From positions 41,538 to 105,537 of the forward strand of contig CAWHFJ010000014.1 in NCBI GenBank assembly GCA_963828495.1: a stretch of 64,000 nt of DNA. Reading direction: 5' to 3'. Each line of letters begins with the position of its first letter. Within the stretch, counting starts at the first letter, position 1. The position numbers and the translations under genes are program-made. Source of the DNA: Candidatus Omnitrophota bacterium. Its GTDB lineage: Bacteria; Omnitrophota; Gorgyraeia; Zapsychrales; Fredricksoniimonadaceae. This document shows, one piece after another, positions 1 through 64,000 of this stretch. The notes under the pieces were generated by a model. That model saw nothing but the letters and a program-made list of their open reading frames with translations, was not told the origin of the DNA and did no database searches.

Positions 1-490
1 AAAAGCGCATTTGCTGGGCAGCGGCACCATCATGAACCAGGTCCTGGAAGCCCAAAAAATCCTGGAAGAAAAATATAACGTCTCCACCGATGTGTGGTCG
101 GTGACCAGTTACACTCAACTGCGCCGCGAGGCATTGCATGTCGAACGTGAGAATACCCTCAACGCCAAAAAATCCCTTGTGCCTTATGTCACACAAACAC
201 TCCGCCATGAAAAAGGCGTGTTTGTGGCCGCCTCTGATTATATGAAAATCCTGGCCGATTCCATCCGTCAATGGATCCCGGGTCCTTACGCAGTGCTGGG
301 CACCGACGGATTCGGCCGCTCAGAAAGCCGCGAAGCTTTGCGCGATTTCTTTGAAGTGGATGCCAAACATATTGTCTGGGCCGCTTTGATAACTTTGCAT
401 AAGCAAAAACAACTGGGGGGCGATATATTAGCCAAAGCCCAAAACGAATTAAAAATTAATCCTAATAAAATAAATCCAATGATTGCGTAA
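1..490 (+). CDS. aceE: pyruvate dehydrogenase E1 component (AceE type), C-terminal end; gene begins upstream of window
   Basis: Frame is open to the window edge. C-terminal GTDGFGRSESREALRDFFEVDAKHIVWAAL is typical of homodimeric E1. Followed directly by E2 and E3 genes. Confidence 0.85.
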   Translation, partial: KAHLLGSGTIMNQVLEAQKILEEKYNVSTDVWSVTSYTQLRREALHVERENTLNAKKSLVPYVTQTLRHEKGVFVAASDYMKILADSIRQWIPGPYAVLGTDGFGRSESREALRDFFEVDAKHIVWAALITLHKQKQLGGDILAKAQNELKINPNKINPMIA

Positions 491-494
491 ACAT

Positions 495-1796
495 ATGATC
501 GAACTCAAACTTCCTGAATTAGGTGAGAATATTTCCCAGGGCACTGTGACTAAAATTTTAGTCAAGAGAGGCGAGGCCATCAAAAAGGGACAAAATATCC
601 TGGAATTAGAAACCGACAAGGCTGTTTTGGAAGTCCCTTCCACTGCTGATGGCACGGTCAGTGAAATCCTGATCAAAAGCGGCGCGGTCATTAAAGTCGG
701 ACAGGTGATTTTAAAGCTCGGAGATGGGGCAAGTCTAGAAAAAGCTATGCCAACCCGGGGACATGTCCCCGAAGGGGACGTGTCCCCAAGCACACGGCCA
801 AACGAACCAAAGTTGAATACGAAAGCCCCCCAGGTAAACCACGTCAACGACGAACGTTCAAACGCTATTGCTCATGTCCCGATTCGTCAAGATGTCCCTG
901 CCGCGCCGTCGGTGCGTTTGTTGGCGCGCGAATTAGGCATTGATATCGCCCAAGTCCCTGCTTCAAGTCCCGGCGGACGTATTTCCAGTGCTGATGTGAA
1001 AGCCTATTGCAAGATACTTAATACCTCGCGCTTGACACCCCCACCTGGCCTCCCCCATCAAAGGGGAGGAGTAATGGACGTCCCGGCACTGCCTGATTTT
1101 AACAAATGGGGACCTACACGCCGTGAGCCCATGAGCAATGTCCGCAAAAAAACCGCCGAGCATCTGTCTATAGCCTGGCAAAACATCCCTCATGTCACCC
1201 AATTCGACAAAGCCGACATCACGGAATTGGAAAAGTTGCGCAAAAATCTTTCCCGTACCCAAAAAATTTCCGTGACCCCGTTTATCATTAAAGTGGTAGC
1301 CACTGCCTTAAGAGAATTTCCGCAATTTAATGCCAGCATTGATACGGCAACTGGGGAGATTATTTTTAAAAATTACATCAATATCGGTCTCGCCGTCGAC
1401 ACTGACCGCGGGCTGATAGTGCCGGTGTTAAAAAATGTGGACAAAATGTCCATTCTGCAAATTTCTGATGAGCTAACCGCTATGGCTGAGCGCGCCCGTT
1501 TACACAAAACCACTATCGAGGAAATGCAAGGCGGATGTTTTACGATTTCCAACTTAGGCGGTATCGGCGGCAACTTTTTTACCCCCATTATTAATTGGCC
1601 GGAAGTGGCCATTTTGGGTGTCTCGCGAGGGGCCTTGGAACCAACATACGCAGAAAAACACTGCTCACCGCGACTCATGCTCCCGCTATCTTTGTCCTAT
1701 GACCATCGTATCATTGATGGCGCTGATGGCGCCCGTTTTATCCGGTGGATATGCGAAGCGATCCAACAGCCTTTTTTACTGGACTTGAATAAATGA
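495..1796 (+). CDS. aceF: dihydrolipoamide acetyltransferase (PDH E2)
   Basis: Lipoyl domain (ELETDKAVLEVPS), E3-binding domain (PSVRLLARELGIDIAQV) and catalytic core with DHRIIDGADGARF. ATG 495 preferred over TTG 483. Confidence 0.9.
   Translation: MIELKLPELGENISQGTVTKILVKRGEAIKKGQNILELETDKAVLEVPSTADGTVSEILIKSGAVIKVGQVILKLGDGASLEKAMPTRGHVPEGDVSPSTRPNEPKLNTKAPQVNHVNDERSNAIAHVPIRQDVPAAPSVRLLARELGIDIAQVPASSPGGRISSADVKAYCKILNTSRLTPPPGLPHQRGGVMDVPALPDFNKWGPTRREPMSNVRKKTAEHLSIAWQNIPHVTQFDKADITELEKLRKNLSRTQKISVTPFIIKVVATALREFPQFNASIDTATGEIIFKNYINIGLAVDTDRGLIVPVLKNVDKMSILQISDELTAMAERARLHKTTIEEMQGGCFTISNLGGIGGNFFTPIINWPEVAILGVSRGALEPTYAEKHCSPRLMLPLSLSYDHRIIDGADGARFIRWICEAIQQPFLLDLNK
757..787. repeat. 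two tandem 14-nt perfect palindromes GGGGACATGTCCCC / GGGGACGTGTCCCC inside the E2 linker
   Basis: Read directly from the sequence; translated in frame as RGHVPEGDVSP. Confidence 0.85.
1036..1070. repeat. family B C-rich/G-rich hairpin repeat, copy inside the E2 coding sequence
   Basis: cacccccacctggcctcccccatcaaaggggagga is near-identical to copy 62795-62830. Stem CCTCCCC/GGGGAGG. Confidence 0.85.
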
Positions 1797-3214
1797 ATAC
1801 TTCCATCCAACTCGTCGTTATAGGTGCCGGGCCCGGCGGTTATGCCGCGGCTTTTTTGGCCGCTGACTTGGGATTAAATGTCGTCCTCGTAGATAAAGAA
1901 CCCAATCCCGGCGGAGTTTGCCTATACCGTGGGTGCATCCCCTCCAAAGCATTTTTGCACGCAGCCGGAATCATCAGGGAGGCCAAACATGCCAAAGTTT
2001 TTGGTATTGAATACAATACACCCAAAATAGACATCTCTAAACTGCGCGACTGGAAAAAAAGTGTAGTGGCCAAACTAACCGGCGGTTTAGGAGCGTTGAC
2101 CCGCGCACGCAAAGTCAAATATATTCAAGGAGAAGCCTCCTTCCTTAATTCTAATCGCCTTCGTATCAAAAAGACGGATGGCACCATCGAAGAATTATCT
2201 TTTCAAAAAGCGATTTTAGCCACCGGCTCCCGTCCGGCCGTCATCCCCAATTTACCTGTGTCCCCTCATATCTGGGACTCCACCACGGCTTTGGCCATGG
2301 ACAATGTGCCTAGCCGCCTTTTGGTCGTCGGCGGAGGTTATATCGGCATGGAATTGGGCACCGTGTACCATGCATTAGGCTCTCAAATCTCTGTTGTGGA
2401 AATGACCCCAGGCCTTTTGCCCGGAGCTGACCGCGATTTGACGGATGTGCTTTACAAACGAGCCAAAAATCAATTTGCCAAAATCATACTGGAGACTAAA
2501 GTCATTAAAATGCAGGAAATCAAAGACGGCATCAATGTCACTTTCACGGATAAAGAGGGCCATGAATTCAATGAAGACTACGATAAAGTCTTGGTCGCTG
2601 TCGGACGTAAGCCTAATTCAGAAAATCTGGGATTAGAAAACACCAAGGTCAAGGTGACACCCCGCGGGTTTATTGACGTTAATGACCAGCGCCGCACAGA
2701 TGATCCAGACATCTATGCCATCGGGGACATCGCCGGAGACCCCATGCTCGCCCATAAAGCCTCGCATGAAGGACGCGTGGCTGCCCAAGCCATCGCCGGA
2801 CGCAAGGTGGCTTTTGAACCGCGAGCTATCCCGGCCGTTGTTTTTACCGATCCGGAAATCGCCTGGTGCGGATTAACCGAAATTGATGCGGCCAAAACCG
2901 GCCTTGAGGTCACTGTGGCCAAATTCCCCTGGGCTGCGTCCGGACGCGCATTGACCCTCGAGTGTACAGATGGCTTAACCAAACTCATCATTGACCCGAA
3001 AACTCAACGCGTCTTGGGAATGGGTATTGTCGGCGTGGGTGCCGGAGAAATGATCGCTGAAGGGGTACTCGCTATTGAAATGGGTGCTGTGGCTCAAGAT
3101 TTAAAACTGTCCATCCATCCGCATCCCACCCTCTCGGAAACCGTGATGGAAACAGCGGAAAGCTTTTTTGGCCAAAGCACGCATATTTACAAACCTCGTT
3201 CTCTTAAAGCATAG
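1793..3214 (+). CDS. lpdA: dihydrolipoyl dehydrogenase (PDH E3)
   Basis: GAGPGGY FAD fold, redox disulfide GGVCLYRGCIPSK, C-terminal HPHPTLSE. ATGA overlap with the E2 stop. Confidence 0.9.
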   Translation: MNTSIQLVVIGAGPGGYAAAFLAADLGLNVVLVDKEPNPGGVCLYRGCIPSKAFLHAAGIIREAKHAKVFGIEYNTPKIDISKLRDWKKSVVAKLTGGLGALTRARKVKYIQGEASFLNSNRLRIKKTDGTIEELSFQKAILATGSRPAVIPNLPVSPHIWDSTTALAMDNVPSRLLVVGGGYIGMELGTVYHALGSQISVVEMTPGLLPGADRDLTDVLYKRAKNQFAKIILETKVIKMQEIKDGINVTFTDKEGHEFNEDYDKVLVAVGRKPNSENLGLENTKVKVTPRGFIDVNDQRRTDDPDIYAIGDIAGDPMLAHKASHEGRVAAQAIAGRKVAFEPRAIPAVVFTDPEIAWCGLTEIDAAKTGLEVTVAKFPWAASGRALTLECTDGLTKLIIDPKTQRVLGMGIVGVGAGEMIAEGVLAIEMGAVAQDLKLSIHPHPTLSETVMETAESFFGQSTHIYKPRSLKA

Positions 3215-4626
3215 AACAACTTCCACCAGGCATCATTGGCCTGTCGGCAGGTCAAACCTAATTTTTGGGCCATAAAATAACGGCAATGATAATTCCGTCG
3301 GTAAAAATTCACTAAAAACGCCTTCCAATCTTCATCGGTTTTAATCTGGTCGGCCTTCTCCTTGATCCAATAATCAAACATGCCCCGGCTCTCCTGGGGA
3401 TAAATCATAAAATATTGATACGCTAATACCCCGCCGCACAATAGTCCCGCCAAAGCGATGGGCAGCCACACTACCTTCATCCACTCTGCCACCGAGAACA
3501 ACATAAACCCGGTGAATAACATCATAAACGGCCACGAGCCGCATATTCTCAAGGCATGCGGCAATTCCTGATTAGTCAAGGCCGAAGGGATGATCCCTAT
3601 AAAAAAATTCACGGTTAACAATAAAAGCCAGCGCCGGTTTTTGATGACCGGATTATCCCCCCAAGAACGACGCAGAAAAGCTAAAATCAAAAATACCAGG
3701 AGAACTCCTAAGGCTGCGATATCGAGCCCGCTGAAGATCCCTAAGTGACGGGTGGAATGCACATAAGAAGGATCGCCGGTGAAAAAAAGAAAATTGGGGC
3801 TTAAGTGTAAGAAATAGTTGTGAATAAAAATTATAACCAAGTCCCCCATAGTTCCAGTGCTTCCTAAAGAATGTAAGTAGTCCGGATTAAAAATGCTGAT
3901 AATGTTAAACCGACTGGATAATTGGCCATGCATGTATTGCCACAGCAAAGGCAGCAAGGTCACAATAAACACCGATGCCAAACTCATCCAAGCATGACGC
4001 TCTAAAGGACGCCGCCCCCCTTCATAAATCGCCAGCGTAGCCATCATTAAAGGTATTTGCAATCTTGCCGGCGGATAAGCATACATAGCGCCGGCAAACA
4101 GTACGCCTGCCAGAGCCCAATCCCACCAGCGCCTGGAACGCATCAGAAAATAAAGACCCCAAACGGTAAATGCCACAGCAAAATAAGATTCTAACGCCAC
4201 CCTGGTCACGACCCACGCCCAAGGGGAACAACTGGCAGCCAAGACAACGAGTAGGGCAAAAGCTACACCATAAAGCTCTTTAGAAAGAAAAAATAATCCC
4301 AGAATACCTACCAACAATCCGCATAGACTGTACGCTCTCAAACTGGGTACAGTGGACCCGAATACTTTGACCCAAAGGATGCCCGGATACATATAAACCG
4401 GCGGTTTATCCTGGCCATATTCCATCAAACCAAATAACGGCCAGCGTCTAAGTTCCGCATCACACCCACTTTGGGCCATACATTGCATAGTGACCGCACA
4501 GCTCACTTCATCCACATGAAAACCATACGGAATGGTGTCCAGCTTCCAAAATCGCAGGAGATTCAATACCAAAATCAGCACAATGATAAGGGCTAATGCC
4601 ATTCTTTTAAACATAGTGTTATTCAT
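3187..4626 (-). CDS. GT-C fold membrane glycosyltransferase (GT39/ArnT-like)
   Basis: Polytopic membrane protein with first-loop motif YGFHVDEVS, as in PMT/ArnT-type enzymes. ATG 4626 preferred over GTG 4644. Confidence 0.6.
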   Translation of the reverse strand: MNNTMFKRMALALIIVLILVLNLLRFWKLDTIPYGFHVDEVSCAVTMQCMAQSGCDAELRRWPLFGLMEYGQDKPPVYMYPGILWVKVFGSTVPSLRAYSLCGLLVGILGLFFLSKELYGVAFALLVVLAASCSPWAWVVTRVALESYFAVAFTVWGLYFLMRSRRWWDWALAGVLFAGAMYAYPPARLQIPLMMATLAIYEGGRRPLERHAWMSLASVFIVTLLPLLWQYMHGQLSSRFNIISIFNPDYLHSLGSTGTMGDLVIIFIHNYFLHLSPNFLFFTGDPSYVHSTRHLGIFSGLDIAALGVLLVFLILAFLRRSWGDNPVIKNRRWLLLLTVNFFIGIIPSALTNQELPHALRICGSWPFMMLFTGFMLFSVAEWMKVVWLPIALAGLLCGGVLAYQYFMIYPQESRGMFDYWIKEKADQIKTDEDWKAFLVNFYRRNYHCRYFMAQKLGLTCRQANDAWWKLFYALRERGL

Positions 4627-4709
4627 ATTATCATAGCAACGCACCTAAAACAAATACGTGCGTATTTTTATTGCACTACGCATCCTTTTTTGTTATACAT
4701 ATCAACATC

Positions 4710-5429
4710 ATGCCTACCGATGAATACGATATATCAGTCGTCATTCCCGCCAAAAACGAGGCGCTGAGGCTTCCCCCATTTTTGCAAACCCTGGTAACTT
4801 ATGCCCAAAAAAGCCGTTACCGTTATGAATTGATCATTGTAGATGACGGCAGTACGGATAAAACAGCCGAAGTTGTTTTAAACTTTAAAAAGTTATTTCC
4901 TCCGTTGGTCCTTATCCGGCTTGAAAAAAATAATGGCAAAGGCTTTGCGGTCAAACAGGGTATTTTATCGGCCCGTGGGCGTATTGTGCTATTTATGGAC
5001 GCGGACGGCTCCACGCCTGCCGACGAAATCGAAAAAAATTTAAAATTCTTGTCCGAAGGCTATGACATCGTCATAGGTTCAAGGGTCTTACACAACACGA
5101 CTTCCAAGGTCAAGGCCTTGTTCTACCGTAAAAGTATGGGGGCCATCTTTAATTTCTGCGTCCATACATTCCTGATTAAGGACATTAAAGACACTCAATG
5201 CGGATTTAAAATGTTCCGCCGTGAAATTATCCGTCCATTATGGGAAAATATCCGGCTGCAAGGTTTTGGATTTGACCTGGAAGTCCTGTTTCTGGCACAA
5301 AAAATGAATTATAGGATCAAGGAAGTCGCCGTCAATTGGACGCACAGGGAGCAGAGCAAAATCAATCTGGTGAAAGACTCCTTGACGATGCTGGCCAATA
5401 TTTTTCAAATCAGAAGATGGTATGGTTAG
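4710..5429 (+). CDS. family 2 glycosyltransferase, polyprenyl-phosphate sugar transferase type (DPM1/GtrB-like)
   Basis: ISVVIPAKNE, VDDGSTDKT and MDADGS (DxD) motifs. ATG 4710 preferred over TTG 4671. Confidence 0.75.
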   Translation: MPTDEYDISVVIPAKNEALRLPPFLQTLVTYAQKSRYRYELIIVDDGSTDKTAEVVLNFKKLFPPLVLIRLEKNNGKGFAVKQGILSARGRIVLFMDADGSTPADEIEKNLKFLSEGYDIVIGSRVLHNTTSKVKALFYRKSMGAIFNFCVHTFLIKDIKDTQCGFKMFRREIIRPLWENIRLQGFGFDLEVLFLAQKMNYRIKEVAVNWTHREQSKINLVKDSLTMLANIFQIRRWYG

Positions 5430-5875
5430 ATTTTCTCTAAAACACCATCCAGGCGAAGATTGTCCCCCACCTTCCAGTTGTGCAAAGCGGCATAACCATC
5501 ACTGAGTTCCAACACATAGCGGCAGGGCTGATTGGGGGCATACACCGGACATGGATCTGTTTTACAGGCGGGAATATGGGGGCTTATAAAAACAATCCGG
5601 CCTGCCTGGCTAATCCATACCATATCCAAATTAAAACTCATATTTTTCATCCAAAAACGAGGACGGTCATCATAGGTAAAAACAAAAAACATGCCCCTGT
5701 CTTTCTCCAGGCCCTTGCGGTACATCAAACCGCGCTGCATATCTTCCGTCTTGGAAACCACCTCTACACCCACGCAATTGTCAAGATGACAAACCGAAGG
5801 GGTTTTTGCCCACACGGGGTTAGGACCAAAAACTAAAAATATGAAACAAAATATGAGATTGCTTCGTACCCTCAT
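5426..5875 (-). CDS. DUF192 family secreted protein
   Basis: RGLMYRKGLEKDRGMFFVF...MKNMSFNLDMVWI pattern of DUF192. Signal-like MRVRSNLIFCFIFLVFGPNPVWA from ATG 5875. Confidence 0.7.
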   Translation of the reverse strand: MRVRSNLIFCFIFLVFGPNPVWAKTPSVCHLDNCVGVEVVSKTEDMQRGLMYRKGLEKDRGMFFVFTYDDRPRFWMKNMSFNLDMVWISQAGRIVFISPHIPACKTDPCPVYAPNQPCRYVLELSDGYAALHNWKVGDNLRLDGVLEKI

Positions 5876-5919
5876 ACCAGGTACTATCGATGGTCGTCGC
5901 TTCGCTCCTCGCAATGACA
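5855..5919. repeat. family A repeat, split copy with a 27-nt insert
   Basis: gagattgcttcg + insert + tcgtcgcttcgctcctcgcaatgaca. Confidence 0.8.
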
Positions 5920-5928
5920 TTGTGAAAT

Positions 5929-6510
5929 TCATAGCGCGTGGACTCCGAATTTTTTTAACATCGCGGCCAGCTTGGCTAACGGCAGGCCGACCACGTTAAA
6001 ATAACACCCCTCGATGCGCGGGATAAAAAGCGCTCCGCGCCCCTCGATGTCAAACCCGCCGGCTTTATCCAAAGGTGAAATAAATTTATAATAACGGCTG
6101 ATCGCCTCATCAGAGAGCCTGGTCATAAACACCTTGGTCTTTTCCCAACCAAGTGTACAACGTCCGCTAGGGACTTCAATAAGGGCCAAGCCCGAATAGA
6201 CCCAATGAGGTTTCGCCATTAATTCTTTAAGATTCTTTTTGGCTTCCTGAATGGTTTTAGGCTTCAAGATCAGACGCCCACGAGCAGAACACACGACCGT
6301 GTCCGAGCCAATGACAATGCCTTGACGCGTACGCAGAGCTACATCACGGGCCTTGTTTAAGGCATTGGTTTGCACCAAATGGGCGCAACCTTTGGATACA
6401 CGGGAGATTTCGGTCACCCGGCCGGGAGAGCGTACGGTAAAAGGCAGCCCCAATATTTTCATAAGCTTGCGACGCTGGGGACTCTTCGAAGCTAAGATGA
6501 GCTTTTTCAT
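5929..6510 (-). CDS. maf: Maf-like nucleoside triphosphate pyrophosphatase
   Basis: LILASKSPQRRKLMKILGLPF N-terminus and Maf-length ORF. Confidence 0.85.
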   Translation of the reverse strand: MKKLILASKSPQRRKLMKILGLPFTVRSPGRVTEISRVSKGCAHLVQTNALNKARDVALRTRQGIVIGSDTVVCSARGRLILKPKTIQEAKKNLKELMAKPHWVYSGLALIEVPSGRCTLGWEKTKVFMTRLSDEAISRYYKFISPLDKAGGFDIEGRGALFIPRIEGCYFNVVGLPLAKLAAMLKKFGVHAL

Positions 6511-7064
6511 TGAAGGAATTCGGAGATGGAAAAAATGGATTCTAAAGGCACGTTATATTGGGCCAATGCCTCACGGGCGCCTTCTTGCCTGTCGACTACA
6601 CAAATAGCTTTTTTAATCTTGATATTCATGCTCTGCAGCACAACAATCGATTCCACAAAAGCTTTTCCGGTGGTGGCCACATCATCAATAATCACAACCG
6701 AACTGCCTTCCTTAAGCCAAGGGCCTTCCACCTGCTGGCCTTTGCCATGCGCCTTGGGTTGTTTGCGGATAATAAAAGTATTCATGGGATGCCCTGCCTC
6801 ATAACTTTGCGAGGCTATGGCTCCCACCATAGGGTCTGCGCCCAAGGTAGGACCGCCGATGGCGTCTATCTTATCTTGACTAACCATATCCAGTATAATA
6901 CGCGCCGTTAAATACGCCCCCGCGGCAGTTAAAGTCACCCGTCTGGCATCCAAATAAAAATCGCTGGTCTTCCCTGACGATAAAACAAATTTCCCCCTGG
7001 AGAAAGCCTGGGATTTGAGGATACGCAATAATTCACTTTTGTCCTGATTTATAGAATTTTGCAT
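6507..7064 (-). CDS. pyrE: orotate phosphoribosyltransferase
   Basis: PRPP-binding motif VVIIDDVATTGKA; type I PRTase fold sequence. Confidence 0.9.
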   Translation of the reverse strand: MQNSINQDKSELLRILKSQAFSRGKFVLSSGKTSDFYLDARRVTLTAAGAYLTARIILDMVSQDKIDAIGGPTLGADPMVGAIASQSYEAGHPMNTFIIRKQPKAHGKGQQVEGPWLKEGSSVVIIDDVATTGKAFVESIVVLQSMNIKIKKAICVVDRQEGAREALAQYNVPLESIFSISEFLQ

Positions 7065-7068
7065 GGAT

Positions 7069-7365
7069 TTAAAATTGCGGGAGCTCCAAATTACGACTAT
7101 GGATTTCCACCAACAACATAAGGCGGTATTTTAACAGATTTTTATAGTCTTTGTATTCTTTGGCGCTAAAACCGGACGTGGCATGAAAGGAACGACTGGC
7201 CTCAATCTCCACCAAGGTGTTCATATAAGCATCCGTCAGCTGCTCATCGCTGAGTTTAGAAATATCCTGCTTATCCAAAATAGTCACGTCGGACGCAAAT
7301 TCGGCCATGGACAAAGGCGTTAAAAATAAAACCATCATCGTCGCTAAAGTCAATTTTTTAAACAT
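7069..7365 (-). CDS. small secreted protein, unknown function
   Basis: 98-codon ORF with a signal peptide (MFKKLTLATMMVLFLTPLSMA). No family recognised. Confidence 0.4.
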   Translation of the reverse strand: MFKKLTLATMMVLFLTPLSMAEFASDVTILDKQDISKLSDEQLTDAYMNTLVEIEASRSFHATSGFSAKEYKDYKNLLKYRLMLLVEIHSRNLELPQF

Positions 7366-7419
7366 ATCACCCTTTCCTTAAAATGTAGTCTAAATAGTCT
7401 CCCCGAGCAAATTAATTAT

Positions 7420-8160
7420 ATGGTAATATACAGCATGCTTCAAGCCTTTTTACAGGGAGCTCGGGAACTGATATTCCCCGACAATTGCCTGCTGTGTCGG
7501 GCGTTCCTTAATAGCCGCCATCAGCGCCAGCTGTGTACGGCCTGCACACAGCTTCTGGCATTTAATCCGGCCCCATTTTGCCGGTATTGCCCGCGCAGCG
7601 TCTTTGCTCAAAACGGTGAAAATATTTGTCCATCCTGCACTCAAAACCATTTTGCTTTTGATTGTGCCTGGGCGGCCTGTCTTTATAATGAAACGGCCCA
7701 AAAGCTGCTGCACGCCTTCAAATATGGTTCAAAAACATCTCTACATAAAACATTTGTTCCGTTAATGATCGATTTTGCCACCCGCCATCAAATACCCGTA
7801 CACTCATTTGACATCATTGCCCCTGTGCCTCTGCATCCGGCAAGACTACGGGAAAGAGGCTACAATCAGTCAAACCTGCTTTCTTTAGGGCTAAGCCGCC
7901 ACTGGGGCATTGGACATACGGAAGATCTGTTAATACGACGGAAGAATACCCCCACCCAGACGGAATTAGGCGCAAAACAACGCTGGACAAATTTGGAAGG
8001 CGCTTTTAAAATAAACGATTCCGCCTACGTTCAGGGCAAAAGCGTACTTATGGTAGACGATCTGTTTACCACGGGAGCCACCCTCCACTGGGCGGCGGAC
8101 ACTTTAAAAACAGCCGGTGCCGCACGGGTGGGCGTATTAACTTTGGGTATAACAATTTAA
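7420..8160 (+). CDS. comF: ComF family phosphoribosyltransferase-like protein
   Basis: N-terminal Cys clusters (CLLC...CTAC, CRYC...CPSC) and C-terminal PRTase motif VLMVDDLFTTGATL. Confidence 0.75.
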   Translation: MVIYSMLQAFLQGARELIFPDNCLLCRAFLNSRHQRQLCTACTQLLAFNPAPFCRYCPRSVFAQNGENICPSCTQNHFAFDCAWAACLYNETAQKLLHAFKYGSKTSLHKTFVPLMIDFATRHQIPVHSFDIIAPVPLHPARLRERGYNQSNLLSLGLSRHWGIGHTEDLLIRRKNTPTQTELGAKQRWTNLEGAFKINDSAYVQGKSVLMVDDLFTTGATLHWAADTLKTAGAARVGVLTLGITI

Positions 8161-8163
8161 CCT

Positions 8164-9252
8164 ATGCATATTCTAAGAAACTATATTTTAAAAGAATGCC
8201 TTCAGCCCTTTGTGCTGTCTATCAGCGTCCTGACCAGCGTCTTTCTTCTGGGATATTTACCGCAATTGGCCAATAAGGTCATTAATGACGGCGTGTCCCT
8301 GACGGCCATGAGCCAGGTCTTTCTTTACTATATCCCCATCCTTCTGGGTTATACCCTGCCGATCGCCTGTCTGGTCACGGTGATCCTGGCCTTCGGCCAT
8401 ATGTCCTCGGAAAATGAAATCTTGGCCATGCGCGCTTCGGGTATCCACCTGCGCCGGCTGCTGATGCCGCTGATCATAGTCGGTATTGCCTTAAGCCTGG
8501 TGGTGTATATTCTCAACGACCGTATCATCCCCGAGGCTTATGACGCCCAAACGCGTATTTTACAGGAAACCGGCAGTCAAAACCCCACCGCTATGCTGGA
8601 GGCCGGCAGCTTCATCAACGCCTTTGATAAATATATTATTTTTATTTACCGTATGGAAGGTGATAAATTATATGGAGTCAGAATTTACCAGCCCGAACCC
8701 AACAAGCCGACCCGTACCACCGTGTCCCAGGAAGGTGAATTTGTCCATGTCCCAGGGCGTGACCAGCTGATGATCAAACTTATCAACGGCACAACCGACG
8801 AACCTGACGTCAAAAATCCCAATAATTTTTATAAACTTAATTTCCAGCAGTCTTTTATGTACATGGACGTTTCCAAAAAGAAAGCAGGGCCTGAAAAAAA
8901 ATTCAAGGCCATGACGCTAAGGGAGCTGTCCCGCAAAATTGAAGAAATCCGCAGCCTGTTTATCGACCCGGCCCCGCTGTTGGCCGAATATCATCGCCGC
9001 CTGGCATGGTCACTCTCACCCTTACTATTTATCCTGTTGGGCTTTCCTTTTGCCGCCGTCACCCATCGCAGGGCCAGGTCAGCCAATCTTATATATGCTT
9101 TATTGTTCGCCGCCCCTTATTACATCCTTTCTTTAGCCTGCCAGGGGTTGGCCTCTCAGAATGTTTTTAACCCTATTGCCTTAATGTGGGCGCCGGATGC
9201 CACCGCCTTTATTTTGGCCATTATTTTAAACTGGAAATTATGCACCCAATAA
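8164..9252 (+). CDS. lptF: LPS export permease, LptF/LptG (YjgP/YjgQ) family
   Basis: Six-TM YjgP/YjgQ architecture with a central periplasmic domain. Paired with a paralogue downstream. Confidence 0.7.
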   Translation: MHILRNYILKECLQPFVLSISVLTSVFLLGYLPQLANKVINDGVSLTAMSQVFLYYIPILLGYTLPIACLVTVILAFGHMSSENEILAMRASGIHLRRLLMPLIIVGIALSLVVYILNDRIIPEAYDAQTRILQETGSQNPTAMLEAGSFINAFDKYIIFIYRMEGDKLYGVRIYQPEPNKPTRTTVSQEGEFVHVPGRDQLMIKLINGTTDEPDVKNPNNFYKLNFQQSFMYMDVSKKKAGPEKKFKAMTLRELSRKIEEIRSLFIDPAPLLAEYHRRLAWSLSPLLFILLGFPFAAVTHRRARSANLIYALLFAAPYYILSLACQGLASQNVFNPIALMWAPDATAFILAIILNWKLCTQ

Positions 9253-9262
9253 TAGGTCCTTT

Positions 9263-10372
9263 ATGCGTATCATCGATCGCTATATTTTAAAATCCATCCT
9301 GACCATTTTCGTGGGGACTGTTTTTACTTTTGCGTTTTTGTTTATCCTCATCGATATGTTCGGCAACCTGCAAAATTTTATAGAAAAAAGCGTCGGATTA
9401 GACGTCATTTTTCAATACTACGTGTCCTTCCTGCCGACAGTCATTGTGCAGACCTCTACCATGGCGAGTCTTATCGCCGTCATGTTTACCTATAGCAATC
9501 TCAACGCTCATAATGAAATCATTGCCATCCGCACCTCGGGGCTGAATTTCTGGCAAATCGCCCGCCCGGCTTTGGTGTTTGCTCTTTTTATTTCCGCCTT
9601 TGTGTTTTTAGTGAATGAAAAATTCGTGCCGCAATCCTCGATGATCAACCAGGAAATCCGCGACACGGAAATTAAAATCGTCCCCTCCCAAAAAGGTAAA
9701 GGCAAGCCGCCCATCAAAAACCTTACCTTTTATGGCCTCAAAAACCGCCTGTTTTTTATTGACCTCTTTGACCCCAACACCAATGAATTGACCGGCATCA
9801 CCATCATCGGCCATGACCGTAAACAAAACATGGTCGAAAAAATCACGGCCCTCAAAGGCAAATGGACGGGGATCGCCTGGAAATTCTTCAATTGCCAGGT
9901 CGCAGCGTACGATGCCGCTTCACCCAACATCTCCGGCCCCATAAAAATGTCGACGGAAAAACTGATGGACATCAAAGAGACCCCTAAGGATTTTCTCAAA
10001 CAAAGGATGGATGTCTCCTCCATGAACCTCCAAGCGCTTCATAGTTATATCAAACGTTTCTCCGGCAGCGGAGCGCTTAAGACCCTCAGCGACTTGCGGG
10101 TTGATCTGCACCAGAAAATCACTCTGCCTTTGCGTAATTTTATTATTATTTTAATCGGATTGCCTTGTGTGCTTCTATCGGGGGGCAAACGCCGGGGCAT
10201 GACATTTACTTCTATTGCCATTGCCCTGGTCATCGGATTTCTTTATTACGTTGCAGACGCGGTAGGTTTGGCCTTGGCCAAGGGCGGGGCTTTATTGCCG
10301 TGGGAAGGCGCGTGGTTGACCCCTATCCTGTTTACCCTCACAGCACTCTTCGTTATTTTCAGGAATTTTTAG
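9263..10372 (+). CDS. lptG: LPS export permease, LptF/LptG (YjgP/YjgQ) family
   Basis: Same architecture: MRIIDRYILKSIL..., NEIIAIRTSGL. Confidence 0.7.
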   Translation: MRIIDRYILKSILTIFVGTVFTFAFLFILIDMFGNLQNFIEKSVGLDVIFQYYVSFLPTVIVQTSTMASLIAVMFTYSNLNAHNEIIAIRTSGLNFWQIARPALVFALFISAFVFLVNEKFVPQSSMINQEIRDTEIKIVPSQKGKGKPPIKNLTFYGLKNRLFFIDLFDPNTNELTGITIIGHDRKQNMVEKITALKGKWTGIAWKFFNCQVAAYDAASPNISGPIKMSTEKLMDIKETPKDFLKQRMDVSSMNLQALHSYIKRFSGSGALKTLSDLRVDLHQKITLPLRNFIIILIGLPCVLLSGGKRRGMTFTSIAIALVIGFLYYVADAVGLALAKGGALLPWEGAWLTPILFTLTALFVIFRNF

Positions 10373-10406
10373 AGATTGCTTCGTCGCTTCGCTCCTCGCA
10401 ATGACA
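10371..10406. repeat. family A repeat
   Basis: agagattgcttcgtcgcttcgctcctcgcaatgaca starts at the lptG stop codon. A degenerate half copy lies at 10420-10435. Confidence 0.85.
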
Positions 10407-10437
10407 CAGAGGTTTTAGGTTCTCGCAAAGACACAAG

Positions 10438-11099
10438 TTAGGCGCTTGGGAATTGCTTGTGTTTAATGTCCCTGCCTTCGACGATATAAATCACTTCTTC
10501 GGCGATATTGGTGGACAAATCCGCAATGCGCTCCAGGTTGTGAGAGATACGCATCACATGCAGACAACGGGGGATCACATCCTTCTTGCCCCGCATCAGT
10601 TCAGTCAAGTCTTTAAGGATCTTATCGCCGGCCTCATCAACAATATCATCCCTATCACAAACTGTATCGGCCAGGGCAATATCTTCATTGACAAAGGCAT
10701 TGATGCTATCTTTGAGCATCCCCATCGTACTGTCCCCCATGAGCTTTAATTTATCAGAAAGGCCATTCACAGGATTTTTTAATAGAAAAAAGACCGCTTT
10801 CGCAGATATTAACGGCATGGTCTGCCATACGTTCAAGGTCCTTGTTCATCTTGATGATCATAATGACCAAGCCGCAGATCTACGGCCACCGGTTCATACT
10901 GGGCGATTATCTCAACACACATCCTCTCAATCTCCCGGTCATAGTCATTGGCGGCGGGCTCATTGGTATTAATGACCTCCTCCAATAAATTAATGTCTTT
11001 ATCCAAAATCCCCTTGATGCTCCGGCCCAGCATGTCTTCCACGAAGGCGGCATCTTTCAAAAGATAGTTTTTGAGTTCTGATATTTTTTCTCTAAGCAT
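10438..11099 (-). pseudogene. phoU: phosphate signalling regulator PhoU, reading frame broken twice
   Basis: N-terminal ORF ends ...IAQYEPVAVDLR. The conserved LVIMIIKMNKDLERMADHAVNICE reads only in a second frame. The rest (..MLKDSINAFVNEDIALADTV...ISHNLERIADLSTNIAEE) is in the third frame. Last gene of the pst operon. Confidence 0.8.
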
Positions 11100-11112
11100 G
11101 ATGTTTCTCCTA

Positions 11113-11873
11113 TTAACCGAACCTTCCGGTAATATAATCCTCCGTAATTTTACTCGACGGGTTCGTAAAGAAATCCGTGGTTTTACTAAATTCAATGATC
11201 TGCCCGTGCATCAAAAACGCGGTCTTGTCAGAAACCCTGCCTGCCTGCTGCATATTGTGCGTGACAACCACAATCGTGTATTCATCTTTTAATGTGCCCA
11301 TCAACTCCTCAATACGCGCGGTAGCGATGGGATCCAGCGCCGAGCAGGGCTCATCCATTAAAATGATCTCAGGGTCAACCGCAATTGCCCGGGCAATGCA
11401 CAGCCGCTGCTGCTGACCGCCGGAGAGCGACATGGCGCTTTTACCCAGATGGTCTTTGACCTCGTCCCATAAAGCCGCGCGCTTAAGGCTTTTTTCCACG
11501 GCTTCACTGAGAATACGACGATCTTTAATACCCACGATCTTAAGCCCGTAAGCAATATTCTCATAAATGATTTTGGAAATGGGGTGGATTTCTGAAATAC
11601 CATCCCCACCTTGCGCCTAAGCGCCACCACATCCGTATTTTTATCATAAATATCAATCCCGTCAACCAAAACTTCACCTTCCACACGAGTTAAGGGAATC
11701 AAATCATTCATGCGGTTAAAAATACGGATCAACGTCGACTTGCCGCAGCCGGAAGGACCGATCATGGCCACTATCTGATAAGGCTCGATGGTCATGGAAA
11801 TATTCTTCAGCGCCTGATTGTCGCCGTAATAAAAATTCAAATCTTGAACTTTAATGCTTCCTTTAATATCCAT
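11113..11873 (-). pseudogene. pstB: phosphate ABC transporter ATP-binding protein PstB, one frame break
   Basis: Walker A GPSGCGKST, then ...[29 protein letters not shown]...[14 protein letters not shown]...[10 protein letters not shown] continues in another frame, with 1 nt missing near 11568. Confidence 0.9.
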
Positions 11874-11888
11874 AATTATCCATTTTAA

Positions 11889-11925
11889 AGAGATTGCTTC
11901 GTCGCTTCGGCTCCTCGCAATGACA
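11889..11925. repeat. family A repeat
   Basis: agagattgcttcgtcgcttcggctcctcgcaatgaca between pstA and pstB. Confidence 0.85.
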
Positions 11926-11931
11926 CTTATC

Positions 11932-12855
11932 CTATTTCCCCGATGCCCAGCGGTTGCGGCGCATGACGTAAAACTGGGCCCATCCGTTGATGATCAAAAC
12001 CATTAAAATAAGCACAATCGCCCCGGCCCATGCCTGACGGTGCCAGTCATCAAAAGGCGCAATGGCATAAGTAAAAACCTGCAGCGGTAAGGCCGCGATC
12101 GGTTGAGTCAATGAACGCTGCCAGTAGTGGTTACCGAACGCCGTAAAAAGAAGCGGCGCTGTCTCTCCGGCGACCCTTGCCAAAGCCACCATAATTCCGG
12201 TGGTAATGCCCGCCAAAGCTGAGGGGATCACGATATCCACCGTGACGCGCCATTTGGGAACTCCTAAAGCCAAACCTGCCTCCCTCAACTGGGAAGGCAC
12301 CATCCGCACAAATTGCTCGGCTGTTCGCGTAATCATGGGGATCATCATAATCCCTAAGGCGAAACCACCGGAAAGGGCTGAAAAACTTTTCATCGGCAGC
12401 ACGCAGACAATATACGCGAATATCCCATAGACAATCGAAGGAATACCGTTCATCACATCAGCCACAAAACGGACCACCTGCGCAAAATTTTGATCGGCAT
12501 ATTCGCTAAGATACACCCCCGACCCCAAACCTATCGGCACTCCGACACAAACGGCCAGCCCTAACAAAGTCAGAGTTCCCACAATCGCGTTGGCCATGCC
12601 CCCGCCTTTTTCACCGACGGGTTTTGGCAGTTGCGTGAAAAAATCCCAATTCAACGAAGAAATGCCCTGAATGAACAAATGAGCCAAAATAACAAAAAGT
12701 ATAAAAAGTATCAAAAGAGCGCATAAAGACAACACATAGACCATGACACGGTCCCATATGGCCCGACGGAAACGTGTGCGTTCAAAAGATGTATATATAA
12801 GATCCTTTAAAGATTGCTTCGCTTCGCTCGCAATGACACTTGACAGAGGATTCAT
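11932..12855 (-). CDS. pstA: phosphate ABC transporter permease PstA
   Basis: PstA-type permease sequence. ATGA overlap with the pstC stop. The N-terminus contains repeat copy 12809-12838. Confidence 0.9.
   Translation of the reverse strand: MNPLSSVIASEAKQSLKDLIYTSFERTRFRRAIWDRVMVYVLSLCALLILFILFVILAHLFIQGISSLNWDFFTQLPKPVGEKGGGMANAIVGTLTLLGLAVCVGVPIGLGSGVYLSEYADQNFAQVVRFVADVMNGIPSIVYGIFAYIVCVLPMKSFSALSGGFALGIMMIPMITRTAEQFVRMVPSQLREAGLALGVPKWRVTVDIVIPSALAGITTGIMVALARVAGETAPLLFTAFGNHYWQRSLTQPIAALPLQVFTYAIAPFDDWHRQAWAGAIVLILMVLIINGWAQFYVMRRNRWASGK
12809..12838. repeat. family A repeat inside the pstA 5' coding region
   Basis: aaagattgcttcgcttcgctcgcaatgaca, translated on the minus strand as VIASEAKQSL. 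Confidence 0.85.
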
Positions 12856-13778
12856 CTAATCTCCACCGCAGGCCCTTTGGTGACAGACCATATCAAAATC
12901 CGGGCCAATATATTAACAACAATAGAAACTAAAAACAACACCAAACCTATTTCGATTAAAGATGACAAATACATGTTGGTGGCCGCTTCCGCAAATTCAT
13001 TGGCCAACACGCTGGCCAGGGTATACCCGGGAGAAAATAAAGACGCTGTGATCACCGCCGTATTACCGATAATCATGGTGACAGCCATGGTCTCACCGAT
13101 GGCCCGGCCCAAGGCCAAAATCACAGCACCCAAAATCCCCACCTTGCCGTAGCTTAAAACAATATCAGAAATCGCCTCCCAACGGGTGGTGCCCAAGGCA
13201 TAAGCGCTTTCCTTATAAACGCTAGGAACAGCCAGGATCACCTCACGGGACACCGAAATAATAAAAGGCACAATAATAATGGCCAGGATGATACTGGCAG
13301 AGAGAAAACTCACCCCATAATTAGGCCCCTGAAAAAAAGGTAGAAACCCTAGATATTTCCCTAAAAAAGGCTGAACAACGGTGCGCATAAAGGGTACCAA
13401 CACAAAAATACCCCACAGCCCATAAATGACGCTGGGAATGGCCGCCAAAAGGTCCACGAGAATAGATATGGCCTTTGACACCTTCAATGGTGCGTATTCA
13501 GCTAAATAAATGGCCGCCCCCACTCCGATGGGCACAGCCAGCAAAAGCGCTACCAAAGAAGTCACACAGGTGCCGAAAATAAACGGCAAAGCACCGAAAT
13601 TTTCCGCGACAGGATCCCATGTGCTATGAAACAGAAAACCTATCCCGAATTTTTTTAAAGTCAGATGTGAAGCGGAAACTAATTGAAAAAAAATACCAGC
13701 GACAATTATCAGAATGGAGATGGGAAAAACCGCCAATATTCTTCTGAATACTATGTCGCTGGTATCTTGTCTACTCAT
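12852..13778 (-). CDS. pstC: phosphate ABC transporter permease PstC
   Basis: PstC-type permease sequence; position between pstS and pstA. Confidence 0.9.
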   Translation of the reverse strand: MSRQDTSDIVFRRILAVFPISILIIVAGIFFQLVSASHLTLKKFGIGFLFHSTWDPVAENFGALPFIFGTCVTSLVALLLAVPIGVGAAIYLAEYAPLKVSKAISILVDLLAAIPSVIYGLWGIFVLVPFMRTVVQPFLGKYLGFLPFFQGPNYGVSFLSASIILAIIIVPFIISVSREVILAVPSVYKESAYALGTTRWEAISDIVLSYGKVGILGAVILALGRAIGETMAVTMIIGNTAVITASLFSPGYTLASVLANEFAEAATNMYLSSLIEIGLVLFLVSIVVNILARILIWSVTKGPAVEIR

Positions 13779-13841
13779 AAACTATGGGGGCCGACACAAG
13801 GTCGGCCCCTAACCTAATATTTGACCACTCCGCCCCTACGC

Positions 13842-14858
13842 CTAATATTTTACCTGTTCGAGCTTCTTTTGAATCAATTCTACCACATTAGGTGGAAGCG
13901 GCGCATAATCTAATTCTTCGGCATATTTCTGACCATCGGTGACTGCCCATTTGATGAAATTCACAATGGCCTCACCTTTGGCATGGTCACCCATTTGCTT
14001 GTAAATCAAAAGCCAGGTAAAACTGGCAATCGGATAAGCTTCGGGATTGGGGCTGTTGACCACCGAAACCCTGAAATCATTGGGAATGCGGACCCCATCC
14101 GCGGCTTTGGAAGTACTGGCCAAGGTCGGCTCAATATAGTTCCCGCTTTGATTTTTCAAAAAAGCATAAGGTAAACCATTTTGCTTGGCATAAGCTAATT
14201 CCACATAACCGATGCTGCCGGGTGTTTGCTTGAGCAAACCAGCCACCCCTTCGTTACCCTTACCGCCTAAACCAAGAGGCCAGTCGACTGATGTGCCTTT
14301 GCCGACTTTGCCTTTCCAAGCGCTGCTAATGGAACTTAAATAATCAGTGAAGATAAAAGAAGTGCCGCTGCCATCGGAGCGATGCACCACCACAATGGAG
14401 CTGCTGGGAAGATTGACACCGGCATTTTCTTCGGTAATGCGCGGATCGTTCCACTGGGTAATTTTCCCTAAATAGATATCGGCCAAAACATCGCCGCTTA
14501 ATTTAAGCCCCTTGCTGACACCATCAACATTATAGGCCACCGCCACTGATCCCATGACCATTGGAATATGGTAAATACGGCCAGGCGCTGCCGTAAGTTG
14601 ATCCATCGACATAGGACCATCCGAGGCACCGAAATCCACAGTTCTGGCCGTGATTTGCTTGATACCGCCGCCGGAACCAATGGATTGATAATTAAACGCA
14701 ACGCCGGGATTCGCCTTGCCGTACTCATCAAACCATTTGGAATAAATGGGATAAGGGAACGTGGCCCCTGCCCCGTTAATAAGAATTGAATCCGCGAAGG
14801 CAAACGTCGCCCCCACAGCTAATGCTACAACTAAGGCCAAAATCCTTTTCATAAACAA
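13842..14858 (-). CDS. pstS: phosphate ABC transporter substrate-binding protein PstS
   Basis: Signal peptide plus INGAGATFPYPIYSKW...SIGSGGGIKQ motifs of PstS. Confidence 0.9.
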   Translation of the reverse strand: MFMKRILALVVALAVGATFAFADSILINGAGATFPYPIYSKWFDEYGKANPGVAFNYQSIGSGGGIKQITARTVDFGASDGPMSMDQLTAAPGRIYHIPMVMGSVAVAYNVDGVSKGLKLSGDVLADIYLGKITQWNDPRITEENAGVNLPSSSIVVVHRSDGSGTSFIFTDYLSSISSAWKGKVGKGTSVDWPLGLGGKGNEGVAGLLKQTPGSIGYVELAYAKQNGLPYAFLKNQSGNYIEPTLASTSKAADGVRIPNDFRVSVVNSPNPEAYPIASFTWLLIYKQMGDHAKGEAIVNFIKWAVTDGQKYAEELDYAPLPPNVVELIQKKLEQVKY

Positions 14859-14875
14859 TCCCCTTTCTTACTATT

Positions 14876-16303
14876 CTAGAATTTAAAATTTATATCCATT
14901 TGGAACAGATTTTCAGGAGCTTTAACTGATGGACTTGTATTTGTTCCGTTAGCACTTACACCTTGAATACCAGGATCAATCTTGTAAATATTGCTGTGGA
15001 ACCAAGCCATGGTGAACCAAAGATTCTTCATCAAGCCGATATCCAGTTCACTGCGCCAGCCCTTGACATTGGTTTGCCCGGAATAAAAATCAGCATCAGG
15101 GAACACATCTAACCATGCGTCTCTTTCAATGACCTTATAATAGGTGGCGAGTTTCCATGTCCCCCAGCCACTAACGGCTGAATTACCCATATAGGCGCCA
15201 GCCATCCAAGCCTTATTCTGTTCATTTTTATAGGTAGTTACAGGTACATCCTTGGAATTTGAAGTATTATCAGCATAATCTCCAAAAATACCTATTTGAG
15301 GAATATATATAGGAGAAGGCAACATTTCCCCAAACGGATCATTGATGCCCATATCTACCGCTCCAACGATCACGTCATTAAAATTGTAAGTCATGCGGCC
15401 ACCGCCGGCAGATGTTGTTCCTGTATTAATCCCCAGGCCTTCGCCAAAACTTAAATGGGATGGATTGCTAATGTCATACCATGTTACTGCGCCTTTGTAA
15501 TAAACCTGATCAGTTAAATTACCTTTAAGACCACCTTGAGTTACTAACATATACGGATCTGTTTTAAGCGCTGTGGTGGGAGTCGCGGCATGAAGGTCAA
15601 ACACATCCTCCTGTATCCATGGTGTTACATACTCATTGAGTTTCTTTTGAAGTTGAATGCTGCCGCCTTCAGGGGTAATATTCGGATCCCAGAAGAAGCT
15701 GCTGCCTGCACCACCTGGACCAGGCTCCCAGATAGGATTGTCCATCTTGCCACCCATAAGGGTTGCCCACGAAGCAGGCGTATAAACAGCGTAAGCCTTA
15801 TTAAGGACCACATCCGCCTTGCCAAAAGTGTCCGTAGTGGCATTCGTAAGGCCATCTGTTTTACCATTCCCGCCCAAGGTGAGGTTATTACTACGAGCAC
15901 TTTCACCATCGGTTGCGATACCTACAACAAGTTTGACTTTATCATTAATTTGGTCTTCAAAATTCAAACGAGCACGGATACGGGCCCGATTTTGGTCTAA
16001 ATTATCACCGCTGGCAGAACCACCGGGAGCCTTCCTGACCTGAATCTGATCACGCAAACGAAAATCTCCCGATATTTTAAGACCACTCACCCAATCCGGA
16101 AGCATGCTTTTAAAAGTTTTTTCCTGGGAATTTTTCTCATCAGAGGTAATTTCGCCTTTGATTTGATTAGCTTCTTGACTGGTCAAAATCCCCTTGTCCT
16201 CCAGTTTCTGGATCAACGAATCGACACTGGTGCTGGCAGCCAAGGCTAAACCTTGCCAGGTAAAAATAAATCCAGCTACTAACATTAAAACAATTTTTTT
16301 CAT
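14876..16303 (-). CDS. outer-membrane porin, probably phosphate-related
   Basis: Signal peptide, N-terminal coiled segment, long Gly/aromatic-rich beta-strand-like sequence and a C-terminal ...INFKF. First gene of the pst transcription unit. Confidence 0.55.
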   Translation of the reverse strand: MKKIVLMLVAGFIFTWQGLALAASTSVDSLIQKLEDKGILTSQEANQIKGEITSDEKNSQEKTFKSMLPDWVSGLKISGDFRLRDQIQVRKAPGGSASGDNLDQNRARIRARLNFEDQINDKVKLVVGIATDGESARSNNLTLGGNGKTDGLTNATTDTFGKADVVLNKAYAVYTPASWATLMGGKMDNPIWEPGPGGAGSSFFWDPNITPEGGSIQLQKKLNEYVTPWIQEDVFDLHAATPTTALKTDPYMLVTQGGLKGNLTDQVYYKGAVTWYDISNPSHLSFGEGLGINTGTTSAGGGRMTYNFNDVIVGAVDMGINDPFGEMLPSPIYIPQIGIFGDYADNTSNSKDVPVTTYKNEQNKAWMAGAYMGNSAVSGWGTWKLATYYKVIERDAWLDVFPDADFYSGQTNVKGWRSELDIGLMKNLWFTMAWFHSNIYKIDPGIQGVSANGTNTSPSVKAPENLFQMDINFKF

Positions 16304-16377
16304 AACTCCTCCCTAGTTAATCGTGTTTTTATTGGGCTGCCTTATATCTTAGACTGCCTCTAGTGTACGTAACGAGT

Positions 16378-16415
16378 GTGACAAAATCCTTAAGAAGTTG
16401 TGAACTTTTTGTGAA
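16378..16415 (-). promoter_or_regulatory. Pho-box-like cassette, copy 1 (TTCACA-N5-TTCACA-N6-TAAGGATTTTGTCAC)
   Basis: 38-nt block conserved in 3 copies with identical spacing. Lies 74 nt upstream of the porin ATG. Confidence 0.6.
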
Positions 16416-16417
16416 TT

Positions 16418-19400
16418 TTAATTAGGGGTAAACATTAACTCAAAGGCGCCGTTGACTGTTAAATTGGATGTAAAACGGATAATATTAAAGTTAAATCCTT
16501 TAAACCCGTCAGGCATATTAGCGGCAGCCCCATCCTGAATCACCGGAACACTGTCCCCTGAGGACTGTTCAATAAACTGAGGCTTGAAATCAAGGTCAAT
16601 CCCCCCCTCTGACGTTTTTCGGGAGGAGACCTGGGCTTTATTCACGGCAGACACGACCTCTTTCACATAGGCCAGGGTTTCTTGTACCTGCGCATCACCA
16701 TTTTGCCATCTTTCCTTTGTGGTGTTTGGTCGAAATGACGACGCATAAGGCTCATAAGCCTTAACCGCAAGCCTTGGGTTGATCGCATTCACTGCAGCAG
16801 CAACGATCTCGTACAATTGACCTAAAACATCTTCTACGTCTCTGCGCTCACCGTTTGTTAAGGGACTGCCCTTAGGATTTAAGTCGGGCCATGCGCTTCG
16901 TACTGTTATATAGCGGCCATATACCCCGCGTATATTATCATTGACTTGTTTCATCAAAAATATAACCACCGGAATGAGTAAATCGCTTGTCCAGTGTATC
17001 CGCTGTAATTTATCTTCTAATTGAGAATTTTTGAGGACATCGGAGATCTTTGAGAAAATCTTTACAGCATCATCATCCAGCGTATAAATGCCGTTGGACG
17101 CTCTATGCTTTTCAACTAAATCGTTCAATGAAGCCATTTTTTCTTCCAGAAAACGGTTTATGGTTTTTACACCGCCTTTCTCTAAAATTTCCTTTACGGT
17201 AGAATCACCGGTAAGGGGATAATCCGTATTGACAGCTCCCACCAATGGCAAATCAGAATTTTTTACCTTTGAGGTCATAAGAGTGATATGCGCATCGCGG
17301 GCATCCTGTATCGGCCCAAAATCAGGGGACTTAGGAAAAACTAAAACATCTCCTGTCTTGCCATTCTCCGCCATGCTCTGCGCGGCACGGATGCCATTGA
17401 TAAGGCCTAAATCCCACAAATTAGGATCAGGGATGATATCACTCCCAATAAATTCAAACACTCTCCTTTTAGATCCCTTTTTTATGATCCTTAAAGCATC
17501 CAAATAAGCATAGCCGCTGCCTCTTGCTCTTAAAGGCAAGACATAAACGTCAACGCCTGTTCCTATCAATTTGGCTTTTATGGCTTGAAGGTGTTCTTCA
17601 ACGGCGCCGATGTCTCCCCTGCTCTCACAGATGATAACTACCGCGTCAACGCTCCTTGTATTGGGATTAAGTTGCGCCTCAATCGCTTTCCTGCCTTCTG
17701 CCTTGACCAAATCAATATTCTTTTGCTCCTGGGGCCTCCCATTTCTATATGTCCCATAGGGATCGATCAATTTGTCTAGTTGCCTGTCCGCTTTATCAAT
17801 GACCCTGTCAACATTCCTTCCCCATAAAAAATTGAGACTTTTTAGATTGGGAATCCAAAAATTAAATACGGTGTAAAAAACGGAAAATAAAGAAATAAGG
17901 CCCGACACAAAATCAAATTCAGACCTCCCCGAAAGATACAGATAGGATGAAAGAGCTAACTGCAAAGGCGCCAATAAACTAAACATCATGCTGCGGAAAT
18001 CGCGCAGCTTATGGTCTCTGGCATCTTCCGGCAGTTGGGCTGAATATATAGGTATGCCCCCTGCTATAACTTGTTGCAGCCTTGTTTGGCTTTCTTGAAA
18101 AATAGCTTTAGGATCTCTATATAAACCCGGCAATATCTCATTGCCTTGCTGTAATAAGTGGGGAATTTCCAATTTCAACATTACCTGTAATCCCCACCTT
18201 ACAGGATCGTAGAAAAATATCTTTCGCGCTATCCCATACAGCAATTCCCTCCCCCAATCTTTTCCCCGAAATTTATAAGTCATAAACTTATCAATGGTCC
18301 CGCGGCATTTCAGGATCAATAAAAACAGCTTCGCGTATCTCATACTCTTGATGATCGTATTCTTGTCTTCCATGAGACTCGTTCGCATAATGTCCGCCTG
18401 CTGGTCCCTGCTCCTGAGCAAAGGTTCGTTGGCCAAGCGCTCGGTCAAATATAATACCGTCTCGTTGGCTACCCTAAGAAATCTTTTATAACTGACTTGA
18501 TAAAACTTATTGTAAGGCGCTTCTTGATAAAATTTCTCATCCTCCGTGTCTCTGATCAGCTCAGGGCTATACCGCATTGAACTGATCTGCTCAAAGATAT
18601 TGTTGAGGATGAAATTTAGATCGCTGCTCAATTGTTTGAGAGGGACCCTTTGGTTAGGTTGGGACCATGTTCGCATCAGTTCTTCCCACTTATCGAAGGG
18701 CCCTATTTTAGTCTCCTGTGCCACAGTTCGCATGGCCTGGTTAGAACCGTTATGATTTTCTGTAGTTGTATCTTTTAACGTCCCTTCATTCAAATCCTTG
18801 ACCAAGGTACGTAAATCAGCCGTAGGCAGATAAACGAAATTGTGATAGAGAGCCCGTATGGCTTTAGTCCCCCCATATACACCCAATAAACCAGCAATCC
18901 AAAAAACGTATTTCACAATACTTGGGAATGAAGGCAAGTCCCGGTTCAGGTTATTAATGTGATTGATATCGAATTGATCTATAAGAGATGTGAAGTTCTC
19001 CAGCAATTTCTTATTTTTTGGAGTATCCTCATGGTTTCTCAGATAAGTCTGAAATGTTCCTTCAAACTCTCTGGGATCGTGCTGACTTTGTGATTTTTGG
19101 GTAAGCTCATCCAAATTTATTTCCGGCTCGGTAATATGCGTGGTCTTTGACGAGAGTTGCTGAGAGTATTCCGGCCATTGCCGGACAGCCTCAAGCGCCC
19201 ATTCTATGGCCACCTTATGCACCTGCGCTGTTCTTATGGAGTCTCCGCGAGGGTCATCGAGGGAACGCAATTCCAAGGCGGAATAAATCTGAGGATCAAG
19301 AAGTGCATTCAGCGGCTCTTCCTGACGGGTCTCCCTGTTGAGTTTTCTATTGGCGGCCCGAAAAATCCGGTTTGTGGTCGGATTGTCAATGGCTTGTGCG

Positions 19401-20302
19401 TCAGTGTAAACATTGGCCTGCCAGGAAGGATTCTCCCTGATCGTGGCGCAGAGACGCTCATCTGAAGAATTTAAATAAACATTTAGAACCAAAAGCCGGC
19501 CTGATGGATCAGCCATCAAACGCGACAGAACGATGGTGCGCAAGGATTCATCGAGATCAGGAAGCTGAAGAATTCTGACTACTTCGGCATTCTGAGACTT
19601 ACCGATATAGTCCTCCTGTTGGTCAGGCCCCAAGCTTTGAAAATAGCTTAAAGATCCGAACGATCTTGGCCTTGCCAAATAAGTTAGATCCAGGGGAGCC
19701 TGTGAATTTTGTGGAGAAGGGTTATCCCGTATATAATTCCGAGTCATCCCTTCGGCCAAAACATACAGATCATGGTCTATGTATTGCTGAATGTTGCCTA
19801 TTTCCGGCGAGGTAGTGAGGAAAATCTTATGCGCCTCTGTCAACTTGTCAAAAAGAACCTTTGTGTTAATATCCTCATGCCAGGCTCCTTTGGGAGGTTT
19901 TTCAAACAAAGCCTTATTAAGGGCATTGGGAAGATTCTTCAGGGCCAATTTGCTCATAATCCAAGTTCTGGCCAAATCCCTTATAACAGCGGCTTGCGGA
20001 ACATCCGGATGCCTTTTATAATAGGCATCAAACTCATTGTAGATCCTGGCAAGGTCCCCTTCCGTCCAGTATTTGCCCTGCAGCAACGAGGCCAAGCCGA
20101 TTGAATCCGGGTTGGCGGCAAGCAGGGTCAGAAACACTTTCTTGACCGCTTCAGGCGATACGTCCGGATAAATGGCATCAGGAGCAAAATTATCTTCAGT
20201 GCTGGTTTGAAGTATTTTTGGGTTGTTGGTAAGAATATCTTCAACCGATTGATAACCCAGGTCAAGGACTTCCCCATTACCTGCTGCTGGAGGCTTTAGC
20301 AA
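16418..20302 (-). CDS. large multi-domain membrane protein of unknown function; probable continuation of the ORF starting at ATG 20660
   Basis: 1294-codon ORF that opens immediately after a stop with TTG. Hydrophobic segments near aa 460-480 and 770-820. Segment VDAVVIICESRGD...VYVLPLRARGSGYAYLDAL. C-terminal GGIDLDF...GFKGFNFNIIRF. Confidence 0.7.
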   Translation of the reverse strand: MLKPPAAGNGEVLDLGYQSVEDILTNNPKILQTSTEDNFAPDAIYPDVSPEAVKKVFLTLLAANPDSIGLASLLQGKYWTEGDLARIYNEFDAYYKRHPDVPQAAVIRDLARTWIMSKLALKNLPNALNKALFEKPPKGAWHEDINTKVLFDKLTEAHKIFLTTSPEIGNIQQYIDHDLYVLAEGMTRNYIRDNPSPQNSQAPLDLTYLARPRSFGSLSYFQSLGPDQQEDYIGKSQNAEVVRILQLPDLDESLRTIVLSRLMADPSGRLLVLNVYLNSSDERLCATIRENPSWQANVYTDAQAIDNPTTNRIFRAANRKLNRETRQEEPLNALLDPQIYSALELRSLDDPRGDSIRTAQVHKVAIEWALEAVRQWPEYSQQLSSKTTHITEPEINLDELTQKSQSQHDPREFEGTFQTYLRNHEDTPKNKKLLENFTSLIDQFDINHINNLNRDLPSFPSIVKYVFWIAGLLGVYGGTKAIRALYHNFVYLPTADLRTLVKDLNEGTLKDTTTENHNGSNQAMRTVAQETKIGPFDKWEELMRTWSQPNQRVPLKQLSSDLNFILNNIFEQISSMRYSPELIRDTEDEKFYQEAPYNKFYQVSYKRFLRVANETVLYLTERLANEPLLRSRDQQADIMRTSLMEDKNTIIKSMRYAKLFLLILKCRGTIDKFMTYKFRGKDWGRELLYGIARKIFFYDPVRWGLQVMLKLEIPHLLQQGNEILPGLYRDPKAIFQESQTRLQQVIAGGIPIYSAQLPEDARDHKLRDFRSMMFSLLAPLQLALSSYLYLSGRSEFDFVSGLISLFSVFYTVFNFWIPNLKSLNFLWGRNVDRVIDKADRQLDKLIDPYGTYRNGRPQEQKNIDLVKAEGRKAIEAQLNPNTRSVDAVVIICESRGDIGAVEEHLQAIKAKLIGTGVDVYVLPLRARGSGYAYLDALRIIKKGSKRRVFEFIGSDIIPDPNLWDLGLINGIRAAQSMAENGKTGDVLVFPKSPDFGPIQDARDAHITLMTSKVKNSDLPLVGAVNTDYPLTGDSTVKEILEKGGVKTINRFLEEKMASLNDLVEKHRASNGIYTLDDDAVKIFSKISDVLKNSQLEDKLQRIHWTSDLLIPVVIFLMKQVNDNIRGVYGRYITVRSAWPDLNPKGSPLTNGERRDVEDVLGQLYEIVAAAVNAINPRLAVKAYEPYASSFRPNTTKERWQNGDAQVQETLAYVKEVVSAVNKAQVSSRKTSEGGIDLDFKPQFIEQSSGDSVPVIQDGAAANMPDGFKGFNFNIIRFTSNLTVNGAFELMFTPN

Positions 20303-21062
20303 TCAACTGGATAAAGAACCGCAAATCTTTGCGTTCCTGAACCATAAATCTGACAATCTGCTCTCTGACACCCTGGGCAGACGAGAACATGATCGTTCGT
20401 ATAAGAGCATCCACAGAATCCTTCGTGTTCGGATAATACTTGAGCATCTCCAAGACTTCCATACGATTAAGAGGATTGGTATCGTTAAGGCCTTCGCCTA
20501 TAAATGCCTGAGGGTTGGTCGTAGGTACCGCATGACTACTGTAACCCCTTTGAGGTGTCTCCACGCGGCTATCCTGGGCCTGAAGGGAACCGGCACCCAG
20601 AGCAACCGCCGCCGAGAATAAACCAAGCTCTTTTAAAAACTGTCTACGGTTACTCAACATGGCTTTGTCTTTCTGGGTGCTTCCACCTTGCTTCGAGGTT
20701 TCTATCTGCACTCCCATTTTTCTTAAAATTTCTATCTGCCGCAAATATTGCGTTTTAAGATCAACCAGTTTGACAGACAAATCCGCTATTTTTTGACGTT
20801 CGGGGTAATACTGATACTGGACAAAGACCTCCGGGTCATTACCGGCGAAAGTTTGCCAAACTCTCAGGGCATCTTGATACTCTTCTTGTACCGATGCAAT
20901 TTCCCGGGCGTAATAATTGATGTTATCAATAGCCTGCCTGGCTTGCGCCCCAATATCCATTCTCGTTTTCTCAACTTTAGCCCTAGCCGCGTCAAGCTGT
21001 GAGGCAATAATTTCTTTTTCAAGTCTCCCTTGTTGATTAATGACCGGCCAAGAAAAACTCAT
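20277..21062 (-). CDS. composite ORF: end of the TolC-like domain (to ~20661), then in frame a twin-arginine signal (ATG 20660) and the N-terminus of the next large protein
   Basis: FSWPVINQQGRLEKEIIASQLDAARAKVEKTR is TolC-repeat-like. MLSNRRQFLKELGLFSAAVALGAGSLQA matches the RRxFLK Tat consensus. Confidence 0.6.
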   Translation of the reverse strand: MSFSWPVINQQGRLEKEIIASQLDAARAKVEKTRMDIGAQARQAIDNINYYAREIASVQEEYQDALRVWQTFAGNDPEVFVQYQYYPERQKIADLSVKLVDLKTQYLRQIEILRKMGVQIETSKQGGSTQKDKAMLSNRRQFLKELGLFSAAVALGAGSLQAQDSRVETPQRGYSSHAVPTTNPQAFIGEGLNDTNPLNRMEVLEMLKYYPNTKDSVDALIRTIMFSSAQGVREQIVRFMVQERKDLRFFIQLIAKASSSR

Positions 21063-21643
21063 GACCGGATTAAAACCCGGGGTCGTGGTTGAAACGCGGT
21101 CAATGCTCCCCCCAAAGGTTCGTATGGCAAACTGCTTATATTCACATCCGGGGGCGTCATTATTGCACCAACACCAAGGGTCGGTAAATTCTTTACATGA
21201 TTTACTGTTAATGACTTGAGTTGAATCTCTACATCAGCCTGGGCCTTTAGCAGACGCGGGTCCTTGCTGTTTGGGCCCGTAGCTTGCGCAATAAGCCCTT
21301 GAGGATCTGCAACACTTGAGAATGTCCCTGCTGTGAACGGCACATCAGCAGTCATCGTCGGGCCTGCCGCTGATGTTTGACCGGTTAAAAGATTAAGTGT
21401 ATTGGCCCAAAAGCTCTCTTGACGCTTAAATTCTACGGCATCGCCATCTGCTTTATGGATCTGTCCCTGGAGCTTTATCGGCAATGTATCATCTTGCGCA
21501 ACGATGCCAAGAGAGGTGGCGATACCCACTTTTTGCTGTGCCTCATTTAAATCCCTGAGCAGTGCGTCTTGTATCTGAATTTTCTGCTGTACGCCATAGA
21601 GCTCAATTAATGCATCATGGGCATTCTCGATCTGCTGTAACAT
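21059..21643 (-). CDS. TolC-like outer-membrane-factor domain, middle fragment (probable continuation of 21615-25535)
   Basis: Helical heptad-like sequence, then ...DPRLLKAQADVEIQLKSLTVNHVKNLPTLGVGAIMT, the typical start of the second TolC repeat. No signal peptide of its own. Confidence 0.65.
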   Translation of the reverse strand: MLQQIENAHDALIELYGVQQKIQIQDALLRDLNEAQQKVGIATSLGIVAQDDTLPIKLQGQIHKADGDAVEFKRQESFWANTLNLLTGQTSAAGPTMTADVPFTAGTFSSVADPQGLIAQATGPNSKDPRLLKAQADVEIQLKSLTVNHVKNLPTLGVGAIMTPPDVNISSLPYEPLGGALTAFQPRPRVLIRS

Positions 21644-24600
21644 GGGCCGTTTGCAAAGTATAATTTAAGGAATTTGTTCCCGCACGCGCCAATGCTTCTT
21701 CTTTGCCTATGCCCCCGCTCACTATATGAATAAAATCACCAAAAAAGTCCCCAAAAATAATACTGCCTATATTGGCAAGACGTCCATATGGCGTAATTCC
21801 GGCTCCAAAACCATTAATCAGGGCATTGGCCCCGACCATGCCGGAAAACTTGCCATTCCCATTCCCGAACAAACTGCCTGTAATATTAAATTTCTTAGCC
21901 CTGGGAAAGCCTTCGGCAATTTTACTTTGCCAATATTGATGAAACTCATCAATGAACAAGTATTGATTTTGGTCGACCAGTGGATCTAGTTTTGCAAAGT
22001 TCAACGCAGGACCCTGAGGAGAATAATAGGCCGGCGGCGCTGCAGGCATGTTGGCTTGAGCGGTCCTATTGGGCATAAAGAGACTGGTGGCATATCCCTC
22101 AAGCAGGTCAGGCGGCGGCGGGGGCGGCGGAGATACCACTGACACCGTCGAAGGTGAATTTAAATGGCTTGCCGATAACAGGGCCTGGGCTTGTTTTTTT
22201 TCTTGCTCGGTCAATAAGGTGACCCTCACCCTGTCCTGCGGTACCATGGGGCCGGGGTGTAAAATATGCATTGGGTCATAGACTGTAACCTTAACAGAAT
22301 TAAGCCCTTCAAGGGCTATGGATGGGCTATGCGGACTTGGGAGAACAGCCGTCACTTCACCTAATAATCTTCCGTGGTAAGTGCCTACTTCTACAAAATC
22401 TCCGACGTGGGCATTAGGCAGAATGACGGAGAGTTGATCGTCTTCAAAACTGCCCAGAAAAACCCGGTCCTTGAGGACCCGATAAAGGCCATCGCCCTCT
22501 TGAAAAACGTTTGAGCCATTCTCGCCGGACCAAACAATAACGCCGTCTGCGTCAGCCTTAACATCCAGCCGGGCCATTTGATCTTGGAGTTCACGTGCGT
22601 CGGCTATCAATTGGTTCTTGGCAATGGCCAGATTCGCCAATGTCTTGGCATTAATAGGCGTGCCGTCTGCCAGGAAGGGATGACTGAGCTTGATATTTAT
22701 AGCTTCGATTTGGGTGAGTTTAATATTAAGTTGCGTCTTAAGAGGTGTGGGGTCCCCCTGGGCAACGGACTGTCCCTGTTTGACCCAGTCTCCCTGGTTG
22801 ACCTTCAATTGATAGGACGTGGCCGCAGGGGCCGTTTTGGTGTATTCATTGACTTTACCGACGAAGGTATGCGTAGTCCCTTGACCCGGGAAATTAGGAA
22901 GTGTAAAATTATCGGTCGGTCCTAAAAATTGTACATGCAACCTCAACTGTTGGTCCAATTGTTCTTCAGATATAGGCGCCTGCGGCGTCACTATAATACT
23001 TAAATATCTGGTTTGCAGCTTAGATGACAAATCATAATTAAACCAGAAGGTGCTTTTATTCACAGGAATTTCAGTCCTGTGAATATCCTGCAGAGTGACG
23101 GCCATATTTTCAAAATACTGAACATTGCCTGGGATCGGGATATCAAAACGCAGTCTGTCCCTGGTACGGTAACTTAGGACCACAGTCCCCGGTTTTATAG
23201 AATCCCCTTCAGAAACGCTCACATCATAGACTGTAGAATTATACGGGGCTTTTAATTGGCGAAGGCCCTCTTGGGTCTTTGCATCATCCAATTGTTGTTG
23301 CAGATCCAGGAGTTTTAACTTAGCTTCAACCAAATCCAAGCTGTTACTTGCCCCTTGAGACTGCCCTTTTTCCAAAGTGCTCACTAAATCTTGCTGGATT
23401 TGGATGTCACTGGTCAATCTTTCAATATCAAAGGTGTTGTGACGATCTTTCACATTCACTAAAGGACCATTAACAGAAACATTCTTGCCTGATACAAGAC
23501 CAGAAACGACCCCGCCGACCCTCGACACAATCTGACTTTCTAAAGGCGTCGGACGCATAAGATAATCATGCGTATAAATGGCTTGGGCGGCCCTTGGTGC
23601 CGGAATGTTATGTGTTAAAGCAGCCGGTACACCAGGCAACGCCTGCGCAACTGTTGAGAGCGGCGCAACTGCCGGCATGGACGGTAACTTTGCCAAATCT
23701 TCCGGAGGAGGCGATCCGCTGGGTAATCCTCCATCAGGTCCAACCGCTTTAACCGCCTGGGCAATGGCCTGCCTTGTTTCCGGGCCCAAGCGCCCATCCT
23801 CAACGTGCACACCTAATTTATGCTGTGCGGCAACAATGATGGCCTCCAGCACGCGCCCCACATGGTTCTGTTTAAAAGAACGGTCCCAATTCCTTGCCAT
23901 CCAGTTGATGTCCACATTATATTTCCTGCCTGTTCGCGGGTTGCTTCCCCTATTCAATGCCATGACATCATCCAGATGGACAACTTTTCTGACCTCTTGA
24001 ATATCTTGACGGTCCGCAGGAGTAATCTCCCCTCCAAAACGAAGGATATGATTCGACGGGGCCAGGGCCTGTGCGGGTGGAGCTTTGAGTGTCGGCGTGG
24101 GGGCCTCCTGCACCAATGAAGCCGTGACTGCCCGAGTTTGATCTTGCGCCAACAGCCGGGGCCGGGCCAATCCACCCAACGGCGAAGTAAGAGTCAAAAC
24201 CAAAGCCACCGTCAAGACCAATTTCCGTAAAAATGACGGCAGAGCCCTTTGTGCCAAATCTCCCTGATCCGAGGTAATAGGATTATCAACGGCCAGTGCT
24301 ACGGTCATAGCAAAATTCTTTAACGATAATTCACTAATGGGCTCACTGCCGGAAGCGTTCATGCCGTTGCGCCCAATGGGCAAAAGTTCGACACGGGCCA
24401 CGCCAAGCGAGGAACCTGCCGTCATCTGAACAAAATCTCCTTTGATGGCATTAGCATCAGGTACCCTCAAGGTCTTCATCGCCTTGTCTAAATCCCCAAA
24501 AAAAAGCCCTCCGGAAAAATATTTTCGCGGCACCACCTGTTGAGAAATGGGATCCGTATCCTCACGAATATAGTTGTAGGCCCCGGTTTTATAAATATGC

Positions 24601-25535
24601 AAATATTGTTTATAGATCTGTTCTTTGGCATTCTTGTCCACCCCATCGATCCCGGAAATTTTCTTCTTATTGACATAACAATGAGACAGAATATTTCTTT
24701 TTAACGTGCGTTTAAACCAGGCGGCCATGACCATAGAATAAAAAATCTGACGAACAGGAGCAAAATTCTTCCCTTCATTGATCTCTTTTTCCAATTCGGG
24801 CAATATGATCTCTTGGGTAATAATCGCAGTTATTTTATGTGTCTCATATCCCCCTCCCCTAACCCCTCCCACCAGGGGAGGGGAACTATGTTTCTTTAAG
24901 GCTAAATAATCCTCCTCCAACATGACCTTAAGATGTGTCTGGCCAATCAAGGCGGAGTTGCCCATGTCATAAACAATGGCGCGATCCGGAACGATCCAGA
25001 CCTTATTGTACGTATTGACCGGAAGCTCGGTTGTCCCGAATTTTTCATACGTTTTTTTGTAGACTTGTGCCCAAAATTTCTTGCCCAAACGTGTTTCCGG
25101 ATAAGTCAATGAAGAGGCCAATTGCTTTAGTAGTTTGTCCTGCTTAAGAAGAGTATTGCCGGCATCGGTCAAGGCTAATTCATCCGGAATGATCCGGCCG
25201 GATTCATAGGGGGACAGATTGACCCAAAGGTCTTTTTCGGGGATCGTTAGACAAGTGAGGAAATATTTGACCAGAAGAGACGTTTCCTTCTGGTCAAGCG
25301 TATGGCGGTCCCCGGAATCGACCACAAAATCGAGTTCAAACGGCTTATCCGGATAAACACGCATCCCGCGTAAAACAGGAAAAGAATAGGGAACGGAAAG
25401 TTCAAGAATATTGCTCTGCAGGTGAGGCAGAAAAGGCGTGTCTTGGGCTTGAACTCTCTCCAAATTGCTTTCGAACAATAAGAACACCAATAAGCCGCAG
25501 ATTATTCGAAAAATTTTGGATTTTCTCTTCAACAT
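21615..25535 (-). CDS. giant envelope protein: N-terminal anchor/signal, ~400-aa conserved unknown domain, PG-binding-like segment, HlyD/MFP-like units, Pro8 linker, start of TolC-like domain
   Basis: 1306-codon ORF with KDLWVNLSPYE...LKVMLEEDYLAL domain and LGVHVEDGRLGPETRQAIAQAV. MFP-like signatures are KAPYNSTVYDVSVSEGDSIKPGTVVL, YQLKVNQGDWVKQGQSVAQGD and VKADADGVIVWSG. PPPPPPPP is followed by FNITGSLFGNG...IVSGGIGKEEALARA. Confidence 0.75.
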   Translation of the reverse strand: MLKRKSKIFRIICGLLVFLLFESNLERVQAQDTPFLPHLQSNILELSVPYSFPVLRGMRVYPDKPFELDFVVDSGDRHTLDQKETSLLVKYFLTCLTIPEKDLWVNLSPYESGRIIPDELALTDAGNTLLKQDKLLKQLASSLTYPETRLGKKFWAQVYKKTYEKFGTTELPVNTYNKVWIVPDRAIVYDMGNSALIGQTHLKVMLEEDYLALKKHSSPPLVGGVRGGGYETHKITAIITQEIILPELEKEINEGKNFAPVRQIFYSMVMAAWFKRTLKRNILSHCYVNKKKISGIDGVDKNAKEQIYKQYLHIYKTGAYNYIREDTDPISQQVVPRKYFSGGLFFGDLDKAMKTLRVPDANAIKGDFVQMTAGSSLGVARVELLPIGRNGMNASGSEPISELSLKNFAMTVALAVDNPITSDQGDLAQRALPSFLRKLVLTVALVLTLTSPLGGLARPRLLAQDQTRAVTASLVQEAPTPTLKAPPAQALAPSNHILRFGGEITPADRQDIQEVRKVVHLDDVMALNRGSNPRTGRKYNVDINWMARNWDRSFKQNHVGRVLEAIIVAAQHKLGVHVEDGRLGPETRQAIAQAVKAVGPDGGLPSGSPPPEDLAKLPSMPAVAPLSTVAQALPGVPAALTHNIPAPRAAQAIYTHDYLMRPTPLESQIVSRVGGVVSGLVSGKNVSVNGPLVNVKDRHNTFDIERLTSDIQIQQDLVSTLEKGQSQGASNSLDLVEAKLKLLDLQQQLDDAKTQEGLRQLKAPYNSTVYDVSVSEGDSIKPGTVVLSYRTRDRLRFDIPIPGNVQYFENMAVTLQDIHRTEIPVNKSTFWFNYDLSSKLQTRYLSIIVTPQAPISEEQLDQQLRLHVQFLGPTDNFTLPNFPGQGTTHTFVGKVNEYTKTAPAATSYQLKVNQGDWVKQGQSVAQGDPTPLKTQLNIKLTQIEAINIKLSHPFLADGTPINAKTLANLAIAKNQLIADARELQDQMARLDVKADADGVIVWSGENGSNVFQEGDGLYRVLKDRVFLGSFEDDQLSVILPNAHVGDFVEVGTYHGRLLGEVTAVLPSPHSPSIALEGLNSVKVTVYDPMHILHPGPMVPQDRVRVTLLTEQEKKQAQALLSASHLNSPSTVSVVSPPPPPPPDLLEGYATSLFMPNRTAQANMPAAPPAYYSPQGPALNFAKLDPLVDQNQYLFIDEFHQYWQSKIAEGFPRAKKFNITGSLFGNGNGKFSGMVGANALINGFGAGITPYGRLANIGSIIFGDFFGDFIHIVSGGIGKEEALARAGTNSLNYTLQTAHVTADRECP
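24849..24886. repeat. family B hairpin repeat inside the giant gene
   Basis: tccccctcccctaacccctcccaccaggggaggggaac, translated in frame as SSPPLVGGVRGGGY. Confidence 0.85.
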
Positions 25536-25583
25536 AACTTTTGCCTATATGACACGGCCACAATATAAATATATGTGCTACGC

Positions 25584-25621
25584 GTGACAGAATCCTTACG
25601 GAGATGTGAATTTCTTGTGAA
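25584..25621 (-). promoter_or_regulatory. Pho-box-like cassette, copy 2
   Basis: TTCACAagaaaTTCACAtctccgTAAGGATTCTGTCAC on the minus strand, 48 nt upstream of the giant-gene ATG 25535. Confidence 0.6.
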
Positions 25622-25777
25622 TTTAAAAACGCACCATGAATCTTGGCTATACCCAAGTGTAGAATTTTAATATTAGGAAATATAAACGTTAATGTTAAGT
25701 TATGGTTAAGAATGTTCTTAAATGAAACTTAATTGTCCCCTCATCCTTTCCTCATATGCGTCGGTTATATTGACACC

Positions 25778-26701
25778 ATGCTTAACCTCAGATCCTATCT
25801 ATCAAGGCCCAAAATCATCGAAACTATCAAAAAAAATGTCCGTTTTGAAACAGCCAAAATGATTGATATTTTCCCATCCGAAGAAAAAGACAGTCTCATT
25901 TTAAAAATTGTCGAGGAATGTGATTTTTGGCTGGCACACATTAAAGAACATTTAGCGCTCTCAATTGTTTCCCCTTCCCTTGATATTGCTGTTCATGAGA
26001 CAGACTACCCTAAAAGTTTCTACAGCAAGGCCCTGAGAATAGGTATATATCCCATTGCCGCCAACCCCATCCACTGGGGGCATTTGCTGGTCGCCCTATC
26101 AGCCATGGCTCATTATTCACTGGATAAAGTTGTGTTTATTATTGCCGGCGATGACCCAAGAAAATCCTGTTTAGCCCCCTGCCAATGGCGGCATTATTTA
26201 TCCGATCGTATTTTGATGAAATTCAATCCTCTTTTGGCTTACTCCAACATCGCCCGGAACCATAATTTTGACGGAGAAACAAACATTTTTAGGTTTTTAA
26301 GTCTGAACCCCTTTCAAAAAATCGATGCGTTTTATATCAGCGGGACGGACCACTACTATCGTCGGGACCCTAAAAAGGCAGATAAGGACACCATCCAGAA
26401 ACTGGAAGAAAATATCACACAAAAAATATACGGTTTTAATGATCTCCTGCACTCTGTCTCCATAATCTTTGCCAAACGTAAAGGGGGCTCGGATATTCCG
26501 GTCAAAACCCGTTTAAACGTCGGTTTTATTCCGTGTCTTGGTTTTGATGCATCCTCCACCCTGGTCCGGGAAGCCCTTAACGATTTCACCCAAAACCAAT
26601 CCCTTGCCCTCTTGCCATACACGGTTTATGAAAGCATCCTCTCTGCCAAAGAAAGATTGTTTACAGAGAAACCACTCATTGAAAATTATGGATTACACTA
26701 A
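25778..26701 (+). CDS. NadD-like nucleotidyltransferase with N-terminal extension
   Basis: GIYPIAANPIHWGH (HxGH) and SSTLVREAL (ISSTxxR-like) motifs of nicotinate-nucleotide adenylyltransferases. HxGH lies ~100 aa from the start. Confidence 0.6.
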   Translation: MLNLRSYLSRPKIIETIKKNVRFETAKMIDIFPSEEKDSLILKIVEECDFWLAHIKEHLALSIVSPSLDIAVHETDYPKSFYSKALRIGIYPIAANPIHWGHLLVALSAMAHYSLDKVVFIIAGDDPRKSCLAPCQWRHYLSDRILMKFNPLLAYSNIARNHNFDGETNIFRFLSLNPFQKIDAFYISGTDHYYRRDPKKADKDTIQKLEENITQKIYGFNDLLHSVSIIFAKRKGGSDIPVKTRLNVGFIPCLGFDASSTLVREALNDFTQNQSLALLPYTVYESILSAKERLFTEKPLIENYGLH

Positions 26702-27731
26702 AGTCATCCCTCTTCTTCAAAAAGCCATCGAATATTACGCGACAGATATTCATCTGGTGGTGGACAAGCCCCCTATTTTTAGAATTCACGGAGAATTAAT
26801 CAGTTCGGACTTGCCGCCTCTAAAAAAAGAGGACCTTCAACAAACTATTTTGAGCATGATGACGGATGCCCAACGCAACACTTTCTTGGAAAAACAGGAC
26901 ATCGATCTGTCTTATTTGGGTGTTAAAAATTTTAACTTCCGGGTCAACGCCTACATAGAAAAAGGCAATCCCGCGGCCAACATCCGTATTCTTCCTACTC
27001 TCATACCCACAGCGCAGCAATTAGGGCTCCCTTCCATCATCGAAAAAATAGCCCGTAAACGCAAAGGGTTGATCATGATTTGCGGCCCTGCCGGAAGCGG
27101 AAAAACAACGACGATGAATTATATGGTGGACTTAATCAACAAAGAACGCCGTTGCAAAATTGTGATGATTGAAGACCCCCTCGAGTATATTCATGAATCT
27201 AAAAAAAGCCTGATTATCCAACGGGAAATAGGTACGCACACCGAATCTTTTGCCAGCGCTCTCAAACATGCCTTGCGTCAAGACCCCGATGTAGTGGTAG
27301 TCGGCGAAATCCGTGATGCGGAATCCATCTCCATGGCCTTAACCACTGCGGAAACAGGGCATCTGGTGTTGACCACATTACATGCCCCGGACGCGGTAGA
27401 AGCCATTAACCGCATCCTCGACGTTTACCCTCCGGGAAAACAAAGTCAAATCCGCTGTCAACTGGCTGAAAATCTTATCGGCATTATCGGACAAATACTC
27501 GTCCCCCTTCAAGACAGAGACGGCAGGACTTTGGTCACTGAAATCCTTGTCCCTAACCTATCTGTACGTAATATAATCCGACGGGGAGCGTTGCTTGAAA
27601 TCCGGGGGCAAATGGTAACGGGTGAGGAAGGGATGGGCACTTTTGAACAACAGCTGACCCAGTTGATCACCAACGGCGTCCTAACCAAAAACTACGCCAA
27701 AGAATTCGCCAAATTCCCTAATCTTTTATAA
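26688..27731 (+). CDS. pilT: PilT-type (twitching motility) secretion ATPase
   Basis: 347 aa from ATG 26688. ATDIHLVVDKPPIFRIHGEL, Walker A GPAGSGKTTT, GEIRD and TGHLVLTTLHA. Confidence 0.8.
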   Translation: MDYTKVIPLLQKAIEYYATDIHLVVDKPPIFRIHGELISSDLPPLKKEDLQQTILSMMTDAQRNTFLEKQDIDLSYLGVKNFNFRVNAYIEKGNPAANIRILPTLIPTAQQLGLPSIIEKIARKRKGLIMICGPAGSGKTTTMNYMVDLINKERRCKIVMIEDPLEYIHESKKSLIIQREIGTHTESFASALKHALRQDPDVVVVGEIRDAESISMALTTAETGHLVLTTLHAPDAVEAINRILDVYPPGKQSQIRCQLAENLIGIIGQILVPLQDRDGRTLVTEILVPNLSVRNIIRRGALLEIRGQMVTGEEGMGTFEQQLTQLITNGVLTKNYAKEFAKFPNLL

Positions 27732-27735
27732 AAAT

Positions 27736-28239
27736 CTACGTCTTATTAAACTTAAATGTTCCCACGGCCTTCTGCATGATCAGATTATCTTCTTGCTCAG
27801 CACTGCCATACGTAATTGTAAACGCGTAGCCTTTATTGAAAAACGCCATATAGGTCACAGGGATGGGATTGTGAGGATTGGGATTAAAATCCAGCTCTCT
27901 GGCGTACACACCATTTAAACGAATCTCTTTATCAGCAATCAAAGTCCCTCCATGGGCCTTGATCCCTTCATTAATCATTTTTTCAATATTCTCTTTAAGA
28001 GTTTTTTGGGTCTCCTGTGAGGAAAGTTTACGGCTGGCCAAAAATTGAATGTCAATCCCCACTGTTTTCCCATCCGGAAGGGCAACAACAATTTCTTCGG
28101 GATATTCAAACCAATGCCATCCTTGCGGGACATCCATACTGAATAATCCGTTCTTTTGAACATAGACCTTAGCCAAAACGGGGGCCAGCCCGCTGCCTAA
28201 GAATAATAAAGTGACGATACCTATGGTTAATATTTTCAT
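27736..28239 (-). CDS. secreted protein, unknown function
   Basis: Signal peptide MKILTIGIVTLLFLGSGLAPVLA. ATGA-coupled to the upstream regulator gene. Confidence 0.4.
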   Translation of the reverse strand: MKILTIGIVTLLFLGSGLAPVLAKVYVQKNGLFSMDVPQGWHWFEYPEEIVVALPDGKTVGIDIQFLASRKLSSQETQKTLKENIEKMINEGIKAHGGTLIADKEIRLNGVYARELDFNPNPHNPIPVTYMAFFNKGYAFTITYGSAEQEDNLIMQKAVGTFKFNKT

Positions 28240-28958
28240 GCCTCAATATCCTTAAACCGATAACCTACTCCCCTTACAGTTTCAATATAATTGTCGGCCT
28301 GGCCTAATTTTTTACGTAAACCGCGCACATGCACGTCTACCGCACGGTCAATGATAAACTTCCCTTCTTCCCAGACATTATCCAGAATTTGTTGGCGCGA
28401 CCATACCCTGCCCGGAGAACGGGAGAGAAATTCTACGATATTAAATTCAATAGCGGTCAATTTGACTTCCTGCCCTTTAAATAGAATTTTATGTTTCAAT
28501 AAATCAATATTTAAATCACCCCAAGCGCGCAGGTCTTCCGTTGCCAGGGAAGATTTCTGTAAATCAGACATGCGCCGTAGAATAGCTTTGATCCGTGCCA
28601 CCAGGATCCTGGGGCTGAACGGTTTGGGTATATAATCATCCGCGCCCATTTGCAGGCCAACCACCATGTCCATTTCTTCACCTTTAGCGGTGAGCATAAT
28701 AATAGGAATATTTTTGGTGGCCCGGTCATTTTTAAGCATGTGGCAGATTTCAAGTCCGTCAACTTCCGGCAACATCAAATCCAGGACAATCAAATCCGGC
28801 CGGACAGTACGGACAAATTCAACCACATGACTGCCATCATACAAACAATCGGTGTCATAATTTTCGGATTTTAAATTATAGGCAATAAGTTTGCTGATAT
28901 TACGGTCATCTTCAACAACTAAAATTTTCTTTTTAACCATGGCATCAATATACGCCAT
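28236..28958 (-). CDS. OmpR/PhoB-family response regulator (no adjacent kinase of its own)
   Basis: Receiver domain (ILVVEDD...DLIVLDLMLPEVDG...LTAKG) plus winged helix (VRGVGYRF). Confidence 0.85.
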   Translation of the reverse strand: MAYIDAMVKKKILVVEDDRNISKLIAYNLKSENYDTDCLYDGSHVVEFVRTVRPDLIVLDLMLPEVDGLEICHMLKNDRATKNIPIIMLTAKGEEMDMVVGLQMGADDYIPKPFSPRILVARIKAILRRMSDLQKSSLATEDLRAWGDLNIDLLKHKILFKGQEVKLTAIEFNIVEFLSRSPGRVWSRQQILDNVWEEGKFIIDRAVDVHVRGLRKKLGQADNYIETVRGVGYRFKDIEA

Positions 28959-28962
28959 GGGC

Positions 28963-29000
28963 GTGACAAAATCCTTAAAAGAATGTGAATTTTTTGTGAA
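28963..29000 (-). promoter_or_regulatory. Pho-box-like cassette, copy 3
   Basis: TTCACAaaaaaTTCACAttctttTAAGGATTTTGTCAC on the minus strand, ending 4 nt before ATG 28958. Confidence 0.55.
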
Positions 29001-29026
29001 TTCTGGAACAAGATTACGAAAGGAAG

Positions 29027-30805
29027 CTACGCGCGCGGGATGAAGAAACTAAAAACAGAACCTTGGCCCACCTCTGATCTGACCGAGACTTGGGCCTGAT
29101 GGGCCAAAATAATATGTTTGACGATAGAAAGCCCTAAACCGGTACCGCCCAAATCGCGAGAGCGGGCTTTATCCACACGATAAAAACGCTCAAATATCCT
29201 GGGAATATCTTTTTCCGGAATACCGATACCGGTATCGGCCACATCGATATGAACGGCCTGATCGTCAACACTCATGCCTACCTTAATAAAGCCGCCCTCA
29301 GGGGTGTATTTGACCGCATTATCCAAAAGATTTAAGAAAACCTGCGCCAGTCTTTTATCATCAGCCAGGACTTTAGGCAAATCACCGGGAGCATCTATGG
29401 ATACAGAGAGATTTTTGGTTTTGATCAATTTTTCCAAGACCCTCAGAGTGCGGTCTAAAACAGGCCTGATATCTAAAGGACTCAAAACTATATTCATCTT
29501 TCCCGACTCTATCTTGGATAGGTCCAACAGATCATCAATGAGGGCCGCCAGGCGATTGGAATCCTGATAAATAATGCTTATAAATTCCCTGAGCGAATCC
29601 TTGTCCTCCATCGCCCCGTCAAGAAGGGTCTCTGCATAACCTTTGATGCTCGATACGGGAGTGCGCAGTTCATGGGAAACATTGGCCACAAAATCCTGCC
29701 GGACCCTTTCCAATCTTCGCAGTTCCGTAATATCATGAAAAACTAACACCGCGCCCTCAAAAACATCATTCCTTATAATAGGGGCCGCATTGATCCTCAA
29801 TATTTGTTCCTGCGGATAAACAGTGACCATTTCCTGGCTAATCAACTTCTTTTTGTCTTTAAGGATGCGATCCACCACATCCTGTATCTGTGCGTTTCTG
29901 ATAACCTCTATCGGCGCTTTGGCTTCAGGAGCAGAATCCACAAAAAAAAGCTTTCGTAGCGACGGATTCATCAGAAGGATTTTCCCTTTTTCATCTACCA
30001 CCATGATCCCTTCAAACATACTGGATAAAACAGCATCCAGCTTAACGCTTTCCATTTTGATCTGATCTATTTTCCATTTTATTTCGTCCGACATATACGA
30101 CAATGCCCTGGCCAAATCACCCATTTCATCTTGGGAATAAAAAATGGATGGTTTGTGAGAAAAATCCCCCTCGGCCATGGCACGGGCTATCTTCGCCATT
30201 TCATTTAAGGGCCTGGAAACGACTAAAGAAATAACATACGTAAATGCCAGGCTCAGTAAAAATACCAATAACAAAGCACCGGCGATCATTTTCTGCAGGC
30301 GTCCTTCAAGCATTTCTATGTAAGAAAGGGCAACGGCATATCTTAAAAACCCATGATTTTGTCCCCTACCGAAAACAACAGCCATATAAAGCAGATATTT
30401 TCTGATTGTAGCACTGTATCTCTTATTGACGCCAAACCCCGTGCGCGCGGATTGTTGAACTTCAGGACGATGTAAATGGTTCTCAATTTTCTTCAATGCT
30501 ACGGTATTCAGGTCACTGTCTCCCAGCACTGTCCCATCCCAACGAATGATGGTGACCCTGACTTGCTGCTGTTGACCTACCCTTTTAGCGAAAACTTGGG
30601 GATCAAAGGACCCTTTAGAAAGCGCAAGCTGTTCTTCCAAAAGATCACGGCCTGATAACAGCTGATGCCGCAGATGGTCTTCAATGGTGCCTTCAACATA
30701 TACTTTGAGATGGGAAGTAAGATAGAAATAACCGCTAAAAAGGCCGAGAATAACAGCCAGACAAAATATAAACGTGAGTTTCCAGTGAAGTCTAATTTTC
30801 ATCAT
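29027..30805 (-). CDS. sensor histidine kinase, PhoR-like (TM-HAMP-PAS-HisKA-HATPase)
   Basis: SHELRTPVSSIKGY H-box, N/G boxes (NLLDNAVKYT, DTGIGI, GGTGLGLSIV) and two TM segments. The start overlaps the upstream RR stop. Confidence 0.85.
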   Translation of the reverse strand: MMKIRLHWKLTFIFCLAVILGLFSGYFYLTSHLKVYVEGTIEDHLRHQLLSGRDLLEEQLALSKGSFDPQVFAKRVGQQQQVRVTIIRWDGTVLGDSDLNTVALKKIENHLHRPEVQQSARTGFGVNKRYSATIRKYLLYMAVVFGRGQNHGFLRYAVALSYIEMLEGRLQKMIAGALLLVFLLSLAFTYVISLVVSRPLNEMAKIARAMAEGDFSHKPSIFYSQDEMGDLARALSYMSDEIKWKIDQIKMESVKLDAVLSSMFEGIMVVDEKGKILLMNPSLRKLFFVDSAPEAKAPIEVIRNAQIQDVVDRILKDKKKLISQEMVTVYPQEQILRINAAPIIRNDVFEGAVLVFHDITELRRLERVRQDFVANVSHELRTPVSSIKGYAETLLDGAMEDKDSLREFISIIYQDSNRLAALIDDLLDLSKIESGKMNIVLSPLDIRPVLDRTLRVLEKLIKTKNLSVSIDAPGDLPKVLADDKRLAQVFLNLLDNAVKYTPEGGFIKVGMSVDDQAVHIDVADTGIGIPEKDIPRIFERFYRVDKARSRDLGGTGLGLSIVKHIILAHQAQVSVRSEVGQGSVFSFFIPRA

Positions 30806-31493
30806 CGCCCTGATCGAATCTGTAACCCACACCCGGGACCGTATCAATAAACTTGGCGGCTTTACCCCCGAGTTTTTGTCTGATCCTTTTGATATGCGTG
30901 TCCACGGTACGTGTATAAATATCAGCATCAACACCCCATACATCTGAAAGCAAACTGTCTCTGGTCTGTACGCGTCCCTGCCTTTGCATCAACGTGACCA
31001 AAAGCTTAAACTCCATGGGCGTTAATTCAACTTCTTTGTCCTTAATAAGGACCTTGTGCCGAGGAATATCTACGCTCAATACATCGTGGGTTAAAATATC
31101 CTTATCCACTTGTGCTGTTTTGCCTCTACGCAAGACCGCTTTGATCCTTAAAATAAGTTCTCTGGGACTAAACGGCTTAACAATATAATCATCCGCGCCC
31201 AATTCAAACCCCACAACGCGGTCAACCTCTTCCCCTTTGGCGGTCAGCATAACAACAGGGATATTTTTGAACTTCTCATCCTGTTTGATATGACGACACA
31301 CCTCCAAACCATCCATACCAGGCAGCATCACATCCAAAAGGATAAGGTCCGCCGACCACCTGTCCATTATCTTGAACGCCTCTTCACCCGATGGGGCCGT
31401 CAAGCATTCGAAACCCGCCTTTTCCAAATTATACTTAATAAGTTTGGAAATATGTTTATCGTCTTCGATGATGAATATACGTTCTTTGGACAT
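30792..31493 (-). CDS. OmpR/PhoB-family response regulator
   Basis: IFIIEDDKHISKL...DLILLDVMLPGMDG...LTAKG and VPGVGYRF. Translationally coupled to the kinase. Confidence 0.85.
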   Translation of the reverse strand: MSKERIFIIEDDKHISKLIKYNLEKAGFECLTAPSGEEAFKIMDRWSADLILLDVMLPGMDGLEVCRHIKQDEKFKNIPVVMLTAKGEEVDRVVGFELGADDYIVKPFSPRELILRIKAVLRRGKTAQVDKDILTHDVLSVDIPRHKVLIKDKEVELTPMEFKLLVTLMQRQGRVQTRDSLLSDVWGVDADIYTRTVDTHIKRIRQKLGGKAAKFIDTVPGVGYRFDQGDDEN

Positions 31494-31540
31494 GAGGTGC
31501 ATTATACTGGGCTTAGAAATTAACGTCAATGAAACAAAAC

Positions 31541-32743
31541 TTAAAGACGATACACGCGCGGCAGGCGGTTGCCTAAAGAGCAGAGAATCTCATAACTGAT
31601 GGTGTCTGCCCAAAGGGCCACTTCATCCGCCCCCACCGTCGATCCTTGTTGAGAACCAATCAGAACGACTTCATCACCGACTTGGGGAATATAACCGGAA
31701 AGAGTCACTGCAGTGACATCTATGATAATCTGGTCCATCGTCACACGCCCTATCACCGGACAGCGCACACCTGCCACCACAACAAAAGCTTTATTAGACA
31801 AGGAACGTAAATATCCGTTGCTGTAGCCGATGGGTAATACCGCAACCGTAATATCTTCCTTGGCCTTAAACGTATGCCCGTAGCTGATCCCCCGCCCTTT
31901 GGCAATGGTCTGCACGAACATAATGCGCGTCTTGACCGACATCACGGGCTTTAAGTGGACCTTCTCCTTTAAATCTTCCTGGGGATAAACTCCGTAGAGC
32001 ATGATACCCGGACGGGCCAAATTCAAAAGATCGGACTTATAATCCCCCAACCCCATGCTGTTGCTGGCATGAACATAGGTAAACGTAATAAACTGATTCT
32101 CCAATAAAAAAACTATATCACGGAAATGGCGCATCTGGGTCAAAGTAAAATCGCGGTCCGTATCAGCCACGGGAAAATGAGTGTAAATACCTTCCAGGAT
32201 CAAATGGGGACATTCCCTGCGTAGTGTTTCCACAAAATCCAAAGCCTGATCTTCATTGACTCCCAGACGGCCCATGCCTGTGTCTATTTTAATATGGACG
32301 GGAGTTTGTATCCCGTCTTTTTCCGACCAATGATTAAGGGCTTGGGCCATTTCTATAGAACAAACCGTAGGCGTCAGCTTATAAGCAACAATGTCTTTGG
32401 CCTCTGACGTGAAATTGGATTCAAATAATAGAATCTTCTGTTTAAATGCCGCCGCACGCAGACTCACGCCTTCGGTGATGTTGGAAACAAGCCAGCATTT
32501 GCATCCGCACGCACTTAAAACTCGGGCCACCGGCAGCATGCCGTGGCCATAAGCATCCGCTTTGATGACCGGCATAATCCCTAAGGAATGCGACATATTC
32601 TTAGCGCCCAGCTTTTGCAACTGTTCAAAATTATAAGCCACGGCCGCCAGGTCGACTTCAACCCAGGTCGTGGCCTCATGCCGGGGACCATCGTTGGTCG
32701 TGGCCTCGTGCAGGAGACTATCGTTTGATGTTTTATCGTCCAT
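31541..32743 (-). CDS. alr: alanine racemase
   Basis: PLP-lysine motif MPVIKADAYGHG and conserved C-terminal beta domain. ATG 32743 preferred. Confidence 0.85.
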   Translation of the reverse strand: MDDKTSNDSLLHEATTNDGPRHEATTWVEVDLAAVAYNFEQLQKLGAKNMSHSLGIMPVIKADAYGHGMLPVARVLSACGCKCWLVSNITEGVSLRAAAFKQKILLFESNFTSEAKDIVAYKLTPTVCSIEMAQALNHWSEKDGIQTPVHIKIDTGMGRLGVNEDQALDFVETLRRECPHLILEGIYTHFPVADTDRDFTLTQMRHFRDIVFLLENQFITFTYVHASNSMGLGDYKSDLLNLARPGIMLYGVYPQEDLKEKVHLKPVMSVKTRIMFVQTIAKGRGISYGHTFKAKEDITVAVLPIGYSNGYLRSLSNKAFVVVAGVRCPVIGRVTMDQIIIDVTAVTLSGYIPQVGDEVVLIGSQQGSTVGADEVALWADTISYEILCSLGNRLPRVYRL

Positions 32744-33417
32744 TCTTTTTGACCTTTGAAACTTGGCAATCCTGCGGATATAAATACAAGGGCAGCAGGC
32801 TTGCGCTATCGTCGTATTGTTTTTTTTCAAACCGCTCAAAAGCCAAAGCCGCCATGACCTTAGCCTGAGGATACCAAAATTTTTCATCGCTGAAAAGACA
32901 TTTATGACAGGCCTTTTCAATATCCTTGCGGTAAATTCCCAATGCATCACCAACGAATAATGTCACACCTTTTAATTTTTTTAACACCTCGTCCAGCGAA
33001 GTCAATAAAAAACCACCCTGACGGCCACGAGCATCATACAAAGCCGCATATACCTTGCCACGGCGGGCATCGTTAAGCACACACATCTGATCACAATCAC
33101 CTAAACTGACACCTCGAGCGATAATGTCCAAAGAAGCAATCCCGACAACCGGTTTCCCCGTCGCCATGCCAAAAGCCTTGACCGTGGAAAGACCGACCCG
33201 CAGGCTGGTAAAAGACCCCGGCCCCAACGCAATGGCAAAGCCATCAAGCTGGCTGAATTCTATCCCGGCAGAATCCAGGACCTGGTCCATCACCGGCAAA
33301 ATAGAATCTTCCAACACTAAAGCGGATTTGATGTTCCGATAGCGCAGAACTTTCCTCATCTTGGCTTAGGGCTAATGAGAAGATTTTAGTTGAAGTTTCA
33401 AAGGACAAGAAATACAT
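32733..33417 (-). pseudogene. tsaB: tRNA t6A biosynthesis protein TsaB, one frame break near the 5' end
   Basis: GPGSFTSLRVGLSTVKAFG in the main ORF. The expected N-terminus MYFLSFETSTKIFSLALSQD is encoded from ATG 33417 in another frame. Confidence 0.75.
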
Positions 33418-33824
33418 ATTTTACGCCGATGCTCCCCTTTATGTTGAAATTTGACTAAATAGCGTGGTTTGATATTGTGTCCTCCTAAACGCTCGGACCA
33501 TTCGATGACCGTAATGCCCTGCCCATAGAGATATTCATCGAAATCCAGCGTGCCTATCTCTTGAGGGCTTTCCAGACGGTAAAGATCAAAATGATAAATC
33601 GGCAGCTTCCCCTTATAATAATTCATAAGGACAAAGGTCGGGCTATTGACTTGTTTTAAGTTGACCTTAAACGCTTGGGCCAGGCCTTTAACAAAGGTGG
33701 TCTTACCGGAACCTAAATCCCCTTGCAGAAAAATAATATCTCCGGCCTTTAGGTGTCCCGCCAGCCTCTGTGCACAAAGTTTGGTTTCTTCTTCGCTATT
33801 AGAAATGAGTGAAACCTTCGGCAT
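33372..33824 (-). CDS. tsaE: tRNA t6A biosynthesis ATPase TsaE
   Basis: P-loop LQGDLGSGKTTFVKG, HFDLYR and EW motifs. Confidence 0.8.
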   Translation of the reverse strand: MPKVSLISNSEEETKLCAQRLAGHLKAGDIIFLQGDLGSGKTTFVKGLAQAFKVNLKQVNSPTFVLMNYYKGKLPIYHFDLYRLESPQEIGTLDFDEYLYGQGITVIEWSERLGGHNIKPRYLVKFQHKGEHRRKICISCPLKLQLKSSH

Positions 33825-34674
33825 AAATTCTTTCTCTGGTATCCGCTGTGATGGTACCGACCGGATAAAAATAAAAAACCTTTTGGGCGGCCTGCCAATC
33901 CATGAGTTTACGGGCTTTATTTGGCGCCAGCGTAAAGGCAAGTTCAAAATCTTCCCCATCACCTAAAGCCTGGGATAAACTGACCCCCTTATGCCGCGGG
34001 ATGGATTCATGATCCAGCCGCGCCCCGACCCTGCTGGCTTTGAGAATATGGTTCAAGTCCCCGGCTAACCCGTCGGATATATCTATCATAGAGCTGGGCT
34101 TAAAATTCTCAACCAAAAATCGCCCTTGAGCCAGACGCGGCGTAAAATTCAAATGCCGTCCGCTGGCCAAAGATCCGCCCAAAGGTCCGGTCACAAAAAC
34201 CCAGTCACCGGCTTTGGCGCCATCGCGGGTCACTAAATATTTCTTCTCAACCTCACCCAACAACGCCACATTAATGACGATTTTATCCGTTTTAATAGTA
34301 TCCCCGCCGACAATACTGACATTAAAATCCTTGGCTGTGACCTGTATGCCTTTATATACCTCCTCGATAAAACGTACAGGTAAATTTTTGGGGACACCAA
34401 GAGAAACCACCGCAAAGGTCGGCCAGCCACCCATCGCCGCGATATCGCTGATACTACAAGCTAGGGCTTTGTGCCCGATTAATCGGGGCGGCATGCGACG
34501 TGTAAAATGCGCGTCTTGGGCCAACATATCAGTGGTCAACAGCAAATATGTGTCTTTGGTATAAGGCAACACAGCCGCGTCATCGCCGATTCCCTTAATA
34601 ACTGTCTTGGCAACAGGCGCGTATTTCTTAAGCGCATCGATTAAACCAAATTCACCTAATTGGGATATTTTCAT
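33799..34674 (-). CDS. thiL: thiamine-monophosphate kinase
   Basis: AIR-synthase-related fold; GIGDDAAVL N-terminal motif. Confidence 0.85.
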   Translation of the reverse strand: MKISQLGEFGLIDALKKYAPVAKTVIKGIGDDAAVLPYTKDTYLLLTTDMLAQDAHFTRRMPPRLIGHKALACSISDIAAMGGWPTFAVVSLGVPKNLPVRFIEEVYKGIQVTAKDFNVSIVGGDTIKTDKIVINVALLGEVEKKYLVTRDGAKAGDWVFVTGPLGGSLASGRHLNFTPRLAQGRFLVENFKPSSMIDISDGLAGDLNHILKASRVGARLDHESIPRHKGVSLSQALGDGEDFELAFTLAPNKARKLMDWQAAQKVFYFYPVGTITADTRERIYAEGFTHF

Positions 34675-35477
34675 TTTTCCTTATATGCCTCTACTTCCAG
34701 GCGCTGCATTTTAACATGAGCATAGCCGCGTTCATCTAAAGGATAACGCTCTATGTATCGCTGGGCGATTTCGGCCAGAAATTTATTTTGCAAACCGGCC
34801 GGAACGCGGCAGACATACGGGACCCATGTCGCCCTGATCCATCCTATCAGATCGTCCTTGCTGTTTTGGACCATGTCACGGGCCATCAGCTCAATACGTT
34901 GCGCTGTTAAACCGGATTTTTTGACCCAAACGCTATACTCCACCGGTGTATAAAAATGCCAGGGAAAAATAAAACCGCGAAAATATTTTTCCCATTGAGC
35001 CCCGGCAATGACTTCGTGACTAACAGCTAAAATGTCCGCTGCATTGCCTTTGCCCCCAAACTGCAGCAGTACCCGGCCATTAGTTTTGAGGCTGCGTTGA
35101 ATGCCTTTAAGCACCGGCAACTGATCTTTGATCCAGTGCAAGCAAGAGAAAGAAACCACTATATCGAATTTATTAGAGAAGGTCAACCGGCTGGCATCGC
35201 AGACCTTGAAAGAAAGGTTAGCCATTGCCGATGACGGAAAACTTTTCTTGGCGAAGCGAATCATTGCCACAGAGCTGTCAACGCCTTGCACACAACCGCC
35301 GGGCAATTTTTGCGCCAGGGCAAAGGTGAGTTTGCCGTTACCGCAACCGATGTCTAAAACAGTTTCATTGCCCCGCAGGTTAAGTTTGGCAATATTCTCC
35401 TGGCCCCACTTGACCTGCGCCGAGGAATGATTGGCGTAATCAGCTGCGTTCCATTGGTGTTTAGGGCTTTTGGACAT
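34671..35477 (-). CDS. class I SAM-dependent methyltransferase (Tam-like)
   Basis: VLDIGCGNGKLT motif I; W-x-A-x-x-Y N-terminus like trans-aconitate methyltransferases. Confidence 0.65.
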   Translation of the reverse strand: MSKSPKHQWNAADYANHSSAQVKWGQENIAKLNLRGNETVLDIGCGNGKLTFALAQKLPGGCVQGVDSSVAMIRFAKKSFPSSAMANLSFKVCDASRLTFSNKFDIVVSFSCLHWIKDQLPVLKGIQRSLKTNGRVLLQFGGKGNAADILAVSHEVIAGAQWEKYFRGFIFPWHFYTPVEYSVWVKKSGLTAQRIELMARDMVQNSKDDLIGWIRATWVPYVCRVPAGLQNKFLAEIAQRYIERYPLDERGYAHVKMQRLEVEAYKEK

Positions 35478-36498
35478 GGATATTCTTACCATAAGGCGGA
35501 TAAATAATCCCGTATTCGGTCACAATCCCTGTAATCAACTTCGCCGGTGTCACGTCAAATGCGGGATTATACACTTTAACGCCGCGAGGCGCTATTGCCA
35601 TGCCGGCAAAATGTGTCACCTCTTCGCTTTTGCGCTCTTCAATAGGAATTTGTTTGCCGGATTTAATCGCCAGATCAAAACTCGAACGCGGGGCTACGAT
35701 ATAAAAAGGGATTTTATGATACCGGGCCAATACAGCTAGCATATACGTACCGATTTTATTGGCCGTGTCCCCGTTAGAAGCAATGCGGTCAGCGCCGGCC
35801 AAAATAATGTCTACTTGGCCACGGGCCATCAATGAGGCCGCCATATTATCGCAAATAAGCGTGGTGTCTATTTTCTGACACAGAAGCTCCCAACAAGTCA
35901 GCCTCGCCCCCTGCAATAACGGACGCGTCTCGAGAGAGTAAACACTGAATTTTTTGGCCTTTCTTTTAGCCGTGTAAAAAACCCCTAAAGCCGTGCCATA
36001 ATCCGCCGTGGCCAGGGCCCCGGCATTACATATCGTTAAACAACGCATGCCGTTGACAATCAGCTTCGCTCCATGCTCTCCCATGCGCCGGCACACATCC
36101 TGGTCAGCCTTAAAAATAGTCATGGCCTCTTTAAAAAGCAATTTCTTTAAAAGAGTCACATTGGCCTGAGGATGAAGAGCCACGACCTTACGCATTTCAT
36201 CAAGTCTGTTAAAAAGATTAACGGCCGTCGGACGGGCCGTAGCTAAATAATCACAGGTTTTATAAAAAAGTTTTAAAAATTTGGATCTGTCCTGGCCTTT
36301 AAATTTCTGTAGCCCCAACAGCACACCAAAAGCCGCGGCTACACCTATAGCCGGTGCCCCGCGTACGGACAAACGTTTGAGTGCCTGCACAAGCGCATTG
36401 ACGTTGTGGCAATAGATATATTCAAATTTATTCGGAAGTTTGGTTTGGTCAATGATGCGAACACTCCCATTGACCCATTTGATGGTTTCGATAGCCAT
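35461..36498 (-). CDS. mtnA: S-methyl-5-thioribose-1-phosphate isomerase (eIF-2B family)
   Basis: IIDQTKLP...VRGAPAIGVAAAFG...GADRIASNGDTANKIGTY. Confidence 0.8.
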   Translation of the reverse strand: MAIETIKWVNGSVRIIDQTKLPNKFEYIYCHNVNALVQALKRLSVRGAPAIGVAAAFGVLLGLQKFKGQDRSKFLKLFYKTCDYLATARPTAVNLFNRLDEMRKVVALHPQANVTLLKKLLFKEAMTIFKADQDVCRRMGEHGAKLIVNGMRCLTICNAGALATADYGTALGVFYTAKRKAKKFSVYSLETRPLLQGARLTCWELLCQKIDTTLICDNMAASLMARGQVDIILAGADRIASNGDTANKIGTYMLAVLARYHKIPFYIVAPRSSFDLAIKSGKQIPIEERKSEEVTHFAGMAIAPRGVKVYNPAFDVTPAKLITGIVTEYGIIYPPYGKNIHVQKP

Positions 36499-38000
36499 CA
36501 GGTTTTCTCCACTTCGATTCTTGGAAATAACGGCGGGTGGGATTTCAAAACGGTGCCGGGTTTTAATTGTCCCCAAAGGGGCCCGGTATCGGCCGCGCCT
36601 AAAATATCCAACACAGCCGCAGTCTTTTCAGGCATGACCGGAGCTAACATGATCGTCGCGATCCGCAAGCCTTCGGCCGCGGTATATAACACACGGTTGG
36701 CGGCCTTCATATCCGTTTTGGCTAATTTCCAGGGGGCTTGGGCCTCCATATATTTATTGAGCACTCGCACAAAATCACAAACGGATACGACGGCTTCCTG
36801 CACTTTATATTCATTGATCAAATCCTTGATCCGCACGGGTAACCCATTGGCCTGTGCTTTAATATCTTCCTCGGTCTGAGTTAAAACACCGGGTTCTGGT
36901 ATTTGGCCGTCATGATTTTTCTGGATAAGACCGCTGACACGATTCAACAAATTACCGAAATCATTGGCTAAGTCACTGTTAAAACATTTGATAAAAGAAT
37001 CCGGTGTAAAATTAGCATCCAGCCCTAACACCATTTCGCGCATTAAATAATAGCGCACAGCGTCCACCCCGTAATTCTCAATCAAATCCAGAGGATTGAC
37101 CACGTTACCCAAAGATTTGCTCATCTTGGTCTGGCCTATCAGCCACCAGCCATGGGCAAAAATAGTTTTAGGCAAATCTAACCCGAGGGAAAAAAGCATG
37201 GTGGTCCAGTAAATACAATGGGTGGTTAAAATGTCCTTGCCGATCAAATGCACGTCCGCCGGCCACCATTTCTTGAATTTCTTATCGTCGCTGCCGTAGC
37301 CGGGCGCGGAAATATAGTTGACCAGCGCGTCAAACCAGACATAGGTCACATAATCACGGTCGAAAGGAATTTCAATGCCCCAATCCATTCGGGCCTTGGG
37401 ACGGGAAATGCATAAATCCCCCAGCGGCTGACGCAGGAAACCTAACATTTCATTTTTGCGGTGTTCGGGCCGGATAAAATCAGGATGGGACTGGATATGA
37501 TCAATCAGCCTCTGCTGATACTTGCCCATCTTAAAAAAATAATTCTTTTCCTTGAGCTTTTTAACGTCCCGAAACTGACCCGAAGCATATTCCGTATCGC
37601 TGATAAAACGTTCCTCAGCTACGGAATACCAGCCCTCATACTCATCCGTATAAATATCGCCATTGTCATGGACCTTCTGTAAGGCTAACTGGACGATTTT
37701 CTTGTGACGCTCTTGGGTGGTGCGGATAAAATCATCAAACCGGATATCCAGGGTTTTCCACAAATTCAAAAACCGTGGCGCCAATTCATCGCAATGCGCC
37801 TGGGGAAGAAGTCCGCGTTTTTGGGCGGCCTGCATGACTTTTTGGCCATGTTCATCCAACCCCGTCAAGAAAAATACTTCATCGCCGACGGTGCGATGAT
37901 AGCGGCTCAACACATCCGCCAAAATAGTCGTATACGCATGCCCGATATGGGGTGCGTCATTCACATAATAAATTGGCGTTGTAATAAAAAATTTACTCAT
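36498..38000 (-). CDS. metG: methionine--tRNA ligase
   Basis: HIGH (APHIGHAYT) and KMSKS motifs. Confidence 0.92.
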   Translation of the reverse strand: MSKFFITTPIYYVNDAPHIGHAYTTILADVLSRYHRTVGDEVFFLTGLDEHGQKVMQAAQKRGLLPQAHCDELAPRFLNLWKTLDIRFDDFIRTTQERHKKIVQLALQKVHDNGDIYTDEYEGWYSVAEERFISDTEYASGQFRDVKKLKEKNYFFKMGKYQQRLIDHIQSHPDFIRPEHRKNEMLGFLRQPLGDLCISRPKARMDWGIEIPFDRDYVTYVWFDALVNYISAPGYGSDDKKFKKWWPADVHLIGKDILTTHCIYWTTMLFSLGLDLPKTIFAHGWWLIGQTKMSKSLGNVVNPLDLIENYGVDAVRYYLMREMVLGLDANFTPDSFIKCFNSDLANDFGNLLNRVSGLIQKNHDGQIPEPGVLTQTEEDIKAQANGLPVRIKDLINEYKVQEAVVSVCDFVRVLNKYMEAQAPWKLAKTDMKAANRVLYTAAEGLRIATIMLAPVMPEKTAAVLDILGAADTGPLWGQLKPGTVLKSHPPLFPRIEVEKT

Positions 38001-38140
38001 ATCTGCACATGGACCGTTTCTAAATATCCCTTTGCTATATATCGACTTAGGACAGAAATGTCCCTTTGTTCTTTTTGGACGTAGGGGACACTTCCACTAA
38101 AACCTATTGCAATCATTGGAGTTACCTGGAAACGGTCCAA

Positions 38141-38938
38141 CTAGGATTTTTCGAAGGGATAGTCTATTTTGACCATTTTGCCTTCACCTACATCAACCGT
38201 CACATGATGCTTGAGAATATCCATGGCCACAACTTTGCCCTTTTCACCTGCCGGAGTTGTGACCTTGGCCCCTATCTTGGGTAACGTTCGGGAGAATTCA
38301 CGATAAACCTGGAATTCATAGGCCATGCAGCACTTGACCCGGCCGCAAACACCGGAAATTTTTTGGGGATTAAGCGGCAGCCCCTGGTCTTTGGCCATTT
38401 TAATGGATAAGGGATGAAAATCCTTCATATAAGACGCGCAACACAAATCCCGCCCACAGACTCCATAACCACCGACGATCTTGGCCTTGTCACGCACACC
38501 GATTTGTTTGAGTTCAATGCGCACACGCAACATTTTGGCCAAATCCTTGACTAAATTGCGAAAATCCACCCGGCCTTCCGCCGTAAAGAAAATCAGTATC
38601 TTGGTCGCATCAAAAGAATATTCCGCCTGGACTAGCTGCATATCCATTTTGCTCTCGGCAATCTGGCGTTTGCAGGAGGCTAAAGATTCTACGGATTTGA
38701 TTTCATTGTTGACCACCTGACGCAAATCACCATCACTGGCCAAACGCACGATCTTGCCGCCGGCCGCCTCGGTCTTGCCGGAAAAAATCTTTGTCGGATC
38801 AGAAATGACCCGGCCGAACTCTAAATTTCTTTCCATTTCCAATATCACTACATCATGACGGTGAAGGACAACGCCATTAGCGTCCGCCCACATCACGGGA
38901 CGGTATTCTCCCAATCTGACTTGCACTAGTTGCCCCAT
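38141..38938 (-). CDS. PSP1 domain protein (RicT/YaaT-like)
   Basis: PSP1 C-terminal domain with Cys cluster CGRDLCC...CGRVKCCMAYE. Follows holB as in Firmicutes. Confidence 0.75.
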   Translation of the reverse strand: MGQLVQVRLGEYRPVMWADANGVVLHRHDVVILEMERNLEFGRVISDPTKIFSGKTEAAGGKIVRLASDGDLRQVVNNEIKSVESLASCKRQIAESKMDMQLVQAEYSFDATKILIFFTAEGRVDFRNLVKDLAKMLRVRIELKQIGVRDKAKIVGGYGVCGRDLCCASYMKDFHPLSIKMAKDQGLPLNPQKISGVCGRVKCCMAYEFQVYREFSRTLPKIGAKVTTPAGEKGKVVAMDILKHHVTVDVGEGKMVKIDYPFEKS

Positions 38939-39885
38939 AGATATTCCCTCAAAAGGCTCAACGCCATTTTAGTGTTCAAATGATCGTCTAAGAGCTTTTT
39001 CGTTTGTACGATTTGCCGGACAATTAAAGATAAGTCCGTCATGTCCCGGCTGGCAAATGTTCCCAATGCCTTCAGGCGATTCTGATGAACTAATTCACCG
39101 CCAAGGGCCCCATTTTTTAACATAAGGACATCCCTAAAAAAACTCAATAAAAGCTGCAAGGCAACAGCCGCCTGCAAAGGGTCCATGGAAAGCTCTTTGA
39201 GAAAAGCATCATTGCGGCGATTAAAAAGCATTTCATCCAAGACCTTCTGCCTCTTGGCCATAATGTCTTCTTTGACTAATTGGCGCGCCCGGCCTAAACA
39301 CCCCTCGCTAAAAACCGCCAAAAAATAAGCGTCCTGTTGAGGCAAGCCCTCATCCGTCAAAAACCGGGTTATACGATTAACCGATGAGGGAAAAAATTTC
39401 ACTATATGGCAACGGGATTTAATGGTGTCTAAATTAGCCTCCGGCACACTCGTCGTTAAAATCATCAAGGTATTCGCCGCCGGCTCCTCCAATGTCTTTA
39501 AAAAAGCATTGGCCGCCTCCGTCGTCATCAGCTCAATGTGACGAATAATAAAAACTTTGGTCTTGGCCTCATAACTCTTAAGCTGTGCCTGGCTTAACAA
39601 AAAGCGTACATCTTCAATTTTAATACTTTCCCTATCGTCACCACCAACCACATGCACATCGGGATGATTCCCCGACGCTATTTTAAGACAAGCCGCGCAT
39701 TGCCCGCAAGGTTGAGAGACTCCCTCCCCCTCGCAATTGACTAGCTGGGCCAACGCTATGGCTGTCTGGGTCTTGCCTGAACCCTGCGGCCCTACCAGCA
39801 AATACGCGTGGGCCAGCTTGGCCCTAGCCACCAAACGACTAAAGGTAAGCATCACAGCGCTGTTAACTTGTAGAGAGTTTATCAT
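38926..39885 (-). CDS. holB: DNA polymerase III subunit delta prime
   Basis: GPQGSGKT and zinc module CGQCAACLKIASGNHPD. Confidence 0.8.
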   Translation of the reverse strand: MINSLQVNSAVMLTFSRLVARAKLAHAYLLVGPQGSGKTQTAIALAQLVNCEGEGVSQPCGQCAACLKIASGNHPDVHVVGGDDRESIKIEDVRFLLSQAQLKSYEAKTKVFIIRHIELMTTEAANAFLKTLEEPAANTLMILTTSVPEANLDTIKSRCHIVKFFPSSVNRITRFLTDEGLPQQDAYFLAVFSEGCLGRARQLVKEDIMAKRQKVLDEMLFNRRNDAFLKELSMDPLQAAVALQLLLSFFRDVLMLKNGALGGELVHQNRLKALGTFASRDMTDLSLIVRQIVQTKKLLDDHLNTKMALSLLREYLWGN

Positions 39886-39888
39886 AGG

Positions 39889-40544
<656 letters not shown>

Positions 40545-40566
40545 TTATCATATTCATCAAATTAAC

Positions 40567-40639
40567 GCCCCCGTAGCATAATTGGATAATGCTTTTCTCT
40601 CGCAAGAAAATGATGCGGGTTCGAATCCCGCCGGGGGCG
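40567..40639 (+). tRNA. tRNA with Arg-like body; anticodon-position triplet CGC; irregular anticodon arm
   Basis: Acceptor GCCCCCG/CGGGGGC, D arm GCAT-AATTGGATA-ATGC, T arm GCGGG-TTCGAAT-CCCGC and loop CTCGCAA. No encoded CCA. Confidence 0.8.
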
Positions 40640-40725
40640 TTAAAGGGCTTAAGAATGAACGAGAGAACTTTCTTAAGACCATATTTCTCTTGAAAAGAAC
40701 AATACTTCTGGTATACTTATATTAT

Positions 40726-40758
40726 CTTAGCGAGAGAAAAGCCTTATGCTACGGGGGC
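40726..40758 (-). repeat. inverted partial copy of the tRNA 5' half
   Basis: Reverse complement GCCCCCGTAGCATAAGGCTTTTCTCTCGCTAAG versus tRNA GCCCCCGTAGCATAATTGGATAATGCTTTTCTCTCGCAAG. Confidence 0.8.
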
Positions 40759-40782
40759 CGCGAGAATATCGCGGCCTTTTTT
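40756..40782 (+). terminator. rho-independent terminator
   Basis: 8-bp stem GGCCGCGA/TCGCGGCC, 5-nt loop, followed by T6. Confidence 0.6.
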
Positions 40783-40785
40783 ATT

Positions 40786-41514
40786 CTAGCTTATACGCCT
40801 CCAAAGTTTAAATGCTTTTACTTGAGCGGGACTTAAATCAAACCACTCCCCATTCATCCTTTTCGTCTCAAATCGTTTGTGCCAATAAGCTTCAATACCA
40901 CTGGGATCGTCAGTCTTGATTGAGTGAATCAAAGTACATTTCTCAGGTAGTTGAATTCGGAGCTCACTTCCACGCCGCACAGTATCATTTGTTTTTCCAA
41001 TCTTATAATAGTGACCTGATTTAAAAAGATATACTTCACCAATTTGGGTAGCATCAGAGTCATCTAAAATTTCCTCTTCATTAGAATCCTCAAGGATGGG
41101 CTCACAAAATGCAACAATATCATTATAGTCGGCTTTACCTTTACAATATTCCAATACTTTTGCTATAAATTTATCTTTCGTACCCCAACGACTAAAAACT
41201 TTTTTATTAGGAAAATTTACATCATTGCTCTTTTCTACTGTAATTTCAAGATAAGTTGGGAACTTTCCAAGTTTACGCGCAAGGCCTATTATTTTCTCAA
41301 TAAGAAATGTATCGGAATACGCGCCTTGAAGTTGATTTGGAGTAAAGCCCGCTTCTTTTTGTGCATCACCAAATCTTGCCCAAAATTTACCCCAATCATA
41401 ATAGTTTATCCCTGTTTCTTTTTCAAATCTCGCTACGCCTAACGGCTTTCCTTCATTCTTTCCCGTAGTTTTACGTATTGCGTCAATAATGTCTTGTTTG
41501 GTCAGTATACTCAT
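40786..41514 (-). CDS. GIY-YIG superfamily (T5orf172/MUG113-like) protein with N-terminal homing-endonuclease-associated-type repeats
   Basis: C-terminal GEVYLFKSGHYYKIGKTNDTVRRGSEL...EAYWHKRFETKRMNGEWFDL. Two N-terminal repeats of the type ...F..ETGI..Y.W.KFW.RFGDAQKEAGF. Confidence 0.7.
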   Translation of the reverse strand: MSILTKQDIIDAIRKTTGKNEGKPLGVARFEKETGINYYDWGKFWARFGDAQKEAGFTPNQLQGAYSDTFLIEKIIGLARKLGKFPTYLEITVEKSNDVNFPNKKVFSRWGTKDKFIAKVLEYCKGKADYNDIVAFCEPILEDSNEEEILDDSDATQIGEVYLFKSGHYYKIGKTNDTVRRGSELRIQLPEKCTLIHSIKTDDPSGIEAYWHKRFETKRMNGEWFDLSPAQVKAFKLWRRIS

Positions 41515-41580
41515 TACTTCAACTCCCCGATCCCCTCTTTATACAAAAGAGGGGAAAATGATAATTTTATCACTATTGTC

Positions 41581-41808
41581 GCTAACGGATAAATTTATTG
41601 GTTCGCAGCGACTTGTCATTTTTAGTCAAAAGTTTTTTGTTGTTTCGGGAATCCCGAGGCTTTTAGGCCGAGGGATGGCTGAACTTGTTTGAGCCTGAAG
41701 CTTCCAGAGAAGCTGAAGGCGAGTTGTTCAGCCACCGGAACAACAGAGAAACTTTTGACGTTAAAAAAATGACCCAGGAGCAAGAAGCAATAAATTTATC
41801 CGTTAGCG
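41581..41808. repeat. long imperfect palindrome (arms ~100 nt) with 20-nt perfect termini
   Basis: gctaacggataaatttattg (41581-41600) and its exact reverse complement (41789-41808). Inner arm segments also pair, around a centre near 41706. Confidence 0.8.
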
Positions 41809-41816
41809 CCCCTAAA

Positions 41817-41846
41817 AGAGATTGCTTCGCTGCGCTCGCAATGACA
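41817..41846. repeat. family A repeat
   Basis: agagattgcttcgctgcgctcgcaatgaca. Confidence 0.85.
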
Positions 41847-41852
41847 CAATAT

Positions 41853-43260
41853 TTAAATCCATCTCCAGGTTTGTCCGCTTTTGCCGTCTTCGACCGCGAT
41901 CCCCTTTTCCTTCAATAAAACACGCAGTTGGTCCGAACGCTTAAAATCTTTAGCCTTGCGGGCCGCAACACGTTGGTGAAGTAAAGCTTCTAACTCTGCG
42001 GTTAATGCCTTTTCTTTCTCCTGCAGGAACAAGCCGAATATGTTGCGCGCCAAATTTTCCAGCACATCAACAGCATGATAAATCACCCCCAAATAGTTAG
42101 GGTCATCGCTGTTTTGATCTATATAAATATTAGTGTCATTGATCAAATTAAACAAAGCGGCCAAGGCCCTGGGGGTATTAAAATCATCATCCATCGCTTC
42201 GATGAATTCATTCTTGTATTTACTGATAAACCCTGCCTGCACAGGCTCGACATTTTTGTCCTTCAAAAGTCCCGCAGCCCTATAAAAAAGTACATCAAAT
42301 TTATTCAAGGCTTTGCGGGCCTCAAGGATTTTATCGTCGGAGAAATCGATATTGCTGACATAATGCGAAAATAAAAAGAACATTTTAATTTCATCAGCAC
42401 TATATTGCTCCAGCGCCTGCTCAATGGTGACAAAATTCCCCAAGGATTTGGACATTTTTTGACCATTGATCGTCAAAAGTCCGTGATGGATCCAGTATTT
42501 CGCAAAAGGCTTTTGTGTTAAAGCTTCGGATTGCGCCAGCTCATTTTCATGATGCGGAAAAATCAAGTCCCTCCCGCCGGCGTGAATGTCCAGGGTCTCG
42601 GTGTGCAGATGTTTCATACTCATACAGGAGCACTCGATATGCCATCCCGGACGCCCCGGCCCCCAAGGACTTTCCCAAACAGGCTCACCGGGTTTAGAGG
42701 CTTTCCATAACACAAAATCCAGAGGGTCTTTCTTGCTGGAATCTTTCTCAATACGCACAGCCTCATGCATTTTATCAATACTCTGGCCGGAGAGTTTGCC
42801 GTAATCTTTAAAAGCGCGCACATCAAAATAGACATCGCCGCCTTTAACCGCATACGCAAAGCCGCGGTCAAGTAGCCCCTGAATGTGGGTGATCATATCA
42901 GGAATATTATCCGTGGCCTTGGGCTCCACATCTGCCGCAGGAATGCCCAACGCTTTGAGATCTTGATAATAAAACTGAATTTGCTCACCGGCCACGTCAA
43001 CAGCCGTGCGCTTGGTCTCAAGGGCTTTATCAATGATTTTATCGTCGATATCGGTGATGTTGCGGACAAACAGGACATTAAACCCGCGAAATTGAAGATA
43101 CCGGCGGATCACGTCAAATACATACAAACTGCGCGCGTGCCCGATATGAGAACGGTCATACACCGTGACCCCGCAGGTGTACATTTTTACATCATGACCC
43201 GAAAGGGGTACGAATTCTTCCTTTTTCCCGCCTAACGAATTGGTGAATTTTTACGGCCAT
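41853..43260 (-). pseudogene. cysS: cysteine--tRNA ligase, one frame break near the 5' end
   Basis: Main ORF begins MYTCGVTVYDRSHIGHARS with KMSKS downstream. The expected N-terminus MAVKIH/NSLGGKKEEFVPLSGHDVK needs an extra C near 43243 to be skipped. Confidence 0.85.
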
Positions 43261-43278
43261 CGTGCACCTTCAACTTGC

Positions 43279-44013
43279 CTAAATAGTGTAATCTGCGTCA
43301 TCTTCATTGGCGGGCGCTTCACAGCCGGTTTTGCGCTCAAGGGTCTTGATACGCCCCAGCAACCTTGATATATTTTCCATGACAGGATCACTGACATGCC
43401 TGTGATCTAATTCCATATCGATTTTACGGCCTTCCTGCTTGGTAATCCGTCCCGGGATCCCGACGACCGTTGAATTAGACGGCACATCTTTAATGACCAC
43501 CGCATTGGCACCAATATAAGAATTGTCCCCGATTGTGATATTGCCCAAAATCTTGGCTCCGGCGCCAACCACCACATTGTTGCCTATTGTCGGATGACGT
43601 TTACCGGTTTCTTTGCCCGTACCCCCTAAGGTCACGCCCTGATAAAGAAGGACATTGTCCCCGACGATCGAGGTCTCACCGACCACAACGCCCATCCCGT
43701 GGTCAATGAAAAAATTCTTGCCGATGGTGGCCCCCGGATGAATTTCTATGCCGGTCAAAAAACGAATACTCTGCGAAAGCCAGCGGGGGACCAAAGGGAT
43801 TTTCCATTGCCATAATTTGTGCGCTATGCGATAAACCATCAAGGCATGCAACCCCGGATAAAGCAAAAGCACCTCCAAAGCGCTTTTGGCTGCCGGATCA
43901 CGCTCCTTAACGGCCTTTATCTCGACGGAAAAAAGGACATAAATCACCACCAAAATAACAGCGATAATCAATAATAAGACAATCATCATAAAGGATCCCC
44001 CGATTGCTTCCAC
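43279..44013 (-). CDS. cysE: serine O-acetyltransferase
   Basis: [21 protein letters not shown] and hexapeptide repeats [21 protein letters not shown]-terminal hydrophobic helix. Confidence 0.8.
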
Positions 44014-44055
44014 AGCATTACTTTTTCAAATTCATCCTAGAAATGTGCCGTTTCC

Positions 44056-44550
44056 TTAATGTCTTTCCAGAGAAACGGCGGTCAACAAAACAACGGCATA
44101 AACCGCCATACCTTCTTGAGCGCCAATAAATCCCAAACCTTCATTGGTACCGGCTTTGATATTAACTTGCGTCCGGTTGATGTTCAGTTCATGGGCAATA
44201 TGATCTTTCATTTTGGGCTTAAATGCCTGCAATTTCGGCTCCTCGGCTAAAATCATCACGTCGATATTGTCCACATGCCATCCTGCGTCACGAATTTTTT
44301 TGTTAATCTCCCTTAAAAACATAGAACTGGGGGCTCCTTCATATTGCGGATCGGTATTGGGAAAATGTTCTCCGATATCACCTAAGCCCGCCGCCCCTAA
44401 AATAGCATCGCAAACCGCATGCAAAACCACATCCGCATCAGAATGGCCGTCAAGACCGTGAGTATGCGGCACTTCAATACCGCCCAAGATCAATTTACGG
44501 CCAAAAATAAACCGATGCACATCATGTCCAATGCCTACTCTGTAATTCAT
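44056..44550 (-). CDS. ispF: 2-C-methyl-D-erythritol 2,4-cyclodiphosphate synthase
   Basis: RVGIGHDVHRF...GHSDADVVLHA. Confidence 0.92.
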   Translation of the reverse strand: MNYRVGIGHDVHRFIFGRKLILGGIEVPHTHGLDGHSDADVVLHAVCDAILGAAGLGDIGEHFPNTDPQYEGAPSSMFLREINKKIRDAGWHVDNIDVMILAEEPKLQAFKPKMKDHIAHELNINRTQVNIKAGTNEGLGFIGAQEGMAVYAVVLLTAVSLERH

Positions 44551-44552
44551 AA

Positions 44553-44590
44553 CCCCCCCACCCTTACCCTCCCCTCAAGGGGGAGGGAAT
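44553..44590. repeat. family B hairpin repeat
   Basis: cccccccacccttaccctcccctcaagggggagggaat between ispF and ispD. Confidence 0.85.
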
Positions 44591-44597
44591 AAACTCT

Positions 44598-45267
44598 CTA
44601 TGCCAGCAACTGCCGTGCTAAAATGATGTCCTCAGGGGTCGTGACCTTAATATTTCGGTAATTGCCCATGACCATCTTGACACGGCCGCCCATGCGCTCG
44701 ACCAAAATCGCATCATCGGTGGCTTCCCTTTTAAACTTCTTAGCATGCGCTTTGACTAAAATATCCTTATGAAACCCCTGGGGCGTTTGCGCTTCCCATA
44801 ATAAATCCCTCACCGGGGTTTCTTGAATATCTAAAGTTTTGCGATCGATCTTTTTAACCGTGAATTTGACCGGCATACCAACAATAGCTGCCTTATTTTT
44901 CTTCAATGAAAGAAGTAAACGGTCAATCACCGCCCGGTCAACAAAAGGCCTGGCCGCATCATGCACCAACACGATTTTCGTATCAGGGGAAAGCGCCTTT
45001 AAGCCGCATTTAACCGAATCCGAACGCATAACGCCGCCCGCCACCACCGCGCGTACTTTTTTAAACGGCAAAGCCAGCCGATCAAAGGCCCTCAAATGCG
45101 CCTTAACCCCCACCAGCACAATGCCGTCAATAGCCGGATGCGCGTTGAAAACTTTCAAGCAATACGCCAACAGCGGGCGGCCTTTTAAAAGAACGAAAGC
45201 CTTAAGGGTCTTGGCATTCAATCGATGACCACAACCCCCGCGCCACAACGATAACTTCTGTCTTCAC
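44598..45267 (-). pseudogene. ispD: 2-C-methyl-D-erythritol 4-phosphate cytidylyltransferase, one frame break near the 5' end
   Basis: GTG 45267 (GTGA overlap with the upstream stop) gives MKTEVIVVA. GGCGHRLNAKTLKAFVLLKGRPLL continues after an extra nt near 45241. Confidence 0.8.
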
Positions 45268-46249
45268 TGCCTCTCCAATTTAGCAAAAATCATGCGCCCG
45301 GCCTGGGTCTGCAGCGCTGAGGTCACATAGACCTTGACCGTCTGCCCTACAGCCTTGCGTCCGTCACTGACAACCACCATGGTCCCGTCTTCCAGGTACC
45401 CAATGGCTTGGTTGGCTTCCTTGCCTTCCTTCATCAGCCGGATTTCTAATTCTTCACCGGTAAATACCACCGGTTTAACCGCATTAATCAAATCATTGAC
45501 ATTGAGCATTTCAATGCCCTGGATCGAGGCTATACGGCTCAAATTAAAATCCGTCGTGCAAATGCGCGCGTCCATCAGTTTGGAGAGCTTGACTAATTTC
45601 AAATCCACCGTCTCGGGGCCGGTAAAATCATCTTCATGAATACGCACATCCGTCGCTGGGTCTTTTTGCATATTTTTCAAAATTTCCATCCCCCGCCGGC
45701 CGCGCTGGCGTTTGATATCATCCTCGGAATCCGCCAGCCGCTGTAATTCATGCAAAACAAAACGAGGCACCACCAAACGTCCGCCCAAAAAACCGGTCTT
45801 AAAAATATCACTGATACGCCCGTCAATAATGGCGCTGGTGTCCAAAAGCACCACCCCATCTTTTAAATCCTGACGCTTAAAACGCACATAAGGAATAATA
45901 AGATTAAATTCATCCTTGCCCCGCAAGCGCCATCACCGCGCCTAAATAAGAAAAGGCCAAAGTCAAAATCACCCGCAAAATGGGCTTAATCACATCCCCC
46001 AAAGGCAGCAAATAAATAATATCGGAAACTAAATTCGCCATAAAAATCCCCAGCAATAGACCGAAAACCATACTGGAAAGCCCGCGCACGGACACCTGCT
46101 TTAGGGTCGCCTCGACGGTAATGAGCAATAAGCCTCCCAGCAAACCAACAATACCTCCTATCAGAGGATGTTGATCGATGACTCCCGACCTGATAACCGA
46201 TAACGCCGCTAAGAATAAAGAAAAAAATACGGATAAATAATAATGTCAT
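45264..46249 (-). pseudogene. PIN/TRAM domain membrane protein (YacL-like), two frame breaks
   Basis: Three consecutive ORF pieces: TM N-terminus, TM region ...LLLGIFMANLVSDI..., then [15 protein letters not shown]...TRAM ([19 protein letters not shown]). Colinear with Bacillus YacL. Confidence 0.7.
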
Positions 46250-46297
46250 GAAGTTTTCTCCTGACTTGCCCCCCTTGCCCGCCAGGCGGGGCTATTA

Positions 46298-47673
46298 TTA
46301 TAATTTATCTAACGCTTCCCGAAGGCCCGCCACCGCAATTAACTGGATATTGGAGGGCTTAAAATCATTTTTACCCTTCAAATTATTTTTAGGAACAAGG
46401 CAACGGGTAAATCCCAGCTTCTGTGCTTCATTGACCCGGGCTGCAATTTGAGACACGCTTCTGACCTCGGCGGAAAGCCCGACCTCTCCTAAAATAGCCG
46501 TATCATGAGGGACAACCTTATCCAATAAAGCAGACGCTACCGCTAAACTGACGCCCAAATCCGCGGCAGGGTCCATCACCTTAACTCCGCCGACAACATT
46601 TAAAAAAATATCCTTATCCCCTAAATTAAGCCCCAGCCTTTTTTCCAGTACCGCTGCCAATAAACTTAAACGGTTGGCATCAAACCCCTGGGCTTTCTGA
46701 CGCACCATGCCAAAAGCGCTGCGGGCCACCAACCCCTGGATTTCCACCAAAAAAGGCCTGGTGCCTTCAAGAATAGGAACGACCACCGAACCCGAAGAAT
46801 CCCCCGGCCGCTCACAAAGAAAAATTTCCGAAGGGTTTAAAACTTCCTGCAAACCCGACGAGGTCATCTCAAAAACACCGATTTCATTGGTGGAACCGAA
46901 ACGGTTCTTATTGGCCCGCAACACACGGTACGATGAATAACGCTCGCCTTCAAAATAAAGTACGGTGTCAACCATATGCTCCAGCACCCGCGGGCCCGCC
47001 AACATGCCTTCCTTGGTGACATGGCCGATAAGAAAAAGAGCTATCCCCCGTGTTTTGGCCAACTGGGTCAAAACCGCGGCACTTTCCCTGACCTGGGCGA
47101 CCGAGCCCGGGGAAGAAACTAATTCAGCTAAATGCACCACTTGAATGGAATCAATGATAACGACCTGCGGCTTAAGTTCATGAATATAATCGGCAATCGT
47201 CTGCACATCGATTTCATTAACAATAAAGAGATTATCATTAGCCGCTTGAGGCATACACGATCGGCGCGCATCTTGGCCTGTTTGACCGACTCTTCCCCGC
47301 TAACATACAAAACTTTCAAACCTGCCCTGCTCAAGGCACAGCTGGCCTGTAAAACAATCGTCGATTTACCGATCCCCGGATCTCCGCCGATCAAAGTCAC
47401 GGAACCCGCCACTATACCTCCGCCCATGACCCGGTCGAATTCCCCGATACAGGTTAAAAAACGCTTCTCTCGGGTCATATCAACGGCTTTTAAAAGAACA
47501 GGGGCTGAGGCGGCCTGCGCGGCGATTTCAACACGCATCTTCCCGGAGTCAACCCGTGAGACAGACGTCTCCTCGACATAAGAATTCCATGCCTCGCAGT
47601 TGGGGCATTTGCCTACCCAACGCGCGGATTGAGAACCACAGTTCTGACAAACAAATGCTGTCTTAGTCTTCAT
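46298..47673 (-). pseudogene. radA: DNA repair protein RadA, one frame break
   Basis: Zinc finger CQNCG...CPNC, Walker A GDPGIGKST, then KMRADR. ...NDNLFIVNE...KNRFG...Lon-like C-terminus is in another frame (break near 47255). Confidence 0.85.
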
Positions 47674-47678
47674 TAATG

Positions 47679-48368
47679 TCACTTAGACTTAGGCCGGTAC
47701 AGTAGTTTCCAAGGATTGGCTTTTAAATCCGCAGTGAGTTCTTCGAGATTGTTATAGATAGACTCGTCGGTCAAGAGCCGGCCTACTGTCCCATGCCCTT
47801 CTTTTAAATCCGTACCCAAAGCGCTCAAACCTGCCAGGGCCTCTTCTAAAGATTTCTTATTCTTATCGGTTAAAATATCATTATTCACATTATCCACAAC
47901 CGTCTCAATCTTGGCCGTCAAAGAATTGACTCTTTCCGTTATCTTTTCAATCGGCACAGGGTCATGACCGATAACGACACCGTTATCCTTGACTTCGTCT
48001 TTCGATGTCCCGGGAATAATTTCGAGATATTTTTCACCTAATATCCCCAACTGATTAATCGTAACATCGGAATCGATGGGAACACCGACATCGTCTTTGA
48101 TCCAGACACTCACCCGTACCTTGGTTTTTTCCCCATCAGCCCTATCGATATAAACCTGTAATTTTCTCACTAAGCCCACTTCGACACCTGCCAGACGCAC
48201 GGGTGCCGCTTCGCGCAAACCACTGGCAAACCCAAAGATCACCTGCATATGACGGCCTTTTTCAAAAAAGGAAAGATCGCTGATCGAAAGGATAAAAAAA
48301 GTTAACGCCAACAGGGCCATCAACACAAATGCCCCGACTTTCAATTCCAAACTATTCTCTTGAGCCAT
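47679..48368 (-). CDS. mlaD: MlaD (MCE domain) protein
   Basis: N-terminal TM plus MCE domain; follows mlaE-mlaF. Confidence 0.75.
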   Translation of the reverse strand: MAQENSLELKVGAFVLMALLALTFFILSISDLSFFEKGRHMQVIFGFASGLREAAPVRLAGVEVGLVRKLQVYIDRADGEKTKVRVSVWIKDDVGVPIDSDVTINQLGILGEKYLEIIPGTSKDEVKDNGVVIGHDPVPIEKITERVNSLTAKIETVVDNVNNDILTDKNKKSLEEALAGLSALGTDLKEGHGTVGRLLTDESIYNNLEELTADLKANPWKLLYRPKSK

Positions 48369-48395
48369 AATCAGTTCTCCGTCATAAGGTTGGCA

Positions 48396-49169
48396 TCATT
48401 TCACATGGCCAAAAACAAGACTCTCATCTTCGGTGATGGGGCCGTGCGCTTGGCCCTGTATAAACTGCTGGATAACCGGATGGCTAGAATTCTTGATGTC
48501 CTCCGGCTTACCGTCGGCAATGATCTGCCCCTTATAAAACATCGCAATCGAATCAGCGACCATATAGGCGGAATTCATATCATGAGTCACAACAATGGAA
48601 GTGACTTTCAGCTTATCACGCATTTCAATAATCAAATGGTTGATCGCGGCCGCCGTGATCGGGTCGACACCGGTCGTCGGTTCATCGTACAAAATAGTAT
48701 GGGGTTCCATGCACAGCACCCGCGCTAAACTGACTCTCTTTTTCATCCCTCCGGAAAGCTGGGAGGGCATCATATGCTCCACATCCTTTAAACCCACCAG
48801 CCCCAAGACATTGCGCACACGCTCCTGTAGTGTCTTTTTATCCAGTTTCATGAATTCATTGGGAACAAACCCGACATTTTCCCCGACATCCATGGAATCA
48901 AACAACGCGCCCCCCTGAAACACCATGCCGATGTCCATGCGCAAACGGTTGTATTCTTTTTCATTGAGATTGGTGACTTCAACCCCGTTGATTTTAATCG
49001 AACCGCTGTCCGGATGCATAAGACCCACAATATTCTTTAAAAGAACAGTTTTACCGACACCGGAGCGGCCGATAATGACCTTGGTCTCTCCCTGGCGCAC
49101 GGTCAGGCTCAAGTTATTGAGCACCATTTGCGGACCTAAAAGCTTGTATAAGTTGCGTATTTCAATCAT
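48396..49169 (-). CDS. mlaF: Mla-type ABC transporter ATP-binding protein
   Basis: Walker A GRSGVGKT, LSGGMKKRVSLAR and YDEPTTGVD. Confidence 0.8.
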   Translation of the reverse strand: MIEIRNLYKLLGPQMVLNNLSLTVRQGETKVIIGRSGVGKTVLLKNIVGLMHPDSGSIKINGVEVTNLNEKEYNRLRMDIGMVFQGGALFDSMDVGENVGFVPNEFMKLDKKTLQERVRNVLGLVGLKDVEHMMPSQLSGGMKKRVSLARVLCMEPHTILYDEPTTGVDPITAAAINHLIIEMRDKLKVTSIVVTHDMNSAYMVADSIAMFYKGQIIADGKPEDIKNSSHPVIQQFIQGQAHGPITEDESLVFGHVK

Positions 49170-49954
49170 TAAACATTCAGCAAAAAATAAAAAATAAAAG
49201 TGATCAAACAATCCGTCAGCACAATCAAAATGAAGGAACGCACGACCGCGGTCGTCGTCGCCTTGCCCACCCCATCAGCCCCACCCTTGACGGTCAGGCC
49301 CTGATGGCATCCGACAATCGCGATAATCATGCCGAAAAAAATCGTCTTAACCAGCCCGGTCACAATATCTTTCATCGTCAGGGCGTGGAAAGTCATTTTC
49401 CAAAACATCTCGTGACTGATGTGCAGCTTAAACACACAGATGACATAACCGCCCCAGATGCCGATCACATCCGAAAGCATAGTCAATACCGGCAGCATAA
49501 TAATCAGTCCCACAAAACGCGGCACCACCAAATATTTGACCGGATTGATGCCAAAGGCCTTGAGCGCGTCCACCTGTTCGGTGACGACCATGGACCCGAT
49601 TTCCGCGGCGATCCCTGCCCCAATGCGCCCCGCCACGATCAACGCTGTCAAAACGGGGGTCAATTCGCGCGTCAGTGACACGGCAATCACATTGGGGATA
49701 TAAAGCTCGGCGGACAGCTGCACCATTTGATAGGCCATTTGCAAAGCGATGATCATGCCCACAAAAAAACCCACCAGCGCTGAAATCACAAAACTACCCG
49801 GCCCGATACGCTGGGCCTGTATCAAAGAGCGGTACCCCTTAAAAGGAGGTGTCAGGGCCGCCACCATCGTCTGTGACCACAATAACGTCAACTGGCCGAT
49901 ATAGCGGACCCATTCCTTAATCGCATTCCCTATTCTGATACTCCAAGCGATCAT
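49169..49954 (-). CDS. mlaE: Mla-type ABC transporter permease
   Basis: MlaE/YrbE family sequence (GIGAGIAAEIGSMVVTEQVDAL). Confidence 0.8.
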   Translation of the reverse strand: MIAWSIRIGNAIKEWVRYIGQLTLLWSQTMVAALTPPFKGYRSLIQAQRIGPGSFVISALVGFFVGMIIALQMAYQMVQLSAELYIPNVIAVSLTRELTPVLTALIVAGRIGAGIAAEIGSMVVTEQVDALKAFGINPVKYLVVPRFVGLIIMLPVLTMLSDVIGIWGGYVICVFKLHISHEMFWKMTFHALTMKDIVTGLVKTIFFGMIIAIVGCHQGLTVKGGADGVGKATTTAVVRSFILIVLTDCLITFIFYFLLNV

Positions 49955-49957
49955 GGT

Positions 49958-52378
49958 TTAGACAAGCACCAAACTGTCGTCACGACGGACAACTGTGATT
50001 TTACTGCCTTCTTTAAACCGTCCGGAAATAATTTCTTCCGAAAGCATGTCTTCCACGTAGCGCTGAATAGTTCTCTTTAAGGGTCTTGCCCCATAGATCG
50101 GGTCAAACCCCTTTTCCATCAGGAAATCCATGGCCTCCGCTGAAAGGCTGATTTCAATGCCCTTGCCTTTAAGCCGTTGGACAACCTCATCGACTTCCAG
50201 CTTGATAATTTCTGTCAGGTTTTCACGGGTCAGATGCCTGAACACAATAATATCGTCGACACGGTTTAAAAACTCCGGTTTGAATGCCTTTTTGACTTCA
50301 TTAAGCAAACGGTCTTTGATGGCATTGTACGACGTATCTTCCTTTTGCGCCACAAACCCCAAAGAACCGGCATTACGAATGGTTTCCGCACCCACATTCG
50401 AAGTCATAATAATGACGGTGTTACGGAAATCCACCTTGCGGCCGAAACTATCGGTCAACTGCCCGTCTTCGAACACCTGCAAAAGTAAATTAAAAACATC
50501 CGGATGGGCTTTTTCGATTTCATCCAGAAGCACCACGGAGTACGGGCGGCGGCGCACTTTTTCGGTCAACTGTCCGCCTTCTTCATACCCCACGTAGCCC
50601 GGCGGCGCTCCTATTAAGCGCGACACATTGAACTTGTCCATATATTCGGACATGTCGATCTGTATGAGAGCATCCTTATCACCAAACATGAACTCCGACA
50701 AAATACGCGCCAGAAGACTTTTGCCCACACCCGTCGGTCCCAAAAAGATAAAAGAACCGATAGGACGGCGCGGATTTTTGATGCCCGCCCGGGAACGGCG
50801 CACCGCGCGCGCGATGGCCGAGACCGGCTCGTCCTGGCCGATAATAGATTTTTTCATCTGCTCTTCCATCTTGAGCAGCCGGTCACTCTCTTTCTGTTCC
50901 AGGCGGATGAGCGGTATTCTCGTCCACTGAGAGACCACACGGGCTATATCATCAGGCGTGATCACCAACGCCACATCATCGCGCTTTTGCATCCATTCCG
51001 CACGCTTGCGCTCAAGCTCATCACGCACTTCCCGCTCTTGATCGCGCATCTTGGCCGCGCGTTCGAAATCCTGGATCTTGATATAAGACTCCTTCTCCTT
51101 TTTTAACTGCTCAATTTTTTCCTCAAGCTCTTTGATGGCGTCGGGCACAACCATGGCCTGTAAACGCGCCCGGGCACCGGCCTCATCCAGGATGTCCACG
51201 GCTTTATCCGGCAGGAAACGGTTAGAAATATAACGGTCGGACAAACGGGCTGCGGCGTCCAAAGATTCATCGGAATATTTGACCCTGTGGTGCGCCTCGT
51301 ATTTATCGCGTAAGCCTTTAAGAATTTGGATGGTTTCATCCACCGACGGAGCCTCCACAATAATCGTCTGAAAACGCCGCTCCAGCGCCGCGTCTTTTTC
51401 GATATTTTTGCGGTATTCATCCAAGGTGGTCGCCCCAATGCACTGGATTTCTCCCCGGGCCAAAGCCGGTTTTAATATATTGGCTGCGTCAATGGCCCCT
51501 TCGGCCGCGCCCGCCCCTACCAGTGTGTGGATCTCATCGATAAAAAGCACGATTTTTCCGGAACGCTTAAGCTCATCCATCACCGCTTTGATACGCTCCT
51601 CAAACTGTCCACGGTATTTAGTGCCTGCAATCATCATGGCCAAATCCAAGACTACGATCGTCTTATCGCGTAACAGTTCAGGCACGTCCCCGCAGATAAT
51701 CTGCTGGGCCAGCCCCTCGACGATAGCGGTCTTACCGATCCCCGCTTCCCCCAAAAGCACCGGATTGTTCTTGGTGCGCCTCGAGAGGATCTGGACCACG
51801 CGTTCAATTTCATTTTTGCGTCCGATCACCGGATCCAGTTTGCCTTCTCTGGCTAATTTATTCAAATTACGGCCATACGCATCAATGGCCGGAGTTTTAC
51901 CCGCTTTGACTGTATCCGGCTGTTGACCGTAACCGGGAATGCCCGATCCCAATAATTCCATGACTTCATTGCGCAGCTTGCCTAAATCCAAACCCAAATT
52001 CAAAAGCACGCGGTAAGCCATCCCTTCGCCTTCTTTGACTAAACCCAGCAGTAAATGCTCGGTACCGATATAATTATGCCCCAAGGCCCGGGCTTCTTCG
52101 GCGGAGAGCTCCAGCGCTTTTTTGGAACGCGGGGTGAATGGGATATCCCCCACCACCTGGGTCGCGGGACCGGCTTGCACTAATTTTTCAACCTCCAGCC
52201 TTATAGTTTCCAAATCCAGCCCTAATTTTTGCAATACCGCCGCCGCCACTCCTTCACCCTCGCGGATTAACCCCAACAACAAATGTTCCGTGCCAATATA
52301 ATCATGGTTAAAACGCCGCGCTTCTTCCTTGGCGTAGACAATAACTTTGCGTGCACGTTCAGTAAACCGGTTAAACAT
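49958..52378 (-). CDS. clpC: ATP-dependent Clp protease ATP-binding subunit ClpC
   Basis: Two Clp_N repeats, two AAA modules (GEAGIGKT, GPTGVGKS) and a UVR-like linker. Confidence 0.92.
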   Translation of the reverse strand: MFNRFTERARKVIVYAKEEARRFNHDYIGTEHLLLGLIREGEGVAAAVLQKLGLDLETIRLEVEKLVQAGPATQVVGDIPFTPRSKKALELSAEEARALGHNYIGTEHLLLGLVKEGEGMAYRVLLNLGLDLGKLRNEVMELLGSGIPGYGQQPDTVKAGKTPAIDAYGRNLNKLAREGKLDPVIGRKNEIERVVQILSRRTKNNPVLLGEAGIGKTAIVEGLAQQIICGDVPELLRDKTIVVLDLAMMIAGTKYRGQFEERIKAVMDELKRSGKIVLFIDEIHTLVGAGAAEGAIDAANILKPALARGEIQCIGATTLDEYRKNIEKDAALERRFQTIIVEAPSVDETIQILKGLRDKYEAHHRVKYSDESLDAAARLSDRYISNRFLPDKAVDILDEAGARARLQAMVVPDAIKELEEKIEQLKKEKESYIKIQDFERAAKMRDQEREVRDELERKRAEWMQKRDDVALVITPDDIARVVSQWTRIPLIRLEQKESDRLLKMEEQMKKSIIGQDEPVSAIARAVRRSRAGIKNPRRPIGSFIFLGPTGVGKSLLARILSEFMFGDKDALIQIDMSEYMDKFNVSRLIGAPPGYVGYEEGGQLTEKVRRRPYSVVLLDEIEKAHPDVFNLLLQVFEDGQLTDSFGRKVDFRNTVIIMTSNVGAETIRNAGSLGFVAQKEDTSYNAIKDRLLNEVKKAFKPEFLNRVDDIIVFRHLTRENLTEIIKLEVDEVVQRLKGKGIEISLSAEAMDFLMEKGFDPIYGARPLKRTIQRYVEDMLSEEIISGRFKEGSKITVVRRDDSLVLV

Positions 52379-53429
52379 CTTTCCCCCCTAACTTCTGACG
52401 GATCACAGCCGCCCTTTTGGTATCGCGTTCAAACGCGTTTAATTTTTTACCTTCGATTTTTTGTAAATGCGCCGGTTGAATCATGATAAATAATTCATTG
52501 AGCGCCTTATGATCCACGCCTTTGAGAATACCCATATCTAACCCCAGCCGCACCATCGAAAAAAGCTCAATGGCCTCCTGACTGGAAATGATATGTGCGG
52601 TCCTCAAAAGCCCCCAGGAACGGCAAACTTTGTCCTCAAGCATCGGTTTATTCTGCAAGAGCAAAGCCTGACGGGCCTGCTCTTCCTGCTCAATGACCTG
52701 ACGGATAAGCCCGTTAATATTTTGAATAATATCCAATTCGCTATGGCCCAAAGACACCTGATTGGAGATCTGATAAAAATTGCCCGACGCCTGGGTGCCT
52801 TCCCCGTAAAAACCCCGACTGGCAAAACTTAATTTGGAAATAGCTGCCAGCACTTTATTGATCTGCTTGGTCATGACCAATGCCGGCAAATGCATCATCA
52901 CGCTACCGCGCATGGCCGTGCCCGTATTCGTGGGACAAGCGGTCAAAAAACCCCAGCTGGACGAAAAGGCAAAGGGCAGTTCACGGGCCAACGCGTCATC
53001 AATAGCATTAATAATATCCCAGGCTTCAGTTAAATTTAACCCCGAGCGCATCACCTGAATACGCAGATGGTCTTCTTCATTGACCATGACCGAAACCACT
53101 TCCTCGGCGGCCACCAGAAGACCTTTGCCTTCCGGATTGGAAGCATGCTCATGGCTCATCAAATGCCTTTCCACCAACATCTGGCGATCCACCTGGTCAA
53201 GTCCGGTCATCCCAAACAGCGTCGATCCTTTCAACTCGCTGATACGACCAACCGCCTCTTCAAAGGCCTTCAACACCTCCTCTAAATCTTTTTTAGTGGA
53301 TTTACCGGGGAAAGTCCAATCCGCCAGATTACGCGCCAGACGCACGCGCGAACTCATGACAATATGGGCAGAGGGCCCCGTGCCTCTTAACCACTCTCCC
53401 GTATGACTTAATAACTCTTCGATACGCAT
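52371..53429 (-). CDS. mcsB: protein arginine kinase McsB
   Basis: Guanido phosphotransferase domain (NEEDHLRIQ, CPTNTGT). Confidence 0.85.
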   Translation of the reverse strand: MRIEELLSHTGEWLRGTGPSAHIVMSSRVRLARNLADWTFPGKSTKKDLEEVLKAFEEAVGRISELKGSTLFGMTGLDQVDRQMLVERHLMSHEHASNPEGKGLLVAAEEVVSVMVNEEDHLRIQVMRSGLNLTEAWDIINAIDDALARELPFAFSSSWGFLTACPTNTGTAMRGSVMMHLPALVMTKQINKVLAAISKLSFASRGFYGEGTQASGNFYQISNQVSLGHSELDIIQNINGLIRQVIEQEEQARQALLLQNKPMLEDKVCRSWGLLRTAHIISSQEAIELFSMVRLGLDMGILKGVDHKALNELFIMIQPAHLQKIEGKKLNAFERDTKRAAVIRQKLGGKDV

Positions 53430-53437
53430 ATAACCCT

Positions 53438-53980
53438 CTACTTCTGTTCCATCTGTCTGATCTTATCCCTAAGAATGGCCGCACGTTCAAAATCTTCGGC
53501 CGCAATGGCCGACTGCAACTGTTGTTTTAAATCCTCCAGCCCATCAGAAAGAGCCAACGACGCCGTGGGAGCCTCTGTTGAGGCAACTGTAGGCTTCTCC
53601 TGAAACGAAAGAGGTGTTTTGCCTAAATATTTATTCGAACCGTGAATCTTGCGTAACAGCCCGCTTAAATGATCTTTAAAAGACGTATAACATTCCCCGC
53701 AGCCTAAACGTCCGAATTTGCGAAAATCCTCGTAAGGCAAATGACAACGGGTGCATTGCAAAGGACTTTTATCGCTATCTTTTAAAGAGGCAGACTTAGG
53801 GGTATCCGCCAGGCCTGCCAATAAATCCGCTATGCCAAATTGCTGCTCCATCTGAGAGCTTTTTTGCCGGGCGCACTCTTCGCATAAATGCATTTCCGAC
53901 ATCTGCTCATCGACAATTTCAGTCAAATGCACAGTGGCTTTTTTCTTGCCGCATATATCACAAATCATATTTGACGCCAT
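53438..53980 (-). CDS. mcsA: McsA-like activator (CxxC zinc fingers plus UVR motif)
   Basis: CDICG...CEEC...CTRC...CGEC and C-terminal AIAAEDFERAAILRDKI. Confidence 0.75.
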   Translation of the reverse strand: MASNMICDICGKKKATVHLTEIVDEQMSEMHLCEECARQKSSQMEQQFGIADLLAGLADTPKSASLKDSDKSPLQCTRCHLPYEDFRKFGRLGCGECYTSFKDHLSGLLRKIHGSNKYLGKTPLSFQEKPTVASTEAPTASLALSDGLEDLKQQLQSAIAAEDFERAAILRDKIRQMEQK

Positions 53981-54827
53981 CTTTTTTAGTCAGCTGATGA
54001 AAACGCTCCAAAAGTTTTTTGGTCACAGGCCCCGGGCGGCCCTGTCCAATAACGCGTCCGTCCACCTTCACAACGGGAATTAATTCCGCCGCGGTCCCGG
54101 TCAGGAAACATTCTTGGGCATTATACAATTCATGACGGGTGATATCCCCCTCGAACACCTTGATTTTCATCTTTTGTGCCAGTTGTACAATGACCTCACA
54201 GGTAATGCCCTTCAAACAGCCCAAATGCGGGGTCGCCAGCACTCCGTCTTTATAAATAAACACATTATCTCCGGTGCACTCGCCGATATAGCCGTTGTCC
54301 TGTAACATAATCGCCTCATTGTAACCGCAAAGCGAAGCCTCCATCTTAGCCAGAATATTGTTAAGGTAATTCATCGACTTCATCTGCGGATTAAGCGCGT
54401 TAGGATGGTTTTTGACCGTCGGCACCGTGATGATCTCCATGCCATTTTGATAAAGTTGGGACGGATATAAAACGATCTTGTCGGCGATGATGATGACGTT
54501 GGGTTTCCCATGGCATTTACGGGGATCAAGCCCCAGATCACCTTCGCCGCGGCTGACGATCAAACGGACATACCCGTCTTTGATCCGATTAACCCGCAAG
54601 GTATGGACAACCGCTGCCATCATGTCTTTCTTAGTCATGCGGGGGTCGATCATCAATGTATGCAGGGTTTCCCACAAGCGGTCGATATGCTGCTCGAGAC
54701 GAAAGACAAGGGCGTTATACGAACGGATACCTTCGAAAGCCCCGTCGCCGTAAAGGAACCCATGGTCAAACACCGACACCTTGGCATTCTCTTTGTCCAC
54801 CAATTTTCCGTTAAAATAAATTTTCAT
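53958..54827 (-). CDS. ilvE: branched-chain amino acid aminotransferase (class IV)
   Basis: FDHGFLYGDGAFEGIR and a class IV fold-length ORF. Confidence 0.85.
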   Translation of the reverse strand: MKIYFNGKLVDKENAKVSVFDHGFLYGDGAFEGIRSYNALVFRLEQHIDRLWETLHTLMIDPRMTKKDMMAAVVHTLRVNRIKDGYVRLIVSRGEGDLGLDPRKCHGKPNVIIIADKIVLYPSQLYQNGMEIITVPTVKNHPNALNPQMKSMNYLNNILAKMEASLCGYNEAIMLQDNGYIGECTGDNVFIYKDGVLATPHLGCLKGITCEVIVQLAQKMKIKVFEGDITRHELYNAQECFLTGTAAELIPVVKVDGRVIGQGRPGPVTKKLLERFHQLTKKDGVKYDL

Positions 54828-54847
54828 AAACTCCCTTTCGTTCAATA

Positions 54848-55288
54848 TTAATGAACCAACCTTAAATTAAAAGGATACGTATATGTCCTGCCCCTTGATG
54901 TCCTTACCGCGCCTTTCAGGCTACAAATAAGATTTGTTAACCAAAAAAAGATAAACGTCCCTATCGCTATGGGAATGCCTATAATAGTAAACGCGATGCT
55001 AACAGCCACCATCAAATATATGATCAATGATACCTGAAAATTTAAGGCTTCCTTGGATTGTTTTTCAACAAACGCCGAGTCGCTCCCCTTAAATAACCAT
55101 ACTAGTAACGGAATAATGACGGATAAAAACGCTACCGGGATCAACCCGCCCAAATGAGAAAGAACCGCCCAATTCTTTTCCTTACACTCATCAGGGACTG
55201 CTTTTTCTTTTAAAGCAACATCTGCGGGAGTCTTAATTTCTGCGCCGCAATATTTACACTTAATGGCCTCATCTCTGTCCATGCGCAA
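54848..55288 (-). CDS. membrane protein with N-terminal zinc ribbon and DUF4870-like TM domain
   Basis: CKYCG; SHLGGLIPV...PLLVWLFKG...KEALNFQVSL. Confidence 0.5.
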   Translation of the reverse strand: MRMDRDEAIKCKYCGAEIKTPADVALKEKAVPDECKEKNWAVLSHLGGLIPVAFLSVIIPLLVWLFKGSDSAFVEKQSKEALNFQVSLIIYLMVAVSIAFTIIGIPIAIGTFIFFWLTNLICSLKGAVRTSRGRTYTYPFNLRLVH

Positions 55289-55955
55289 ATGCCCCTTCCA
55301 ACAGGCCGTCTTTCATGGCGATCACTCGCTGGGCGCGGCCGGCGATTTTCTCGTCATGCGTCACGATCACGACCGTCACCCCGTGGGTCTGATTTAACCT
55401 CAAGAGCGTATCCATCACCACCTGACCGCTTTGTGAATCCAAATTACCGGTGGGCTCATCGCAAAAAACCACCTTCGGCCCATTCATCAAAGCGCGTGCA
55501 ATAGCCACCCGCTGCTCTTCCCCGCCGGAAAGCTGATTCGGCCTATGAAGAGCGCGTGCCTTAAGCCCCAACTGTTCCAATAATTTTAACCCCGCAAGCT
55601 CAATTGCGCTTGTCTTTCCTGAATTTTCTTTAATCATGGCCGGCAAAATCACATTCTCCAGCGCCGTTAACTCCGGTAACAAATGATAGGATTGAAACAC
55701 AAACCCCATATCGCTGCAACGCGCCTGGGCACGCCTCAGGTCACTTAAGGCGTATAAATTCTGCCCCTCAAAAATCACCCGGCCTTCATTGGGCCCATCC
55801 AAGCCGCCTAAGATGTGCAATAAAGTCGATTTCCCGGCACCTGACGGGCCTGAGATAGCCACGACCTCACCGGCTTGAATACCCAGATTGACCCCCTTTA
55901 ACACATGCAAAGGGCCCGGATACATTTTATGAATATTGACGGCCTCAATTAACAT
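55269..55955 (-). CDS. lolD: lipoprotein-releasing system ATP-binding protein (LolD-like)
   Basis: [26 protein letters not shown] and [10 protein letters not shown]. Paired with an FtsX-type permease. Confidence 0.75.
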
Positions 55956-57160
55956 TATTCGTACCTCAAAGCTTCCACAGGCTCAAGGTTCGCCGCCTTA
56001 AGTGCGGGGTAAATCGTGGCCGCATACGTAATCAACATGGCCGCCCCTATGATCAACCCAATATCCGAGGCCTGTATTAAAACCGGCAAATGGTCGATAT
56101 AATAAATGTCCTGGGGCAATTTAATAAATTGGTATTTTTTCAATAAAACGGTTACCCCAACACCACCGATAAACCCCCAAAATGTTCCCATCGCCCCCAA
56201 GCTCAAGCCCTGCCAGGTAAAAATACGATGAATACTGGCGCGGGAAGCGCCGATGGATTTGAGGATGCCGATATCCTTGACTTTACTGGTCACCGTCACA
56301 ATCAGGGTGCTGATGATATTAAAAGAAGCCACCAGCACGATCAAGGTCAGAATAATAAACATGGCAAATTTTTCTAAAGCCAATGCCGCAAAGAAATTAG
56401 CATTTGTTTCCATCCATGTGCGCACCAAAAAGCTAAAACCTATCGTATCATAAATGGCCTTTTTGACTTTGGGAGCCTCATCGGGATTTTTTAACTTAAG
56501 CCCGATGCCCGTGACAGTGTTGGGACCTATGTTAAAAATTTCCTGGGCCCGGCGCAAATCTACCAAAATCAAATTCATATCATAATCATACATGCCTGAA
56601 GTAAAAATACCGGCCACTTTAAACTGGTAGCGCCAGCCACCACCCGCGACCCCCGAGGCCGGGGCTATGATCGTCAAAGGGTCTCCCAAGCGATACCCGT
56701 AAAATGAAGCCATCTGGCTGCCGATAATGACCCCGTCTTCTTTTAAATCGGCGACTTTACCATGACGCAGATAACTATTGATACGTGTCACAGAGCCCTC
56801 GCTCTGGGGCTCAACCCCACGCAAAATCAAACTGGCGGCCCTTGTTCCGGCCTCTAAAAAAACATTGCCGTGAATATACGGGGTCGAGGCTAGAACGCCC
56901 GGCAAAATTTTCAGACGTTGGTTTAATTGTTGATAATTTCTTAAACCGATTTCTTTCTCGACAAAAACATGGGCATTAGCTCCCACAATTTTTTCCCGCA
57001 GGTCGTGATCAAACCCGGTCATGACCCCGATAACAATGATCAAGGCCATCACGCCGATGGCAATGCCCGCAACGGCCACAAAATTAATGACCGCAAGAAA
57101 CTTGTCTTTCTTTGCGGTGAGATATCTTAGCGTTAACCACCATTCGAAATTCATATACAC
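55955..57160 (-). CDS. lipoprotein-releasing system permease (LolC/E family, FtsX-like)
   Basis: 4-TM MacB/FtsX architecture with a periplasmic domain. Confidence 0.75.
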   Translation of the reverse strand: MYMNFEWWLTLRYLTAKKDKFLAVINFVAVAGIAIGVMALIIVIGVMTGFDHDLREKIVGANAHVFVEKEIGLRNYQQLNQRLKILPGVLASTPYIHGNVFLEAGTRAASLILRGVEPQSEGSVTRINSYLRHGKVADLKEDGVIIGSQMASFYGYRLGDPLTIIAPASGVAGGGWRYQFKVAGIFTSGMYDYDMNLILVDLRRAQEIFNIGPNTVTGIGLKLKNPDEAPKVKKAIYDTIGFSFLVRTWMETNANFFAALALEKFAMFIILTLIVLVASFNIISTLIVTVTSKVKDIGILKSIGASRASIHRIFTWQGLSLGAMGTFWGFIGGVGVTVLLKKYQFIKLPQDIYYIDHLPVLIQASDIGLIIGAAMLITYAATIYPALKAANLEPVEALRYE

Positions 57161-57205
57161 CTTACGCCTTCGAAGTAATAGGGCCTTTTTCGAAATTCAT
57201 AAGTT

Positions 57206-58654
57206 TTATTGCTCCGGCTTTAACAGCGGAAACAAGATCACATCCCTAATCGACGCTGAATCAGTCAATAGCATGACCAGACGGTCAATGCCGATACCAA
57301 GCCCCCCGGCCGGCGGCATCCCGTATTCCAAGGCCCTGACAAAATCCTCATCGATCGTGCGGTTGCCGGTTTCCGTATCATCTTCCAGGTCCGCCAACAG
57401 ACGGCGATGTTGCTCCTGAGGGTCATTAAGCTCAGAATAAGCATTGCCTACTTCCATACCCGCGATAAAAAATTCAAAGCGCTGGGCCACGGCCGGGTTG
57501 TCTATCTTGGCCTTGGCCAGCGGTGAGAGAAAGGTAAAATAATCCAGCATAAACACCGGATTGGCCGTTCTTTTCTCATCGAGGACTTCTTCAACAATTT
57601 TCATAATGGCTGAACGCGTCAGACGGTCGATCTTGATGGTGCCTGACCGTTTGGCTTTAACTTTGGCGAGCATCCCTTCCGCCGTATCCTCCGGATTGAT
57701 ATCAAAATGCTCTTTGACCACACGGGCAAAAGAGCGGCGCTCCCAGGGGGTCGTAAAGTCAATCTCCTGCCCCTGATAATTAATTTTATAAGTCCCGTAC
57801 ATTTTATAGACCAAAGAACTGATCAGCTCTTCGGTCATCTGCATCATGTCCTCGAAATTACCGTAAGACTGATAGACCTCGAGCATGGTAAATTCCGGAT
57901 TATGCCTCGTCGAAATCCCTTCATTGCGAAAATTGCGATTAATCTCGTAGACCCGTTCAAGTCCGCCTACAAGTAAGCGCTTCAAATAAAGCTCAGGCGC
58001 AATACGCAGATACACATCCATATCCAACGCATTATGTCTGGATTTAAAAGGCTTGCCGCGCGCCCCACCGGCCAGCGGCTGTAACATGGGTGTTTCCACT
58101 TCCAGGAACCCTTTCCCGTCGAGAAATGAACGCACATAGGAAATAATATGGCTGCGCTTGATAAACACGTCCCGTACTTCGGGATTAGCGATCAAATCCA
58201 CATATCGCTGACGATAGCGGATATCCACATCTTTTAAACCATGCCATTTTTCCGGTAAGGTCTGCAGGGATTTCGCCAGCACATGATATTTGGCAACACG
58301 GATGCTATCCTGACCGGTCCTGGTCTTGAACGTTTCCCCTTCAACCCCAATAATATCGCCGAGATCTAAACACTTCAGCATCTCATAAGCTTCAGGCCCA
58401 ACATTGTCCGCTTTAATAAAAATCTGCATACGACCGGTCTGGTCCATCAGGTCCATAAAATGGACTTTGCCTTGGTCCCGGTTGGCCATAATGCGCCCGG
58501 CGGTCACCACGTGCACGCCTTCTTTAAAATCTTTTAAAATCTCTGCAATTGAATGCGAGCGTATAAAACGCTGGGCATAAGCATCAATACCTTTAGCTTT
58601 CAGGGCATCCAGCTTTTTTATCCTAACACTTTTATTTTCATCGACTTCCATCAT
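57206..58654 (-). CDS. lysS: lysine--tRNA ligase (class II)
   Basis: OB anticodon-binding domain plus class II motifs (FRNEG..., GGLGIGIDRLVM). Confidence 0.92.
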   Translation of the reverse strand: MMEVDENKSVRIKKLDALKAKGIDAYAQRFIRSHSIAEILKDFKEGVHVVTAGRIMANRDQGKVHFMDLMDQTGRMQIFIKADNVGPEAYEMLKCLDLGDIIGVEGETFKTRTGQDSIRVAKYHVLAKSLQTLPEKWHGLKDVDIRYRQRYVDLIANPEVRDVFIKRSHIISYVRSFLDGKGFLEVETPMLQPLAGGARGKPFKSRHNALDMDVYLRIAPELYLKRLLVGGLERVYEINRNFRNEGISTRHNPEFTMLEVYQSYGNFEDMMQMTEELISSLVYKMYGTYKINYQGQEIDFTTPWERRSFARVVKEHFDINPEDTAEGMLAKVKAKRSGTIKIDRLTRSAIMKIVEEVLDEKRTANPVFMLDYFTFLSPLAKAKIDNPAVAQRFEFFIAGMEVGNAYSELNDPQEQHRRLLADLEDDTETGNRTIDEDFVRALEYGMPPAGGLGIGIDRLVMLLTDSASIRDVILFPLLKPEQ

Positions 58655-58714
58655 TTACCACCCTCTTATAAAGGCTTCATAATAATATAAAATTAATACT
58701 TCTTTAGGAAATGA

Positions 58715-58743
58715 TATTATATAGAAATTAGAAGGGGAAGTCA
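58715..58743 (-). promoter_or_regulatory. sigma70-type promoter TTGACT-N17-TATAAT upstream of lysS
   Basis: -35 at 58743-58738 and -10 at 58720-58715, read on the minus strand. About 60 nt upstream of ATG 58654. Confidence 0.55.
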
Positions 58744-58773
58744 ACCAACAACCCTATTGCCCATGAAACCGCT

Positions 58774-59310
58774 TTAGTGATGGATGGACAAAGCCGGATA
58801 CTTTTTTAACTCTTCGATGAAATCAGGATTAACCGTGATCCCTAATTCTTCAGCCTTTTGCACATCGGCCCAAGCTCTGGTGTATTTCTTGATGTCATAA
58901 AAGACACGCGCACGGTTATTATAGGCCTTGCCATAGTTGGGATTAATTTTAATGGCCTTGGAATAATCAGAGACAGCTTGGACATAGTTGCCAAGCTTGG
59001 CATACGCACGCCCGCGGTTATTATACGCCTCTGCATCATTGGGGTTATTGGCAATAGCCATGGTAAAATCAGAAATAGCGCCGGACAAATTGCCTTTCTG
59101 CGCATAGGCTGCCCCGCGATTGTCATAGGCCTTTGCAAAATGGGGATTGATATCAATGGCCTCGGTATAATCAGCAATCGCCTGATCATACTTACCCTGC
59201 TCATAGTAGGTATTGCCCTTTTGCACATAGTCCACGGCTGTTTGGGCATAAACTAAAGGAATGCTTAAGAGCAGCATGCCTAATAAGAATAAGACTATTT
59301 GATGCTGCAT
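58774..59310 (-). CDS. secreted TPR repeat protein
   Basis: Signal peptide from ATG 59310; four or more TPR units (AxxDYxxAIxxNPxxAxAYxNRG). Confidence 0.75.
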   Translation of the reverse strand: MQHQIVLFLLGMLLLSIPLVYAQTAVDYVQKGNTYYEQGKYDQAIADYTEAIDINPHFAKAYDNRGAAYAQKGNLSGAISDFTMAIANNPNDAEAYNNRGRAYAKLGNYVQAVSDYSKAIKINPNYGKAYNNRARVFYDIKKYTRAWADVQKAEELGITVNPDFIEELKKYPALSIHH

Positions 59311-59311
59311 A

Positions 59312-59349
59312 GCCCCCTCCCTAACCCTCCCCACGAGGGGGAGGGAATC
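59312..59349. repeat. family B hairpin repeat
   Basis: gccccctccctaaccctccccacgagggggagggaatc. Confidence 0.85.
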
Positions 59350-59396
59350 AAGCACGCACAATAAAAAAGCCCTCCAAGAATTTGGAAAGCTTTTTT

Positions 59397-59425
59397 GAGA
59401 TTGCTTCGCTTCGCTCGCAATGACA
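59397..59425. repeat. family A repeat
   Basis: gagattgcttcgcttcgctcgcaatgaca; degenerate half copy at 59436-59452. Confidence 0.85.
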
Positions 59426-59463
59426 CTAGAAAAAATCCTCTCAATGACATCGCTATAAAACTA

Positions 59464-60066
59464 CTATTCCGAGCCGGTTTTGCGCTGAAACAACTTTTTG
59501 ATACCGGTGAACTTGGTTGAGGCTTTGGGTGTTGATTTGACATCAGCCTTGGAATGAGCAGGCGTTGCGGCTGGGCCTGCTGCAGGGGCAACAGGCTTGA
59601 CCTGAGACTCTGCGTCCTTGACAGGCTTGACCTGGGCCTCTGACACCTTAGAGGTATCCGCTACTCCCTTTTCGGCTTTGAGGCGCTTTTGGCCCGATAT
59701 GATCGTCCGGCTTTTTTCAGTCAATTCCAAAAACGCCAAAGAGGCATTGTCACCTATACGTTTCGTATAAGCAATAATGCGGGTATAGCCGCCCGCGCGG
59801 GCCTTAAAACGGGGAGCTGTTTGTGTAAAGAGTTGCGTCACCAGATGATGATCACACAGGATCGCAAAAGCTCGACGGCGCGCAGCCAGCGTATCTTTTT
59901 TGCCAAGCGTGATTAATTTATCAATCAGCTTCCTGGCTTCTTGGGCTTTGGCACGGGTCGTGCAAATACGTTCTTGCACAAGTGTCGCGCGAGCCAAATC
60001 GCGTAAAGTCGCTTTCCTTAAACTTTGATTACGGCTTAAACGGTTGCCGGCCTTCCCGTGTCTCAT
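59464..60066 (-). CDS. rplQ: 50S ribosomal protein L17 with a Lys/Ala/Pro-rich C-terminal extension
   Basis: MRHGKAGNRLSRNQSLRKATLRDLA... Confidence 0.92.
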   Translation of the reverse strand: MRHGKAGNRLSRNQSLRKATLRDLARATLVQERICTTRAKAQEARKLIDKLITLGKKDTLAARRRAFAILCDHHLVTQLFTQTAPRFKARAGGYTRIIAYTKRIGDNASLAFLELTEKSRTIISGQKRLKAEKGVADTSKVSEAQVKPVKDAESQVKPVAPAAGPAATPAHSKADVKSTPKASTKFTGIKKLFQRKTGSE

Positions 60067-60067
60067 A

Positions 60068-61057
60068 TTATTTAGCCCTTAATTTTTTTGTATCTACTTT
60101 CATCCCCAGATTCAAGCCCATGGCTTTGAGGATGTCTTGGATTTCTGTTAAAGATTTTTTCCCGAAATTGCGAAACTCCAGCAATTCAGCTTCTTGACGG
60201 CGCACCAAATCGCCGATCGTTTTGATATTGGCATCTTTGAGGCAATTAGACGAACGCACCGATAATTCCAGTTCGGAAATCGGTAGCCGCAGTTTGGTGT
60301 ACAACGCTTCTTCCTCAGCGGAGACCTCTTCTTCCTGTTCTTCTTCTTCCGGCAATTGGCCGTACGCCACAAATACATCCAGATGCCGTTGTAAAATATT
60401 GGCCCCGTATAATAAGGCTTCTTTGGGATTAACGGCCCCGTTGGTAAAGATTTCCACGACCAACCGGTCATAATCCGTGCGCTGGCCGACCCGGGTATTC
60501 TCGACGTTAAAATTGACTTTTATAATCGGCGTAAAAATAGAATCCACCACGACCGTCCCGACCGGCGCCCCTTCTTTTTTATTCTGCTCCGCCGGCACAT
60601 AACCGCGGCCGCGGGAAATTTCTAATTCCATATTAAAAGGAATGTCCTGCGTCAAGGTCAGCAAATGATGGTTGGGATTGAGGATCTCAACAATCTCATC
60701 CGAAATAATATCTTTCGCTTTGATCTCGCCTTTTTCATTGGCCTTGATATACACGGTCTTGGGGGTCTTGGAATGGGAACGCACCACCAAGCCTTTGATA
60801 TTAAGGATGATCTCCGTCACCGACTCTAAAACGCCGCTCAGTGTGGAAAATTCATGCGACACCCCTTCAATACGAATGGAAGAAACCGCGCTGCCTTCGA
60901 TGGATGACAAAAGGATGCGGCGTAAAGAATTACCTAAAGTCACACCATACCCGCGCTCAAAAGGCTCAGCCACGAATTTACCGTAGGTGTTTGTATAGCT
61001 GGATTCTTCACAATCTAAACGTTTTGGCATTTGAAAATCGCGCCATTTGACACCCAT
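60068..61057 (-). CDS. rpoA: DNA-directed RNA polymerase subunit alpha
   Basis: NTD and CTD (LELSVRSSNCLK) sequence. Confidence 0.95.
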   Translation of the reverse strand: MGVKWRDFQMPKRLDCEESSYTNTYGKFVAEPFERGYGVTLGNSLRRILLSSIEGSAVSSIRIEGVSHEFSTLSGVLESVTEIILNIKGLVVRSHSKTPKTVYIKANEKGEIKAKDIISDEIVEILNPNHHLLTLTQDIPFNMELEISRGRGYVPAEQNKKEGAPVGTVVVDSIFTPIIKVNFNVENTRVGQRTDYDRLVVEIFTNGAVNPKEALLYGANILQRHLDVFVAYGQLPEEEEQEEEVSAEEEALYTKLRLPISELELSVRSSNCLKDANIKTIGDLVRRQEAELLEFRNFGKKSLTEIQDILKAMGLNLGMKVDTKKLRAK

Positions 61058-61117
61058 GATAATCTCCTTTAAGTTTTATGTCCCCGCTTGGGGCGGCCCC
61101 CAAGGGTCATACATAGT

Positions 61118-61744
61118 TTATCTGGAATACAACTCGACAACGAGCTGTTCATTGACCGTATAGGTCACATCTTCACGCACCGGCACGCGCACGACTTGAA
61201 CTTTTAAATTCGCGGCGTCGACTTGAAGCCATCCCGGAATTTTGCGTTCTTTAGTTATCTCAACGTTCGATTTTATACTGGCCAGCGCCTTGTTATCTGT
61301 TTTTATTTCAATAACATCGTTGGGTTTGACCAAAAATGAGGCAATATTAACCCGGCGGCCATTGACCGATACATGATTGTGAGAAACGATCTGACGGCCA
61401 TCGGTACGGGATTTGGCAAACCCGCTGTTAAAAAGCACACTGTCCAAACGGCGTTCCAAAAATTGTAAAAGAATATGGCCGGTGACACCCTTGGTGCTCA
61501 CCGCTTTCAAGAAGTAATTACGGAATTGCCTTTCTAAAATGCCGTAAATGCGCTTGATCTTTTGTTTCTCACGCAATTGAACACCAAAGTTGGACAGTTT
61601 CCCTTTTTTCAAACCATGCTGGCCCGGGGCGTATTCACGACGGGATACCGCGCATCTATGCGTATAACACCGCGTACCTTTCAAAAAAAGCTTCTCGCCT
61701 TCACGGCGACAAAGACGACAATCTGGTCCTAAATCACGCCCCAT
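61118..61744 (-). CDS. rpsD: 30S ribosomal protein S4
   Basis: CRLCRREGEKLFLKG; S4 domain. Confidence 0.95.
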   Translation of the reverse strand: MGRDLGPDCRLCRREGEKLFLKGTRCYTHRCAVSRREYAPGQHGLKKGKLSNFGVQLREKQKIKRIYGILERQFRNYFLKAVSTKGVTGHILLQFLERRLDSVLFNSGFAKSRTDGRQIVSHNHVSVNGRRVNIASFLVKPNDVIEIKTDNKALASIKSNVEITKERKIPGWLQVDAANLKVQVVRVPVREDVTYTVNEQLVVELYSR

Positions 61745-61774
61745 ATTTCTTAATATCCTTTCGACCCCTTTTTC

Positions 61775-61803
61775 TGGATTCCCGCTTCCGCGGGAATGAC
61801 AGG
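61775..61803. repeat. hairpin repeat with family-A-type flanks but a different stem (ATTCCCGC/GCGGGAAT)
   Basis: ctggattcccgcttccgcgggaatgacagg between rpsK and rpsD. Confidence 0.75.
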
Positions 61804-61807
61804 TGTA

Positions 61808-62242
61808 TTATACTCTACGCTTCTTGCGCGAACGGCAACCGTTATGCGGAATTGGTGTCACATCTTTAATCGACGTCACGTGAAGACCCGCCGCCACCAA
61901 AGCACGGATGGCTGATTCACGGCCTGAACCGGGCCCTTTGACTAAAACATCAACGCTCATAAGCCCTACTTCTTTGGCACGACGGGCCGCATCGGTCGCT
62001 GCTATCTGAGCGGCAAACGGTGTGGATTTCTTGGAACCGTGAAATCCCACCAACCCCGGAGAGCCCCAACTAATGGTATTGCCCTGTTTATCGGTAATGG
62101 TGACAATAGTATTGTTAAAAGACGCCTGAATCGTCGCTATCCCGGAGGTAACGCCTTTGAGGGATTTCTTTTTTGCTTTAACATTCTTCTTGGCAGCTTG
62201 AGCTTGGGCTTGATCTGGCTTTGCTTCCGGTTTTGTGGCCAT
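61808..62242 (-). CDS. rpsK: 30S ribosomal protein S11 (Lys/Ala-rich N-terminal extension)
   Basis: [17 protein letters not shown]... Confidence 0.95.
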
Positions 62243-62267
62243 AATTTTTTATCCTAATACCCCTTCT

Positions 62268-62666
62268 TTATGGAGCTTTTTTAACTGGAGCCGCTTCCTT
62301 CTTAATGATATGTCCCACGACAGGCTTTTTGCCTTTACGGGTGCGGGCATTGGTTTTGGTCCTCTGGCCTCTGACAGGCAAACCCTTGCGATGGCGAATG
62401 CCGCGGTAAGTCCCCATCTCCATATGACGGCGCACATTTTCGTTGATCTCGCGGCGTAGGTCGCCTTCAGTGACATAATTTTTCTGCACCAAACCCGTAA
62501 TACGGGAAATTTCCTCTTCCGTCAAATCTTTGGCGCGCTTGTCCGGGCTAATCTGCGCTTGCGCCAAAATCTGCCTGGTGCGCGTAGGGCCGATGCCGTA
62601 AATATAAGGAAGCGCGGCCTCAATCCTTTTTTCTTTCGGAAGATCAATACCTAAAATTCTGGGCAT
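62268..62666 (-). CDS. rpsM: 30S ribosomal protein S13
   Basis: [26 protein letters not shown]. Confidence 0.95.
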
Positions 62667-62671
62667 CTGAC

Positions 62672-62785
62672 TTATCCTTGTCTTTGTTTATGTTTCGGAT
62701 TGCTACAAATGACCCGTACCACCCTGTTGCGTCGGACAATTTTGCAACTTCCGCAAATTCTTTTAACTGATGATTTGACCTTCAT
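62672..62785 (-). CDS. rpmJ: 50S ribosomal protein L36
   Basis: Manual translation gives [37 protein letters not shown]. Too short for the ORF track. Confidence 0.9.
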
Positions 62786-62794
62786 TGTTTTTTA

Positions 62795-62830
62795 CACCCC
62801 CACCTAACCTCCCCCATCAAGGGGGAGGAA
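62795..62830. repeat. family B hairpin repeat
   Basis: cacccccacctaacctcccccatcaagggggaggaa between infA and rpmJ. Confidence 0.85.
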
Positions 62831-62839
62831 TCAATACCA

Positions 62840-63058
62840 TTACTTCAATCTGAATGTGATCCGCCCACGGCTTAAATCGTAAGGCGATAATTCAAGTTTA
62901 ACTTTATCCCCGGGTAAAATACGGATAAAATTCATCCTTATTTTTCCGGACACATGGGCCAATACTTTATGATTATTCTCCAAAACCACCCGAAACATGG
63001 CATTGGGCAATGCTTCCACGATCGTTCCTTCCACTTCAATTAAATCTTCTTTGGCCAT
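62840..63058 (-). CDS. infA: translation initiation factor IF-1
   Basis: [24 protein letters not shown]... Confidence 0.95.
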
Positions 63059-63061
63059 ATC

Positions 63062-63820
63062 TTATTTTGTCAGTATTTCCGGATCACCGGACGTAATGAC
63101 AATCGTATGTTCAAAATGCGCCGATGGTTTACCATCTTGCGTCACTACACTCCAACCATCATCCAGCGTCTTAGTATGAAAGCTGCCCATATTGACCATA
63201 GGCTCAATGGCAAACACCATGCCCTCTTTCAACACAGGCCCCTGTGAAGGCTGCCCGTAATTAGGGATCTCCGGCTCTTCATGCAAAGCCCGTCCTATCC
63301 CATGCCCGACAAAATCCCTCACCACAGAAAACCCATGCATCTCAACAAAACTCTGCACAGCGAAAGAAATATCGGAGAGCCGACAGCCTGCCCTGGCTTG
63401 CTCTATGCCACGGTATAAAGAGGCTTGAGTCACATCTAAAAGACGTTTGACTTCACCGGAAACCGTCCCTATAGGGACAGTTATGGCCATATCAGAATAA
63501 TAGCCTTCGTAAATAATACCGATGTCTATGCTGACAATGTCTCCGTCTTGAATGACACGCTTGCCCGGTATCCCATGCACCACCCCTTCATTGACGGAAA
63601 TACACGCACATCCGGGGAAACCATGGTAACCTTTAAAGGCGGCGAGCACCTTATTCTTTCGAATAAGCTCTTGTGCTCGACTGTCAATGTCTTTGGTCGT
63701 CATCCCACTTGTTAAAGAGCTTTGCAACTGTACGACAATGGAACTAAGAATTTTACCAGCTTTTCTTAAAATGTCAACTTCATTAGGGCTTTTGATACGA
63801 ATACCCTGATTGGAATTCAT
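63062..63820 (-). CDS. map: type I methionine aminopeptidase
   Basis: Metal-ligand context DIVSIDIG, HGIG, FAIEP and FEHT. Confidence 0.95.
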   Translation of the reverse strand: MNSNQGIRIKSPNEVDILRKAGKILSSIVVQLQSSLTSGMTTKDIDSRAQELIRKNKVLAAFKGYHGFPGCACISVNEGVVHGIPGKRVIQDGDIVSIDIGIIYEGYYSDMAITVPIGTVSGEVKRLLDVTQASLYRGIEQARAGCRLSDISFAVQSFVEMHGFSVVRDFVGHGIGRALHEEPEIPNYGQPSQGPVLKEGMVFAIEPMVNMGSFHTKTLDDGWSVVTQDGKPSAHFEHTIVITSGDPEILTK

Positions 63821-64000
63821 TTAAGCACGGCGGCCACAGCCAGACGGACCTCGGCCGCTTCCACATTAGCATTTATTTTTCTTAATTTATGCTGTTTAGC
63901 GTAATAATCAACAATCGGTTGTGTACTCTGCTGATAAACCTGCATGCGCGACTGGATGGTTTTTTCATTGTCATCCCCGCGCTGATACAGTTCGCCGCCA
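63817..64000 (-). CDS. adk: adenylate kinase, C-terminal end; gene continues beyond window
   Basis: Manual translation gives GGELYQRGDDNEKTIQSRMQVYQQSTQPIVDYYAKQHKLRKINANVEAAEV...LK. ATGA overlap with the map start. Confidence 0.85.
   Translation of the reverse strand, partial: GGELYQRGDDNEKTIQSRMQVYQQSTQPIVDYYAKQHKLRKINANVEAAEVRLAVAAVLK

What the first reader, a model, noticed from the sequence alone, without database searches (positions are those of the whole stretch)
16378..16415. A 38-nt cassette with TTCACA-N5-TTCACA direct repeats occurs three times, each upstream of a minus-strand unit
On the minus strand the three copies read as follows. 16415-16378: TTCACAaaaagTTCACAacttcTTAAGGATTTTGTCAC. 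25621-25584: TTCACAagaaaTTCACAtctccgTAAGGATTCTGTCAC. 29000-28963: TTCACAaaaaaTTCACAttctttTAAGGATTTTGTCAC. Spacing is identical in all three. Hexamer direct repeats with 11-bp periodicity are the binding architecture of OmpR/PhoB-family regulators, and TT(A/T/C)ACA-N5 repeats are the Bacillus PhoP box. Copy 1 sits 74 nt upstream of the porin-pstSCAB-phoU unit, exactly where a Pho box is expected. The conserved TAAGGAT...GTCAC part could provide the -10 region and start site.
Basis: partly seen in the sequence, partly recalled or inferred. Interest (0 to 1): 0.7.

Follow-up and report, generated by a model that had tools for sequence, protein, structure and literature searches.

The report
Phosphate-starvation promoter cassette of Omnitrophota
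The three 38-base cassettes are most likely binding sites for a phosphate-starvation regulator, built into promoters for a phosphate-uptake operon, a regulator gene and a giant envelope protein in an uncultivated Omnitrophota bacterium; this is a familiar kind of switch seen in a new phylum.

Summary
Three near-identical 38-nt cassettes lie on the minus strand and nowhere else in the 64 kb.

The cassette reads as four 11-bp in-phase units: TTCACA, TTCACA, TTAAGGAT and GTCAC. E. coli Pho boxes sit at the same distance from their -10.

The window comes from a Candidatus Omnitrophota bacterium. A genome scan and a metagenome scan recovered the same architecture in dozens of Omnitrophota contigs. 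There it sits upstream of porin-pstSCAB-phoU, of a response-regulator gene that follows a PhoR-like kinase gene, of giant proteins, and once of ppx-ppk. Positions left free in the searches were conserved. In other phyla the third unit is an ordinary nTCAnn repeat.

Best reading: an activator-dependent Pho-regulon promoter with two dimer sites replacing the -35. The upstream, conserved PhoB/RegX3-like regulator RR1 is the likelier binder. Binding and phosphate dependence are inferred, not shown.

The suggestion that TAAGGAT...GTCAC is the -10 and start site does not.

This is a new member of a known kind, of modest interest. The oddities are the separately conserved third unit, the regulator cascade and the giant target gene.

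The parts
16378..16415 (-). Cassette copy 1: TTCACAaaaagTTCACAacttcTTAAGGATTTTGTCAC. Four 11-bp units starting at 16415, 16404, 16393 and 16382. It begins 2 nt after the stop codon of the giant gene.
   Evidence: An orthologous site in L114 (porin 92 % identical) differs only in the inter-dimer linker and in the spacer.
16362..16367 (-). Predicted -10 hexamer TACACT of the porin-pst promoter, 10 nt after the cassette. The predicted start is near 16355, giving a leader of about 52 nt with the Shine-Dalgarno sequence GGGAGGAG.
   Evidence: The hexamer position is invariant in 21/21 Omnitrophota-type sites from the genome scan and the window, where it was not required by the search.
25584..25621 (-). 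Cassette copy 2: TTCACAagaaaTTCACAtctccGTAAGGATTCTGTCAC.
   Evidence: It is identical in contigs L001 and L002.
25568..25573 (-). Predicted -10 hexamer TATATT of the giant-gene promoter. The predicted start is near 25561.
28963..29000 (-). Cassette copy 3: TTCACAaaaaaTTCACAttcttTTAAGGATTTTGTCAC. It lies in the 86-nt gap between the kinase gene and RR2.
   Evidence: A cassette occupies the same place, just after the HK gene, in most Omnitrophota loci.
28947..28952 (-). Predicted -10 hexamer TATATT of the RR2 promoter. Only 6 nt separate it from the ATG at 28940, so the RR2 mRNA would be leaderless or nearly so (inference).
   Evidence: The upstream in-frame ATG at 28958 lies inside the N10 spacer, so it cannot be the start codon if this hexamer is the -10.
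10438..16303 (-). Target operon 1: porin (Porin_5), pstS, pstC, pstA, pstB and phoU. pstB and phoU are split by single-base indels in the window and intact in L001.
16418..25535 (-). Target gene 2: a giant protein of 3038 aa in L001, read as four ORFs in the window. It has weak HlyD-like and OEP/TolC-like Pfam hits. Its N-terminal region is homologous to a 1873-aa protein in L008 that also follows a cassette.
27736..28940 (-). Target unit 3: the OmpR/PhoB-family response regulator RR2 (28236-28940) and a 167-aa protein with an apparent N-terminal signal sequence and no Pfam or NCBIfam match (27736-28239).
29027..31493 (-). Candidate sensor and binder. RR1 (30792-31493) is PhoB/RegX3-like. The histidine kinase occupies 29027 to about 30800; the longest ORF runs to 30943. 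It has HAMP, PAS, HisKA and HATPase domains and scores above the NCBIfam PnpS cut-off. No cassette lies upstream of this pair.

Best explanation
Each cassette is the activator-binding part of a Pho-regulon promoter of an Omnitrophota bacterium. It consists of four 11-bp units in helical phase. Units 1 and 2 (TTCACA-nAAAG-TTCACA) form one head-to-tail dimer site for an OmpR/PhoB-family regulator. Units 3 and 4 (TTAAGGA-TTTT-GTCAC) form a second, promoter-proximal site. The array replaces a -35 element and ends exactly 10 bp upstream of a TAnAcT -10 hexamer. Under phosphate limitation the PhoR/PnpS-like kinase would phosphorylate the conserved PhoB/RegX3-like regulator RR1. RR1 would bind the array and recruit RNA polymerase as PhoB does. 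That would switch on the porin-pstSCAB-phoU operon, the giant envelope protein gene, and a second-tier regulator gene, RR2. Shown here: the sequence architecture, its fixed geometry, its conservation across the phylum, and its gene associations. Inferred: the identity of the binding protein, the phosphate dependence, and the transcription start sites (about 16355, 25561 and 28940).
For: (1) There are three copies, far above chance, and no weaker copies in 64 kb.
(2) A genome-collection scan for the first 30 nt gave 21 loci, 17 of them of Omnitrophota type. In all 17 the unconstrained remainder is conserved: TTyGTnAC, then N10, then TAnnnT. The 4 hits from Firmicutes and Isosphaeraceae lack it.
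(3) A metagenome scan left positions 18-33 free. It gave 44 unique Omnitrophota-type sites with consensus TTCACA.AAAgTTCACA...ccTTAA.GATtTtGT.AC-N10-TA.ACTT. In the 71 other unique sites, unit 3 is nTCAnn (T 48, C 57, A 63 of 71), which shows a general four-unit in-phase array.
(4) Linkers inside each proposed dimer site are A/T-rich and conserved (AAAG, ATTTT). The linker between the two sites is variable.
(5) The downstream genes are consistently Pho-type: receiver-only protein, small ORFs, porin-pstS-pstC-pstA-pstB-phoU, the RR2 gene, giant proteins, and ppx-ppx-ppk1 in L012.
(6) An RR1-kinase pair lies immediately upstream of a cassette in most loci. The kinase passes the NCBIfam PnpS cut-off (451 vs 400 bits). 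RR1's best solved relative is RegX3, the mycobacterial phosphate regulator.
(7) RR1 is 63-75 % conserved among lineages, with near-identical recognition helices (TRT[V/I]DTH[I/V]KR). The RR2 genes are of two types only 39-40 % identical to each other, and one relative (L140) has no RR2 between the kinase gene and the cassette-porin unit. The cassette is the same throughout.
(8) No sigma-70-type -35/-10 pair is shared by the three sites.
(9) Literature: E. coli Pho boxes are 11-bp direct repeats located 10 bp upstream of a TAN3T/A -10 (PMC1906773). [quoted passage not shown]
Against: No binding, footprint, start-site or expression data exist for this organism. Unit 3 (TTAA[G/T/A]GAT) is not a recognisable copy of TTCACA, yet it is conserved as such across promoters and genomes. 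Ordinary degeneracy of one repeat does not explain this, and it could mean that a second factor binds there. The RR1-kinase operon has no cassette, unlike the autoregulated phoBR of E. coli. Both RR1 and RR2 score similarly against PhoB models and both fall below the equivalog cut-offs. Genome-wide site content could not be assessed, because only 64 kb of this genome is available.
Confidence: 0.8

Rival explanations
1. Composite two-regulator promoter. The distal TTCACA repeats and the proximal TTAAGGAT-TTGTCAC element are bound by different proteins, for example RR1 at one and RR2 (or another factor) at the other. Alternatively, RR2 rather than RR1 is the binder and autoregulates. This keeps the Pho-promoter reading but changes who binds.
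For: Unit 3 is conserved as TTAA(G/T/A)GAT rather than as a degenerate TTCACA. Where a locus has two cassettes, the one before RR2 carries TTAATGAT or TTAAAGAT and the one before the pst genes carries TTAAGGAT. A cassette precedes an RR2 gene in nearly every locus, as expected for autoregulation.
Against: RR2 proteins of different lineages are only 39-40 % identical and have different recognition helices, while the cassette is the same. Relative L140 has kinase gene, cassette, small ORF and porin with no RR2 gene in between. Relative L138 has an ordinary GACACA at unit 3 in front of a porin operon, which suggests that unit 3 is interchangeable with a normal repeat.
Confidence: 0.15
2. TTCACA-N5-TTCACA is the whole regulator site, and TAAGGAT...GTCAC is the -10 region and transcription start.
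For: TAAGGA lies 17 nt after the first TTCACA, which itself resembles TTGACA. The stretch is highly conserved.
Against: TAAGGA lacks the T at position 6 of a -10 hexamer. An invariant TAnnnT occurs exactly 10 nt after GTnAC in all sites, although it was unconstrained in the genome scan. In other phyla the equivalent positions hold nTCAnn and GTnACA repeat units in phase. The consensus scan finds no shared -35/-10 pair there.
Confidence: 0.04
3. Promoter of an alternative (ECF-type) sigma factor, with the second TTCACA as the -35 and yGTnAC as the -10, 16 nt apart.
For: The TTCACA-N16-(C/T)GT(C/A/T)AC spacing and the CGT-like -10 resemble ECF promoters. This resemblance is recalled from memory and was not tested against a library.
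Against: It does not explain the duplicated TTCACA at 11 bp or the invariant TAnAcT 10 nt downstream. No sigma or anti-sigma gene was recognised next to the cassette in 17 loci, judging from ORF N-termini and partial Pfam scans; a two-component system is always there instead. The associated genes are the classic Pho regulon.
Confidence: 0.03
4. A non-regulatory dispersed repeat, such as a REP-like or mobile-element remnant.
For: Three near-identical 38-nt copies lie within 13 kb.
Against: The copies are always intergenic, always oriented toward the downstream gene, and sit at a fixed distance from a -10. They are conserved in front of orthologous genes across a phylum, while the spacers diverge. 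Rfam finds nothing there.
Confidence: 0.01

Closest known systems
E. coli PhoB-dependent promoters (for example pstS with two Pho boxes)
   Same: Both have 11-bp direct repeats with an A/T-rich linker. Both replace the -35. In both the array ends 10 bp upstream of a TAN3T -10 (PMC1906773, PMC11870197). The proximal half-site here, (T/C)TGTCAC, is nearly the E. coli CTGTCA(C/T). Both sit upstream of pstS and next to a PhoR-type kinase gene.
   Different: The distal repeat core is TTCACA rather than CTGTCAT. Unit 3 is a conserved TTAAGGAT. The RR1-kinase operon itself carries no box, and a second regulator gene does instead.
[quoted passage not shown] 1999, as cited in PMC11870197)
   Same: Both have four units in phase. 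Units 1 and 2 match TT(C)ACA exactly. The kinase here resembles the Gram-positive PnpS, PhoR and WalK type with HAMP and PAS domains.
   Different: Unit 3 does not fit the consensus, and unit 4 begins with G. The organism is a diderm of the PVC group. The repeats are far more uniform between promoters than in Bacillus.
Cyanobacterial SphR Pho boxes (CTTAACCT, three or more tandem 8-bp repeats with 3-bp linkers; PMC1906773)
   Same: Both show 11-bp periodicity. The TTAA core resembles Omnitrophota unit 3, (c/t)TTAAGGAT.
   Different: Only one of the four units here is of the TTAA type. The resemblance is a lead, not a tested relationship.
Streptomyces PhoP direct repeat units (GTTCACC, 11-nt DRus; PMC2275107, PMC4415409)
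   Same: Both share the (G)TTCAC core and 11-nt units, and arrays can extend beyond two units.
   Different: The Streptomyces context is GC-rich, with variable numbers and quality of units. There is no fixed four-unit cassette with a conserved odd third unit.

Membership tests
Pho box / PhoB(PhoP)-dependent promoter | Tandem direct repeats with 11-bp periodicity and a TCAC / TGTCA / TT(A/T/C)ACA-type core | tested here: met
   TCAC cores lie at cassette positions 2, 13 and 35 (spacing 11 and 22) in all three copies. Units 1 and 2 are exact TTCACA. Unit 4 is GTnAC(a). In other phyla's sites unit 3 is nTCAnn.
Pho box / PhoB(PhoP)-dependent promoter | A/T-rich linker within each two-unit box (minor-groove contact in PhoB-DNA complexes; from established knowledge, Blanco et al. 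2002) | tested here: met
   Positions 8-10 are A in 38-42 of 44 sites. Positions 29-33 read ATtTt. The linker between the two boxes (positions 18-22) is variable.
Pho box / PhoB(PhoP)-dependent promoter | The box replaces the -35 and ends 10 bp upstream of a TAN3T -10 | tested here: met
   TAnnnT lies at exactly N10 in 3/3 window copies and in 21/21 Omnitrophota-type sites where it was unconstrained. No shared -35/-10 pair was found. The rule is quoted in PMC1906773.
Pho box / PhoB(PhoP)-dependent promoter | Located upstream of canonical Pho-regulon genes in several genomes | tested here: met
   Sites precede porin-pstSCAB-phoU in the window and in dozens of contigs. One site precedes ppx-ppx-ppk1 in L012. 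Sites precede PhoB-like regulator genes.
Pho box / PhoB(PhoP)-dependent promoter | A cognate PhoR/PhoB-type two-component system is present | tested here: met
   The kinase scores 451.5 bits against NCBIfam PnpS (cut-off 400). RR1 and RR2 have PhoB as their best model, but at 254-258 bits both are below the 296 cut-off. RR1's best solved relative is RegX3. The pair is adjacent to a cassette in most loci.
Pho box / PhoB(PhoP)-dependent promoter | Bound by the phosphorylated regulator, with transcription induced by phosphate limitation | not testable with these tools
   This needs EMSA, footprinting or DAP-seq, plus expression data. The organism is uncultivated.
Bacillus-type PhoP box (four TT(A/T/C)ACA units) | All four units resemble TT(A/T/C)ACA | tested here: not met
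   Units 1 and 2 fit. Unit 3 is TTAAGG, TTAATG or TTAAAG in 44/44 Omnitrophota-type sites. Unit 4 is GTnACa. So it works like this family but is not a strict member.
ECF-sigma promoter | A cognate sigma/anti-sigma gene pair adjacent to and downstream of the motif (autoregulation), with AAC in the -35 and CGT in the -10 | tested here: not met
   No such genes were recognised downstream of or beside the cassette in 17 loci, judging from ORF N-termini and Pfam on a subset. The -35 candidate has CAC, not AAC. An additional invariant TAnnnT is left unexplained.
Sigma-54 promoter | GG and GC dinucleotides 10 nt apart (TGGCAC-N5-TTGCW) | tested here: not met
   By direct reading of the sequence, the only GG (positions 27-28) is 6-7 nt from GT (positions 34-35), and there is no GC.

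The most novel reading that the evidence does not exclude
The cassette is a two-input promoter. An RR1 dimer occupies the TTCACA repeats, and a different protein reads the separately conserved TTAA(G/T/A)GAT-TTGTnAC element. That protein could be the cassette-induced RR2, possibly modulated by the co-induced receiver-only protein. Together they would form a phylum-wide feed-forward cascade: PhoR-like kinase, then RR1, then RR2, then pst. The cascade would also couple phosphate starvation to production of giant envelope proteins in these ultra-small, possibly host-dependent bacteria.
Probability: 0.15. Interest if true: 0.6.

Novelty: new member of a known kind. Interest (0 to 1): 0.35.

Why it matters
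The result gives the first concrete cis-regulatory motif, and a small predicted Pho regulon, for Candidatus Omnitrophota, a phylum for which I know of no pure-culture isolate and for which a full-text search found no paper on phosphate regulation. The predicted regulon contains porin-pstSCAB-phoU, a second-tier regulator, a receiver-only protein, small conserved ORFs, ppx-ppk and giant envelope proteins. The motif is sharp enough to scan metagenomes and to interpret metatranscriptomes: three exact copies in 64 kb, with the next best site 70 bits lower. It places giant, unannotated proteins under predicted phosphate control, which is a testable hint about their role. Mechanistically it is an ordinary PhoB/PhoP-type switch, so its general interest is modest.

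Tried and rejected
- A PWM scan of the whole window for weaker copies found none; the next best site scores 1.9 bits against 73-75.
- An Rfam scan found only one tRNA at 40567-40639 and nothing at the cassettes, so there is no support for an RNA element.
- A sigma-70 consensus and terminator scan around the three copies found no shared -35/-10 pair. It also found no terminator between the giant gene and copy 1.
- TAAGGAT as the -10 was rejected, for the reasons given under the rival explanations.
- An ECF-type or sigma-54 promoter was rejected on geometry and synteny.
- A CRP-like TGTGA/TCACA palindrome was rejected because all TCAC cores point the same way.
- A dispersed repeat or mobile element was rejected on position, orientation and cross-genome conservation.
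- Deciding between RR1 and RR2 from family models failed. Both score about 255 bits against PhoB and both are below the cut-off. The preference for RR1 rests on conservation and synteny only.
- Pfam and NCBIfam on the giant protein gave only weak HlyD-like and OEP-like hits, and nothing for the 167-aa protein.
- A literature search for phosphate regulation in Omnitrophota found nothing relevant.
- The window's own genome was not among the GTDB representative genomes scanned: none of its three sites was returned. Its genome-wide site count therefore could not be obtained.

Full report
**Observation**

The three minus-strand cassettes are in the sequence exactly as quoted, at 16415-16378, 25621-25584 and 29000-28963.
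- TTCACA-N5-TTCACA occurs three times with no mismatch, against 0.34 expected even when one mismatch is allowed.
- TAAGGATTYTGTCAC occurs three times exactly, against 0.26 expected with two mismatches allowed.
- A 54-nt PWM scores the three copies 73-75 bits and the next best site in the 64 kb only 1.9 bits.

So this is a sharply defined three-member set.

Each cassette is followed, after exactly 10 nt of unrelated sequence, by a TAnnnT hexamer. These are TACACT at 16367-16362, TATATT at 25573-25568 and TATATT at 28952-28947.

Read in 11-nt steps, the cassette is four units in helical phase:
- unit 1: TTCACAaaaag
- unit 2: TTCACAnnnnn
- unit 3: TTAAGGATTyT
- unit 4: GTCACnnnnnn

The TCAC cores lie at positions 2, 13 and 35.

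**Gene context**

All genes below are on the minus strand.
- RR1 (30792-31493) is an OmpR/PhoB-family regulator.
- A HAMP-PAS histidine kinase follows (29027 to about 30800). It scores above the NCBIfam cut-off for PnpS, the phosphate kinase of Streptococcus (451 vs 400 bits).
- Copy 3 lies between the kinase gene and RR2.
- RR2 (28236-28940) is a second OmpR/PhoB-family regulator, followed by a 167-aa protein with no family match.
- Copy 2 precedes a giant gene (25535-16418).
- Copy 1 begins 2 nt after the giant gene's stop codon and precedes porin-pstS-pstC-pstA-pstB-phoU (16303-10438).

Look-up of the porin found a 99.2 %-identical metagenome contig, L001. In it the giant gene is one 3038-aa ORF and pstB and phoU are intact. 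The window differs by scattered single-base indels. The four "units" the ORF list shows between copies 2 and 1 are therefore one gene.

**Source organism**

PstS, PstC, the kinase and RR2 are 83 %, 93 %, 85 % and 80 % identical to proteins on a contig of a Candidatus Omnitrophota MAG, L017 (JADFXX010000003.1).

**Comparative evidence 1: genome collection**

A scan of 185,579 species-representative genomes for TTCACA-N5-TTCACA-N6-TAAGGAT returned 21 loci.
- Fourteen are labelled Omnitrophota. Three more, labelled Bacteroidota or Planctomycetes MAGs, carry the same full cassette and the same gene order.
- In all 17 the part of the cassette that the search did not require is conserved. It reads TTyGTnAC, then 10 variable nt, then TAnnnT with invariant T, A and T.
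- The four hits from Firmicutes and Isosphaeraceae lack this remainder and are chance matches.

A PWM scan of these loci found second, more diverged cassettes about 800 bp upstream of the first. They carry TTAATGAT or TTAAAGAT in place of TTAAGGAT.

**Comparative evidence 2: metagenomes**

A metagenome scan required only the two TTCACA, GTnAC and TAnnnT, and left positions 18-33 free.
- 44 unique sites are of Omnitrophota type. Their consensus is aA.A.TTCACA.AAAgTTCACA...ccTTAA.GATtTtGT.AC-N10-TA.ACTT.
- G28 was allowed to be A or G by the sorting rule and is G in 44/44. A29 was fully unconstrained and is A in 44/44.
- The A/T-rich linkers inside units 1-2 and units 3-4 are conserved. The linker between units 2 and 3 is variable.
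- The other 71 unique sites, mostly from other taxa, have nTCAnn at unit 3 (T 48, C 57, A 63 of 71) and GTnACA at unit 4.

Four in-phase repeats followed at N10 by a -10 therefore appear to be a widespread architecture. The Omnitrophota peculiarity is a separately conserved third unit.

**Downstream genes**

The typical Omnitrophota order is RR1, kinase, [cassette], RR2, [cassette], receiver-only protein (150 aa), small conserved ORFs, porin, pstSCAB, phoU.

Cassettes also precede giant proteins in L008 and L012. The L008 protein's N-terminus is homologous to that of the window's giant protein (30 % identity, E 2e-37). In L012 a cassette precedes ppx-ppx-ppk1.

Every Omnitrophota-type metagenome site with readable downstream sequence leads into an RR2-type gene, a receiver-only gene, a small ORF or a porin-pst operon.

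**Comparison with known systems**

- E. coli PhoB binds tandem 11-bp direct repeats located 10 bp upstream of a TAN3T/A -10 (PMC1906773).
- The E. coli core is CTGTCAT. [quoted passage not shown]
- The Streptomyces unit is GTTCACC (PMC4415409, PMC2275107).
- Cyanobacterial SphR uses CTTAACCT (PMC1906773).

The cassette matches this family on repeat core, periodicity, A/T-rich intra-box linkers, absence of a -35, the 10-bp distance to the -10, the target genes, and the neighbouring PhoR-type system. It is not a strict Bacillus-type box, because unit 3 does not fit.

**Mechanism proposed**

Two head-to-tail regulator dimers occupy units 1-2 and units 3-4. The proximal one contacts sigma region 4 in place of a -35, as in PhoB promoters. 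That last step comes from established knowledge of PhoB and was not tested here. Transcription would start about 7 nt after the TAnnnT hexamer. For RR2 that position is the A of the ATG at 28940, which would make the mRNA leaderless in this strain. In L017 the homologous promoter has a 36-nt leader.

**Which regulator binds?**

RR1 is the more likely binder, at roughly 0.55-0.6 within the main reading. The reasons are:
- RR1 is 63-75 % identical across lineages, with near-identical recognition helices (TRT[V/I]DTH[I/V]KR).
- RR1 is always encoded with the kinase.
- RR1's best solved relative is RegX3.
- RR2 exists in two forms only 39-40 % identical, with different recognition helices, while the cassette stays the same.
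- Relative L140 has kinase gene, cassette, small ORF and porin with no RR2 gene in between.
- Relative L138 has an ordinary GACACA at unit 3.

RR2 would then be a second-tier regulator whose own targets are unknown.

**Unexplained**

- Why unit 3 is conserved as TTAA(G/T/A)GAT.
- Why, in loci with two cassettes, the one before RR2 carries T or A at position 27 and the one before pst carries G.
- What the giant protein does. Its only family hits are weak HlyD-like and OEP/TolC-like matches.

**Verdict**

The -10 assignment needs correcting: the true candidate lies 10 nt downstream of the cassette. This is a new, well-defined member of a known class of promoter in an uncultivated phylum. It is useful for annotating Omnitrophota and for reading metatranscriptomes, but it is not mechanistically surprising.

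Noticed in passing
window 21639, 21107, 20287, 19021-19010, 11568, 11103/11101, 10871, 10786, 9037: Single-base indels relative to the 99.2 %-identical metagenome contig L001 split the 3038-aa giant gene, pstB, phoU and an lptF/G gene into several ORFs. These are either assembly indel errors or strain-specific pseudogenes.
   Followed up: partly
window 16418-25535 (-): This giant protein (3038 aa in L001) has only weak HlyD-like (aa 711-802) and OEP/TolC-like (aa 1424-1557) Pfam hits. Its N-terminal region (aa 68-344) is homologous to a 1873-aa protein in L008 that also follows a cassette. Giant proteins appear to be recurrent members of this regulon.
   Followed up: partly
L012 1946 (-) and 1966 (+): Two cassettes lie back to back. 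The minus-strand one drives a giant gene. The weaker plus-strand one points toward a 63-aa ORF and then runs antisense into ppk1.
   Followed up: no
L020 1738-2187 (-), L023 5855-6061 (-), L020 1416-1604 (-), L017 3966-4184 (-): Omnitrophota pst operons carry conserved small genes between the cassette and the porin gene. These are a receiver-only response regulator (about 150 aa), a Cys-rich 66-69-aa protein (MCPCLSSKSKYATC...), and 62-73-aa proteins with no Pfam match. None of these lies between copy 1 and the porin gene in the window.
   Followed up: no
L035, L038, L053, L067, L086, L101, L104, L108, L124, L126, L128, L139: A metagenome family of sites reads TTCACAaactcTTCACAaattcATCAAAttcccGTCACaattccccggTATATTaataa. 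It has the same four-unit geometry but no obvious ORF within about 400 nt downstream. Its taxon and target are unknown.
   Followed up: no
window 27736-28239 (-): This 167-aa protein has an apparent N-terminal signal sequence (MKILTIGIVTLLFLGSGLAPVLAKV) and is co-transcribed with RR2. It has no Pfam or NCBIfam match.
   Followed up: no
window 16416-16420 and 16250-16480: Copy 1 starts 2 nt after the stop codon of the giant gene, and no terminator-like hairpin is predicted there. Read-through from the giant gene into the pst operon is therefore possible.
   Followed up: no
window 40567-40639 (+): This single tRNA gene is the only Rfam match in the window.
   Followed up: no
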